From positions 10,044,001 through 10,108,000 of the forward strand of contig OX597820.1 in the NCBI GenBank assembly GCA_951406725.2: a DNA stretch of 64,000 bases. The letters run 5' to 3'. A program made the translations under genes and the position numbers. Positions 1 through 64,000 of the stretch are shown in pieces (position 1 is the first letter of the stretch; the number at the start of each line of letters is the position of its first letter). A model generated the notes under the pieces. That model made no database searches, had not been told where the DNA came from, and saw nothing but the letters and a program-made list of their open reading frames with translations. This stretch comes from Octopus vulgaris. Its lineage: Eukaryota.

Positions 1-286
1 TAGAAATAATAGCAAAGTGGTGGTTTTCAGTCATGTGGTGTAGAGAAATAGATGGACATAGCAACGATGTGAATGGCTCAGAGACCAGACGATTAAGAAG
101 CAAAGAGCAGGGCAAGTAAGCTGTTTTTATTAATGGAATGCTAGACATTGTAGAAACTTCCAGGAGAAACGCGAAGCTTCTTGAATAACCAAGAATTACT
201 TCTCATGACGTAGGTGTTTCGAGAAACTTATCAAAGGGAGGTTACTCGATAACACTTTTCAACTATTTTAGCTACAGACCACAGAC

Positions 287-375
<89 letters not shown>

Positions 376-398
376 CATACATACATACATACATACAA

Positions 399-448
<50 letters not shown>

Positions 449-930
449 CTTAGAATAACTTAGAAAGGTTTTTGGCCAGTATTGGCCCAGGCCATGTCTA
501 ACTTAATAGCACCACCTGGCGAAGTCTTTCAGTTCAGGATTTGGGCACCAAGGCCCATTCGAGCAGAGAGTTATTGTTTGCGGAGACATATCCGGGTGTG
601 GATGGTTTGTCCGGTACTGTTTGAAGGAATTTGTCCAAAGACTTCTTGAATTTTGTGTGGTCAGTTTCTTTTTTGACGTGTCCTGGTGTAATGTTGAAGA
701 GAGCGGGTCCAATTGAGGTGAAATAGTTGTGCCGTATTGTCGTTATGTGATGCGATTTAGATTTTTGTTGTGGACGGATGGCACGTGGTCCAAGCCTTGG
801 ATGCATTTTGAAGGTGATGCCAACATCATTCGGACAGTGCTGATGGAATATTTTCCACATCATACAGATAATGTAGCGTTCACGGCGTCGTTGGAGTGAA
901 TACAATTTCAGCTTCTCTAGTCTACCCCAG
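449..930 (-). mobile_element. 5'-truncated CR1-like LINE: C-terminus of ORF2 plus 3' UTR
   Basis: Minus frame reads YWGRLEKLKLYSLQRRRERYIICMMWKI...FKKSLDKFLQTVPDKPSTPGYVSANNNSLLEW (ORF 534-905), a typical post-RT region of invertebrate CR1-group LINEs. It ends in a repeated TTCTAAGTT tail and is flanked by (TA)n on both sides. Confidence 0.85.
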
Positions 931-1196
931 TATATATATATATATATATAAAATTAATTAAGGGTAGAAATTGATATTTATCAATTAAGACCAGTGGTCT
1001 AGCATATTAAAAAAGAATCCGAAGATTAAAATATTTATATATACCAATTAAGGACTGAACACGAAAAGTGGACAGTCAACATGCTAGATATAGACGTCAA
1101 ATCGTCATTCTCCACAAAAGATTATGTTCTCAGATCAAACTCAACACAAAACCATAGCAATAAACAAGTGAAAAATATACGAAATAAAATAATTAC

Positions 1197-1261
1197 CCAT
1201 GTACTAACTTAGTTTCAGCTGTTATTTTCCGCAAGGAAAACTGCAGCCATCATCAGCATGG
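1197..1261 (-). ncRNA. Type I hammerhead ribozyme, copy 1
   Basis: Minus strand CCATG-CTGATGA-t-GGCTG..(TTTTCC ttgc GGAAAA)..CAGCT-GAAA-CTAA g TTAG-TA^CATGG. Both core boxes, stems I/II/III and a GUA cleavage triplet are present. Confidence 0.85.
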
Positions 1262-1701
1262 TCCGTTATAAATGTAATTTGCTGGACTAAATGCAAACAC
1301 GATACCGAAATATCGCGTGCATGGAGTTCAGCCTATTACATTTGAATATATCTTTCAAATGCCTTTACTCTGGCGCGTTGAGACCCGAGAAAACTAGCCT
1401 GCAGCTAATAATTAGCAGCAGTTAATTTATCGGTTAGAGAACATTTATTTATATAAAATTAATTAAGGGTAGAAATTGATATTTATCAATTAAGACCAGT
1501 GGTCTAGCATATTAAAAAAGAATCCGAAGATTAAAATATTTATATATACCAATTAAGGACTGAACACGAAAAGTGGACAGTCAACATGCTAGATATAGAC
1601 GTCAAATCGTCATTCTCCACAAAAGATTATGTTCTCAGATCAAACTCAACACAAAACCATAGCAATAAACAAGTGAAAAATATACGAAATAAAATAATTA
1701 C

Positions 1702-1766
1702 CCATGTACTAACTTAGTTTCAGCTGTTATTTTCCGCAAGGAAAACTGCAGCCATCATCAGCATGG
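1702..1766 (-). ncRNA. Type I hammerhead ribozyme, copy 2
   Basis: Identical to 1197-1261, offset by 505 nt. Confidence 0.85.
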
Positions 1767-1809
1767 TCCGTTATAAATGTAATTTGCTGGTATATATATA
1801 TATATATAT

Positions 1810-2000
1810 TTATTTTATATCAAGTTTCAGCTCACGAGCTGTGGCTATGCTGGGGCACCGCCATTTGGTGTTGCTACATAATTTTACTTCACAAATGCTT
1901 TTTAGGAATTGACATTTGGTGCATGGGGGAGTTTGATACCGCTGCCCTCATCTGCACCTCCTGCCGCATCTGCGACACTTGACAGTAAGAGGTCCAGCTT
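1810..2000 (-). mobile_element. Short 3' end of a second CR1-like LINE family
   Basis: Minus strand encodes KLDLLLSSVAD and, after a frameshift, QEVQMRAAVSNSPMHQ. The tail is GGCGGTGCCCCAGCATAGCCACAGCTCGTGAGCTGAAAC, flanked by (TA)n. Confidence 0.65.
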
Positions 2001-2066
2001 ATATATATATATGTACACACGAGTAAGCAGATAAATGCCAGAAAAGATGGAAAATACTGCAGGTAG

Positions 2067-2257
2067 AGTAATATGCTTTTTCTATTATTAAAGCTAAAAA
2101 AATTGCAACTCAGAGTTTCACGCTCCTGTTTGTCGGGCAGCTGTGATCAAGATACTTCATCAAAGTTCTTGATCACAACTGCCGGACAAAAGAGAATGGG
2201 AAACTCTGAGTAACAGTTTTTGTGATGAGTTTGCAGCCTTAATAATAAAAAAAGTAC
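2067..2257. repeat. Fold-back (inverted repeat) element with decayed hammerhead-like end
   Basis: CTCAGAGTTTC..GCAGCTGTGATCAAGA (left arm) is complementary to TCTTGATCACAACTGC..GAAACTCTGAG (right arm). Confidence 0.7.
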
Positions 2258-2340
2258 ACACACAAACAGACTCACATACGCACACACACGCGCACACACA
2301 CGTGTGAGTGTATGTATTGTGTGTGTGTGTGCGTGTGTGT

Positions 2341-2525
2341 GTGTTCGTCCGCTACACTGCTTGCCAACCGTTGTTGGTTTGATTAATTCTCAACGAAGTA
2401 GCGGTTCGGCAAACGACAACGATAGAATTAATACCATATTTAGAAGAAAATGAATACAGGGGTGAAACTGTTTTACTAAACGCTTCAAGGCGGTGCCCCA
2501 GCATGGTCGCACTCCAGTGACAGAA
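2341..2525 (+). mobile_element. SINE 3' half (degenerate)
   Basis: AGCGGTTCGGCAAA..GATAGAAT..AAGGCGGTGCCCCAGCATGG matches the 3' half of the full SINE at 7170-7548. Confidence 0.7.
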
Positions 2526-2939
2526 GAAGAGAAAATTTTTAGATACTCCAAGATTTCAATCTTGCACACCTCAGATAAACTCACCCATGAAATTCTAGCA
2601 AACCTTGAACTATTCTCGAAAACATGACATGTCTAACACTGGATTAATTAAGATTCAATGCTATTGTTTGATTAAAATTAATCTATTATGATTGTATTTG
2701 TCGTTCATAGCAAATCGTATCGATCTTTTGGATTCAATTTGAATTTAGGGCAACGGTAAGTGAACACAAATACGCAGACACACGCGAATGTACAGGCATG
2801 CGTTATGCAAATGGAGGATCCGTCATTAACGTGTATACAACCTTATAGAGACTGAGAATTCATTACTGTGAAAAGGCGGCATCTTATCCGCTGCCAAAAT
2901 CCAACAGAAATAGTCATACTTTCACATAAATACTAAAAC

Positions 2940-3325
2940 ACACATACATACACACATACATACATTACATACATACATACATACATACATGCATACATAC
3001 ATACATACATACATACATACATACATACATACATACATACATACATACATACATACGTACGTACGTACATACATACATACATACATACATACATACATAC
3101 GTACGTACATACATACATACATACGTACATACATACATACATACATACATACATACATACGTACGTACATACATACATACATACGTACATACATACATGC
3201 ATACATACATACATACATGCATGCATACATACATACATACGTACATGCATACGTACATACATACATACATACATACATACATACATACATACATACATAC
3301 ATGCGTACCTACATACATACATACA
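2940..3325. repeat. (CATA)n microsatellite
   Basis: Direct inspection; contains CGTA and CATG variants. Confidence 0.97.
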
Positions 3326-3875
3326 CAGAAGACACACACATACACACATACATGTACGTGTGTTTGTATATGTATGTGTATGTCACACCCTACTTCTTAG
3401 TATCTACATACATACGGGGATGCGCACGCAGACACAACACACACACGTCCACACGCACGTCCACACGCACATACACACACATACACGCACACACACATGT
3501 ACAAACACAAATGCACACACCAATATGCCGATGCTAATCTGCGAAGGTTCCACCTTAACTTAACAATACTACCACCCACGCATATCCATACACACACACA
3601 CACATATATATATATATATGTACTAACTGAAACACACACCTAGGTGTCTACACCTACGCACACCTGTACATACAACCTGTTTCCTAATAATAGAACTCAC
3701 CTCACCGGCCCCGTTGTGCTGATTTTGTTTTCGTCTTTTTTACTGAGTTTTTAAACAATTTTTCTTTATTTTTTTCTTTATTTTAATTTCCTGTCAAAGT
3801 GGAACTCCTTTGATCTCTTTACAAATATTTCAACAGGTGTGTCTCCATTTGGTGCCGCATCTGCTGCTCTGCTGT

Positions 3876-4137
3876 TGATGAAGATGATGATAATAATAGT
3901 GGTGGAGGTGTTGAAGACGATGATGATGGTGGAGGTGGTGGTGGTGGTGCCGCTGGTGCTGGTGGTGGTGATTATGATGTCAACAACGATAATTACGATG
4001 GTGATGGTGATGACGATAATGATGATGATGATGATGATGATGTGGATGATGATGATGATGATGATGGTAGTGGTGGTGGTGCTGGTGATTGTGATTATGA
4101 TGTCAACGACGATAATTACGATGGTGATGGTGATGAC

Positions 4138-4178
<41 letters not shown>

Positions 4179-4262
4179 CGATGATGATAATGATGATATT
4201 GATGATAATGGTGATGGTGACGATGATTTTAATGATGATAATGATGATGATGGTGGTGATGG
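3876..4262. repeat. Compound (GAT)/(GGT) trinucleotide tract with an internal ~123-bp duplication
   Basis: ATTATGATGTCAAC(A/G)ACGATAATTACGATGGTGATGGTGATGACGAT occurs at 3971 and 4094. Confidence 0.9.
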
Positions 4263-4489
4263 GATCACAAGGATGCCGTTGCAATTGCTGATATTTCTGT
4301 TGCGAATTCTGTTGTTACCGTTACCATTGCAACAAGTATTGCTGTTCCTGCTCCACCCCACCCCACCAACTACGATTTCGCTTTTTGCCTGAAACCCATA
4401 TGACAGGTACTTGCTCTGTTAACAATTTCCTAAGATTTAACGGCAAGAAAGGGTCCCAAGACACCGAAGGACGATACTTAACCTGTTTC

Positions 4490-4650
4490 AGTGGCGGGGA
4501 AATTCCCCACCTGGACGGGACGCCAATCCGTCGTAGGTTTACTCACTTTTGCCAGCTGAATGGACTAAGGCAACGTGAATTGAAGTGATTCGCTCAACAA
4601 CACAACGCGTCGCCCGGTGCTGGAAGCGAAATCACAATCTTACGATCAGT
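4490..4650 (-). mobile_element. Degenerate tRNA-derived SINE fragment
   Basis: Reverse complement resembles parts of the SINEs at 12013-12331 and 62647-62945 (CCACCTGGACGGGACGCC, TTTTGCCAGCTGA). Confidence 0.65.
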
Positions 4651-4749
4651 TTATGTGATGTGGAGGCGTGTGGCTGAGTGGTTAGGGTGTTGCGTTCATG
4701 ATCGTATGTACATATGAGGCATTTTTGGTGAACCATTGTGTGGTGTAAC

Positions 4750-5058
4750 TTCAAAGAGACTTGAACAAGGCTGGAACAATTCGAGAAGGTATAAAGTAAA
4801 CTACAAAAAAAAAGGCAACAAAGCAAAGTTGCAGTGTTACGCTGTATTTCTTTATTTCGGGGTTATGACCGCTTCTTCAGAACATTTTTGAAAACGGAGT
4901 TGCTCAGATTTTTTCCAACTACCGCTTTTTCCAAAAGACTTGACGAAGGGGTCATAACCCGCGAAATATAGAAATACAAGGTAAAACTGTTACATTGCTT
5001 TGTTCTCTTTTTGTAGTTTACTTTGTCCATTCTCGTATTTATACAATAAATCTCTTGA
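4750..5058. repeat. Fold-back element with hammerhead-like cores in both arms
   Basis: Arms ~4750-4880 and ~4940-5058 are reverse complements: GTATTTCTTTATTTCGGGGTTATGACCGCTTCTTCAG versus TTGACGAAGGGGTCATAACCCGCGAAATATAGAAATAC. Confidence 0.7.
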
Positions 5059-5070
5059 AATATATGTGTG

Positions 5071-5125
<55 letters not shown>

Positions 5126-5272
5126 GTGTGTGTGTGTGTGTGTGTGTGTTTGTGTGTATAAATATATATAATATAAATAATATATATATAAATATATATA
5201 TATGTATAGATGTAAGTATGTACATATACGTATGTATATATGCATGCACACACACACACACGCATACATACA

Positions 5273-5361
<89 letters not shown>

Positions 5362-5593
5362 TTGTGTATGTGTTTGTTCTCCACCACAACTTCACAATTG
5401 GTTTTGGTTCGTTTACGTCACTGCAACCTAGCTGTTCGGTAAAAGAGACCGATAGAATAAGTAACAGACTTAAGAAGAAATACGTGCTAAAGATTCAGCA
5501 AGAAATAAGTATTAAAGATTCTTTGAGGCGCCGTCTCGGCAATGACCGAAACAAGTAAACGATTTAAAGATAAAAGCTACACACACACACAGA

Positions 5594-5630
<37 letters not shown>

Positions 5631-5876
5631 TTGAAAAAAGATTAGAGATCTATACAAATCAAATTTTTATATATAAACTTTGGTGGTGGAAATAGCACAG
5701 AAGTAAATGAAAGACATTTCAATTTAGAATAAAATTAATAGGATGAAAGAATTATATAAAAGAAAATATAGACTATTACCGGTAATATTTTCTTTATCTA
5801 ATTTTAAAATCATTTTATTAAATTTTTTCTACATTGAAATGTATTTGATTTACTTCTGTGTTATTTCCGTTTCCAT

Positions 5877-6027
<151 letters not shown>

Positions 6028-6029
6028 AA

Positions 6030-6064
<35 letters not shown>

Positions 6065-6583
6065 TAGTGGTAATATTTGTATAAGTATATTTGTATGTTT
6101 TGGCAAATAAAATTGTACATGTGCTTACGTATTTTGGAGTGAATCTGTATGAGCGAGAAATTTAAAACGGGCGAAGTTGAAATAAGGAAAACAACGATTG
6201 TAAGATTTGTGCAGTTTGCACGGAATGCAAGCGGAAATTGTTGGGAAAGTTTGTTCATCGTTGATTCGTCAATCTTCAACTGAAAATCGGAAGTTGTTAA
6301 ACACATTCAGCGGTCTTTCAGAGAGTTGTTAGGAAATCCATAGCTTGGAACGGTTCTTGATGCTACAGATCGTGTTTGTAGTTGAAGTGTACGTCTAAAT
6401 ACTTTCATTAAAAGAAAAGAGACTTATGAAAGATTAAAACGGAACATGAGGTGTAATATAAAGAGAAAGGTGAGTTGATTGCACTGTTTGCTTGAGCAAG
6501 GTGACCAGTTGCCAGAATTACCAATGCGTTGTACAAAAGTGTTTCGCTGCACACACACACATGTTTCTGATAGACGGAATCGC

Positions 6584-7025
6584 TTTATTCTTTTATTTGT
6601 TTCTGTCACTTTGACTGCGGCCATGCTGTGGCACCACCATTTAGTCGAACAAATCGACCCCAGAACTTCTTTGTAAGCCTAGTACTCATTGTATTGGTCT
6701 CTTTTGCCAAAGCGCTAAGTTATGGGAACGAAAACACACCAACATCGGTTGTCAAGCGACGATTTGGGGACAAACACAGACACACCTACATATACACACA
6801 CGCATACGCACACACACACACACACACACACACCCACACACACACACATATAAATATATATACGACGGGCTTCTTTCAGTTTCCGTCCACCAAATCCACT
6901 CACAAGACTTTGGTCGACCCGAGTCTATAGTAGAAGACACTTGTCCAAATTGCCCCGCAGTGGGACTGAACCCGGAACCATGTGATTGGTAAGCAAGCTA
7001 CTTACCGCACAGCCACTCCTGCGCC
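6584..7025 (-). mobile_element. Full-length tRNA-headed SINE with internal (CA)/(TA) microsatellite
   Basis: Minus head GGCGCAGGAGTGGCTGTGCGGTAAG..GGTTCAGTCCC (A/B-box-like). The tail is CATGGCCGCAGTCAAAGTGACAGAAAC. Confidence 0.85.
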
Positions 7026-7169
7026 ATATATATATACGAAGGCGAGCTGCCAGACGCAATGTATTAAAGCAGGAGTGTTTCAACTGTGGAAACACTGTGA
7101 AAGGCAGCTGAAACACTCCTGTCACAACCTGGGACCTTGAAGACTGCTTTAATGCAAGAAAGTATACTA

Positions 7170-7548
7170 GGCGCAGGAGTGACTGTGTGGTAAGTGGCTT
7201 GCCTACCAACCACATGGTTCTGGGTTCAGTCCCACTGCGTGGCATCTTGGGCAAGTGTCTTCTGCTATAGCCTCAGGCCGACCAATGCCTTGTGAGTGGA
7301 TTTGGTAGACGGAAACTGAAAGAAGCCTGTCGTATATACGTATATATATATGTATGTATGTATATGTTTGTATGCTGGTGTGTTTACGTCCATGTCACTT
7401 AGCGGTTCGGCAAAAGAGATCGATAGAATAAGTACTGGGGTTACAAAGAATAAGTACCGGGGTCGATTTGCTCGACTAAAGGCGGTGCTCCAGCATGGCC
7501 GCAGTCAAATGACTGAAACAAGTAAAAGAGTAAAAGAGTAAAAGAGTA
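7170..7548 (+). mobile_element. Full-length tRNA-headed SINE (same family)
   Basis: GGCGCAGGAGTGACTGTGTGGTAAG head; tail GGCGGTGCTCCAGCATGGCCGCAGTCAAATGACTGAAACAAG followed by (TAAAAGAG)n. Confidence 0.88.
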
Positions 7549-7721
7549 GTCCCTTAATATTTGGTATTCAATATTTCATCTATTCAATAAGACAATCAAT
7601 ACTTCATTTCATTTTACTATATATATATATATATATTTATACTATATATTCTATATTCTACATTAATATTATAAGGAATATAAATAAAACACAAAAAACA
7701 GAGTTGGAATTCCTTTGAATA

Positions 7722-7768
<47 letters not shown>

Positions 7769-7897
7769 AATAGTTTTGGTGATGCGAACAGGAAAATAGA
7801 ATTCAAAATGTGAATATATATATTTTTTTGTTATATTAATAACTGACAGAATTTACAGTAACTCAAGGGCCGAGAGTTTCGTCAATTCACACCACAG

Positions 7898-7936
<39 letters not shown>

Positions 7937-8419
7937 CACACACGTGTATACATACATATACATACGTATAAATGTATTTGTATATTATGTATGCCGTAGA
8001 TTATGTGTGTGTGTGTGTGTGTGTATGTATTTGTGTATATATTTATCTATGTGTGTAAGTAAGTATACAAAGAACAAAGAATTGCATTTTATACGCGTAA
8101 TAATAGAGATAATTGAGTAGAAATTTGATATTTGTATTTATTCTTAATATATTTTCTCTCCACGTTCTCTTTCCAAACACACACACACATCCAGATACAT
8201 TCATACACACGTACAAACACACAGGCACACACACAAACACACACACGAAACATTTGGTAGTATGATTCTAGGTGTGTTGTATGCGTATAGCCACATATAC
8301 ATTTGTACAAAAAAAATCTAAATAAACGCGGATATATGTATGTATAAATGTGAAAATATATATGCGTAGGAATGTATGTATATACACACAAACGCACGCA
8401 CGCACACACACACACACAC

Positions 8420-8526
8420 ACGCATGTATGTATATATCTATGTATGTATGCGTATATTTATGTATGTATGTATCTATGTATCTATGTATGTATGTTTGTA
8501 TGTTTGTATGTATGTTTGTATGTATG

Positions 8527-8559
<33 letters not shown>

Positions 8560-8830
8560 CTGTATGTATGTATGTATGTATGTTTGTATGTATGTATTTA
8601 TGTATGTATGTATATATGTATGTATGTATATATGTTTGTATGTAGGTAGGTATGTATGTATATATGTATGTATGTATATATGTTTGTATGTACGTATGTA
8701 TGTATGTATGTATGTATATATGTATGTATGTATGTATGTATGCATATGTATGTATGTTTGTATGTATGTATGTATGCATATGTATGTATGTTTGTATGTA
8801 TGTATGTACGTATGTATGTATGTATGTATA
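8420..8830. repeat. (TATG)n microsatellite
   Basis: Direct inspection. Confidence 0.95.
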
Positions 8831-9076
8831 AATATAAGCGAGCGGAAAGGAAAGAGAGAAGATTGCAACGGTGGAGCGAAAATATGCATTAAACAAGAAA
8901 TCCTATCTGCACACAGACGGTATCAGTGTTAATAAACGTTGAGAACAGAATTTTGTATGTATATAGCAAGTTGGTGCCAATTTGTAACATTAGTTTAGAA
9001 ATGGAGTCCAAGAATTTATATCTATGCAATATAATACTCTCTATCACTTTTTTCACACACACATACATGTACACTC

Positions 9077-9113
<37 letters not shown>

Positions 9114-9423
9114 CATATGTATACATATGCATATACATATATATACGTATATATATATATACACACATATATATATACATACATTCATATATATATACAC
9201 ATATATATATATATATACTTATAACACATATATATATATACACATCTATACTTATATACATATATACTTATATATACATACATACAAATATACAACTGCA
9301 CTGTACATATATATGCATGCATGTATATATATATATATATATATATATTTACATACTTGAATATAAATGCATGTATGTATATATATATACATGTATATAT
9401 ATATATGCATATATATATATATT

Positions 9424-9460
<37 letters not shown>

Positions 9461-9562
9461 TTACATAATTGCATATATGTATGTATATTTGTATTGAAGT
9501 AACTGTCTATCTCAAGATGTTCCCTCTTTTGTATGTATAATGCATACGTGCATATAAACGCA

Positions 9563-9610
<48 letters not shown>

Positions 9611-9940
9611 TGTATAGATAAACTTACATAGCCTTACCCACACACACGTAAACAAACATACGTGAATATGCGTGTGTGTGTATGAAAATTATACTTTGTG
9701 AATTCTTTTAACTTTATATTTTATTTAATAATATTCTGGCAAATCTTTTCTCAGCTGAACGTTTTCACCGTAGAGTTGAGTCTATTTGCTATTTATTTAT
9801 GTTGTGTAATAGGAAACCAACATGTCTGAGGGAAACCGTGAACTCTGTTGCCTGCCATGGAACATACCAAATACACATACATACATATTTATATATGTAA
9901 GTTTGTTTGTATGTATGTATATATATATATATATATATAT

Positions 9941-10122
9941 AAGGAAATTTTCTTTTTTTTTAAAATGCAGAATGCTCAAATGAAAGAAAATTTTAATAAA
10001 ATGAGAAATTGATAAAATATATAAATATATATAATATATATTTATATATTTTATCAATTTCTCATTTTTTAAAAATTTTCTTTCATTTGAACATTCTGCA
10101 TTTAAAAAAAAATTTTTCCTTA
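9941..10122. repeat. AT-rich palindrome centred on a (TA) tract
   Basis: AAATGCAGAATGCTCAAATGAAAGAAAATTTT..ATGAGAAATTGATAAAAT is mirrored by ATTTTATCAATTTCTCAT..AAAATTTTCTTTCATTTGAACATTCTGCATTT. Confidence 0.85.
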
Positions 10123-10170
10123 CTTATCATATTCTCCACGTGCGGTCAACACAACCCCACCATTTATTGA

Positions 10171-10205
<35 letters not shown>

Positions 10206-10392
10206 GCATATATATACATGTTTAGATTGTATTTTTGAAGCATCGAGACACTTCGAAGCCGCTCAAATGCAAATGCTGGTATAAATAACAAGTCATAAAT
10301 ATTTCGGATAAAAAGCCTTTAGTCAGAAAAAAAACTGGACACACACACACACATATATATATATACGCACACATACACATAAATACATATAT

Positions 10393-10728
10393 AAAGGGTA
10401 AAGACCCCCTTCGGTCATGTGTGACCATGGGTTTGCACCTAGAGAGTTACCCTCTAAGGCACAAGTCTGGGCAAGGTTGTTTTTATGGAAGACCAGCAGT
10501 CGCCCATGCATACCGGCCTCCCCTCTCCACGTCACCAGTGTTATCCAAGGGAAAGACAAAGGTCGATACAGCTTGGCACCAGTGACGTCGCAACTTATTT
10601 CTACAGCTGAGTGAACTGGAGCAACGTGAAATAAAGTGCTTTGCTCAAGAACACAACACGCAGCCCGGTCTGGGATTCGAACTCACAACCTCACGATCGT
10701 AAGCTCGACGCTCTAACCACTGAGCCAT
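10393..10728 (-). mobile_element. tRNA-headed SINE (second family)
   Basis: Minus head ATGGCTCAGTGGTTAGAGCGTCGAGCTTACGATCGTGAGGTTGTGAGTTCGAATCCC followed by a non-tRNA body. Confidence 0.85.
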
Positions 10729-10778
10729 ATACGTATATATATTATTTATGACTATACTCATATATATATACGTATATA

Positions 10779-10811
<33 letters not shown>

Positions 10812-10814
10812 TAT

Positions 10815-10958
10815 ATTTCTTTATTGCCCAAAAGGGGCTAAACATAGAGGGGACAAACAAAGACAGACAAAGGCATTAAGTCGATTACATCGACCCCAGT
10901 GCGAAACTGGTACTTTATTTATCGACCCCGAAAGGATGAAAGGCAAAATCGACCTCGA
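10815..10958 (-). mobile_element. SINE fragment (family of the 61878-62408 array)
   Basis: AAGGGGCTAAACATAGAGGGGACAAACAA..GTCGATTACATCGACCCCAGTGCG..GAAAGGATGAAAGGCAAA. Confidence 0.75.
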
Positions 10959-11019
10959 GTGCATGTGCATATATGTATATACATATATACATATATACAT
11001 GTATATATGTATATATGTA

Positions 11020-11147
<128 letters not shown>

Positions 11148-11421
11148 AAGAAGCAGAAAATGGTGTAAACTTTAGATCAAGAAACAAACAAATTGACCAA
11201 CATCGGTTAATTAATTTTTTAATACAAAACATAACATAACATGCTTTAGCGGTATTCCGTCTGTCTTTACGTTCTGAGTTCAAATTTCGCCGAGGTCGAC
11301 TTTGCCTTTCAACCTTTCGGAGTCGCTATATTAAGTACCAGTTGCCTTGTGCCTAGGGATAGTATAGGCAAATGATACCGGTAGTTAGAACGGATATTCC
11401 AACCGCTAAAACTGCTTACTT

Positions 11422-11423
<2 letters not shown>

Positions 11424-11453
<30 letters not shown>

Positions 11454-11905
11454 TGTATGTATGTATGTATGTATGTATGAATGTATGTATGTATGTATGT
11501 ATGTATGTATGTATGTATGTATGTATGCATGTATGTATGTATGTATGTATGTATGTATGAATGTATGTATGTATGTATGTATGAATGTATGTATGTATGT
11601 ATGTATGTATGTATGTATGTATGTATGTATGTATGTATGTATGTATGTATGTATGAATGTATGTATGATGTATGTATGTATGTATGTATGTATGTATGTA
11701 TGTATGTATGCATGTATGTATGTATGTATGTATGTATGTATGAATGTATGTATGTATGTATGTATGTATGTATGTATGTATGTATGTATGTATGTATGTA
11801 TGTATGTGTGTGTGTATGTATGTATGTATGTATGTATGTATGTATGTATGTATGTATGTGTATGTATGTATGTATGTATGTATGTATGTATGTATGTATG
11901 TATGT
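11424..11905. repeat. (TATG)n microsatellite, ~480 bp
   Basis: Direct inspection. Confidence 0.97.
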
Positions 11906-12012
11906 ATATATATATATATGTATTTGTGGCATTAGTCTGGCAGTTTTTATTCTTGTACACCAATATATCTTTAGCATAAAATGTTGTGCGATAAATATTA
12001 TTCTTTAACAGT

Positions 12013-12331
12013 GAGGGCGCGTGGCTTAGTGGTTAGGGCATTCGGCTCATGATCGTAAGGTTGTGAGTTCGATTCCCGGCGACACGTTGTGTCCTTGAGC
12101 AAGACACTTTATTTCACGTTGCTCCAGTCCACTCAGCTGGCAAAAATGAGTTGTACTTGTATTTCAAAGGGTCAGCCTTGTCACTCTCTGTGTCACGCTG
12201 ATTATCCCCGAGAACTACGTTAAGGGTACACGTGTCTGTGGAGTGCTCAGCCATTTGCACGTTAATTTCACGAGCAAGCTGTTCCGTTGATCGTATCAGC
12301 TGGGACCCTCGTCGTCGTAACCGGCGGAGTC
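12013..12331 (+). mobile_element. tRNA-headed SINE
   Basis: GGCGCGTGGCTTAGTGGTTAGG..GAGTTCGATTCCC head. The body is shared with 55693-56074 (opposite strand). Confidence 0.85.
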
Positions 12332-12957
12332 TTTTAATTCTTTAACACATTGAAGTGTCTATGTATGTTCAAATATTGATATGAAACAATAACAAACTGC
12401 TTGATATTTTAGGAAAGCCTAAAGTCAATGAAATCGACCCGAGTACTTCTCTGCTATCTACTTTTCTGAAACCCGCTGAAAGAGAAATGGTATAATCGAC
12501 CACGGCATGATTTGAACTTGAAATGCAAAGTGCCATAAGTACGAGGTTAAGCCTAGCGATTGCACCACATTCAGATGTAAAAGTATTGATTTTTATAGTC
12601 AGAGGCATAGCTGTGTTGTTAAAAAGCTATCTTTTCAACCACGTCGTGTTATGTGTGTGTGTGTGTGTGTGTGTGTGCGTAGTCTCAAGGGCTTCCGAAA
12701 ATGGTTGGGAGGAATGCAAACTTATTAGACAGAATTCCAAAAGCCATCAAAATCACAGGTTATGCTGTACAACAAGTCGATACTTAAGTCCACCACCAAA
12801 TCTTCGTATTATCGATGTATGACCCCGTTTTGTCCCCAGTAGACACGAAATAATATACTTAAAACAATTACATACTTAACCACCAAATGAGTTTCTCTCT
12901 CTCTCTATCTGTCTGTCCATCCATCCATCCATCTAACCAATTAGCCAACCACCCATA

Positions 12958-13032
<75 letters not shown>

Positions 13033-13544
13033 GCACACACACGCACACATACACACACACGCATATAGACTGTGTGGAACCCCGTCGTGTATACGATGGG
13101 CTTCCACACAGTTTCCGTTAACCAAATTCACTCACTTTGCAATATTTGCATGGAGGTTTACAATAGAAAACATTCTCCTAAGTTGCCGCGCAGTGAGACT
13201 GAAACCGTAACTTCGTGATAGCAAAGCGCGCGTCTTAACCACACAGCCACGCCTGTACTTGTAAACACTAGCAATCAAATTAAACGAAGCAGATAAGGAC
13301 ATATGAACTAATGACATTGATGTCTTTACCTTGGGTTTTTATCAGACGAGCAGGAAACAATGAAATCAATATTCAGTACAGGAAAACGAAAATCATATCA
13401 CAGACACGCAAAAAAGAAAAGAGTACAAAAAACAACGAAACATAGAAATTGAATTTCTACCCAAGAAGACTTATGTGTCTTGTTTGCCAAGAGTCGAGAC
13501 ATCGAGGAATACAGTTTCGTAACTGAATATTTAAACTTGATGTT

Positions 13545-13969
13545 ACTCTTTTACTCTTTTCTCTTTTACTTGTTTCAGTCATTTGACTGCGGCCATGCTG
13601 GAGCACCGCCTTTTAGTCGAGCAAATCGACCCCGGGACTTATTCTTTGTAAGCCCAGTACTTATTCTATCGGTCTCTTTTGCCGAACCGTTAAGTGACGG
13701 GGACATAAACACACCAGCATCGGTTGTCGAGCAATGCTAGGGGGACAAACACAGACACACAAATACACACACACATACACATATATACATATATATACAT
13801 ATATACGACAGGCTTCTTTAAGTTTCCGTCTACCAAATCCACTCACAAGGCATTGGTCGGCCCTGGGCTATAGCAGAAGACACTTGCCCAAGATGCCACG
13901 CAGTGGGACTGAACCCGGAACCATGTGGTTGGTTAGCAAGCTACTTACCACAGAGCCACTCCTGCGCCT
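13545..13969 (-). mobile_element. Full-length tRNA-headed SINE with internal microsatellite
   Basis: Near reverse complement of 7170-7548. Confidence 0.88.
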
Positions 13970-14185
13970 ATGTTGTTTAAATGTTCTACACGATGTTGAT
14001 GAAATATTTTCAAATATTAACGTATACATGCGATACTGTTTGTACAAAACCGCTACACACGCAAACCTCTTCTACGCTTTCACAATTTTAATGTTTCCGG
14101 ACCGAAGCCTGAGGCCAGTCTGGAGCACTTCTCGTGTTATTTTAAACTCTTGATGTTCTTAATATATTCTCTGTTTAAATAATAT

Positions 14186-14515
14186 AGGCGTAGGAGTGGC
14201 TGTGTTGTAAGTAGCTTGCTTACGAACCACATGGTTCCGGGTTCAGTCTTACTGCGTGGCACCTTGGGCAAGTGTCTTCTACTATAGCCTCAGGCCTTGT
14301 GAGTGGATTTGGTAGACGGAAACTGAAAGAAGCCCGTCGTATATATGTATGTATATATGTATGTGTGTATATGTGTTTGTGTGTCTGTGTGTCGCTTAAC
14401 AACCGATGCTGGTGTATTTACGTCCCAGTAACTTAGCGGTTCGGCAAAAGAAGCCGATGGAATAAGTACGAGGCCACAGTCAAATGACTGAAACATGTAA
14501 AAGAGTAAAAGAGTA
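14186..14515 (+). mobile_element. SINE, same family, with small internal deletions
   Basis: GGCGTAGGAGTGGCTGTG head; CAGTCAAATGACTGAAAC followed by (TAAAAGAG)n tail. Confidence 0.85.
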
Positions 14516-15292
14516 ATTAACCACGAATTGGCGATGTCATTAATTGTATATTTAAATTTAATCCGTTCCGGCAGCATTGTTGTGTTTCGTCTCAGAAGAG
14601 AACAACTTCTCCTTTACGATGAACATGTGTTCACAAAACACTCGATTTAGAAGTTCTGGCTGTTCATTGTTTTTACAACGCTTTGCTATCGGTTATTAGA
14701 TATCAGCATGGATCGGTGAACAAACTGCACGCTGTCTATCGACTTTTGTTAGGTTAATTGGTCCGAGAGTGCTTCTAGCCGAGGAGACATAACGATGTCG
14801 AAACACCGATTGTCCCAGAATCCTTTACACTGATAAATAAATTGCGTTAAGAAGATATATTCGTCGAAAAGGAGAAGCTATTCTCCGGCGGCGGAACACA
14901 ACAGCGAATGTCATATTCACGTTCGAATCTGCCGAAACGTATTAGGAATAAATATGGACGTCATCGTTATGCATCTCATTGTTCACCGAGGATGTGACGG
15001 TTTATGATATGCAATACTACTTGTACAAAAGAGTTACACATAAACACACACACGCACACACGCACTCGCACACAAGCGTACACACACATGCATACACACA
15101 AATACATATATATATATAGTATATATATGTATGTATGCATGTATATATATATATATATGTATATATATATCTGTTGTCTTACCGTTTTTATAAATATATA
15201 TATATATATATATTGATAAGAACGGTAAGACAGCAGATATATATATTTATATATGTATCTATATATCTATCATGTATCTATATCTATATCTG

Positions 15293-15397
<105 letters not shown>

Positions 15398-15939
15398 TGA
15401 GAGAGAGAGCGGGAGAGAGAGATGTACCAGCACATATGTACCATGCATATTTAAACACATACAGAAACCACTACACGAATTTAAACGTTAGAAACAAGTC
15501 TATCGATGAGCGTATGTATATTTAATCTCCTACTTTAAACTGTTTCAATTTAAAACCGAACTATTCACAGACCTCGTTTCGTACTTCCAATTCGACAGTA
15601 TCGATTCGGTTCCTAATTACCAGCTCTTTCAACAATACTTAACCGCATTATTTACAGACTCTTGTCAATACGACACAGGCTTCTGTTAGGATCAGTGGTA
15701 CGTTAATGGCACTTAAAACGACGAGAAATTAATGGCCACGTAAATAATTGCTCTATGATATACGAATAATTCAACAATTACTTCTTAACATCTTCGTATC
15801 ATTCCCACTTAGTTTACATTACTTGGTCTGTGTCGTGTCTCTTCATTGAGCTAGCTTTAATTATTGTAGATGTCTAATTAATCTCAACAGGAATAATTAA
15901 AAGCTACTCAACGTAAAGTACATGCATACATAAGTACAT

Positions 15940-16190
15940 TGATACATACGCACATACATACATACATACATACATACATACATACGCACATACATACATA
16001 CATACATACATACATGCATACATACATGCATGCATACATACATACATACATACATACATACATGCATGCATACATACATACATACATACATACATACATA
16101 CATACATACATACATACATACATACATACATACATACATGCATACATACATACATACATACATACATACTTACATACATACATACATGCA
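15940..16190. repeat. (CATA)n microsatellite
   Basis: Direct inspection. Confidence 0.95.
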
Positions 16191-16246
16191 TGCGTGCATA
16201 CATAAGCAACACAGAAATAGAGTCGGGTGTGGGCGTATGTGTTAGA

Positions 16247-16297
<51 letters not shown>

Positions 16298-16402
16298 GAC
16301 ATATATGCATACATAAATGCAAACATACACACATGTATATATATATATATATATATACGGTCATACATCTACGCATATGCACAGGAACGTATATATATAT
16401 GA

Positions 16403-16448
<46 letters not shown>

Positions 16449-16487
16449 ATCTACATATATATATATATATAAATATATGTATATATG

Positions 16488-16606
<119 letters not shown>

Positions 16607-16753
16607 CCTATTGAGAAAATGTCATTAGATAATCATTAGAACATACCAAGTTGTATGACAAAATGTATGAAGGAGTGTAAAAGAATTTCTGCATACGTCT
16701 GTATATAGAAACGGATGATGGTAATAATAGACATGCTGCTGCTGGTGATGGTA

Positions 16754-16803
<50 letters not shown>

Positions 16804-16947
16804 GATGATGATGATAACAATGATAATAACAACATCTTAGGTAATGCAATTTCTTCTGCAAAGCAATTTAGCAGAAAGCTCAATAATTGTGAAGATTGAT
16901 AAATAGAACGATAATATGAAGAAATGTAAGGGACACTTGAATGAGAA

Positions 16948-17010
<63 letters not shown>

Positions 17011-17159
17011 CAGAGAGAGAGAGGCAGAGAGAGCGAGGGAGGAAATGTGAGAGTGAAAGAGAAATCTATGCGTGCGAGTGACGAAACCACTTTGAGCATG
17101 ATCATGTAAGTCGAAGAAATGAGAGAGAGAGAGAGAGAGAGAAGAAGAGAGAGCACTTT

Positions 17160-17427
17160 GCTCTCATGTGCTTATTCCATCCCTGCCTGAGGTTACCGTG
17201 GTCTTTTCCGTAGGCTTTTCTTTCCACGAATAAACCTAATTTTACTTTTTACACCTTCAAAAGTTTTCTGATACAGGATCCGTTTTGATCGTTTTGTTTT
17301 CACGATCCCTTTTGATCGCAATTTTATGTTTCTCCTTTTTTTCTATTTTCGAAAAGAACAGCTCTACATTGTATTTCGTCCCCTCTGTACATTGATACAT
17401 ATAGCCCTGTGTGGCTAATAAATAAAC

Positions 17428-17428
<1 letters not shown>
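17160..17428 (+). mobile_element. Possible LINE 3' UTR remnant
   Basis: T-rich segment ending CCCTGTGTGGCTAATAAATAAA directly before (ATCT)n. No ORF supports it. Confidence 0.3.
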
Positions 17429-17516
<88 letters not shown>

Positions 17517-17529
17517 CATCCATCCATCC

Positions 17530-17588
<59 letters not shown>

Positions 17589-17830
17589 CATCCATTCATC
17601 CATCCATCTATAAATACATACATACATGATACATACACACATACATATATACATACTGGTTTAAAATTTTGCCTCAAGGCCAGCAATTCCGGGTGCAGGA
17701 CCAACTCGATTACATCGACCCCAGTGTTCAACTGGTACTTATTTTATCGACCCCGAAAGGATGAAAAGCAAAGTAGACCCCGGCGGAATTTAAACTCAAG
17801 CTGTAACGACAGACGAAAAACCGCTGAATA

Positions 17831-18203
17831 TCCCTCCCTCCCTCCCTCCCTCCCTCCCTCCCTCCCTCCATCTATCCATCCAACCATCCATCCATCCATC
17901 CATCCATCCATCCATCCATCCATCCAACCATCCATCCATCCATCCATCCAACCAACCATCCATCCATCCATCCATCCATCCATCCATCCATCCATCCATC
18001 CATCCATCTATCCATCCATCTATCCATCCACCCATCCATCCATCCATCCATCCATCCATCCATCCATCCATCCAACCATCCATCCAACCATCCAACCATC
18101 CATCCATCCATCCATCCATTAATCCACCCATCCATCCATCCATCCATCCATCCATCCATCCATCCATCCATCCATCCATCCATCCATCCATCCATCCATC
18201 CAT
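17831..18203. repeat. (CCCT)n then (CCAT)n microsatellite
   Basis: Direct inspection. Confidence 0.96.
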
Positions 18204-18675
18204 TTACACTTGTACAAAACATGGAGATCTTATTCGCGCCTGTATTTCTGCTTGTGAAACTGCAGCAGGCTCAAATGCATTGTGCTGACATAAGGGACAA
18301 AAAAGAAGACGGGAATGTACATGAATCTAGAATTCATATACAAAGCGAAAAGAGATTAAAGAAACCAAATATTTGAGAAGTTTCTTACAGATTTTGTTGC
18401 TAAAAATAAAAAACAAAACAAAAATTAGAGACATTCACTGAAAGCTGTTATATCTACAATAAATATTAAAAATATAATTTGAAATCATCCAGCGGAAACA
18501 AAATCTCGTAAATATAACGTAAAAAATATTTTCACACCAGGCATTTATGCATAAAACTCTCATTTAGCACAAACTCACGTTTAGAACGAGAAGACAACAA
18601 AACATAAAACAACTAAATGTATATCACAAGATACAGATATAATTATACACACACAAACCCCCTCTACACACACAC

Positions 18676-19460
18676 ACGAGGAGGTACCCAAAAGAAACCG
18701 AAATTTTTGCAATATTATTTTATTCAGTTAGTTTTACATGTTTACACTTTTATCGCATTTTAAAGTTTTCTCCACTTAAAGTAACGTATCGATCGAGACG
18801 CATTTTCCACTGTTCAAAGAACTGCCGGATCTCTTGCGAAGTGATATCTTTTAAGGCCTCCATTGTTTTTTTCTTCACCTCTTCCACGTCTGCCAATTCC
18901 GTAGCACTAGCTTTCGTCACCAGTGATGACCTTCCATAAAAAGTTCCGGATCACTTACCAGCTCTTCTTTCAGTTCGCGACACGCATTCAAGCGTGACTG
19001 CTTTTAATCTTCCGTGATCAAGCGTGGCACAAATTCGCAATTCCTCACTCAAAATTCGGTGGCGGGAGCTCCAGGACCCACACCAATCATACATAACAAG
19101 TTCGTTAATTTTTCGGTTACGGCCCTCCAAAACCACTTCATGAATTTTCATGATGTTTCCATTCGTTCGGGAAGTCGACGGTTGTCCTGAACGAGTTGGT
19201 CTTCAAGCGACGAGTGTGCATTCTTACAGCGTTAAAAACACTCGTAAACTTGAGTTTTGCTCATGATAGCGTCTTTGTAAGCTGTTTGACGTATGGCAAT
19301 TGTTTCGGCCGCCATTTTTCTCAGCAGAAAACAGTATTTCACGGAAGCATGCTGTTCCTTCGTTTCAGCCATTACAAAAATCGACGAAGAGGAGACTGCA
19401 AGACAAATACGCACCACATGACAGTACGATCTCGCCCGATGACCCTGGTCGGCAAATTGA
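18676..19460 (-). mobile_element. Internally deleted mariner transposon (pseudogenised transposase)
   Basis: N-terminal HTH MAETKEQHASVKYCFLLRKMAAET..AYKDAIMSKTQVYECF, then KIHEVVLE..INEL and first catalytic motif KVITGDES. A deletion then leads to the C-terminal ..KKTMEALKDITSQEIRQFFEQWKMRLDR. TIR-like CGAGGAGGTACCCAAAAGAAACCG at 18676. Confidence 0.85.
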
Positions 19461-19590
19461 TGCCCAATGGCGCGCAAAACTGGATTCTAAACTGGATTCT
19501 AATGGCGGAAAACCGAACTACAACGGGCTTGTCCCACACTTGTCCCCTCTTATATATATATATATATATATATATGTGCACATACATACG

Positions 19591-19649
<59 letters not shown>

Positions 19650-20726
19650 CGATGAACACACACATACGTGTGTGTGTGTGTGCATATCTATCACATCTAT
19701 CTATAGGTCTAAATGTAGAACGATGAAACACATATACGTGTGTGTGTGCGTGCGTGTGTGTGCATATCTATCTATCTATCTATCTCTTATCTGTACGTCT
19801 CTCTCTATATACCTAAGTATATATATATATATATTCGTATATACTCAGGTGTTCACGGACGCACGCACACACATACACACATGTATAAATATATACATGT
19901 ATACATGACATAAGCACGTACACACACAAATAAACATACGTATATATGTTCTTTTTTATATATAAAAAGAAAGCAATCTATTTAAGACGACCTGTATAGC
20001 TTCCGCAAAAGGATTCAGTGCTTATAAGTCATCTAAGTTCAGGAAAAAGTACAACTCGAATACATAGAGGCCAACAACAACAACAGCAACAACAACAACA
20101 ATAATAATGATATACCGTATGATATGCGGATGTAGAATATCTTAGAGAATTAATTTGGTAAAAAATACCCTTTAATAGAAAAGGCAGGAAAAAAAACAAT
20201 ATTCCTAATTAGGCAAGATGGTTACAAAATTCCGGCTGGCGATAATAATAATGTTCAGAATAATTATGATGTTGATGATAATGATGATATTGATGATAAT
20301 GGGGGTGGGGTGCAACATAAAGTAAACCTTGGAATTTGCTTTAGAAAGCCTGTCCACGGGTATCGGCTATCAGATACAATCATTCAGTGAAGATGGCACG
20401 TTTCATGGATGACATATTTGAACATTTTCTCCTCCAACAGTAGAATTCTATTACGAAAGTAAGATAAATCGAAAATGAAGAATATAAAGCTGGTACATAG
20501 TCCTATATTCAGTGAAGCACGTACACACACACACACACAGACACACATACACACCCTGTTACTCTCACTTTTATATATTTCAACCCAAACGCTGCGGCCA
20601 TGCTGGGTCACGGCCGGCATTATTACCATATGCATACATACATACATAGATACATACATACATAACCACGTGTGATCCGCTGGTTATTTTCTTCCTCCGC
20701 CTTCTCTTCATTTGGACGTTCCTCTA

Positions 20727-20760
20727 TTTCTGAAGAAGAGCTTTTGCTCGAAACGTTAAA
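20727..20760 (+). ncRNA. Minimal type I hammerhead ribozyme motif
   Basis: TTT-CTGAAGA-a-GAGC tttt GCTC-GAAA-CG-TT^AAA, with a palindromic ACGT stem III typical of Penelope minimal hammerheads. Confidence 0.7.
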
Positions 20761-20881
20761 TCCTCTTTCTTTCCTTTCCCGAGCATCTGATAATACAGTG
20801 CTTGTACCACGTCCTCACGTTGTTGTTGTTGCATGTTTGTTCTTTGTTTGGATTCACTCACTCACTCTCTCTCTCTCTCTT

Positions 20882-20922
<41 letters not shown>

Positions 20923-20967
20923 ATTAATGAGGGAGACGGAAGATGGAAGATGCGAGAATGTTTATTG

Positions 20968-21328
20968 ATCAAAGCCTTGTGAGTGCATTTGGTAGACGGG
21001 AACTGAAGAAGTCTCTCGCGTGTGTGTGTGTGTGTGTGTGTGCGTGTGTGCGTGCGTGTGTGTTTGTGTTTGTGTGTGTGTGTGTGTGTGTGTGCGTATG
21101 TATATATATTTATGTGTCTGTGTTTGTCCCCTACCATCACCTGGCAACCGTTGTTGGTGTGATATTGCGTCCCCGTAAACTAGCGTTTCGGCAAAAGGCC
21201 GATAGAATAGGTACTAGGTTTACAGACAATAAGTCCTGGAGTCGATTTCTTCGACTATAATCCTTTAGAGCTGTGCTCCAGTATGGCTGCAGTCAAATGA
21301 CTGCAACAAGTAAAATAATAAAAGAAAA
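20968..21328 (+). mobile_element. 5'-truncated SINE with internal (TG)n
   Basis: GCCTTGTGAGTGCATTTGGTAGACGG..GTGCTCCAGTATGGCTGCAGTCAAATGACTG matches the 7170 family. Confidence 0.8.
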
Positions 21329-22425
21329 TGTATGTACGTACATATGTATGTATGTTTGTATGTGTGCATGTATGTATAATACACACTTTCTATACAGTTT
21401 CATCATCACAAATATACTGACAATAAATATCTCAGCAAAAATTGTCTGTTAAAGTTACTCTAAGATTCAGATGTCTTCTATACAAAACAATCTACGTCAG
21501 AACTTGAAGACTTATTATGATAAATGCCAAACTGAACAATGTCGTGTCTTTTTCTTCACTGCGGGGCAGCAGCTTTGTTGACATCTATATCGTAATAGCG
21601 TTTCTGAGGAAGTCGCCTGCTTTGTACAAAATTTGTCCGTCAGACGACATTTCATTGTTGGAATTTTAATTTTATTTTCACATACAAAATCAAATTTAAT
21701 TCGAGGAAAATTTGACTGACATTTATTCATATTTAAATTTGAAAATAATAGAAGAAATTCGTGGTATCGTTGTATTATTGAACTGAATAAAATATAGCAA
21801 TTTGTATTTCAGTGCGATGATGTAAGCAACAATAAGACGTTTCCTACAATCTGATCTGTTGAACGCCATACATAGACGTGAGAAGCGATGCACATTTAGA
21901 AGTGTCTATGTCGTCTTTCCAACTTATATTTTGTTGAGATTTTAGATAAAAAAACTAAATTCTTTACATAGCTGTATTTTCTCATTCAATTTCTTGTTAT
22001 TTGTCATGGCGACTATAAATAGAGCTCAGGTTTTTATGAGAACATTGTCTTCTGAATATTCCCTTTTAAATATGGAATAGGTGCCAAAATAATTGTAATA
22101 TTTGCATAAATGTTAATTGCAGATTATAAATCATAAAAACATTCTTGCAATCCGCATTTGCAGCTTCTTTACTTTTATTATCAATGCCTTAAGATATTCC
22201 TTAAGTCGCTTTCAAATCCACTCCTAATACTACCAAATATTTATACAGCTTAGCTATTTGGTGGTGACTTTTTTAAACATTCGCACAAGACACTGCGATT
22301 TGGTGTTCTTGTATTTGACATAATCCTTTAGAATTTATCCAAAGTCACAGAAATGCTTTCATTTTATTTTACAGAAGAAATCCATGTTATTGACATCCTC
22401 ACTTCATGCTGCAAATAGTAATATA

Positions 22426-22491
<66 letters not shown>

Positions 22492-22495
<4 letters not shown>

Positions 22496-23033
22496 ATCTT
22501 CATTTCACTTAATTTATCAAGCTTCTGTATTCCTAGCACATATTTCGCCTTAATGTACTGATATATGAAAAATATATGGCTTGTGTTAGTAATACCAGCG
22601 ATAATAATAATTTTTATTTTATCGCAATTTGATTTGTTTACATATTTCTCGATAAATTACGAGCGCCAGGCGATATACCAGAATTCCCTAGTTTTGTCGG
22701 GACGTTCGGAGTCTGCGCAGTGATATGATTAGTTAGAGAGTAAATCATTAGAAGCACATGCTTCTAGTGAGTTAGGATCCCAGAAAGACAGGGTCTCACT
22801 GAAGAATTCTCCCTGAGCAAATAAATTATCTTTATTGCTGAAAAGAAAGAAACTGCAGTCTGAGAATTACCGGTTTAGTAAATGTTTTTATCTTCATTTC
22901 ACTTAATTTATCAAGCTTCTGTATTCCTAGCACATATTTCGCCTTAATGTACTGATATATGAAAAATATATGGCTTGTGTTAGTAATACCAGCGATAATA
23001 ATTATTTTTATTTTATCGCAATTTGATTTGTTT
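22492..23033 (+). mobile_element. Non-coding partial-tandem element (394-nt period) with one hammerhead
   Basis: 22492-22640 is repeated at 22886-23033. The hammerhead lies just before the second copy, and both ends are in (TA)n. Confidence 0.78.
22794..22865 (+). ncRNA. Type I hammerhead ribozyme
   Basis: TCTCA-CTGAAGA-a-TTCT..(AGCAAATAAA..TTTATTGCT)..AGAA-a-GAAA-CTGCAG-TC^TGAGA: 5-bp stem I, palindromic stem III, GUC triplet. Confidence 0.82.
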
Positions 23034-23319
23034 ATATATATATATATATGTGTACACACACACACACACACAGAGGTAGTTAGGGGTAAATCCCAGATGT
23101 TTCCTCTTGAAGCACATCTGTTTATTCCATTATTACAAGCCAATATGTAGTCTCAGCATGACGAATAAATAGTGTCAAAAAAAATTTCCAATTCCTTCGA
23201 GGTGTAGGAAGAAAGTTAGCTTCGAGCAATCCGTAGTGAATATAATAGAAAATAACTGCCAGGAACAATTATCGAAAAGCGATGACCTGAAAAAATGTTC
23301 TTTTTATATTTTTACAAGC

Positions 23320-23686
23320 AGTATGACCTGGCGTTGCTTTAGAATTGGAATTTTTGAAAAGTAAAAATTTTGCATTATGTAGCTTGTTATTCTCTTTAAG
23401 TGAACATTTTTCTGGTTGAAATACACGAAAAATGGCGACAGTCAAAAAATCGTAAATAAAATAGGGATTTTCAGAGAAAAAAAAGCACCTTTTTGATGTA
23501 AATAATTTTTGGTGTTAATATGGTCTGATTTGAATTTTTTCTTCTACGGAAGGAAGAGCAAGCCTTCTTCTATCATACTCTCAATTTTGGTCAACTTGCG
23601 CCGCAGGGCCTCGGAGGAGATAGTGTTAGTTGAAGGCTACCAAACCTGCCATACACAGACAACTTCAGCTTTATATATATATAGAT
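23320..23686 (-). mobile_element. Non-autonomous Helitron-like fragment (5' terminus)
   Basis: Minus strand begins A|TCTATATATATATAAAGCTGAAGTTGTCTGTGT, a typical Helitron 5'-TC end. The left boundary is approximate. Confidence 0.55.
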
Positions 23687-23699
23687 AATTGGTATGTGT

Positions 23700-24119
23700 T
23701 CACAAAGTCCAAACGATTAATAAGAAAAAGCCCTCCAGGCTACATCCCGAAAATTCATTTCTTTGCCGAATTTCTACAATGTTTACGGCGATTCGTTTTT
23801 ATATCTTGATTTTTTTTATTTTTCATGCAATTTACGCATGCTTGCACGCGTGGTGAACACAGATCACGTCAAACAGCTCTGAGTAAAGTTCACTATTCAA
23901 TGCATGGGATAAGGCCTAAACAAACACATTATCGATTTTTGCACTTGCGAGATGAATTTAGGAGCAGAAATAGCGCAGTTCAATTTTCATTCGCCTAAAC
24001 TTTAAGTGACCCATTTTTGGTGGTTCTACGATTTGTTGGCTAGGAGGAGATGTGCCGGGAAGTTAAACACACAGACACACACACAGATACACAAGTTGAG
24101 TTATATATATATATAGATA
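23700..24119 (-). mobile_element. Second Helitron-like fragment (5' terminus)
   Basis: Minus strand begins A|TCTATATATATATATAACTCAACTTGTGTATCTGTGTG. The left boundary is approximate. Confidence 0.5.
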
Positions 24120-25460
24120 TTCCTCGGTAGGCGACCAGAGTTGCCGAGTATGCGAAAAAGAATACAAGAATTGCGGAATGGAATATGGGACACCCGGGCT
24201 ACATAAGTTTCATAGTGATTTGAACCACGAAGTGGTAAAATCTAAGCGAGGCGTATACCGCCGTCTATTCTTCAGGTCAAGGATATCTTGGTTAGATTAA
24301 ATGCTACATTGCCACAAGGAGGTACATGTTGATATAAAGATTCAATCAGAATGTGTTGAGAGCACAGTATGTAGGGGGTATATAAATGAGGGGGGAAATA
24401 AGTTATAGAAGGAGAGAAGAAAGGAAAAAAATAAAAATAAAATATAGGGGTGTGAGAGAAAGGGGGAATTTGACGGGGTCGGTGGTAGATAATATAATAG
24501 TTTTAGCTTAATCACAGAATTTAATTGTGAGATTAGCATTTGAAGAGGAGAGATTGGGGAAATATTTTTGATCGTGGGGGACAAAAGAAAGTATGTATAA
24601 ATATAATAAGATAGGGTGGGGAGTTTAAGATTGGCTAGTGGGTCTATGGTCAAAAGTCATAAATTAGTATACGATGTAGGCGTTTGTATTTGTACGTTTA
24701 GGGGTGGAGTGGGTAGGAGGGGGAGGTATGAGAAATATAAGGTGACAAAAATGTTTTAGGTAGGAAGTCAAAATACGGATAGAAAATTGTAATTGAAAAT
24801 TAAGGAATTAGACGGGTAGAAAAAATATTGTTGGTTTAATAATTAGTGGTAGTGAGGGTGGATGAGTGGAAAATGAATATATGAGAGTTATGGAGAGACA
24901 AGAGCGAGGTCGGGTTGTCATTATTTGTATTTCGAGAATAGATTTAGTGCCCGATGTTTGCCGGTGAATATTATACTAATGCGTTCATTGAGACAGTCTG
25001 TGGATTACAAAATAACTATGACCTCGGCTACGCAGAGATCACACTTAATATTATATCTGCTCTATCGTTCGGCGTTGGTGATTATGGACTATTTAAGAAT
25101 GTAAGGAGTTGAGTCAAGCGTTAGTTTATTGATAAGCTGAGATAACGATGTATTGCTAGATTTTGTATGGGATTTGAAGCCAGAGTAGTGATTGCTCACT
25201 CTAGCTTTGAAGGTGGTGCTACATGAACCGATGTAAATGTAGTTGCAGTTGTTAGTTGATACTGTGCATTTATAAACTATGTTTTTAGTAAGACAGCGGT
25301 TATTCAAAGGACAGGAGGTCTGATGCTGCATAGGTTTGTAGGGGGTATTCCGGATGAGGTTGTGATGAGATTGTTGTGACGAATCGGTGTTTGGTTTGTT
25401 ATTATAGTTGGTGCTAAGGTTATCATTTGTTAAGTGGTTGCTATTGCTAACATCCAAACG
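24120..25460 (-). mobile_element. Penelope-like element relic: GIY-YIG endonuclease region plus 3' terminal region
   Basis: ORF 25089-25457 has CPLNNRCLTKNIVYKC..YIYIGSCSTTFKARVSNHYSGF..NTSLS. Further downstream is KCDLCVAE (CxLCxxE motif of Penelope endonucleases), interrupted by stops. Confidence 0.85.
24197..24278 (-). ncRNA. Hammerhead ribozyme motif (slightly decayed) at the 3' end of the Penelope relic
   Basis: GAC-CTGAAGA-ATAG..CTAT-GAAA-CTTATG-TA^GCC. Cores and stem II are intact, with one mismatch each in stems I and III. Confidence 0.65.
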
Positions 25461-25685
25461 TTAAATTCATTACAACACCCAAATATACCACCTGCCATAA
25501 TTGTGAATACCACAGAGGATACCACCAAGTACAATAATTATCATACCATACAACCCAACAATACCACCCTCAACCTCTTAATAATTGACAGCCTTAGCAC
25601 CAACTATAATAACGAACCGAACACTGATTCCACTCTAAATAACAATCCCCTTACAAGCTTTCCAACAATGGTGTAAAATTACTAT

Positions 25686-25776
25686 TTTTTCTGATGAGTA
25701 TAGAATTATTGTGCAACCTTCTTTGTAATAATTACCGCCACTATACCAGTGCACACCACTGAAACGCGTGTAAAGA
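25686..25776 (+). ncRNA. Degenerate hammerhead-like motif in an inverted Penelope-related segment
   Basis: TTTT-CTGATGA-GTATAG..CTATAC..-GAAA-CGCGTG-TA^AAGA. Stem II does not close cleanly onto GAAA. Confidence 0.45.
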
Positions 25777-25957
25777 TAATCTAATTTATGATGCTATAAT
25801 ATAAAAAGTTGTTTGTCCTGCGTCACCGCTTGACAACCGGCGTCGATGTGTTTACCTCACCATAGTGAAGCAGTTCGGCAAAAGCGACCGATAGAATAAG
25901 TACCAGGCCGATTAATAAGTACAGAATTCGATTCTTTTGGCTAAAATTTCACACACT

Positions 25958-25991
<34 letters not shown>

Positions 25992-26005
25992 CAGGCGAGG
26001 GAAAC

Positions 26006-26055
<50 letters not shown>

Positions 26056-27645
26056 AGAGAGAGAGAGAGCGAGAGAGAGAGAGAGAGGAAAACAGAGGAA
26101 GGTCGGGTTAACTGGCTTTCACCCGATTCAAAATCTCGTTCATTAAGTGCTTGATTTAAAGACATCCATTGATCATAGAAAAGTTTTCCTCACCTTAGGA
26201 AATATTTTCTCCTTTCAAAAAAAAAAAAAAGGTCCAACAGCTAAGCGGAACTGAATCAACGGTAACGAATAAACGAAATCAAATGGAGAGTTTGACGAAC
26301 CCTGGCGTTAACAACCCCTCGTGTTCTAAAGATCTCTTCATTCAAAACACACAAAACCCTAACAATGCAATTTTCTTCCAAACAGAAGATAAACCGGAGA
26401 CGAACCCTTCATATCTTCGTTAAAATCCGCCCACATATCGCTTATGTTTTTCTTCCTTTATTATTTAACTGAAAAATAGCCATCTTGGATTTCTCTCATT
26501 CTCACATTTATTGATTATTTTTCATTTATTTTTCAGTTTTATTATTTCTTTGTTTTACTTTCTTTCGGCAGTTTTCTTTTTCTTTTTTTTTCTTCTTCTT
26601 CTTAAGTTCTATAATCATGTTGTTGTTTTTTAATCCACTAACGTTGTGCTTAATGTTAGGTTTCCTACCTCCCACCAGTTCCGTCTAGTTAACTTATTGA
26701 CCAGTCTTTCGACGACTACATCCCTTCTGCTTCTTTACTTACTGTTTATATCATTGCATATTGCTTTATAAACGTTGCTTCACGTCCATTTACATCAAGC
26801 TATCATCCTTTTGTTTCCACACACACACACGGACGCAAATACACATACACACAAACAAACACTTATACATACTTACATGTACATAATGCAATAATATAAA
26901 GTCATTAGCTCAATCGTAAGCAGACACACGTGCAAAGAGAAATATATAAACACAACTACAAAAGCGGAGAACTATCTGAAACGCTTCTTCTCAGCGCTTT
27001 CCACTACATACAAACATACATACATACATACATACATACATACATACATACATACATACATACATGCATACATACATGCATACATACATACATACATACA
27101 TACATACATAATACATGCATACACACACACATATATATATATATTCCCTATGTTCACTATATATATATATACATATATGTGTGTGTATGTATACTTATGA
27201 CAGATATGTATATACATTTATAGATTTCTCTCATTCCATCTTTCTATATGTATATAGGCATATATATGCGTATTTGTATATACAAACTTTCTCTCTCTTT
27301 CACTCACATACATACATACATAGATACATACATACATACATACATACATACATACATACACACATATATATTTATGTCTTTGTTTTCGTCTCTATATATA
27401 TGCGTGTGTGTGTGTATAATATATTGTAAACAAGTTTACGAAAGTAGTGTAGATTATCCATATCTTAATACATTTACAAGCAGAGACAAACACACACACA
27501 TGCACACACTACATATACAGGCACACGTATGCATATAAATACATACACACATGTATACATGTATGAACTTATGCATATATATGCATATATCTATACCTAT
27601 CTATCTCTCTATATATATATATATATACATACATATGTGTATGTA

Positions 27646-27687
<42 letters not shown>

Positions 27688-27774
27688 TGTTAACATATAT
27701 ATATATATGTATATATTATATATCAATATGTATAACATATATATACATATATATATATTTGTATATATATATAC

Positions 27775-27852
<78 letters not shown>

Positions 27853-28517
27853 GTATGTCTCAATATGTATGTACATGATAAAAAAGTACCTAAAGGGTAA
27901 AAGAAAAAATAGAAAAAAGCGAAAACTACTGTTTAAATATCACGCCATTGCAATCAATGGCGCCGTGTTTTGTAGAAATTTATTAGTGTATTAATAATCT
28001 ACAGGTCACCCACTGACTGTGCATCCACGATGACATTCACTATAGCCCCCACCCCCAACCACCGCCATCTTTACAATACGATCTTTTACAGACTGCCAGT
28101 CTACGAATAATAAATAAAGTACTCGTTTCGTATCACATCGCCATCATTCTAATAGTTTTGGTTTATCTGTACAGAATCTGCCAAGTTAAACGTGATTTTG
28201 AATAAGAAATTTTCCCTTCGATTTAAAGTGGATTTATCCAGAATGTATCATATCATCACGTAAATAAAACTTTGCACTGCGTGTCCCTGTGTCCTTGGCT
28301 TATAAATGATTCAGTCGGATAAAGAGTTAATCGTGTAATCTAAGAGAATAATAATAATAATAATATAACAATGATAATATAACAATAGCTGGCCACGTTA
28401 AATACTTCCAAGTTGAAAGAGCGGTTTACTTATATTAGTTCGTGTTTCAATTGAAGTGAAGTGAGTTCGTATTTCCTTGATAAGTCACGACTATACTATA
28501 CAATAACCCCTTGTCAC

Positions 28518-28818
28518 ATCACGGTTCCCCTATCGCTGTTCCCCTATCGCGGTTCACCTAACGCGGTTCACCTATCGTGGTTCACTTATCGCAGTTTACC
28601 TGTCGCGGTTCACCCATCGCGGTTCACCTATCACAGTTCACCTATCGCAGTTCACCTATCGCGGTTCACCTATCGCGGTTCACCTATCGTAGTTCACCTA
28701 TCACGGTTCACCTATCGTGGTTCACTTATCGCAGTCCACCTGTCGTAGTTCACCTATCACGGTTTACCTATCGCGATTCACCTTCGCAGTCCACCTATCG
28801 CAGTTTACCTATCGCAGT
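28518..28818. repeat. 14-bp CpG-rich minisatellite (ATCGCGGTTCACCT)n, about 21 copies
   Basis: Direct inspection; variants mostly at CpG positions. Confidence 0.92.
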
Positions 28819-29495
28819 TTATTATTATTTAAGCCTACGTCGATTCTTCCATGGTGTTGTTTTGCATTTATAATAAAATAAATGTATACAAATTATATAG
28901 AAAATACAGTACACTACTGTTTCTACTTCACGGATCGCGGAGGTTTTTGGAACGTAGCACCCGCACCATATATGAAGTGTGCTTCCACACGGTTTCCGTC
29001 TACTAAATACACTCAAAAGATATTCCCGGGACTACCGTGGAGACATTTGCCAAAGTGGAACTGAATATGAAAGCACGCGGTTGTAAAGCGAGCGCCTTAA
29101 CCACATAGCCACGCCTGCGACTTTAACGCATTTTGTTTTTGAAAATGATCGCTGAATCGCTTCTAATGTAAATATTTATATGTTTGATGTTTTCCAATTA
29201 TAGAAAAATGTATTCACTAAACTAAAAAATCGCCATATATTTCAATGAATTTTTAAAAATAAAACAAAACTCTCATAGATCAATATCCAGTAGAAAATAG
29301 CAGAGGTTCATTTATTTATATATTTGAAAAAAAGACATCGTAAATGCATTTAAATCAGCTCCTGGGCACAGCTCGTGTAACAGTTCACATGTGGACTCGG
29401 AATGAAGTCACATGTTCGCGTCGACATATGTGAATGCAATGACTTTCAGAAGTGTTGTTTAAAATCGATTTAAGCGTTGAAACACACAGGTGGCA

Positions 29496-29625
<130 letters not shown>

Positions 29626-29653
29626 CATATATATACATATATATACATACATA

Positions 29654-29691
<38 letters not shown>

Positions 29692-29727
29692 CATATAATA
29701 TATATATATATATATTTATACATACAT

Positions 29728-29842
29728 AAACTCCATTCTTCACCAAGTGCCACATATTAGTGGAGGCTCTTAGTAATAACAGTGTAGCACAAAACGGTGG
29801 TGCATCAGCATGGCCGCAGTTCTGAGCTGAAACTTAAAAAAA
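29728..29842 (+). mobile_element. Extremely 5'-truncated CR1-like LINE 3' end
   Basis: Reads NSILHQ.. then GGTGGTGCATCAGCATGGCCGCAGTTCTGAGCTGAAAC tail, between (TA)n tracts. Confidence 0.55.
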
Positions 29843-29862
29843 TATATATGTATATATATGTA

Positions 29863-29990
<128 letters not shown>

Positions 29991-30149
29991 TATATCATAT
30001 ATGTATCAGTTTATATTCAGGGCAAGCGAGTAATTATACAGGTTTGTCACATGCTGAAAAAAGACGCCAAACATCTCTAAACTACCTTGAAATATCACAA
30101 TACACACGCACCAAACTCGGGTAATTAAACGAAAAATATTATATATATA

Positions 30150-30267
<118 letters not shown>

Positions 30268-30475
30268 TTTTGTATGTATGTATATATATCTGTATATATA
30301 TATATATATCTTCAAATGTATACGTTTATATAACATATGATAATAAATGTAAGTAAATATATATATCTATGTATATACATATATGTATATATATATATAC
30401 ACATATATACATGTATGTATATATATATATATCTATGTATATACATATATGTATATATATATACATATATACATG

Positions 30476-30538
<63 letters not shown>

Positions 30539-31384
30539 AATGTATATGTATATGTATGTATATGTACATATATATATATATAGACACAGAAATGTATATC
30601 ACAGAATCGCAAGGAGAGACGGCGTGGAGACACACACACACACACACACTAACACACACGCTGCTACTAACAGTCTGAGAATGAAATGAAGATTGATGTG
30701 TTTTTGATTTCAATACAAACAGAACATATATATACACTCGTCGACTCAAACACAAACGCTCATATACACACTGTCCCAATAAACCCCCACCCCACCATCA
30801 CACACATTTATTCACACAGAGTATTTTGCTTTCAGACAATTTGTTATATACACCTTTCCTTTTCTATATTCATAAATTTATTCATTTTTTTAATGTTTTA
30901 TTATTTTATATTTTTATTTTTCATCTCTCATTATTAACAAATTATTACATTTTATTTCGCGTTTTTGTCTGAAATCTATTCTTGTCGTTCTGTCCTTCGT
31001 ATTTTTTAAAATTTTTACATCATTAAAAAAACATTTCGCATTTAACTTGAGGAGATATTCAAAAGTATGTTGAATCTTCTGAAATTAATTTTCAATCAGT
31101 CCATTATACAAATTGAAACCTGACAGTTGTTTTTCATTTTTTAGCACTTACCTGAGGATCGGGATTTGAAACTACCTGCAGTAAATTATAAACTTACAGC
31201 TGCAAAATATCATAAACGGTGATACTTGCATTGGGCACTGTAGTCTAACTAGCTGGAAACAAACGTTTTCCTAAAAATATGTGTACATACATAGGCATAT
31301 GTATGTGTGTGAATATGTATGTATTCATATACACTTATTACTATACACGTATGTATCCCCCCTCTCTCTCTATATATTTGTATG

Positions 31385-31463
<79 letters not shown>

Positions 31464-31472
31464 GTCTTTATA

Positions 31473-31522
31473 TACGAGGGGATGGTGAAAAGGTCCTGGC
31501 TTTGGGTAAAAGAAAATATAGG
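31473..31522 (+). mobile_element. Solo mariner-type terminal inverted repeat inside (ATCT)n (duplicated at 35364-35413)
   Basis: TA-CGAGGGGATGGTGAAAAGGTCCTGGCT resembles mariner TIR starts. No partner TIR is visible. Confidence 0.5.
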
Positions 31523-31525
31523 TAG

Positions 31526-31632
<107 letters not shown>

Positions 31633-32302
31633 ACGCTTAAAACCGTCGGGCCATGGCAATTTCTGAATTGACTCAAAAGAAACATTTGGGGGAATTTTAA
31701 AATTTTCTGGAATTTAAAACGAGGATTTCCGAGGATCTCCTCACAGTTCATGTAATCTATTAAAATCTCATCCTGCCTCAGCTTTTGATTTCTTCCTAGT
31801 TTTTCATTTTTCACTTTTCTCTTTTCGTTTCTTAATCGCTAATTGCCAATTTTTCAATTGTCACTTTCTTCTACCTATTCGTTCCTCCTGTCATGTTCAC
31901 AAGAGCCAGAACTTATACTTACTTACACTAACTTCTCTTAGCTTAACATCCCCTGTTTCATTCTGACACTCCACCCTCCCCTTTCCCCTTCCCAACCGCT
32001 CCTACAAACGGCGCTACCCTGTTGTCTCTCTGTACTAGACCACTAAAGCTGCTAATACAAATATTATTTTTTCTCACGTTCTATATGTGAATTCAATTCA
32101 TAAACTGAATACATTTACTGCTTCTAAACATTTTATTTCGTTTCTTCAAATATATTACTTGAAAAATCATCTTGATTGTTGATAGCGTATGGCAGACGAA
32201 AAGATAAACGGGAGGACACAACTCTTGTATTATATAGACTATGTTTGGTCCTTAAGGATTGATTTTGCAAAATGGGAAAACAGGAAAATGTTATATATAA
32301 TA

Positions 32303-32330
32303 CTAGCAGAGATACCCGGCGTTGCCCGTT
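32303..32330 (-). mobile_element. Helitron-type 3' terminus (duplicated at 36327-36354)
   Basis: Minus strand CGGGCAACGCCGGGTATCTCTG-CTAG|T: short GC hairpin followed by CTAG and T. Confidence 0.65.
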
Positions 32331-32449
32331 TACATTCAATTGAAGAATTAGACTTTTCTGTTATATTTTGTGAATGAACTGGAATATCTATGTTTCGAAT
32401 TTCATCAAAATTGCAGATGAGGGTTATTTCCGTCTTTACACACCCTAAA

Positions 32450-34617
32450 AAGATTCCCCAAAATTTTTCGAAAATTTTCCCCAAAAATTTTTCAAAAATT
32501 TCTGCCGAAAATTTTTCGAAAATTATCACCGGAAATTTTTCGAAAATTTCCACCGGAAATTTTCCCCAAAAATTTATCGAAAATTTTTCCCAAAAACTTT
32601 TTCAACAATTTTCCCCAAGAATTTTTCGAAAATTTTCCCCAAAAATTTTCCCCAAAAATTTTTCGAAAATTTTTACCGAAAATTTTAACCAAAAATTTTT
32701 CGAAAATTTTCACCGGAAATTTTTGCCGAAAATTCTACCCAAAAATTTTTCAGAAATTTTCACCGAAAATTTGACCCAAAAAATTTTCACCAAAAATTTT
32801 ACCCAAGAATTTTTCGAAAATTTTTACCGGAAATTTTACCCAAAAATTTTCACAAAACCTTTTTCGAAAATTTTCACCAAAAATTTTTCAGAAATTTTAA
32901 CAGAAAATTTGACCCCAAAAATTTTGACCAAAAATTTTACCCAAAAATTTTTCGAAAATTTTCACCGAAAATTTTACCCAAAAATTTTCACCAAAACTTT
33001 TTCGAAAATTTCCACCAAAAATTTTTCGAAAATTTTCACCGGAAATTTTTGCCGAAAATTTTACCCAAAAATTTTTCGAAAATTTTCACCGAAAATTTTA
33101 CCCAAAAATTTTCACCAAAACTTTTTCGAAAATTTTCACCAAAAAAAATTTTCGAAAATTTTCACCGGAAATTTTTGCCGAAAATTTTACCCAAAAATTT
33201 TCGAAAATTTTCACCGAAAATTTTACCCAAAAATTTTCACCAAAACTTTTTCGAAAATTTTCACCAAAAATTTTCGAAAATTTTCACCGGATATTTTCAC
33301 CGAAAATTTTACCAAAAAATTTTCACCAAAAATTTTTTTCAATAATTTTTCGAAAATTTTTGCCTAAAATTTTCCCCAAAATTTTTCGAAAATTTTCATG
33401 GAAATTTTACCCAAAAATTTTTCTGAAAATTTTTACCCAAAATTTTACCCAAAAATTTTTCGAAAATTTTCACCGGAAATTTTTGCCGAAAATTCTACCC
33501 AAAAATTTTTCAGAAATTTTCACCGAAAATTTTACCCAAAAATTTTCACCAAAACTTTTTCGAAAATTTTCACCAAAAAGTTTTCCAAAATTTTCACCGG
33601 AAATTTTTGCCGAAAATTTTACCCAAAAATTTTTCGAAAATTTTCACCGAAAATTTTACCCAAAAATTTTCACCAAAACTTTTTCGAAAATTTTCACCAA
33701 AAAGTTTTCGAAAATTTTCACCGGATATTTTCACCGAAAATTTTACCAAAAAATTTTCACCAAAAATTTTACCCAATAATTTTTCGAAAATTTTTGCCTA
33801 AAATTTTCCCCAAAAATTTTTCGAAAATTTTCATGGAAATTTTACCCAAAAATTTTTCGAAAATTTTTACCCAAAATTTTACCCAAAAATTTTTCGAAAA
33901 TTTTCACCGGAAATTTTTGCCGAAAATTCTACCCAAAAATTTTTCAGAAATTTTCACCGAAAATTTTACCAAAAAATTTTCACCAAAAATTTTACCCAAA
34001 AATTTTTCGAAAATTTTCACCGAAAATTTTACCCAAGAATTTTCGAAAATTTTTGCCGAAAATTATACCCAAAAATATTTCGAAAATTTTCACCGAAAAT
34101 ATTACACAAAAATTTTTCAGAAATTTTCACCGAAAATTTTACGAAATTTTCACCGGGAAATTTTTGCCGATAATTCTACCCAAAAATTTTTCGAAAATTT
34201 TTACCGTAAATTTTACCCAAAATTTTTGAGTAAAATTTTCGGTGAAAATTTCTGAAAAATTATTGGGTAGAATTTTCGGCAAAAATTTCCGGTGAAAATT
34301 TTCGAAAAACTTTTGGGGAAAATTTTCGAGAAAGTTTTGGTGAAAATTTTTGGGTAAAATTTTCGGTAAAAAGTTTCGAAAAATTTTGGGGAAAATTTTC
34401 GAGAAAGTTTTGGTGAAAATTTTTTGGTAAAATTTTCGGTGAAAATTTCTTAAAAATTTTTGGGTAAAATTTTCGAAAAATTTTTGGGGAAAATTTTCGG
34501 CAAAAATTTTCGAAAATTCTTGGGTAAAATTTTCGGTGAAAATTTTCACCGAAAATTTGACCCAAAAAATTTTCACCAAAAATTTTACCCAAGAATTTTT
34601 CGAAAATTTTCACCGGA
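32450..34617. repeat. A-tract satellite array 1 (GAAAATTTT/CCCAAAAATTTT/CACCG subunits, ~10-13 bp), with inverted segment ~34225-34545
   Basis: Direct inspection. Confidence 0.95.
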
Positions 34618-35323
34618 AATGAAGATTGATGTGTTTTTGATTTCAATACTAACAGAACATATATATACACTCGTCGACTCAAACACAAACGCTCATATAC
34701 ACACTGTCCCAATAACCCCCACCCCACCACCACCACACATTTATTCACACAGAGTATTTTGCTTTCAGACAATTTGTTATATACACCTTTCCTTTTCTAT
34801 ATTCATAAATTTATTCCTTTTTTTTATGTTTTATTATTTTATATTTTATTTTTCATCTCTCATTATTAACAAATTTATTACATTTTATTTCGCGTTTTTG
34901 TCTGAAATCTATTCTTGTCGTTCTGTCCTTCGTATTTTTTAAAATTTTTACATCATTAAAAAAACATTTCGCATTTAACTTGAGGAGATCTTCAAAAGTA
35001 TGTTGAATCTTCTGAAATTAATTTTCAATCAGTCCATTATACAAATTGAAACCTGACAGTTGTTTTTCATTTTTTAGCACTTACCTGAGGATCGGGATTT
35101 GAAACTACCTGCAGTAAATTATAAACTTACAGCTGCAAAATATCATAAACGGTGATACTTGCATTGGGCACCGTAGACTAACTAGCTGGAAACAAACGTT
35201 TTCCTAAAAATATGTGTACATACACAGGCATATGTTGTGTGTGAATATGTATGTATTCATATACACGTATTACTATACACGTATGTCTCTCCCTCTCTCT
35301 CTCTTTGTATATATATTTGTATG

Positions 35324-35354
<31 letters not shown>

Positions 35355-35416
35355 GTCTTTATATACGAGGGGATGGTGAAAAGGTCCTGGCTTTGGGTAA
35401 AAGAAAATATAGGTAG

Positions 35417-35496
<80 letters not shown>

Positions 35497-35542
35497 GTCT
35501 ATCTGTCTATCTGTCTATCTATCTATCTATCTCTCCCTCCAC

Positions 35543-35641
<99 letters not shown>

Positions 35642-36470
35642 CCTATCTATCTATCACGCCTAAAACCGTCGGGCCATGGCAATTTCTGAATTGACCCAAA
35701 AGAAACATTTGGGGGAATTTTTGAAATTTTCTCGAATTTAAAACGAGGATTTCCGAGAATCTCCTCACAGTTCATGTAATCTTTTAAAATCTCATCCTGC
35801 CTCAGCTTTTGATTTCTTCCTAGTTTTTCATTTTTCACTTTTCTCTTTTCGTTTCTTAATCGCTAATTGCCAATTTTTCAATTGTCACTTTCTTCTACCT
35901 ATTCGTTCCTCCTGTCATGTTCACAAGAGCCAGAACTTATACTTACTTACACTAACTTCTCTTAGCTTAACATCCCCTGTTTCATTCTGACACTCCACCC
36001 TCCCCTTTCCCCTTCCCAACCGCTCCTACAAACGGCGCTACCCTGTTGTCTCTCTGTACTAGACCACTAAAGCTGCTAATACAAATATTATTTTTTCTCA
36101 CGTTCTATATGTGAATTCAATTCATAAACTGAATACATTTACTGCTTCTAAACATTTTATTTCGTTTCTTCAAATATATTACTTGAAAAATCATCTTGAT
36201 TGTTGATAGCGTATGGCAGACGAAAAGATAAACGGGAGGACACAACTCTTGTATTATATAGACTATGTTTGGTCCTTAAGGATTGATTTTGCAAAATGGG
36301 AAAACAGGAAAATGTTATATATAATACTAGCAGAGATACCCGGCGTTGCCCGTTTACATTCAATTGAAGAATTAGACTTTTCTGTTATATTTTCTGAATG
36401 AACTGGAATATCTGTTTCGAATTTCATCAAAATTGCAGATGAGGGTTATTTCCGTCTTTACACACCCTAA
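34616..36470 (+). repeat. Segmental duplication block A, copy 2
   Basis: Starts GAAATGAAGATTGATGTG as at 30683. Confidence 0.95.
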
Positions 36471-38230
36471 AAAAAATTCCTCAAAAATTTTTCTAAAATT
36501 TCTGCCGAAAATTTTCACCGAAAATTTTCCCCAAAAATTTTTCGAAAATTTTCCCCCAAAAGTTTTCAAAAATTTTCCCCAAGAATTTTTCGAAAATTTT
36601 CACTGAAAATTTTCCCCAAAAATTTTCGAAAATTTTCACCAAAAATTTTTCACAAAAATTTTCCGAAAATTTTCACCGAAAATTTTACCCAAAAATTTTC
36701 ACCAAAGATTATTGGAAAATTTTCCCCAAGAATTTTTCGAAAATTTCCACCAAAAATTTTCCCCAAAAATCTTTCGAAAATGTTTCGAAAATTTTCCTCA
36801 AAACTTTTTCGAAAATTTTCGCTAAAAATTTTTCGAAAATTTTCACCGAAAATTTTCCCCAAAATTTTTCGTAATTTTTCCCCAAAAAGTTTTCGAAAAT
36901 TTTTACCAAAAATTTAACCCAAAAATTTTTCGAAAATTTTCACAAATTTTTACCCAAAAATTTTCACCAAAAATTTTTCGAAAATTTTACCCCAGAATTT
37001 ATCGCAAATTTTCACCGGAAATTTTATCCAAATATTTTTCGAAACTTTTCACCGAAAATTTTACCCAAAAATTTTCACCGAAAATTTTATCCAAAAATTT
37101 AACCCAAAAATTTTACCCAAGAATTTTTCGAAAATTTTACTCAAAAATTTTTTGAAAATTTTCTGCAAAAATTTTACCCAAAAATTTTTCGAAAATTTTT
37201 ACCGAAAATTTTACCCAAAAATTTTCACCAAAACTTTTCGAAAATTTTCGCCAAAAATTTTTCGAAAATTTTCACCGGAAATTTTTGCCGAAAATTCTAC
37301 CCAAAAATTTTTCAGAAATTTTCACCAAAAATTTTACCCAAGAATTTTTCGAAACTTTTTGCCTAAAATTTTACCCAAAAATTTTTCGAAAATTTTACCC
37401 AAAACTTTTTGGAAAATTATCCCAAAAAATTTTTCGAAAATTTTCCCCAAAAATCTTTCGAAAATTTTCACCGGAAATTTTTGCCGAAAATTTTTACTTA
37501 AAAATTTTTCGAAAATTTTTACCGAAAATTTTACCCCAAAATTTTCACCAAACCTTTTTCGAAAATTTTCCCCAAAAATTTTTCAAAAATTTTCACCGGA
37601 AATTTTACCCAAAAATTTTTCTAAAATTTTTACCGAAAATTTTACCCAAAAATTTTCACCAAAACTTTTTCGAAAATTTTCCCAAAAATTTTTCGAAAAT
37701 TTTCACCGAAAATTCTTGCCGAAAATTCTACCCAAAAATTTTTCGAAAATTTTCACCGAAAATTCTTGCCGAAAATTCTACCCAAAAATTTTTCGAAAAT
37801 TTTACCCGAAAATTTTTCGCAAATTTTCACCGAAAATTTTACCCCAAAATATTTCGAAAATGTTCACCGAAAATTTTACCCAAAAATTTTTCGAAAGTTT
37901 TCACCGAAAATTTTTGCCGAAAATTCTACCCAAAAATTTTTCGAAAGTTTTTGCCGGAAATTTTCCCTAAAAATTTTTCGAAAATTTTCACCGAAAATTT
38001 TTGCCGAAAATTCTACCCAAAAATTTTTCGAAAATTTTACCCGAAAATTTTTCGCAAATTTTCACCGAAAATTTTACCCCAAAATATTTCGAAAATGTTC
38101 ACCGAAAATTTTACCCAAAAATTTTTCGAAAATTTTCACCGAAAATTTTTGCCGAAAATTCTACCCAAAAATTTTTCGAAAATGTTCACCGAAAATTCTA
38201 CCCAAAAATTTTCCGAAGATTTTCACCGAT
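36465..38230. repeat. A-tract satellite array 2
   Basis: Same subunits. Runs from the Helitron-end flank to GATCCTCCCAAATTTACAAAC. Confidence 0.95.
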
Positions 38231-41200
38231 CCTCCCAAATTTACAAACTTATTTTAGCGGTCTTTCAGTTTTTCTAAGCCCTGTAAAAGGATTCGGAGGG
38301 TTGGTCCGCCAGCCTATCTATCTATCTATTTGCTTCCGTGTTGCTCATGCTTAAGTTGTCGTGTATGTATGTATATATATATGTATGTATGTATATATGT
38401 ATGTACGGATGGATGTAAAGTAAAACAAAACAGACGAATTTACTTTTTTACGTGTTTCAGTCATTTGACTGTGGCCATGCTGGAGCACCGCCTTTAGTTG
38501 AGCAAATTGACCCTAAGACTTATTCTTTGTAAGCCTTGTACTTATTCTAACGGTGTCGTTTGCCTAACCGCTCAGTTACGGTGACGTAAACACCAGCATC
38601 CGTTTCAAGCGATGTTGGGAGAGAGGACAAACACAGACACACAAGCACACACAAGCACACACACATACACACACACACACACACATACACACACACACAC
38701 ACATATATATAAATATATTTGACGGGCTTCTTTCAGTTTCTGTCTACCAAATCCACTCACAAGGCTTTGGTCGGCCTGAGGCTATAGTAGAAGACACCTG
38801 CCCAAGGTGCCATGCAGTGGGACGGAACCCGTAACCATGTGGTTCGTAAGTAACCTACTTACAACACAGCCACTCCTACGCCTATGTTTATTTATATAAT
38901 ATTTATTTACATCATTTTACGCATATTCAATTAACAATGAATATCATTATGTAAGGACAATCTTATAACCTGATTGCCTTATTAAATCTTTAGAAATTGC
39001 TTATCATTCATTTGTTATTTTTAGTATTGATATGGCGTAGACGACATTGTTCTCTTGTGGTAATAATCGCCAATCTCGAAATTGCAAAATATACATTTGG
39101 CTAATCTGCTATATATCAACCTGTTTATCTATCTGGGTTTATGTATCTCTATGTATGAGTGTATGAGTGCCTGTCTGTGTGTGTGCATGTGCCTCATTGA
39201 ATCTGTGAATGACAGTACCAAACTATTTTATATTTTTGAGATGAGAAATTATGTACATTATTTACGATTGACTGATAGGTATCCTCGCCTTGTTTCTTGT
39301 TATCACAACGTTTCGGCTGGTGTACTTTCCAGCCTTCGCTAGGTGTACTAGTGGAATTTCGAACCCTTTATTTGTCTCATAGGGCACTCTGTTCTTATTC
39401 CTAAGGTATGTTGATGATGTGATTTTTCTGTTGATATTATCTAAGTTTAATCATAGGCAGCGATTTAAAAAAATAATATTAACAGTAAACTAACATCGGC
39501 AACATACCTTAGGAATGAGAACAGAGTACCCCATTAGTTAAATAAAGGGCTGGGTTTGAAATTCCACCAGAATACTTGATGAAGGCTGGAGAGTATACCA
39601 GCCGAAACGTGGTAACAACAAACAAGATGAGGACAAATATAGGTCAAATGTAAATAAAAATATATCATACTATATTTCGTTAATATTTGAGTCAGGATGA
39701 TAACCAGGAATATGAGACCTAGGTGTTACGAAATAGTGTCAAGACAACCCAAAGCATGAAGACAGAGCGTCTAATTGGTTGCTTGAACACAGAGAAACAG
39801 AAACGTAATGATGTAAAAATACAAAAAAATACAAATGACAGAACGACGAGAATAGATGGCAGACAAAAACGCGAAATAAAATGTAATAAATTTGTTAATA
39901 ATGAAAGATTAAAAATAAAATATAAAATAATAAAACATATAAAAGGAGCAAATTACGTTTGTATTTCTCTGTGTTCAAGTAACTACATCCTACGTTTGAA
40001 ATAATTACCAGTCGTATTAGGTAATGGGGACATATATAAATCCTGAAAATACCGAAATATTTAAGAGTGGTTTTGTCTTTGATTATAGGTTTATTCGAAT
40101 AGTGTTGACCTGATGTTAAACAGTGTCACCAACACCTTTCCAACTTCCTGGATATTACTATGACAAGTCCCAGGATGCACAGAACCGCTTTCCACGGCAT
40201 ATAGAAGACTGAAATCGCGACATTCCCTCTATATGGAGCGCCGGTCCATTATTAGGTAACTCACTTACAGCTGAGTGGACTGGATCAATGTGAAATGAAG
40301 ATTTTTTTCTAAAAAAAAAAAAACAGCGCACCGCCAGGTCCAACAACCGAAACCACGATCTTGTGTGCACTATTCTATCTGCTGGACCACGGGCCTTCAC
40401 ACTAAGCAGTATTAACAACGACATTTCAAATAGTGAACGATATCGCGTCTTTTCCTATTTTGTCAACAACTCCTGCAACAAATATGTTCTAATTAAGTCA
40501 TTGAGAAGTTGGAGCATTTGCAAGTTACTTAAGGTTTAGTCTGGGGCACGGCAAACACTCAGTTTTGAAACTCTTTTGTGGCATAGCTACAGTGTGTATG
40601 TCCTCCGAGGCATTCCCTCAGTTTGACGCCCGTCGCCCCGTGGTCTGTCCCATAAATAGGCTTATAAAACAAACCCGAATGTAGTCTCCATAAAAGTTCC
40701 ACCCCAGGCGGACCACCCATATTCCCCCCATCCAGCTCGCCAACGGCATTTCTTGTCCTTTTAGGTAAACGATTAAATCACTGGAATCCTCTGCAAGCAG
40801 TTTGTAGTCCCTTAATTCATAGTGACGTATGCAATTCATTTAGGCAAATGAGTTTATAGTTGTGGCTCTCTACAAGCAATGCTGTTTTAACTTTGCATCG
40901 TGAATCAACTGTCATTCGTGGGGATCTTCAACAGCTAACGATATCCTATTATTATTTCGTTTATTCGGTGAAATAGCAAAGTTGTAAGATCGTCGAATAA
41001 CACGATTTATGGAATTCGTACCGAATGACGGCGTTTTGTGTTTCAATTTCCAGCCCCAAAATAAACTTTTGCCTTTCATCCATTTGAAGTTGATGAGTAA
41101 AGTACGAGTCCTTGGTAATAAATTATTGTAATTAACATAACATCGGACCAGCTGTGTTTTGCTTATTTCTCCGGCTGTTTGTTTTCTGATGGTAACGTCT

Positions 41201-42855
41201 GAGACGCCATTGCAGCAATGTTTTATCGGCCGTTATAAAAGTGACAGTGAGAGGGAGAGACTTCTTGCATCAATATGTGACTGCTAGACCCGCATGAAAC
41301 ATCTTGTTCAGTCCGGTGTCATAACTGGACTTAGTGAATAACGAGGTTTGATATTTGAGACATCGTTATGTTTTCTGGAAGATACAGATCTACGGTTCCA
41401 CATGACATACGGACATACCCAGGTGAAATGTTTAATGTAAAACGCTTTGAAACTTTGTCACAAGGTTAGTAATGTTTGGGGAGTGAGTAACTGGTGCTTT
41501 TATCGACCCCAGAAGGATGAAAAGTAAAGTCGCTCTCAGCAGAATTTGAACTCAGGACGTAAAGAGTTGCAAGAAACACGGTTAAGCATTTTCCCGAACC
41601 TCCATCGGCCCCGCCTGTTCGCTGCCTTGATGATGTTGTGCATGCATAATTCTTTCTAATTTTGACACAAGGCCAACAATTTTGAGGGGAGGGGAAGTCG
41701 ACTGCATCGTCCCCAGTGCTCAGTTGATACATGTTTTATCGATCTTGGAAAAGACATATGCTCTAAGACATTCCAGGCGTGACGGCCACATCTGTTTTTC
41801 TGCATTGTGTACTTAATGTTATATTAATATTATACGAGACGTATAGGTCGTGATATGATGGATATTTAGCTGCTATTTTTAGCAAAGCGAGCGAGTGACC
41901 GACTGACCACGTAAATGATCCCTCATTGGCTTGTACTGCACGTGCTGATTCAAATGTTACTGGCAGAGTATTCCGTCAGTTACGACAAAGAGTGTTCCAG
42001 TTGAGTCAATTAACCGAAGAGCTTGCTCGTGAAGTTAAGGTGAAAGTGGCTGAGTACTCCACAGACACACGTACCCTTAACGTAGTTCTCAGGGAGATTC
42101 AGCGTGACACACCAAAAGTGACAAGGTTGACAAACTGAACCACACGTACAACTCATTTTTTTGCCAACTGAGTGAAGTGGACTCAAGTAACGTGAAGTAA
42201 AGTGTCTTGATCAAGGACACAACGCATTGCCGCAAATCGAATCCACGACCTTACGATTGTGAACCGAATACACAATCAATTAAAACTACGGGTTTTGTCA
42301 TCTCGTAATTGTTAGTATTTCAGCCAGTATTTAAGTGTTAAAAGTAACACAGTTTTTCGAACTGTAAACATTTATATCCTGTTCATTTGATAGATGAGAT
42401 AGTCGAGCCTGTCAGTGTTGACATAAAAACGTTTTCTTTCCTCTCCTGTACAGATTAACGAAGCTTTATTGACAATGAGGTTGTAGTGCCTAGAGTGGTT
42501 CCAATCTTTTCATACTTCAAGTAGTTGATAGTTTATGCATCAAGGGCTTATTTTATTAAAATATTCTAATATTGCCCAATCAACTGTTGGATTTGCTCAT
42601 CAGAATTTAGTAATTGCCGATGGTTGTGATGCTGATGGTACCGTCGGAAGCATTTATGGTGATGGTATTTGGAAATTCTCATTAGTGTTGCCCGTTTCTT
42701 TTCCTCTACTTTTCTCGCCTTCGTTTAATAAAGAAGACGAAATTAACGGAGATGAAATCTTCAGATTATCGAATTTCAATTTTGTCGAGTAGTGAACGAA
42801 TTGAAAATAGCCTTAGAGGTAAAATGTTTCGATTAGAATGCATAAACTCCTGGGT
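38230..42855 (+). repeat. Segmental duplication block B, copy 1 (contains SINEs at ~38443-38883 and ~42040-42270)
   Basis: Colinear with 50980-55660 and, in part, 46020-49352. Confidence 0.95.
39236..39660. repeat. Fold-back element with decayed hammerheads in both arms (copies at ~47065-47490 and ~52030-52455)
   Basis: ACGTTTCGGCTGGTGTACTTTCCAGCCTTC (left) mirrors TTGATGAAGGCTGGAGAGTATACCAGCCGAAACGT (right). Confidence 0.75.
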
Positions 42856-43813
42856 TTTCGAAAATTTTCACCGGAAATTTTTGCCGAAAATTTTACCCAA
42901 AAATCTTTCAGAAATTTTCACCGAAAATTTTACCAAAAAATTTTCACCAAAAATTTTACTCAAAAATTTTTCGAAAATTTTTACCGAAAATTTTACCCAA
43001 AAATTTTCACCAAAACTTTTTCGAAAATTTTCCCAAAAATTTTTCGAAAATTTTCACCGGAAATTTTTGCCGAAAATTCTACCCAAAAATTTTTCGAAAA
43101 TTTTAATTTCAAAAATTTTCGGGTAAAAATTTTCGAAAATTTTCGAAAAATTTTTGGTGAAAATTTTTGGCAAAATTTTCGGTGAAAATTTTCGAAAAAT
43201 TTTGGGTAAAACTTTCGAAAAATTTTGGTGAAAATTTTAACACGAAAATTTTCGACAAAAATTTTGACCAAAAATTTTTGGTGAAAATTTTTAATAAAAC
43301 TTTTTCAAAAATTTTCACCAAATATTTTTCGAAAATTTTCACCGGAAATTTTTGCCGAAAATTTTACCCAAAAATTTTTCAGAAATTTTCACCGAAAATT
43401 TTACCAAAAATTTTCAAAAAATTTTGGTGAAAAGTTTCCCAAAATTTTTCGAAAATTTTCACCGGAAATTTTTGCCGAAAATTTTACCAAAAATTTTTTT
43501 TTGCAGAAAATTTTACCAAAAATTTTCACCAAAATTTTCGAAAAATTTTCGAAAAATTTTTGGGTAAAATTTTCAAAAATTTTTGCCGAAAATTTTACCA
43601 AAAAATTTTCACCAAAAATTTTTGGGTCAAAATTTTCGAAAATTTTCACAAAATTTTTCGAAAATTTTCACCAAAAATTTTACTAAAAAATTTTTCGAAA
43701 ATTTTCACCGAAAATTTTACGAAAATTTTTCGAAGATTTTCACCGAAAATCCTTTTACAAACTTATTCTAGCGGTCCCCAAAAATTTTTCGAAAATTTTT
43801 CGGACCGGAAATT

Positions 43814-43815
<2 letters not shown>
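42853..43815. repeat. A-tract satellite array 3 (with inverted patches)
   Basis: Direct inspection; GGTGAAAATTTT-oriented patches at ~43120-43285. Confidence 0.93.
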
Positions 43816-43860
<45 letters not shown>

Positions 43861-43930
43861 AATCTATTTCTATCTATCTATGTATTTGCTTCCGTGTTGC
43901 TCATGCTTAAGTTGTCGTGTATGTATGTAT

Positions 43931-44480
43931 ATTATTCTTTCGTTTATTCGGTGAAATAGCAAAGTTATAAAATCATCGAATGATACGATTTATGGAATTC
44001 GTACCGAATGACGGCGTTTTGTGTTTCAGACTCCAGCCCCAAAATAAACTTTTGCCTTTCATCCATTTGAAGTTGATGAGTAAAGTACGAGTCCTTGGTA
44101 ATAAATTATTGTAATTAACAGAACATCGGACCAGCTATGTTTTACTTATTGCTCCGGCTGTTTGTTTTCTGATGGTAACGTCTGAGACGCCATTGCAGCA
44201 ATGTTTTATCGGCCGTTATAAAAATGACAATGAAAGGGAGAGACTTCTTGCGTGAATGTGTGACTGCTGAACCTCCATAAAACATCTTGTTCAGTCCGGT
44301 GTCATAACTGGACATAGTGAATAACGAGGTTTGATATTTTAGTCATCGTTATGTTTTCTGGAAGACACAGATCTACGGTTCCACATGACATACGGACATA
44401 CCCAGGTGAAGTGTTTAATGTAAAACGCTTTGAAACTTTGTCACAAGGTTAGTAATGTTTGGGGAGTGAGTAACTGGTGA
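43931..44480 (+). repeat. Internal fragment of block B
   Basis: Near-identical to ~48805-49352. Confidence 0.92.
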
Positions 44481-46020
44481 TTTTTCGAAACTTTTTACCG
44501 AAAATTTTCCCCAAAAATTTTCACCAAAACTTTCTCGAAAATTTTCCCCAAAAGTTTTTCGAAAATTTTCACCGGAAATTTTTGCCGAAAATTCTACCCA
44601 AAAATTTTTCAGAAATTTTCACCGAAAATTTTACTCAAAAAGTTTCGAAAATTTTCACCGAAAATTTTCCCAAAAATTTTCACCAAAACCTTTTAGAAAA
44701 TTTTCCCCAAAAATTTTTCGAAAATTTTCACCGGAAATTTTTTCTACAAAAATTTTTCAGAAATTTTCACCAAAATTTTACCAAAAATTTTTCGAAAATT
44801 TTCACCGGAAATTTTTGCCGAAAATTCTATTTTTCGAAAATTTTTACTGTAAATTTTACCCAAACATTTTCACCAAAACTTTTTCGAAAATTTTCCCCAA
44901 AAATTTTTAGAAAATTTTCACCGCAAATTTTTGCCGAAAATCTTACCCAAAAATTTTTCAGAAATTTTAACAGAAAATTTGACCCAAAAATTTTACCCAA
45001 AATTTTCACCAAAACTTTTTCGAAAATTTTCACCAAATATTTTTCGAAAATTTTCACCGGAAATTTTTGCCGAAAATTTACCAAAAATTTTTCAGAAATT
45101 TTAACAGAAAATTTGACCCAAAAAAATTTTCACCAAAAATTTTACCAAAAATTTTCGAAAATTTTACCCAATAATTTTTCGAAAATTTTCACCGGAAATT
45201 TTTGCCGAAAATTTTACCAAAAAATTTTTCGAAATTTTCACCGAAAATTTTACCAAAAAATTTTCACCAAAAATTTTTCCCAAAATTTTCACCAAAACTT
45301 TTTCGAAAATTTTCACCGGAAATTTTTTGCCGAAAATTCTACCCAAAAATTTTCGAAAATTTTTACCGTAAATTTTACCCAAACATTTTCACCAAAACCT
45401 TTTCGAAAATTTTCTCCAAAAATTTTTTCGAAAAGTTTCACCGGAAATTTTTGCCGAAAATTCTACCCAAAAATTTTTCAGAAATTTTAACAGAAAATTT
45501 GACCCAAAAAATTTTCACCAAAAATTTTACCCAAAATTTTCACCAAAACTTTTTCAAAATTTTCACCAAATATTTTTCGAAAATTTTCACCGGAAATTTT
45601 TGCCGAAAATTTTACCCAAAAATCTTTCAGAAATTTTCACCGAAAATTTTACCCAAAAATTTTCACCAAAACTTTTTTCGAAAATTTTCCCCAAAAATTT
45701 TTCGAAAATTTTCACCGGAAATTTTTGCCGAAAATTCTACCCAAAAATTTTTCGAAAATTTTTACCGTAAATTTTACCCAAACATTTTCACCAAAACTTT
45801 TTCGAAAATTTTCCCCAAAAATTTTTCGAAAAGTTTCACCGGAAATTTTTGCCGAAAATTTTACCAAAAAAATTTTCACCAAAAATTTTACTCAAAAATT
45901 TTCACCAAAAATTTTACCCAAGAATTTTTCGAAAATATTCACCGAAAATTTTAATAAAAAATTTTTCGAAAATGTTCACCGAAAATTTTACACAAAAATT
46001 TTCCGAAGATTTTCACCGAT
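44478..46020. repeat. A-tract satellite array 4
   Basis: Direct inspection; colinear with array 5. Confidence 0.95.
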
Positions 46021-46103
46021 CCTCCCAAATTTACAAACTTATTCTAGCGGTCCTTCAGTTTTTCTAAGCCCTGTAAAAGGATTCGGAGGGTTGGTCCGCA
46101 AGC

Positions 46104-46171
<68 letters not shown>

Positions 46172-46496
46172 GTATTTGCTTCCGTGTTGCTCATGCTTAA
46201 GTTGTCGTGTATGTATGTATATACGTATGTATGTATGTATGGATGGATGGATGTAAAGTAAAACAAAACAGACGAATTTACTCTTTTACTCTTTTACGTG
46301 TTTCAGTCATTTGACTGTGGCCATGCTGGAGCACCGCCTTTAGTTGAGCAAATCGACCCCAGGACTTATTCTTTGTAAGCCTAGTACTTATTCTAACGGT
46401 GTCGTTTGCCTAACCGCTCAGTTACGGTGACGTAAACACACCAGCATCCGTTTCAAGCGATGTTGGGGAGGGGACAAACATAGACACACAAGCACA

Positions 46497-46540
<44 letters not shown>

Positions 46541-49352
46541 AATATATTTGACGGACTTCTTTCAGTTTCTGTCTACCAAATCCACTCACAAGGCTTTGGT
46601 CGGCCTGAGGCTATAGTAGAAGACACTTGCCTAAGGTACCACGCAGTGGGACTGAACCCGGAACCATGTGGTTCGTAAGTAACCTACTTACAACACAGCC
46701 ACTCCTACGCCTATGTTTATTTATATAATATTTATTTACATCATTTTACGCATATTTCATTAACAATGAATATCATTATGTAAGGACAATCTTATAACCT
46801 TATTGCCTTATTAAATCTTTAGAAGTTGCATATCATTCATTTGTTATTTTTAGTATTGATATGGCGCAGACGATATTGTTATCTTGTGGTAATAATCGCC
46901 AATCTCAAAATTGCAAAATATACATTTGGCTAATCTGCTATATATCCACCTGTTTATCTGTCTGGATTTATGTATCTCTATGTATGTGTATATGAGTGCC
47001 TGTCTGTGTGTGTGCAAGTGCCTCATTGTATCTGTGAATGACAGTACCAAACTATTTTATATTTTTGAGATGAGAAATTATGTACATTATTTACGATGGA
47101 CTGATAGGTATCCTCGCCTTGTTTCTTGTTATCACAACGTTTCGGCTGGTGTATTTTCCAGCCTTCACCAGGTGTTCTAGTGGAATTTCGAACCCTTTAT
47201 TTGTCTCATAGGGCACTCTGTTCTTATTTCTAAGGTATGTTGATGATGTGATTTTTCTGTTGATATTATCTAAGTTTAATCATAGGCAGCGATTTAAAAA
47301 AATAATATTAACAGTAAACTAACATCGGCAACATACCTTAGGAATGAGAACAGAGTACCCCATTAGTTAAATAAAGGGCTGGGTTTGAAATTCCACCAGA
47401 ATACTTGATGAAGGCTGGAGAGTATACCAGCCGAAACGTTGTGGTAACAACAAACAAGATGAGGACAAATATAGGTCAAATGTAAATAAAAATATATCAT
47501 ACTATATTTCGTTAATATTTGAGTCAGGATGATAACCAGGAATATGAGACCTAGGTGTTACGAAATAGTGTCAAGACAATCCAAAGCATGAAGACAGAGC
47601 GTCTAATTGGTTGCTTGAACACAGAGAAATAGAAACGTAATGATGTAAAAATACAAAAAAATACAAATGACAGAACGACAAGAATAGATTTCAGACAAAA
47701 ACGCGAAATAAAATGTAATAAATTTGTTAATAATGAAAGATTAAAAATAAAATATAAAATAATAAAACATAAAAAAGGAGCAAATTACGTTTGTATTTCT
47801 CTGTGTTCAAGTAACTACATCCTACGCTTGAAATAATTACCAGTCGTATTAGGTAATGGGGACATATATAAATCCTGAAAATACCGAAATATTTAAGAGT
47901 GGTTTTGTCTTTGATTATAGGTTTATTCGAATAGTGTTGACCTGATGTTAAACAGTACCAACAACACCTTTCCAAACTCCTGGACATTACTATGTCGAGT
48001 CACAGGATGCACAGAACAGGTTGTCCGGTTTCCACGGCATATAGAAGACTAAAATCGCGACATTCCCTCTAAATGGAGCGCCGGTCCATTACTAGGTAAC
48101 TCACTTACAGCTGAGTGGACTGGATCAATGTGAAATGAAGATTTTTGTCTAAAATAAAAACAGCGCACCGCCAGGTCCAAGAACCGAAACCACGATCTTG
48201 CGTGCACTATTCTAACTGCTGGACCACGCGCCTTCACACTAGACAGTATTAACAACGACATTTTAAATAGCGAATGATATCGCGTCTTTTCCTATTTTGT
48301 CAACAACTCCTGCAACAAATATGTTCTAATTAAACCATTGAGAAGTTGGAGCGTTTGCAAGTTACTTAAAGTTTAGTCTGGACCACGGCAAACACTCAGT
48401 TTTAAAAATCTTTTGTGGCAGCCATTTCCACAGTGGCATAGCCACAGTGTGTGTGTTCTCCGAGTCATGCCCTGAGTTTGACACCCGTCGCCCCGTGGTC
48501 TGTCCCATAAATAGGCTTATAAAACAAACCCGAATGTACTGTCTCCATAAAAATACCACCCCGGGCGGACCACCCATATTGCCCCCATCCAACTCCCCAA
48601 CGGGTTTTCCTGTCCTTTTAGGTAAACGATTAAATCACTGGAACCCTCTGCAGGCAGTTTGTAGTTCCTTAATTCAAAGTCACATAGGCAATTCAGTTAG
48701 GTAAATGAGTTTATAGTTGGGGCCCTATACAGGCAACGCTGTTTTAACTTTGCATCGTGAATCAACTGTCATTCGTTGGGATCTTCAAAAGCTAACGATA
48801 TCCTATTATTCTTTCGTTTATTCGGTGAAATAGCAAAGTTATAAAATCATCGAATGATACGATTTATGGAATTCGTACCGAATGACGGCGTTTTGTGTTT
48901 CAGACTCCAGCCCCAAAATAAACTTTTGCCTTTCATCCATTTGAAGTTGATGAGTAAAGTACGAGTCCTTGGTAATAAATTATTGTAATTAACAGAACAT
49001 CGGACCAGCTATGTTTTACTTATTGCTCCGGCTGTTTGTTTTCTGATGGTAACGTCTGAGACGCCATTGCAGCAATGTTTTATCGGCCGTTATAAAAATG
49101 ACAATGAAAGGGAGAGACTTCTTGCGTGAATGTGTGACTGCTAGACCTCCATAAAACATCTTGTTCAGTCCGGTGTCATAACTGGACATAGTGAATAACG
49201 AGGTTTGATATTTTAGTCATCGTTATGTTTTCTGGAAGATACAGATCTACGGTTCCACATGACATACGGACATACCCAGGTGAAGTGTTTAATGTAAAAC
49301 GCTTTGAAACTTTGTCACAAGGTTAGTAATGTTTGGGGAGTGAGTAACTGGT
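46020..49352 (+). repeat. Block B, copy 2 (partial)
   Basis: Colinear with 38230-41495; ends at GAGTAACTGGTG, then satellite. Confidence 0.95.
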
Positions 49353-50980
49353 GATTTTTCGAAACTTTTTACCGAAAATTTTCCCAAAAATTTTCACCAA
49401 AACTTTCTCGAAAATTTTCCCCAAAAGTTTTTCGAAAATTTTCACCGGAAATTTTTGCCGAAAATTCTACCCAAAAATTTTTCAGAAATTTTCACCGAAA
49501 ATTTTACTCAAAAATTTTACCCAAAAATTCTTCGAAAATTTTCCCCAAAAATTTTCACCAAAACTTTTTAGAAAATTTTCCCCAAAAATTTTTAGAAAAT
49601 TTTCACCGGAAATTTTTGCCGAAAATTCTACCAAAAATTTTTCAGAAATTTTCACAGAAAATTTTACCCAAAAATTTTTCGAAAATTTTCACCGGAAATT
49701 TTTGCCGAAAATTTATTTTTTCGAAAATTTTTACTGTAAATTTTACCCAAACATTTTCACCAAAACTTTTTCGAAAATTTTCCCCAAAAATTTTTCGAAA
49801 ATTTTCACCGGAAATTTTTGCCGAAAATTCTACCCAAAAATTTTTCAGAAAATTTTCAGAAATTTTAACAGAAAATTTGACCCAAAAAATTTTACCCAAA
49901 AATTTTCACCAAAACTTTTTCGAAAATTTTCACCAAATATTTTTCGAAAATTTTCACCGGAAATTTTTGCCGAAAATTTTACCCAAAAATTTTTCAGAAA
50001 TCTTAACAGAAAATTTGACCCAAAAAATTTTCACCAAAAATTTTATCCAAAAATTTTCGAAAATTTTACCCAATTATTTTTCGAAAATTTTCACCGGAAA
50101 TTTTTGCCGAAAATTTTACCCAAAAATTTTTCAGAAATTTTCACCGAAAATTTTACCAAAAAATTTTCACCAAAAATTTTACTCAAAAATTTTTCGAAAA
50201 TTTTTACCGAAAATTTTACCCAAAAATTTTCACCAAAACTTTTTCGAAAATTTTCCCCAAAAATTTTTCGAAAATTTTCACCGGAAATTTTTGCCGAAAA
50301 TTCTACCCAAAAATTTTTCGAAAATTTTTACCGTAAATTTTACCCAAACATTTTCACCAAAACCTTTTCGAAAATTTTCCCCAAAAATTTTTCGAAAATT
50401 TTCACCGGAAATTTTTGCCGAAAATTCTACCCAAAAATTTTTCAGAAATTTTAACAGAAAATTTGACCCAAAAAATTTTCACCAAAAATTTTACCCAAAA
50501 ATTTTCACCAAAACTTTTTCAAAAATTTTCACCAAATATTTTTCGAAAGTTTTCACCGGAAATTTTTGCCGAAAATTTTACCCATAAATTTTTCAGAAAT
50601 TTTCACCGAAAATTTTACCCAAAAATTTTCACCAAAACTTTTCGAAAAGTTTCCCAAAAATTTTTCGAAAATTTTCACCGGAAATTTTTGCCGAAAATTC
50701 TACCCAAAAATTTTTCGAAAATTTTTACCGTAAAATTTTACCCAAACATTTTCACCAAAACTTTTTCGAAAATTTTCCCCAAAAATTTTTCGAAAAGTTT
50801 TCACCGAAATTTTTGCCGAAAATTTTACCAAAAAATTTTCACCAAAAATTTTACTCAAAAATTTTCACCAAAAATTTTACCCAAGAATTTTTCGAAAATA
50901 TTCACCGAAAATTTTAATAAAAAATTTTTCGAAAATGTTCACCGAAAATTTTACACAAAAATTTTCCGAAGATTTTCACC
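49351..50980. repeat. A-tract satellite array 5
   Basis: Direct inspection. Confidence 0.95.
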
Positions 50981-51066
50981 GATCCTCCCAAATTTACAAA
51001 CTTATTCTAGCGGTCCTTCAGTTTTTCTAAGCCCTGTAAAAGGATTCGGAGGGTTGGTCCGCAAGC

Positions 51067-51146
<80 letters not shown>

Positions 51147-54100
51147 GTATTTGCTTCCGTGTTGCTCATGCTTAAGTTGTCGTGTATGTATGTATATACG
51201 TATGTATGTATGTATGGATGGATGGATGTAAAGTTAAACAAAACAGACGAATTTACTCTTTTACTCTTTTACGTGTTTATGTCATTTGACTGTGGCCATG
51301 CTGGAGCACCGCCTTTAGTTGAGCAAATCGACCCCAGGACTTATTCTTTGTAAGCCTAGTACTTATTCTAACGGTGTCGTTTGCCTAACCGCTCAGTTAC
51401 GGTGACGTAAACACACCAGCATCCGTTTCAAGCGATGTTGGGGAGGGGACAAACATAGACACACAAGCACACACACATACACACACACACACACACATAT
51501 ATATATAAATATATTTGACGGGCTTCTTTCAGTTTCTGTCTACCAAATCCACTCACAAGGCTTTGGTCGGCCTGAGGCTATAGTAGAAACACTTGCCTAA
51601 GGTACCACGCAGTGGGACTGAACCCGGAACCATGTGGTTCGTAAGTAACCTACTTACAACACAGCCACTCCTACGCCTATGTTTATTTATATAATATTTA
51701 TTTACATCATTTTACGCATATTTCATTAACAATGAATATCATTATGTAAGGACAATCTTATAACCTGATTGCCTTATTAAATCTTTAGAAGTTGCATATC
51801 ATTCATTTGTTATTTTTAGTATTGATATGGCGCAGACGATATTGTTATCTTGTGGTAATAATCGCCAATCTCAAAATTGCAAAATATACATTTGGCTAAT
51901 CTGCTATATATCAACCTGTTTATCTGTCTGGATTTATGTATCTCTATGTATGTGTATATGAGTGCCTGTCTGTGTGTGTGCATGTGCCTCATTGTATCTG
52001 TGAATGACAGTACCAAACTATTTTATATTTTTGAGATGAGAAATTATGTACATTATTTACGATGGACTGATAGGTATCCTCGCCTTGTTTCTTGTTATCA
52101 CAACGTTTCGGCTGGTGTACTTTCCAGCCTTCACCAGGTGTTCTAGTGGAATTTCGAACCCTTTATTTGTCTCATAGGGCACTCTGTTCTTATTCCTAAG
52201 GTATGTTGATGATGTGATTTTTCTGTTGATATTATCTAAGTTTAATCATAGGCAGCGATTTAAAAAAATAATATTAACAGTAAACTAACATCGGCAACAT
52301 ACCTTAGGAATGAGAACAGAGTACCCCATTAGTTAAATAAAGGGCTGGGTTTGAAATTCCACCAGAATACTTGATGAAGGCTGGAGAGTATACCAGCCGA
52401 AACGTGTGTAACAACAAACAAGATGAGGACAAATATAGGTCAAATGTAAATAAAAATATATCATACTATATTTCGTTAATATTTGAGTCAGGATGATAAC
52501 CAGGAATATGAGACCTAGGTGTTACGAAATAGTGTCAAGACAACCCAAAGCATGAAGACAGAGCGTCTAATTGGTTGCTTGAACACAGAGAAATAGAAAC
52601 GTAATGATGTAAAAATACAAAAAAATACAAATGACAGAACGACAAGAATAGATTTCAGACAAAAACGCGAAATAAAATGTAATAAATTTGTTAATAATGA
52701 AAGATTAAAAATAAAATATAAAATAATAAAACATAAAAAAGGAGCAAATTACGTTTGTATTTCTCTGTGTTCAAGTAACTACATCCTACGCTTGAAATAA
52801 TTACCAGTCGTATTAGGTAATGGGGACATATATAAATCCTGAAAATACCGAAATATTTAAGAGTGGTTTTGTCTTTGATTATAGGTTTATTCGAATAGTG
52901 TTGACCTGATGTTAAACAGTGTCACCAACACCTTTCCAAACTTCCTGGATATTACTATGTCAAGTCACAGGATGCACAGAACCGGTTTCCACGGCATATA
53001 GAAGACTAAAATCGCGACATTCCCTCTAAATGGAGCGCCGGTCCATTATTAGGTAACTCACTTACAGCTGAGTGGACTCGATCAATGTGAAATGAAGATT
53101 TTTGTCTAAAAAAAAAAAACAGCGCACCGCCAGGTCCAAGAACCGAAACCACGATCTTGTGTGCACTATTCTATCTGCTGGACCACGGGCCTTCACACTA
53201 AGCAGTATTAACAACGACATTTTAAATAGTGAACGATATCGCGTCTTTTCCTATTTTGTCAACAACTCCTGCAACAAATATGTTCTAATTAAGTTATTGA
53301 GAAGTTGGAGCATTTGCAAGTTACTTAAGGTTTAGTCTGGGGCACGGCAAACACTCAGTTTTGAAACTCTTTTGTGGTATAGCTACAGTGTGTATGTCCT
53401 CCGAGGCATTCCCTCAGTTTGACGCCCGTCGCCCCGTGGTCTGTCCCATAAATAGGCTTATAAAACAAACCCGAATGTAGTCTCCATAAAAGTTCCACCC
53501 CAGGCGGACCACCCATATTCCCCCCATCCAGCTCGCCAACGGCATTTCTTGTCCTTTTAGGTAAACGATTAAATCACTGGAATCCTCTGCAAGCAGTTTG
53601 TAGTCCCTTAATTCATAGTGACGTATGCAATTCATTTAGGCAAATGAGTTTATAGTTGGGGCTCTCTACAAGCAATGCTGTTTTAACTTTGCATCGTGAA
53701 TCAACTGTCATTCGTGGGGATCTTCAACAGCTAACGATATCCTATTCTTTCGTTTATTCGGTGAAATAGCAAAGTTGTAAGATCGTCGAATAACACGATT
53801 TATGGAATTCGGACCGAATGACGGCATTTTGTGTTTCAGACTCCAGCCCCAAAATAAACTTTTGCCTTTCATCCATTTGAAGTTGATGAGTAAAGTACGA
53901 GTCCTTGGTAATAAATTATTGTAATTAACATAACATCGGACCAGCTGTGTTTTGCTTATTTCTCCGGCTGTTTGTTTTCTGATGGTAACGTCTGAGACGC
54001 CATTGCAGCAAAGTTTTATCGGCCGTTATAAAAGTGACAGTGAGAGGGAGAGACTTCTTGCATCAATGTGTGACTGCTAGACCCGCATGAAACATCTTGT

Positions 54101-55660
54101 TCAGTCCGGTGTCATAACTGGACATAGTGAATAACGAGGTTTGATATTTGAGACATCGTTATGTTTTCTGGACGATACAGATCTACGGTTCCACATGACA
54201 TACGGACATACCCAGGTGAAGTGTTTAATGTAAAACGCTTTGAAACTTTGTCACAAGGTTAGTAATGTTTGGGGAGCGAGTAAGTCCATCACATCGGCCC
54301 CAATGTTCAACTGGTGCTTTTATCGAGCTCAGAAGGATGAAAAGTAAAGTCGCTCTGAGCAGAAATTGAACTCACGACGTAAAGAGTTGCAAGAAATACG
54401 GTTAAGCATTTTCCCGAACCTCCATCGGCCCCGCCTGTTTGTTGCCTTGATGATGTTGTGCATAATTCTTTTAAATTTTGACACAAGGCCAACAATTTTG
54501 AGGGGAGGGGAAGTCGACTGCATCGTCCCCAGTGCTCAGCTGATACGTGCTTTATCGTTACTGGAAAAGAATATGCTCTAAGATATTCCAGGCGTGACGG
54601 TCACATTGTGTACTTAACGTTATATTAATATTATACAAGGCATATAGGTCGTGATATGATGGATATTTAGCTGCTATTTCTAGCAAAGCGAGCGAGTGAC
54701 CGACTGACCACGTAAATGATCCCTCACTGGCTTGTACTGCACGTGCTGATTCAAATGTTACTGGCAGAGTATTCCGTCAGTTACGACAAAGAGTGTTCCA
54801 GTTGAGTCAATTAACCGAAGAGCTTGCTCGTGAAGTTAAGGTGCAAGTGGCTGAGTACTCCACAGACACACGTACCCTTAACGTAGTTCTCAGGGAGATT
54901 CAGCGTGACACACCAAAAGTGACAAGGTTGACAAACTGAACCACACGTACAACTCATTTTTTTTTGCCAACTGAGTGAAGTGGACTCAAGTAACGTGAAG
55001 TAAAGTGTCTTGATCAAGGACACAACGCATTGCCGCAAATCGAATTCACGACCTTACGATTGTGAATCGAATACACAATCAATTAAAACTACGGGTATTG
55101 TCATCTCGTAATTGTTAGTATTTCAGCCAGTATTTAAGTGTTAAAAGTAACACAGTTTTTCGAACTGTAAACATTTATATCCTGTTCATTTGATAGATGA
55201 GATAGTCGAGCCTGTCAGTGTCGACATAAAAATGTTTTCTTTCCTCTCCTGTACAGATTAACGAAGCTTTATTGACAATGAGGTTGTAGTGCCTAGAGTG
55301 GTTCCAATCTTTTCATACTTCAAGTAGTTGATAGTTTATGCATCAAGGGCTTATTTTATTAAAATATTCTAATATTGCCCAATCAACTGTTGGATTTGCT
55401 CATCAGAATTTAGTAATTGCCGATGGTTGTGATGCTGATGGTACCGTCGGAAGCATTTGTGGTGATGGTATTTGGAAATTCTCATTAGTGTTGCCCATTT
55501 CTTTTCCTCTACCTTTCTCGCCTTCGTTTAATAAAGAAGACGAAATTAACGGAGATGAAATCTTCAGATTATCGAATTTCAATTTTGTCGAGTAGTGAAC
55601 GAATTGAAAATAGCCTTAGAGGTAAAATGTTTCGATTAGAATGCATAAACTCCTGGGGTT
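50980..55660 (+). repeat. Block B, copy 3 (complete; continues into unique flank)
   Basis: Colinear with 38230-42855. After CATAAACTCCTGGGGTTTTC it continues into non-satellite sequence. Confidence 0.95.
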
Positions 55661-55692
55661 TTCCTTAGACCAAACATACAAATCATTGCTGT

Positions 55693-56074
55693 GGAAGCAC
55701 TCCGTCGGTTACGACGACGAGGGTTCCGGTTGATCCGATCAACGGAACAGCCTGCTCGTAAAATTAACGTGTAAGTGGCTGAGCACTCCACAGACATGCG
55801 TACCCTTAACGTAGTTCTCGGGGATATTCAGCGTGACACAGAGAGTGACAAGGCCGGCCCTTTGAAATACAGGTACAACAGAAACAGGAAGTAAGAGTGA
55901 GAGAAAGTTGTGGTGAAAGAGTACAGCAGGGATCACCACCATCCCCTGCCGGAGCCTCGTGGAGCTTTAGGTGTTTTCGCTCAATAAACACTCACAATGC
56001 CCGGTCTGGGAATCGAAACCGCGATCCTACGACCGCAAGTCCGCTGCTCTAACCACTGGGCCATTGCGCCTCCA
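55693..56074 (-). mobile_element. Full-length tRNA-headed SINE with apparent target-site duplication
   Basis: Minus head GGAGGCGCAATGGCCCAGTGGTTAGAGCAGCGG..GGTTTCGATTCCC. ACAA(A)TCATTGCTGT flanks both sides (~55678-55693 and ~56076-56089). Confidence 0.88.
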
Positions 56075-56307
56075 CACAATCATTGCTGTAACAGGTAGAA
56101 GGAAAAGTGAGGAGATTCTAAAGTTTGTTTTAGAGTTGTAAATAACTCTATTTCAACAATGAAACCAAGCCTATATTTCAGTCTACTCAGTCGAGGTGTA
56201 GTTTCGTTTCACTGGACGAAATTGCATTATTGTCAAAACTGGGAGTGAACTTCCTCCCTCTCCCCTTCCCTCTATCCATGTGTCCGTCTGTCGGGTTTTA
56301 TTTCTAT

Positions 56308-56642
56308 ATACAGGCTGGACCAAAATGATCTGACACATTTGGAGGCTTAAATAAGAAATAATGAAAAGAAAAATAAGAAATAATGAAGAGAAAAATTTTA
56401 TTTTCTGTATGCCATTTTATTTCATTAAGTATTAAAAATTAAATCAGCTAAATGCCTCCCATCATTGTCAACACACTGTTGGAGACGTTCATGAAAGTTA
56501 TCGATAACTCTATGGATCATTTCTTCTGGAATGGTGAAATGTGATTTCTTCTTGTGGGGATATTTAAAATCAAAAGTATTCAGTCATCGCCCTCGATCTA
56601 TTGATGAATTAAAACGTGCAATTTGTGTAGATATAGCAACCA
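56308..56642. mobile_element. Tc1/mariner-superfamily 3' relic with internal inversion
   Basis: TA-CAGGCTGGACCAAAATGATCTGACAC is TIR-like. The minus strand reads IPEEMIHRVIDNFHERLQQCVDNDGRHLAD, and the adjacent plus strand reads CDFFLWGYLKSKVFSHRPRSIDELKRAICVDIA. Confidence 0.8.
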
Positions 56643-56913
56643 GTGATCACTATTAAATTCAGGCCACGACAGACAGAGCGGATGTTCTTGAAGTCGAGGA
56701 TTTTAAACTTTGGGCGGCAATATCTACATATCACCTGAGGAAACACAACTAGATCTCATAATGAAGGGAAGCGGTTGCATATTCAAGTACCTACACGCCT
56801 CGAGAACAACGTTGCGTGGAAACAATTGTAGTAATTAAAAACTAAACGTCCAACCGTACTTCTTTATGTTGACTCCAATTTTTTCAATTACACACACATA
56901 CACACACATGCAT

Positions 56914-57077
56914 GCGACAGGCTTCTCTCTGTTTCCGCCGACCAAATCCACTCACAAGTCTTTGGTCGACCCGAGGCTATAGTAGAAGATATTTGCCGAG
57001 GGTGCCACGCAGTGGGACTGAACCCAGGATCATGTGGTTGGGAATCAAGCTTCTTACCACAGCCACGCCTGCGCCTA
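56914..57077 (-). mobile_element. SINE 5' half
   Basis: Reverse complement of the 7170-family head. Confidence 0.8.
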
Positions 57078-57172
57078 TAAAAATAATTATAAACTATATG
57101 GATATGTTTTAGTGTGTGAGTAAATATAAGATAATATGCATGTGTGTTTGTATGTATGAGTGTGTGTGTGAC

Positions 57173-57205
<33 letters not shown>

Positions 57206-57377
57206 GGGCGGAGAAAGGGAGAGAGAGGGGGGAGAAACGGAGAGAGAGAGAGAGAGAGTGGTGAGGTAAGAAATTAGATGTTTCCATTAAAATTCAGTTC
57301 AAACAAACGTACGATTCCTTTTATTTCCGATCGACGGTGCCGTGGTTTGTAAGACGTTGACTAATGACTTGCTAAAT

Positions 57378-57779
57378 ACTCTCTTTTCTCTTTTACTTGT
57401 TTCAGTCATTTGACTGCGGCCATGCTGGAGCACCGCCTTTAATCGAGCAACTCGACCCCGGTACTTATTCTTTTGTAAGCCCAGTACTTATTCTATCGGT
57501 CTCTTTTGCCGAACCGCTAAGTGACGGGGACATAAACACACCAGCATCGGTTGTCAAGCAATGTTAGGGGGACAAACACAGACACACAGACACGCATATA
57601 TGTATATACATATATACGACGGGCTTCTTTCAGTTTCCGTCTACTACATCCACTCACAAGGCTTTGGTCGGTCCGAGGCTATAGTAGAAGACACTTGCCC
57701 AAGATGCCACGCAGTGAGACTGAACCCAGAACCATGTGGTTGGTTAGCAAGCTACTTACCGCACAGCCACTCCTGCGCT
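57378..57779 (-). mobile_element. Full-length SINE (7170 family)
   Basis: Highly similar to 13545-13969. Confidence 0.88.
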
Positions 57780-57865
57780 CTATGAATTTTTCATTACGTG
57801 GGTTCGAAATATATTTGAAGACGACTATTTCTTAGAAACAGAATATCGACGACATTCTAAGAAAA

Positions 57866-57953
57866 CCACGACGACGGCGATGACGACAACGACAATGACA
57901 ACCACCACCACCACCACCACCACCACCACCACCACCACCACCACCACCACCAC

Positions 57954-57984
<31 letters not shown>

Positions 57985-58017
57985 ACCACCACAACCACCA
58001 CCACCACAACCACCACC

Positions 58018-58049
<32 letters not shown>

Positions 58050-58052
58050 CAA
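57866..58052. repeat. (CAC)/(CAA) trinucleotide tract
   Basis: Direct inspection. Confidence 0.95.
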
Positions 58053-58975
58053 CTGTTACTGCTGCATCGGAATTAATGTAGATTATATTAAAATGAATAT
58101 CAAATATAAATGTTTGACAATGCGACGAGTTAATTACTCGTCTGCTTCCATTTGTCAAGATCAGCATCTTCGGCGCAGCAGCCAACGGAGTGCTGCAATC
58201 ATTTCGATTATCTATCTGTAATTCAACAATATGTCTCCTGCTGTTACATAAAGCAGTTATTAGACCAAGAAGGAAGAACGCTTATGGCCTTTTCATACGT
58301 CATTCTTTACTGATGGCAGAGTTAAGTTTAGCGAGGTGAAAATGGTGCTTAGAAGAGTGCTTTAAAGAGGAAGTTGTACACGTGACATTCTGCATCTGTT
58401 CTGGTGTGTGATTTCATTACAGTTGAGTATAGTTAATATTATCAATCATCGGAGGTAAGAGAAATGTTCATATTTTCCAAGGTTCAAGCATTGTCTGTTG
58501 TCGAAAGATAAGGGAAGGAATTGTTATTCTTACGAAAGTGAAACATGATGAAGAAAATGGTTTTCGAAAATTTTTAGGGAGCCCAGAAAAATCACCTGTA
58601 AACGTATATTGAAATGAACCATTTTCGACATAACGATAAATCCTTCCAGATCTACAATTTGGAAGATATAGTCGGTATTTGTCATGAAAATGTGGCAATA
58701 GTTTTTGTCACGCTTATCATACTAAGTAAATGAGAATTGTGACCCACAGACGTTGCTGTAAAGTAAACCTATCGGCGCTTTTCCTTTCGGTTTCAAAGTC
58801 ATTGGAAATAAAAGGCAATGAGACTTTTTTTTTATTCTGCTCTGAAGAAATTCAGACGAATTAGCAATTAATATTTTTAGATGAACGAAATTATTCTGTT
58901 CGATATTTCATACGTCATGCATTTGAATCTGCTTCGAAAAAGAATTAAGAAGAAAAAGAAAAAAATGTCAGCTTA

Positions 58976-59322
58976 GGCGCAGGCGTAGCTCTGTGGTAAG
59001 AAGCTTGCTTCCCAACCACGTGGTTCTGGGTTCGGTCTCACGGCGTGGCACCTTGGGCAAGTCTTTTTCTTCTACCACATCCTCGCGCTGACCTAAGCCT
59101 TATGAATTGATCTGGTAGACGGAAACTGAAAGAATCACGTGGTATATATATATATATATATATATTTATTTTATAGAAGGAACTTCTACAAGACTAGTAC
59201 TGTTTCATTCAAATGAAACAGTACTAGTCCTGTAGAAGCTCCTTCTATAAAATAAATTAATTTACTCTGCTATGTATTGAGTACCTTATTTACGGTGGTT
59301 AACCCCGACTCAACCCGGGACC

Positions 59323-59390
<68 letters not shown>

Positions 59391-59622
59391 CGTGTGTGTG
59401 TTTGTTCTTGTCCCCAACCAGTGCTTGACAACCGGTGCTAACGCGTTTAAATCCTTGTATCTTAGCGGTCCGGCAAAATTGACCGATAGAATAAGTACCA
59501 GGCTTAACAGAAGATAAGTACTGGGTGGCGGGTGGAGGTGGGGGGTGATTCATTCGACTGAAAATTCTTCAAGGTGGTGCCCCAGCATGGGCCGGAGTCT
59601 AATGACTAAAACACGCAAGAGT
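58976..59622 (+). mobile_element. SINE split by an insertion (~59165-59325) in its internal (TA)n
   Basis: Head at 58976-59143, 3' half at ~59390-59622, with a palindromic insert between two TA tracts. Confidence 0.75.
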
Positions 59623-60154
59623 TAGAATATGTAAGATACTCTCCAGGTAAAAGTGTTTTTCCTTTAATACTTTTCCTGGATGGTCAAACTTTAGAGTGAA
59701 ATATGAGTCAATAATATTCTTGTAAATGTCCAAAGTTTACACCTCAGATAACCCATAATTTGTGTGTTTTGACTGTCACGTACGTCACACAGGAACAGCC
59801 AAAACTGGAAAGTAGGAAATAAAATTGTAAAAGGGACGACACACAATAAGAAAGAAGACGAAAGCTGGAACTCGTACGTAAAAATTGAACATATTAAAGT
59901 CACTCGTTTCTTATTAGATGCAAAATTCAGCAAAGACCAACTTAGAGACATATGAATTTTTTTCCTGTCTGAGAAATTTTTAAAGAATCTCGCTGGTGCT
60001 GCAGCTGTTTTCTAAACCAAAGTCTGATTAGTGACGCTGGTCTGAGATTGTAATATTCTTACGAGGAAAACTTCTAAATGAACAGAGAAAAATTGGGTGT
60101 ACGGTCTTTTTTTGTTGTCGTTCAATTACTTCCAGCAACGAATTAATGAAAGTA

Positions 60155-60273
<119 letters not shown>

Positions 60274-60407
60274 ATATTTATATGCGTATATATATGAATA
60301 TATATATACATATATATATATGCGTATATATATATAAACATAATTTCATTCATTATATATAAGTGAAAAAATACATATATACATATACATACATACATAA
60401 TACATGC

Positions 60408-60459
<52 letters not shown>

Positions 60460-60673
60460 ATGACTATTTAGATGCACGTATGCATATACATTTATACGTA
60501 TAAATACTTATCTCTCTATATATACATATATATATATATATATGTATATATGTAGATATGTGGAAATGTGAGAATATAAGGTCATGCATATATTTATATA
60601 TGTGTGTATCTATGTATATATGTGTATATCTATCTATCTACACACACACACACGCACACACGCACACACATAC

Positions 60674-60741
<68 letters not shown>

Positions 60742-60780
60742 GTATATATATACCTACATACATATATATGAATTTTTATC

Positions 60781-60838
<58 letters not shown>

Positions 60839-61877
60839 CAGAATATTTATAAGTATCAGCCAATACATAAAATACTGAGACTTATTCATGCTCCAATAAT
60901 GAAATACAATAGCGAGTTCATATCTTTCTTCCATAGTTTGCCGATGGACATTGATAACGATTTTATATAAAATTTTTTGTCGAAACTCATCTTGTTATGG
61001 AGTTTGTTCTCACCGATATTTTGTAGTATTTGTGTCGATGAAAAAGTAACCTCTAGTGACCAACAATTCCCAAAATTATGATTTTGCATTAATATCTTCG
61101 TTTTTTTTCTTTATTTTTCTTGAGTGCTAGGAATCATGAGGCTGGTTTCCTGCTTTCCATAACAAACGAGTAACGAAGATTACACCGTACTCGAGGTCCG
61201 TTACAGGGTTCAAGCCTAGTAATCTTGAAGAGAAAGGGACAAATCGATTACCCGGAGCCCAGTACTTGGCAGGCTGGTACTTATTTTGTCGACTCGGGGA
61301 AATGAAATGCCAAGTTGACCCCGGTGAAATCAGAACACAGGGCGCAGAGAGGGGACGAAATGCCGCTAAGCATTTTACCGACGTGCTTAACATTTCCGCT
61401 AGATCCCCACTTTTATGTAACCATTATGACAACCCCTTTTCAGCTCTCAGCTAACCTTTTGGCTGTCCCGTATATCACATGTGATACTCAGGCCATATTT
61501 CTCTGATAAACACTCCCAATTTTTTCAACCATCAGATTAACTTGAGATATATGAAAGACAGCTTTATATTATTCAGAACGTTTAATATTACTGTTCTATA
61601 TTTAAGAGATGAGGAATTATGTACATTATTTAACTTATTTACATTCGACGGATATTTGTCCTCATCTTGTTTGTTGTTAACACAAACAAGATGTTAACAA
61701 CATACAAGATGAGGACAAATATCCATCGAATGTAAATAATGTAAATAATGTATGTTTAATATTATTCTGGCCGAATCGTTAGCACGTCGGAGTCGATAAC
61801 ATAAGTACCGGATGCAATCAAACAAAGGCCCACCATGAAATTGCTGGCCTTGTGTCAAAATCTGAAACTAATATCAT

Positions 61878-62408
61878 TCGATTACATCGACCCCAGTGCG
61901 TAACTGGTACTTATTTAATCGACCCGAAAAGATGAAAGGCAAAGTCGACCTCGGCGGAATTTGAACTCAGAACGCAGCGGCAGACGAAATACCGATTTCT
62001 TTACTACCATCAAGGGGCTAAACACAGAGAGGACAAACAAGGACAGACAAAGGGATTAAGTCGATTACATCGACTCCAGTGCGTAATTGGTACTTATTTA
62101 ATCGACCCCGAAAAGATGAAAGGCAAAGTCGACCTCGGCGGAATTTGAACTCAGAACGCAGCGGCAGACGAAATACCGATTTCTTTACTACCAACAAGGG
62201 GCTAAACACAGAGAGGACAAACAAGGACAGACAAAGGGATTAAGTCGATTACATCGACTCCAGTGCGTAAGTGGTACTTATTTAATCGACCCCGAAAGGA
62301 TGAAAGGCAAAGTCGACCTCGGCGGAATTTGAACTCAGAACGTAACGGCAGACGAAATACCGCTAAGCATTTCACCCGGCGTGCTAACGATTCTGACAGC
62401 TTGTCGCT
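61878..62408 (-). mobile_element. SINE with tandemly repeated body (~184-bp period, ~2.7 units)
   Basis: CGATTACATCGA at 61879, 62062 and 62246. Only the last unit carries the head-like part (62360-62408). Confidence 0.85.
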
Positions 62409-62646
62409 TTGAAACCAATATTATTATAGTAGAATCGTTACCGCGCCGAGTATACTGCTTAATGGCATTTCGTCTGTCTTTGCGTTTTGAAGTTCAAATT
62501 CCGCCGTGGTCGACCTTACCTTTCATCATGTTGGGATCGATAAAATAATTACCATTTCAACACTGGGGTCAATGCAATCGACTAAGCTCCTACCCAGAAC
62601 TTGCTGGCCTTGAGCCAAAACTTGAAACCACTATTATTCAGAATGT

Positions 62647-62945
62647 GGAGGTACATAGCCTAGTGGTTAGAGCAGCTGACTCGCAGTCGAGGGATCGCGG
62701 GTTCGAATCTCAGACCGAGCGATGTGTGTATTTATGAGCGAAACATCAAAGCTCCATGCAGCTCCGACAGAAGGTAATGGCGACCCTCTACTGACTCTTT
62801 CGCCACTACTTTCTCTCACTCTTTCCTCCTGCTTCTTGCAGCTCACCTGCGACGGACCGGCGTCCCGTCCAGGTGGGGAACCTATACGCCAAGGAAACCG
62901 GAAAACCGGCCCTTATGAGCCAGGCATGGCTCGAGAAGGAACAAA
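62647..62945 (+). mobile_element. tRNA-headed SINE with (AAC)/(AAT) tail
   Basis: GGAGGTACATAGCCTAGTGGTTAGAGCAGC..GGTTCGAATCTC head; ends GGCTCGAGAAGGAACAAACAAC. Confidence 0.85.
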
Positions 62946-63078
62946 CAACGACAACAATAACAACAGCAATAATAACAATAACAACAACAACAACCACAAC
63001 ATTATTCAGAATTAGAAAATTACTATTTTAAAATCTCAAATCTATTTTTAAACGTGAGATATTCAGCAACAGTACTTT

Positions 63079-63345
63079 GTAGTAAAGATTGCCAACATAA
63101 CATGGCAATCCTGGTTTAGGACTAATGTTGCTGTAATTTAGCCCCAGGAGACATCGTCTCCAGCTTGCTATACGACACGATCTGTGTCCTTATATATATG
63201 TTTTCCCTTGTTCGAAAAAAAAAAAATAAGGACGCAGATCGTGTCGTGTAGCCAACTGGAGACGATATCTCCTGGGGGCTAAATTACAGCAACATTCGTC
63301 CTAAACCAGAACTCTCATGTTATGTTAGCAAACAATCTTTACTAC
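63079..63345. mobile_element. Fold-back / MITE-like element
   Basis: ~115-bp arms: GTAGTAAAGATTG..CGACACGATCTGTGTCCTTAT versus ATAAGGACGCAGATCGTGTCG..CAATCTTTACTAC. Confidence 0.75.
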
Positions 63346-64000
63346 ATTATTCAGAATGTCTGATAAAATAGCAAACTAAAAGTCTGGAAACAGGAATGGA
63401 TGTTTAGAAGAAACTTATGAAAATGTTTTGGACAGACAAAAAAACAACAAACCCAAGAGCACAATATATTTATTGTCTGTTAGAGATGTTATTAGAGCAT
63501 TGAACAGCACTGATTACAGAAGTGAACTGACCGTCTGCTTATTCACACTGTTCCAGTACGAGACTATAGAAGTTTAGTTTCGTAGCAAACGAACGGGTTG
63601 AAAGTTTTAAACGATTTACAAAGCACAGAGACTTCCTTGTGATGTGTATTGGGAATATATTCTGTTCTATCAGCCATCTGGTATGTATAAACCTGACAAG
63701 ATTTTCTTACCAATTCTAAGCTACATTATGCTTGGTTGGCTTACAGCAATAGAAGAACAGAAGACGGCCGATCAAAAGGTATTTTTGAAATATACTGTCT
63801 GTAAAAGAAGCGCCAAAAATGTTTAAAGTAATAGTTTAGTTAAGTTAAGGTGACACCTTCAACAAATGGCATTTATCGAAAACACAAAACTTTAAGTGTG
63901 ACATAGCTATAAAAAATATAAACGAAGTCTCTAGTCTCTAAGTCTAAGTAATAAATTTCGGTCATAAATTTTCTGAAATTACAAAATGGAAGACTATAGT

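Follow-up and report, generated by a model that had tools for sequence, protein, structure and literature searches.

Two identical hammerhead motifs stand 505 nt apart on the minus strand of a 64,000-nt stretch of the Octopus vulgaris genome (contig OX597820.1, positions 10,044,001 to 10,108,000; hereafter the window, in whose coordinates all positions are given), and the question raised by this locus is what kind of element carries them and which machinery copied it. An earlier note, made from the letters alone, had proposed a non-autonomous retrozyme, releasing a 505-nt RNA that could circularise and be mobilised in trans by a Penelope reverse transcriptase. The analysis presented here favours a model in which Penelope machinery copied a retrozyme into (TA)n DNA from a circular RNA monomer, and we put the probability of this model as a whole, circular template included, at roughly 0.6.

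Comparison of the window with itself revealed that positions 945-1285 and 1450-1790 are exact copies over 341 nt with a period of 505 nt, which bears out the direct repeat described earlier and refines its length, then given as about 335 nt. Read on the minus strand, the insertion consists of one complete 505-nt unit (945-1449) and two thirds of a second (1450-1790, 341 nt, identical to 945-1285 and 5'-truncated at 1790), and it is bounded by (TA)n tracts at 931-950 and 1791-1808. The first tract, the target DNA at the 3' end in the RNA sense, merges with a putative priming site, site A (UAUAUA, 945-950), at which the insertion in the window ends and of which an internal copy is found at 1450-1455; the second tract adjoins the truncated 5' end. 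Another UA-rich putative priming site, site B, lies at 1031-1043 (second copy at 1536-1548), and the window copy has no end there. The 86 nt from site A to site B (945-1030) form a 'tail' containing a motif that is retained by distant relatives. All of these sites are on the minus strand, and target-site duplications are unreadable within (TA)n. When the unit is read as a loop, its longest ATG frames encode 19 aa (ribozyme strand) and 44 aa (opposite strand), in agreement with the earlier description of a repeat that has no ORF. Its GC content of 33% lies below the 45-50% applied as a retrozyme criterion, and the predicted cut-to-cut monomer (1202-1706, minus strand, 505 nt) is strongly self-paired when folded (z = -6.2), an equal stability being reached by 0 of 100 shuffled sequences. 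The base at position 1370 is C in the window and T in all eight sequencing runs compared. Directly beside the left TA tract, a minus-strand frame of 131 aa (534-929) had no Pfam hit; we take it to resemble the 3'-terminal part of a LINE reverse transcriptase.

A descriptor scan of both strands of the whole 64 kb returned three hammerheads, namely the two type I motifs of this element, on the minus strand at 1261-1197 (downstream copy) and 1766-1702 (upstream copy), and a further one at 22.8 kb, which belongs to an unrelated element. The two motifs had been reported in the earlier note, and the cuts predicted here after GUA, at 1202/1201 and 1707/1706, fall at the same positions as those from which it had derived the 505-nt unit. 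Each motif is composed of a 5-bp stem I, CUGAUGA, an extra U, a 12-bp bulged stem II, GAAA and a short stem III; the extra U, one of which the descriptor permits, and the G-U pair that closes stem II are details absent from the earlier note. A base left unpaired at the 5' end of stem II is known from Penelope hammerheads, according to the part of PMC4209133 that was available. An Infernal-type search had also been called for, and in it the Rfam hammerhead families gave no match, either at the gathering score or at E ≤ 10; the motif thus rests on the descriptor and on covariation. In an alignment of 37 of the 60 distinct variants, from which mostly single-change copies of the main type were left out, 96.4% of the cells pair, compared to 27-45% in slid controls. 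Two-sided changes are found in 4 of 21 pairs, in stems II and III, and represent about four events inherited by subfamilies, part of the set having been retrieved with a pattern that fixes the core; the pair-count measure was equalled by 126 of 500 shuffles. Judged by these alignments, the ribozyme looks to be under selection, with apparently compensatory changes in its stems.

The earlier note had further supposed that so short a stem III favours cleavage as a dimer, and folding agrees: alone, stem III forms no hairpin (0.0 kcal/mol, with a probability of 0.01-0.03 in context), whereas with a second copy it forms a duplex at -8.6. The corresponding stems of other subfamilies are perfect palindromes (-9.0 and -13.6). 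Stems III of the dimer type are described for Penelope and amphibian hammerheads in the sections of PMC4209133 and PMC7229834 that were accessible. On the other side, the upstream ribozyme has a stem I probability of 0.02 when the whole window transcript is folded, and among Xenopus retrozyme dimers only one of nine cleaved in vitro, as stated in the excerpted text of Li, Clavereau and Pollet 2026 (bioRxiv 10.64898/2026.07.22.740005).

The third hammerhead belongs to a second, unrelated repeat at 22493-23039, which has (TA)n on both sides and a period of 394-396; its motif, on the plus strand at 22793-22865, has a palindromic stem III. Forty copies of this repeat scored at 98% or above; their 3' end is fixed, and an inverted arrangement was found in 0 of 10 loci. 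It is likely to be a second retrozyme family, perhaps served by another partner, and a permissive alignment of the 505-nt unit to it did not rise above shuffles. Elsewhere in the window, 32447-50982 holds several long arrays in which an AT-rich repeat of 12-13 nt shows higher periods of 37 and 50 nt. The same succession of short repeats follows every array, which suggests a repeated block of about 5 kb. A tandem repeat of 184 nt (2.6 copies with 97% matches) is present at 61878-62362.

A count of genomic copies had been recommended, and copies proved to be many. A 21-nt pattern from the ribozyme has 409 exact matches in the species' own 2.8-Gb, microsatellite-dense genome and its reversed control has 0; the first 100 of the 409 fall into 39 clusters on four contigs, from which the family may be extrapolated to about 160 loci, well over a hundred. 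Unit periods are 505, 506 and 507, and the main subfamilies are 97-100% identical to the window unit. That identity is better evidence of youth than the identity of the twin copies, from which a recent insertion had been deduced and which is to be expected at birth of two copies made from one template. Searching with an 8-nt stem III pattern brought 102 matches, among them subfamilies at about 87-95%, and a pattern from the 3' end and tail gave 173, from which 30 loci were read and found to be older non-coding relatives. Three of these align over most of the unit at 60-78% identity, two of them with a hammerhead that matches the descriptor. The whole unit is kept at about 60% identity in the relatives L181 and L194, the former with a period of 535 nt and a hammerhead. 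That relatives down to about 60% identity are still non-coding indicates a long-lived non-coding lineage.

The structure of the copies was read at 89 loci, chosen by ribozyme patterns and best hits and mostly the first listed, and the proportions given here apply to these loci and not genome-wide. Arrays are plain head-to-tail units, with arms of up to 7 units. The linkage to an RT/GIY-YIG ORF that the earlier note had wished to see examined was not found, as none of the 89 loci has an ORF joined to the family copy; Penelope protein hits occur at two, both of them separate copies across a TA tract. The relatives gave a similar picture, with a joined ORF in 0 of 30 loci; in two of them Penelope protein hits lie close by but are not joined in sense. 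At L100, L132 and L195, copies of the family lie close to Penelope 3' ends and are likewise not joined in sense, as would be expected of two elements that insert into the same TA tracts. Taken as sequences, these copies constitute a young, genome-wide, non-coding family of non-LTR retrozymes with a predicted ribozyme, and the non-autonomous nature first proposed is supported by the copy number, the absence of a joined ORF and the dimer-type stem III.

The ends of the copies identify the probable machinery. In the ribozyme sense, 145 of the 157 arms at the 89 loci begin at site A (73 arms) or site B (72 arms), and 135 of these 145 ends adjoin TA-like DNA. Two inverted arms with their 3' ends outward are present at 68 loci, and the window copy is one of the 21 one-armed loci. 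Where there are two arms, one begins at A and the other at B in 57 of 68 cases (two of the 57 stemming from a single segment that was duplicated); the combinations A+A and B+B are absent, and in the other 11 cases an end lies at neither site. In the first 57 loci the A+B split was 37 out of 37 (p = 1.5e-11). The arm junctions mostly overlap by 0-10 nt or leave a small gap, and the lengths of the arms within a locus showed no correlation (rho 0.22, p 0.20). Copy-back of one arm from the cDNA of the other was considered and rejected, as at L002 and L005 neither arm can contain the other.

An inverted truncated copy, a tail of 30-40 bp at one end and a bias towards microsatellites make up the layout of Penelope elements in the available portion of Craig et al. 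2021 (bioRxiv 10.1101/2021.04.23.441226), and Frangieh et al. 2024 (PMC11167929), in the text accessible, describe a Penelope reverse transcriptase with two internal start sites that define the tail and with extension of both target strands. By analogy, the pattern of A and B ends is the Penelope 'tail': a tail from two internal starts, an inverted 5'-truncated copy and a microsatellite target are all found in this family. The proposal of mobilisation in trans by Penelope is thus backed by the A/B ends, the inverted arms and the (TA)n targets, and we consider it very probable that this is a non-autonomous element mobilised by Penelope machinery.

Candidate partners are present in the same genome, in which there are many GIY-YIG hits, including repeated intact frames of 781 aa that match both RT and GIY-YIG. 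One Penelope family (represented by L074) inserts into (TA)n with two ends 44 nt apart, and another, young and ORF-bearing (L081), has at least 40 identical 3' regions. All 30 loci read of the latter end in (TA)n without a tail, the query having favoured tail-less ends, and all four visible second arms carry a tail of 26 nt; this family follows the same end rule as the 505-nt family. By eye, the TA-targeting proteins are of the Neptune/Nematis type in their CCHH residues and in the cysteine motif of the linker. No kinship in sequence was seen between the unit and these families. Low-stringency BLAST against 34 Penelope loci gave short AT-rich chance matches only, and when the unit was permissively aligned to the 3' regions of L074 and L081 family members, the scores were reached by 16 and 29 of 200 shuffles. 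The link to Penelope is therefore one of footprint, made, as far as these comparisons reach, without sequence kinship to the candidate partners. Several further features were noted in the course of this search. At L074 (768-4471), and also at L075 and L078, a 479-aa frame lies upstream of and overlaps the young 781-aa Penelope frame; in L074 it had no Pfam match above the cut-off, and the L074 family also has direct repeats of about 500 nt. A hammerhead-like motif with the core CCGAAGA in place of CUGANGA was seen by eye at 4800-4845 of L081. In the window itself, a weak Penelope endonuclease match (25173-25325, E 0.12) and, on the opposite strand, a hammerhead-like motif seen by eye (25691-25775) are possibly the remains of a decayed Penelope copy.

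The form of the RNA that served as template was approached through the 5' ends of the arms and through their alleles. The 5' ends are evenly spread along the unit (KS p = 0.70 for 83 multi-piece arms), none of the 157 lying within 3 nt of the cut site and five within 10 nt; 132 arms cross the cut site, 46 of them twice or more, and 214 of 217 monomers show no change in the sequence that spans it. As 5' ends do not pile up at the cut site and arms run across it, the template was something other than the cut linear monomer. Polymorphic sites compared between the two arms of a locus agree in 1029 of 1044 cases (15 disagree), shuffled arms giving a disagreement of 32%, and agreement is complete in 54 of 60 loci, with discordant arms in the other six. 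Rare alleles fixed in all 3-5 monomers of both arms were found seven times and rare alleles in only part of both arms once independently; nine were present in some monomers of one arm only and 82 in a single monomer. The nine indicate that long arms can grow after insertion, and long arms are no proof of rolling-circle copying; local duplication clearly adds units at a later stage. The concordance of the arms and the alleles fixed in both argue for a single monomer that both primers copied several times over, and a circle is probably the simplest account of such copying. At L116, L104 and L047 the arms differ at 3-5 diagnostic sites, as if from two templates; in L104 and L047, alignment overlap may contribute to the differences. 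Of six runs guessed to be RNA, one covers the unit with a single contig of 535 nt, as a closed 505-nt loop would at word size 31, and the cut site is bridged by several contigs. Contigs carry no information on ends, strand or circularity, and the same ones would arise from tandem DNA or uncut RNA; they were therefore counted neither for nor against a circle.

The same Penelope-mobilised family could also have arisen with no circle at all, if the template were an uncut tandem transcript of homogeneous source arrays and the ribozyme only trimmed read-through RNA or acted later. In vitro, the anole Penelope worked mainly on unprocessed RNA, and ribozyme cleavage was unnecessary (PMC11167929, in its available part); an uncut substrate also predicts the absence of ends at the cut site, and local duplications of one unit, of the kind seen at L087, L108, L111 and L114, can homogenise source arrays, L087 fitting in-register copying of a mixed array and local duplication equally well. 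Against it stands the excess of fully fixed alleles shared by both arms (seven) over partial ones (one independent), which holds despite single-monomer alleles being the commonest in arrays (82); many different private and fully homogeneous source arrays would also be needed. We consider this account unlikely.

A linear RNA of one to two units, on which jumps of the reverse transcriptase or strand transfer between terminal repeats lengthen the cDNA, yields the same single-monomer bottleneck as a circle, but it is hard to reconcile with the lack of a 5'-end pile-up and with the nearly invariant junction at the cut site, and appears highly improbable. Spread at the level of DNA, as a satellite with a decayed ribozyme multiplied by unequal crossover, circular DNA or rolling-circle DNA transposons, would suit the head-to-tail arrays and the local duplications; the 3' ends that are fixed and the 5' ends that are random in the ribozyme sense, the reciprocal A and B ends, the dispersal over many contigs and the compensatory stem changes leave it with very little credit. 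Finally, their Penelope tail, inverted arms and Penelope-type hammerhead might suggest that the copies derive from an autonomous Penelope as pseudo-LTR ends truncated at the 5' side, which would have no RNA of their own. This reading is scarcely tenable and is largely refuted by the 72 of 157 arms which, being longer than 560 nt, enter the next unit where the ORF would begin, and by an ORF joined at 0 of the 89 family loci and 0 of the 30 relative loci.

The favoured model, Penelope copying of a retrozyme RNA circle, would proceed as follows. A locus with more than one unit would be transcribed from the ribozyme strand; two hammerheads, likely paired through their near-palindromic stem III, are predicted to release the 505-nt monomer, which a host ligase would close, by analogy with known retrozymes. 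A Penelope protein, likely a dimer, would then nick both strands of a (TA)n tract and prime, one strand each, at the two UA-rich sites 86 nt apart, where the ends are observed. Each cDNA would extend past the cut site, to an extent that varies, before being joined head to head with the other, or a single arm would be fixed as in the window, these being the structures seen; some arrays later gain units by local duplication, a pattern likewise observed. More tentatively, and with somewhat less than even odds, a single ribozyme RNA circle may be copied twice at once by a dimeric Penelope, each subunit using its own UA site. If this is so, the family would be a genomic record of Penelope enzymes mobilising animal retrozymes in trans in the absence of sequence kinship, and the Penelope tail and inverted arm would come from strictly reciprocal start sites on one RNA circle. 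Intact Penelope ORFs with the same (TA)n target are present alongside this young family in the genome, and the published in vitro Penelope assay makes the partner, the start sites and the choice between circular and linear template directly testable.

Among known systems, the family resembles Penelope elements in its insertion and animal retrozymes in its units. As in endonuclease-positive Penelope elements (Craig et al. 2021 and PMC11167929, as far as their text was available), partial tandems, an inverted 5'-truncated copy, a one-end tail, microsatellite targets, two internal RT starts and a minimal dimer-type hammerhead are present, but unlike an autonomous Penelope-like element the 505-nt family has no RT + GIY-YIG ORF. 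Its tail is 86 nt long, compared to 30-40 in the Penelope elements of Craig et al. 2021. Its start sites are UA tracts matching the target and are used reciprocally by the two arms, whereas in the accessible text of the anole study (PMC11167929) the starts are non-homologous to the cut DNA and the strands show no difference in vitro. With the Hydra clade of Penelope it shares insertion into (TA)n, hammerheads and an occurrence in aquatic invertebrates, molluscs included (Craig et al. 2021, in part); unlike in that clade, the TA-targeting proteins here look, by eye, Neptune/Nematis-type, with no Hydra-type seen.

Animal non-LTR retrozymes, as outlined in the available sections of PMC7229834 and bioRxiv 10.64898/2026.07.22.740005, likewise consist of tandem non-coding units with one type I hammerhead each, of low GC and with a strongly self-paired monomer, and coexist with Penelope. 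At least two consecutive hammerhead units define this class; the window has two, and the lack of a coding frame, the size, the low GC, the self-pairing and the dispersed multi-copy distribution also conform to it. Units of 505-507 nt exceed the 150-450 bp given as usual for animal retrozymes in the part of Cervera and de la Pena 2020 (PMC7229834) that was seen, and lie within the 51-972 bp range of bioRxiv 10.64898/2026.07.22.740005, in the portion available. A short stem III that requires a second copy is also typical of newt and axolotl satellite hammerheads (PMC7229834, in part), and circular retrozyme RNA has been demonstrated in coral, mussel and axolotl; the octopus family differs from these in being known here from genomic sequence. 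A literature search that covered the main texts of largely non-subscription journals returned no cephalopod retrozyme, and in a word search of the accessible text of PMC7229834 and bioRxiv 10.64898/2026.07.22.740005 no mention of a microsatellite target, a tail or inverted arms came up in connection with retrozymes. The obtainable part of a review (PMC7761336) holds that retrozyme repeats have no motif revealing the mobiliser, which is not deducible from sequence, and both this review and bioRxiv 10.64898/2026.07.22.740005, in the portions available, pose the mobilising enzyme and the circle as template as open questions for animal retrozymes. The octopus family belongs to a known kind, the non-LTR retrozymes; what is new is its insertion footprint, through which retrozymes and Penelope are linked by insertion ends and not by co-occurrence.

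Follow-up and report, generated by a model that had tools for sequence, protein, structure and literature searches.

The element at positions 22492-23033 belongs to a family of non-coding retroelements that is present in many copies, bears a hammerhead and has a constant 3' end in (TA)n. We consider it quite probable that this element represents one member of an abundant non-coding repeat, in which each 394-nt unit has a single predicted hammerhead; it is likely an animal non-LTR retrozyme, likely inserted into (TA)n by a Penelope-like reverse transcriptase/endonuclease, and likely a dead end. The stretch or a part of it is contained in 20 of the 24 listed public runs, which come from 8 studies and two organisms and one of which may be the source of the window itself, and the contigs aligned to 22492-22885 number 575, 244 and 1,047 in three large runs from two organisms, with the caveat that summed contig depth does not equal copy number. 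The repeat is multi-copy; a single copy in the genome is what the earlier note on this DNA had named as refuting its reading. The features of the element, together with a second element from the same 64-kb window (the whole stretch of DNA analysed), are as follows.

22421-22491, no strand: left (TA)n flank, the insertion target
22492-22639, plus strand: 5'-truncated copy corresponding to the final 148 nt of the unit
22640-23033, plus strand: full 394-nt unit, non-coding (family variants of about 396-402 nt)
22640-22645, plus strand: TA-like hexamer (5/6) that continues the unit past the insertion 3' end, a possible priming microhomology
22745-22770, plus strand: 11-bp hairpin, -14.1 kcal/mol
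22992-23019, plus strand: predicted hairpin just 5' of the element 3' end, -7.4 kcal/mol
23034-23072, no strand: right (TA)n(CA)n flank, with a TA run at 23034-23049 followed by (CA)n
951-1790, minus strand: comparison element between TA flanks, with a 505-nt unit and two complete hammerheads whose predicted cuts fall after 1707 and 1202

The element consists of a 148-nt partial copy and a full 394-nt unit set between TA runs, which bears out the partial-tandem layout, the TA flanks (22421-22491 and 23034-23049) and the lack of an ORF that had been described earlier. The segments 22492-22639 and 22886-23033 differ by a single mismatch in 148 positions (22609 A, 23003 T) at a spacing of 394, and the truncated copy starts at the equivalent of 22886, which is 25 nt past the predicted cut. 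In the runs aligned to 22492-22885 the letter found at 23003 is present at nearly all depth, and the letter at 22609 is private to this copy, suggesting that the copy is young. The unit has a GC content of 34.5%, and its longest ATG-initiated ORF when circularised is 52 aa; an ORF combining a reverse transcriptase with a GIY-YIG domain is absent from the element, as are a 30-40 bp tail and an inverted 5' arm from the locus, and no target-site duplication is readable in the surrounding compound microsatellite. The hexamer at 22640-22645 is matched by 4% of unit positions that score equally well, and the corresponding hexamer of the 951-1790 element is 6/6 TA-like, with 1% of positions scoring equally. 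The latter element also has a hairpin at a place similar to 22992-23019. The perfect hairpin previously placed at 22749-22766 is real and extends to 22745-22770, although a perfect 8-bp inverted repeat arises in 72 of 1,000 shuffles.

The ribozyme-like portion of the unit comprises the following elements.

22794-22865, plus strand: type I hammerhead motif with extended helix II and palindromic helix III, predicted cut after 22860
22794-98/22861-65, plus strand: helix I, 5 Watson-Crick pairs
22799-805, plus strand: CUGAAGA core
22807-10/22844-47, plus strand: helix II, running on into an internal loop and a 9-bp stem-loop
22849-52, plus strand: GAAA core
helix III, plus strand: two pairs (A-U, C-G) with the loop UGCA, then GUC
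22789-22815, plus strand: predicted pseudoknot between CAGGG (22789-93) in the 5' flank of helix I and CCCTG (22811-15) in the helix II loop

The core and helix arrangement of the type I hammerhead is present, namely the CUGANGA and GAAA core segments, the UH, and helices I-III with helix I open. A relaxed hammerhead descriptor finds 3 sites in the window (22794-22865 and two in the 951-1790 element) as against an average of 0.07 matches per shuffled window (30 shuffles), and of 20,000 dinucleotide-shuffled versions of the unit 8 match it. The motif had earlier been termed a canonical GUC hammerhead cut after 22860; the motif and the GUC stand, but "canonical" is too strong given an A·A at positions 10.1/11.1, the lack of an Rfam match and a helix III of 2 bp. 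The conserved 10.1/11.1 pair is G-C (PMC4209133); here it is replaced by the unpaired A22806·A22848, with no other letter at 3% depth or more in four runs aligned to 22492-22885. Rfam returns no hammerhead match for the motif of 22492-23033 either at gathering or at E up to 10, and it also misses both motifs of the 951-1790 element; the long helix II is likely behind these misses. The predicted local fold around the motif is not that of a hammerhead (z +0.69), in the nested ensemble of the circle helices I and II pair with probabilities of 0.02-0.08, and the circular unit is only modestly stable (z -1.4, with 9 of 100 shuffles equally good). A kink-turn in helix II was also examined by eye and rejected as a poor fit.

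The eight letters from A15.1 to U16.1 form a palindrome through which two copies can pair over 8 bp (-11.1 kcal/mol), and short palindromic third helices of this kind are typical of animal hammerheads acting as dimers (Cervera and de la Pena, PMC4209133). By analogy, the 2-bp helix III suggests that a dimer is likely to be needed for cleavage. The axolotl HHR_Amex2 likewise combines a 2-bp helix III with mismatched letters (U·U) where helix II begins, and its monomer is reported to be 22% cleaved and its dimer more so (PMC7229834), which makes self-cleavage of the predicted 22794-22865 ribozyme plausible. Among Xenopus retrozymes, 8 of 9 dimers are reported as uncleaved in vitro (bioRxiv 10.64898/2026.07.22.740005).

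The pentamer CAGGG lies directly 5' of helix I and CCCTG directly 3' of the helix II strand, with 5/5 Watson-Crick pairs between them (null 0.6%) and a pairing probability of 0.76 in the nested ensemble. Alongside helices I and II this pairing could form solely as a pseudoknot, and a pseudoknot of 5 bp is its likely role in the modelled structure, comparable to those known in approximately 40% of hammerheads (Perreault et al. 2011, PMC3088659); it could equally act as an inhibitory fold instead. At the matching place the ribozyme of the 951-1790 element has 4/5 pairs formed by different letters (null 6.5%). Across the aligned runs no substitution is listed in either strand though the neighbouring positions vary, and there is no covariation, so that these unvarying pairs prove nothing.

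Sister subfamilies at 85-92% identity coexist in the public runs (X8, X13, X1, X7 and X9), and their variants touch several hammerhead positions. C22797T (X13) and G22862A (X8, X13) occur on separate contigs and are unphased; if combined, they would keep the helix I pair, an apparent compensatory change. In a sister subfamily A22848C yields the usual C11.1 (1 contig in X8 and 3 contigs in X13). Position 7 is U in X13 and C in a loose end from X7, which also carries G10.1, and one X13 contig has the core change U4C.

These observations can be accommodated in a cycle in which a source locus with at least two units would be transcribed, paired hammerheads would cut after each GUC to give a monomer of about 400 nt, and a host ligase would close the monomer into a circle. 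In the next step, (TA)n DNA would be nicked by a Penelope-like protein, which would begin to reverse-transcribe the RNA from a constant site within it, at position 394 of the unit and 173 nt beyond the cut; 542 nt, or 1.38 units, would be copied across one intact cut site before synthesis stopped. Since a linear monomer running from cut to cut would yield only 173 nt, either the template would have been a circle or an uncut multimer, or a template jump would have occurred; of these, the circle is modestly favoured. The features expected of Penelope-like insertion are seen in the family: the partial tandem, the fixed 3' end, a variable 5' end (few seen) and the microsatellite target; partial tandems, TA targets and an internal start of reverse transcription have been described for Penelope-like elements (PMC8557442, PMC11167929). 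With one ribozyme, 22492-23033 is unable to release a unit-length monomer. A 2026 preprint treats monomer copies as non-transposing offspring and copies with at least two consecutive units bearing complete ribozymes as "active" (Li et al., bioRxiv 10.64898/2026.07.22.740005); the single ribozyme leaves this locus short of the latter, and it is filed, by its sequence, as a monomer-type offspring copy with a predicted ribozyme.

It is quite possible, if short of probable, that the same element was inserted by the same type of enzyme with no circle involved, the template being an uncut tandem transcript and the ribozyme a weak one or a passenger. This account overlaps the favoured explanation, of which it is a version minus the circle step. 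The A·A at the base of helix II is in line with it, as is the anole Penelope-like protein, which used uncut RNA in vitro and for which ribozyme mutants inserted normally (PMC11167929). In addition, on a half-cut dimer, one cut at the upstream ribozyme only, copying would run off 25 nt beyond the 5' end of the element. Against this, the core is intact in the main family, helix I shows the apparent compensation, the pseudoknot is likely, and the axolotl ribozyme cleaves, and does so well as a dimer, despite its U·U (PMC7229834).

An improbable alternative is that a longer autonomous Penelope-like element was truncated and inserted twice, the sequence being nothing but its 3' tail (pseudo-LTR); hammerheads do occur in the terminal repeats of Penelope-like elements, most of which are 5'-truncated (PMC4209133, PMC8557442). 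The structure of the family in the public runs speaks against it. The junction from 23033 to 22640 is present in all 4 further runs aligned to 22640-23033, in variants with several substitutions and indels, and contigs close on themselves at unit length: those of 426 nt in X1 and 432 nt in X6 overlap by 30 nt each, giving units of 396 and 402 nt, and X14 has a self-closing contig of 460 nt. A closed contig arises alike from circular RNA and from tandem DNA, and the RNA nature of the runs is a guess. The occurrence of this junction in divergent variants, taken together with closure at unit length, indicates that the junction is a trait of the family and that the unit is the element. Moreover, 0 of the 29 loose ends listed run upstream from 22640 into other sequence; a further 66 lie outside that listing. 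The joint from 22885 to 22492 was discarded as evidence of a junction, being merely the window's own continuation, and the contigs of X1, X6, X8, X13 and X14 that span the predicted cut are uninformative on cleavage.

The fixed 3' end of the retrozyme-like family is also seen beyond the window: among the matches listed, at least 20 contigs of X5 and one of X9 pass from the unit into (TA)n after 22645, which corresponds to the same 3' end as that of 22492-23033 because the unit continues with the TA-like hexamer. A different 5' end is seen in one listed X5 match (3 contigs) with a TA-rich flank before 22592; this tally of ends covers 20 of the 82 loose-end matches to 22492-22885, and few 5' ends are seen. 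A metagenome pattern scan returned 0 matches.

The window as a whole is repeat-rich and AT-rich, with many microsatellites and TA runs everywhere. Degenerate AT-rich minisatellite blocks with 11-13-nt periods occupy 32460-34550, 36484-38224, 42859-43750, 44481-46019 and 49354-50982, and these sit in duplications of about 5 kb with 87-95% identity and a strong negative GC skew. A dispersed SINE-like family is represented at 61878-62362 by 2.6 near-identical tandem copies of a 184-nt unit, with related pieces at 10815-10957, 11241-11343 and 17703-17825. Another dispersed repeat, abundant and about 430 nt long, occurs in both orientations with copies 76-90% alike, at 6580-7035, 7168-7548, 13550-13974, 38439-38891, 46277-46720, 51252-51686 and 57377-57784, and a GC-rich 14-nt minisatellite with 21.6 copies lies at 28518-28819. 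It is very improbable that the 394-nt unit is itself a satellite or a repeat of SINE type whose copies were multiplied by a LINE or by DNA recombination, its hammerhead-like motif being incidental: the lack of an Rfam match, the weak predicted fold and the ubiquity of TA runs would fit it, but not the descriptor's rarity in shuffles (8 of 20,000), the fixed internal 3' end without poly(A), or the presence of another family that has this layout with two ribozymes.

The class of enzyme proposed above to have mobilised the unit is represented in the window by a neighbour.

24118-25460, minus strand: decayed, 5'-truncated Penelope-like element with a C-terminal GIY-YIG domain and a long 3' UTR, ending in (TA)n

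This neighbour lies 1 kb from 22492-23033, and its GIY-YIG frame is broken by stop codons in the C-terminal part. The GIY-YIG fragment scores below the cut-off in Pfam (E 0.021), has 0 matches in NCBIfam, and in a homologue search had 0 of 16 candidates scored; its Atlas cosine is 0.95 to a cluster in which 12% of the members carry GIY-YIG. Relatives at E up to 0.001 number 1,215; one of them is P0016 (722 aa, 48% identical), in which the match falls at residues 581-657, behind reverse transcriptase motifs recognized by eye. Pfam names GIY-YIG in 1 of the 6 relatives scanned and nothing in P0016. On this by-eye reading P0016 would show a reverse transcriptase followed by the endonuclease, the order that, with a cysteine linker, is reported for Neptune and Nematis (PMC8557442). 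Some 82 nt short of its end, the neighbour itself has a hammerhead core (cut position 24200) whose helix II is branched and which lacks an adjacent helix I. The segment 25381-25440 recurs inverted at 25571-25630, a diverged inverted arm at the 5' end of the Penelope-like element. Comparison of the unit with the 3' UTR of 24118-25460 found no similarity beyond an AT-rich 13-mer, and the neighbour therefore evidences the presence of the class and its use of the same target, not a partnership with unit 22640-23033: it is an example of the likely mobiliser class.

The 951-1790 element has the same layout, in agreement with the earlier suggestion that there are several families of ribozyme retroelements. 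Its hammerheads are of type I with an extra U after A9, and, their predicted cuts being 505 nt apart, it could release a full monomer. Beside it, at 534-930 on the minus strand, is a 139-aa open frame that by eye resembles the C-terminal end of a LINE protein, with no Pfam match. The description of 22492-23033 as an independent mini-element is unproven, as the two units align end to end with their hammerhead cores in register, though 35 of 500 shuffles score as well. Two short motifs are common to the unit starts of both elements.

22650-22659, plus strand: motif 1, CGATAAATTA, common to the unit start of the 951-1790 element
22688-22701, plus strand: motif 2, a 14-mer 13/14 identical to 1397-1384 on the minus strand, a candidate promoter element or protein-binding site

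Motif 1 occupies positions 11-20 of the 394-nt unit and 24-33 of the 951-1790 unit (24 and 9 of 5,000 shuffles). The echo between the two unit starts remarked on in the earlier note holds for CGATAAATTA but not for GCGCCAG, which lies at an unmatched spacing and is lost in a sister subfamily that keeps TCGATAAATT. Across the window CGATAAATT is not enriched, being seen 4 times as against 1.84 expected (12 of 100 shuffles), its position alone being notable. Motif 2 occupies unit positions 49-62 and 59-72 respectively, and these are the sole two sites in the window at 2 mismatches or fewer. Alignments of the unit starts as good as the observed ones are obtained in 4, 20 and 121 of 3,000 shuffles for 80, 100 and 150 nt; this comparison was chosen after the fact and is not in the top 12 of 520 segment pairs, where AT-rich parts lead.

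To judge by sequence, there is roughly an even chance that the unit-start motifs are promoter elements, a lesser one that they form a protein-binding site, and a smaller one still that they reflect chance or plain ancestry. Elements of snRNA-type promoters are spaced near -60. If motif 2 stood at about -60, transcription would start at the hairpin near 22745-22750; newt satellite 2 uses a promoter of the snRNA type (cited in PMC2220036). The anole Penelope-like protein, for its part, starts copying inside the RNA and needs about 55-60 nt downstream of the start (PMC11167929), and motifs 1 and 2 both lie within such a region. We tentatively raise the rather doubtful possibility that the retrozyme families of this genome share a design, in which CGATAAATT and the 14-mer at 22688, lying shortly past the insertion 3' end, would be followed by a hairpin and then by a pseudoknot-stabilised hammerhead. 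The motifs would then either be where a Penelope-like protein grips the circular RNA, with copying from the TA-like hexamer, or serve as a promoter of the snRNA type, and insertions of 1.38 units would be direct prints of rolling-circle reverse transcription.

The non-LTR retrozymes of metazoans such as coral, mussel and axolotl have non-coding units of 170-400 nt with GC below 45%, one type I hammerhead per unit and head-to-tail junctions (Cervera and de la Pena 2020, PMC7229834). The present family resembles them in its 394-nt length, GC of 34.5%, lack of coding capacity, single type I hammerhead and head-to-tail family junction, the mussel unit of 350-390 bp being of closely similar size (PMC7229834), and on its sequence it appears to share most of the testable features of these elements. 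It differs from them in the insertion of 1.38 units with one ribozyme, the extended helix II, the likely pseudoknot and the fixed 3' end in (TA)n, and cleavage and circles are predictions here. The partial tandem, 5' truncation, microsatellite target, hammerhead near the 3' end and internal start are also shared with Penelope-like elements with a C-terminal GIY-YIG of the Neptune/Nematis type and with non-autonomous Chlamys such as MRC1 (PMC8557442, PMC4209133, PMC11167929), whereas 22492-23033 is without their ORF and without a 30-40 bp tail or inverted arm. Compared with the described pseudoknotted hammerheads (PMC3088659) and newt satellite 2 (PMC2220036), the pseudoknot and promoter of the present unit are predictions.

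A Penelope-like origin and mobilisation of retrozymes has already been proposed in the 2026 preprint (bioRxiv 10.64898/2026.07.22.740005). Its evidence is co-occurrence and pLTR similarity across 35 species, with no mollusc among the groups it names; the evidence here is an insertion footprint, and pLTR similarity is absent with the one neighbour compared (24118-25460). The main text of PMC7229834 makes no mention of octopus or cephalopods, and a literature search that left out most subscription journals found no paper on cephalopod retrozymes, though families from molluscs or cephalopods may be listed in the supplementary material to PMC7229834 and to the preprint. The class is already described, and what the 394-nt unit adds to this known kind of animal element is a new family. 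What appears to be new is the likely 5-bp pseudoknot, the unphased compensatory change in helix I, and the second motif (13/14) common to 951-1790.

The dependence of retrozymes on Penelope-like enzymes has so far been proposed without biochemical demonstration. The 394-nt family offers an example that is young and abundant and whose insertion footprint can be read, which makes it usable test material rather than a new kind of system; the 951-1790 element, being able to release a full monomer, is the better test substrate. The comparison of these two families, which lie 21 kb apart, gives two candidate cis motifs and a candidate pseudoknot, and if the shared-design reading is true, they would provide a defined cis signal for testing how animal retrozymes move.
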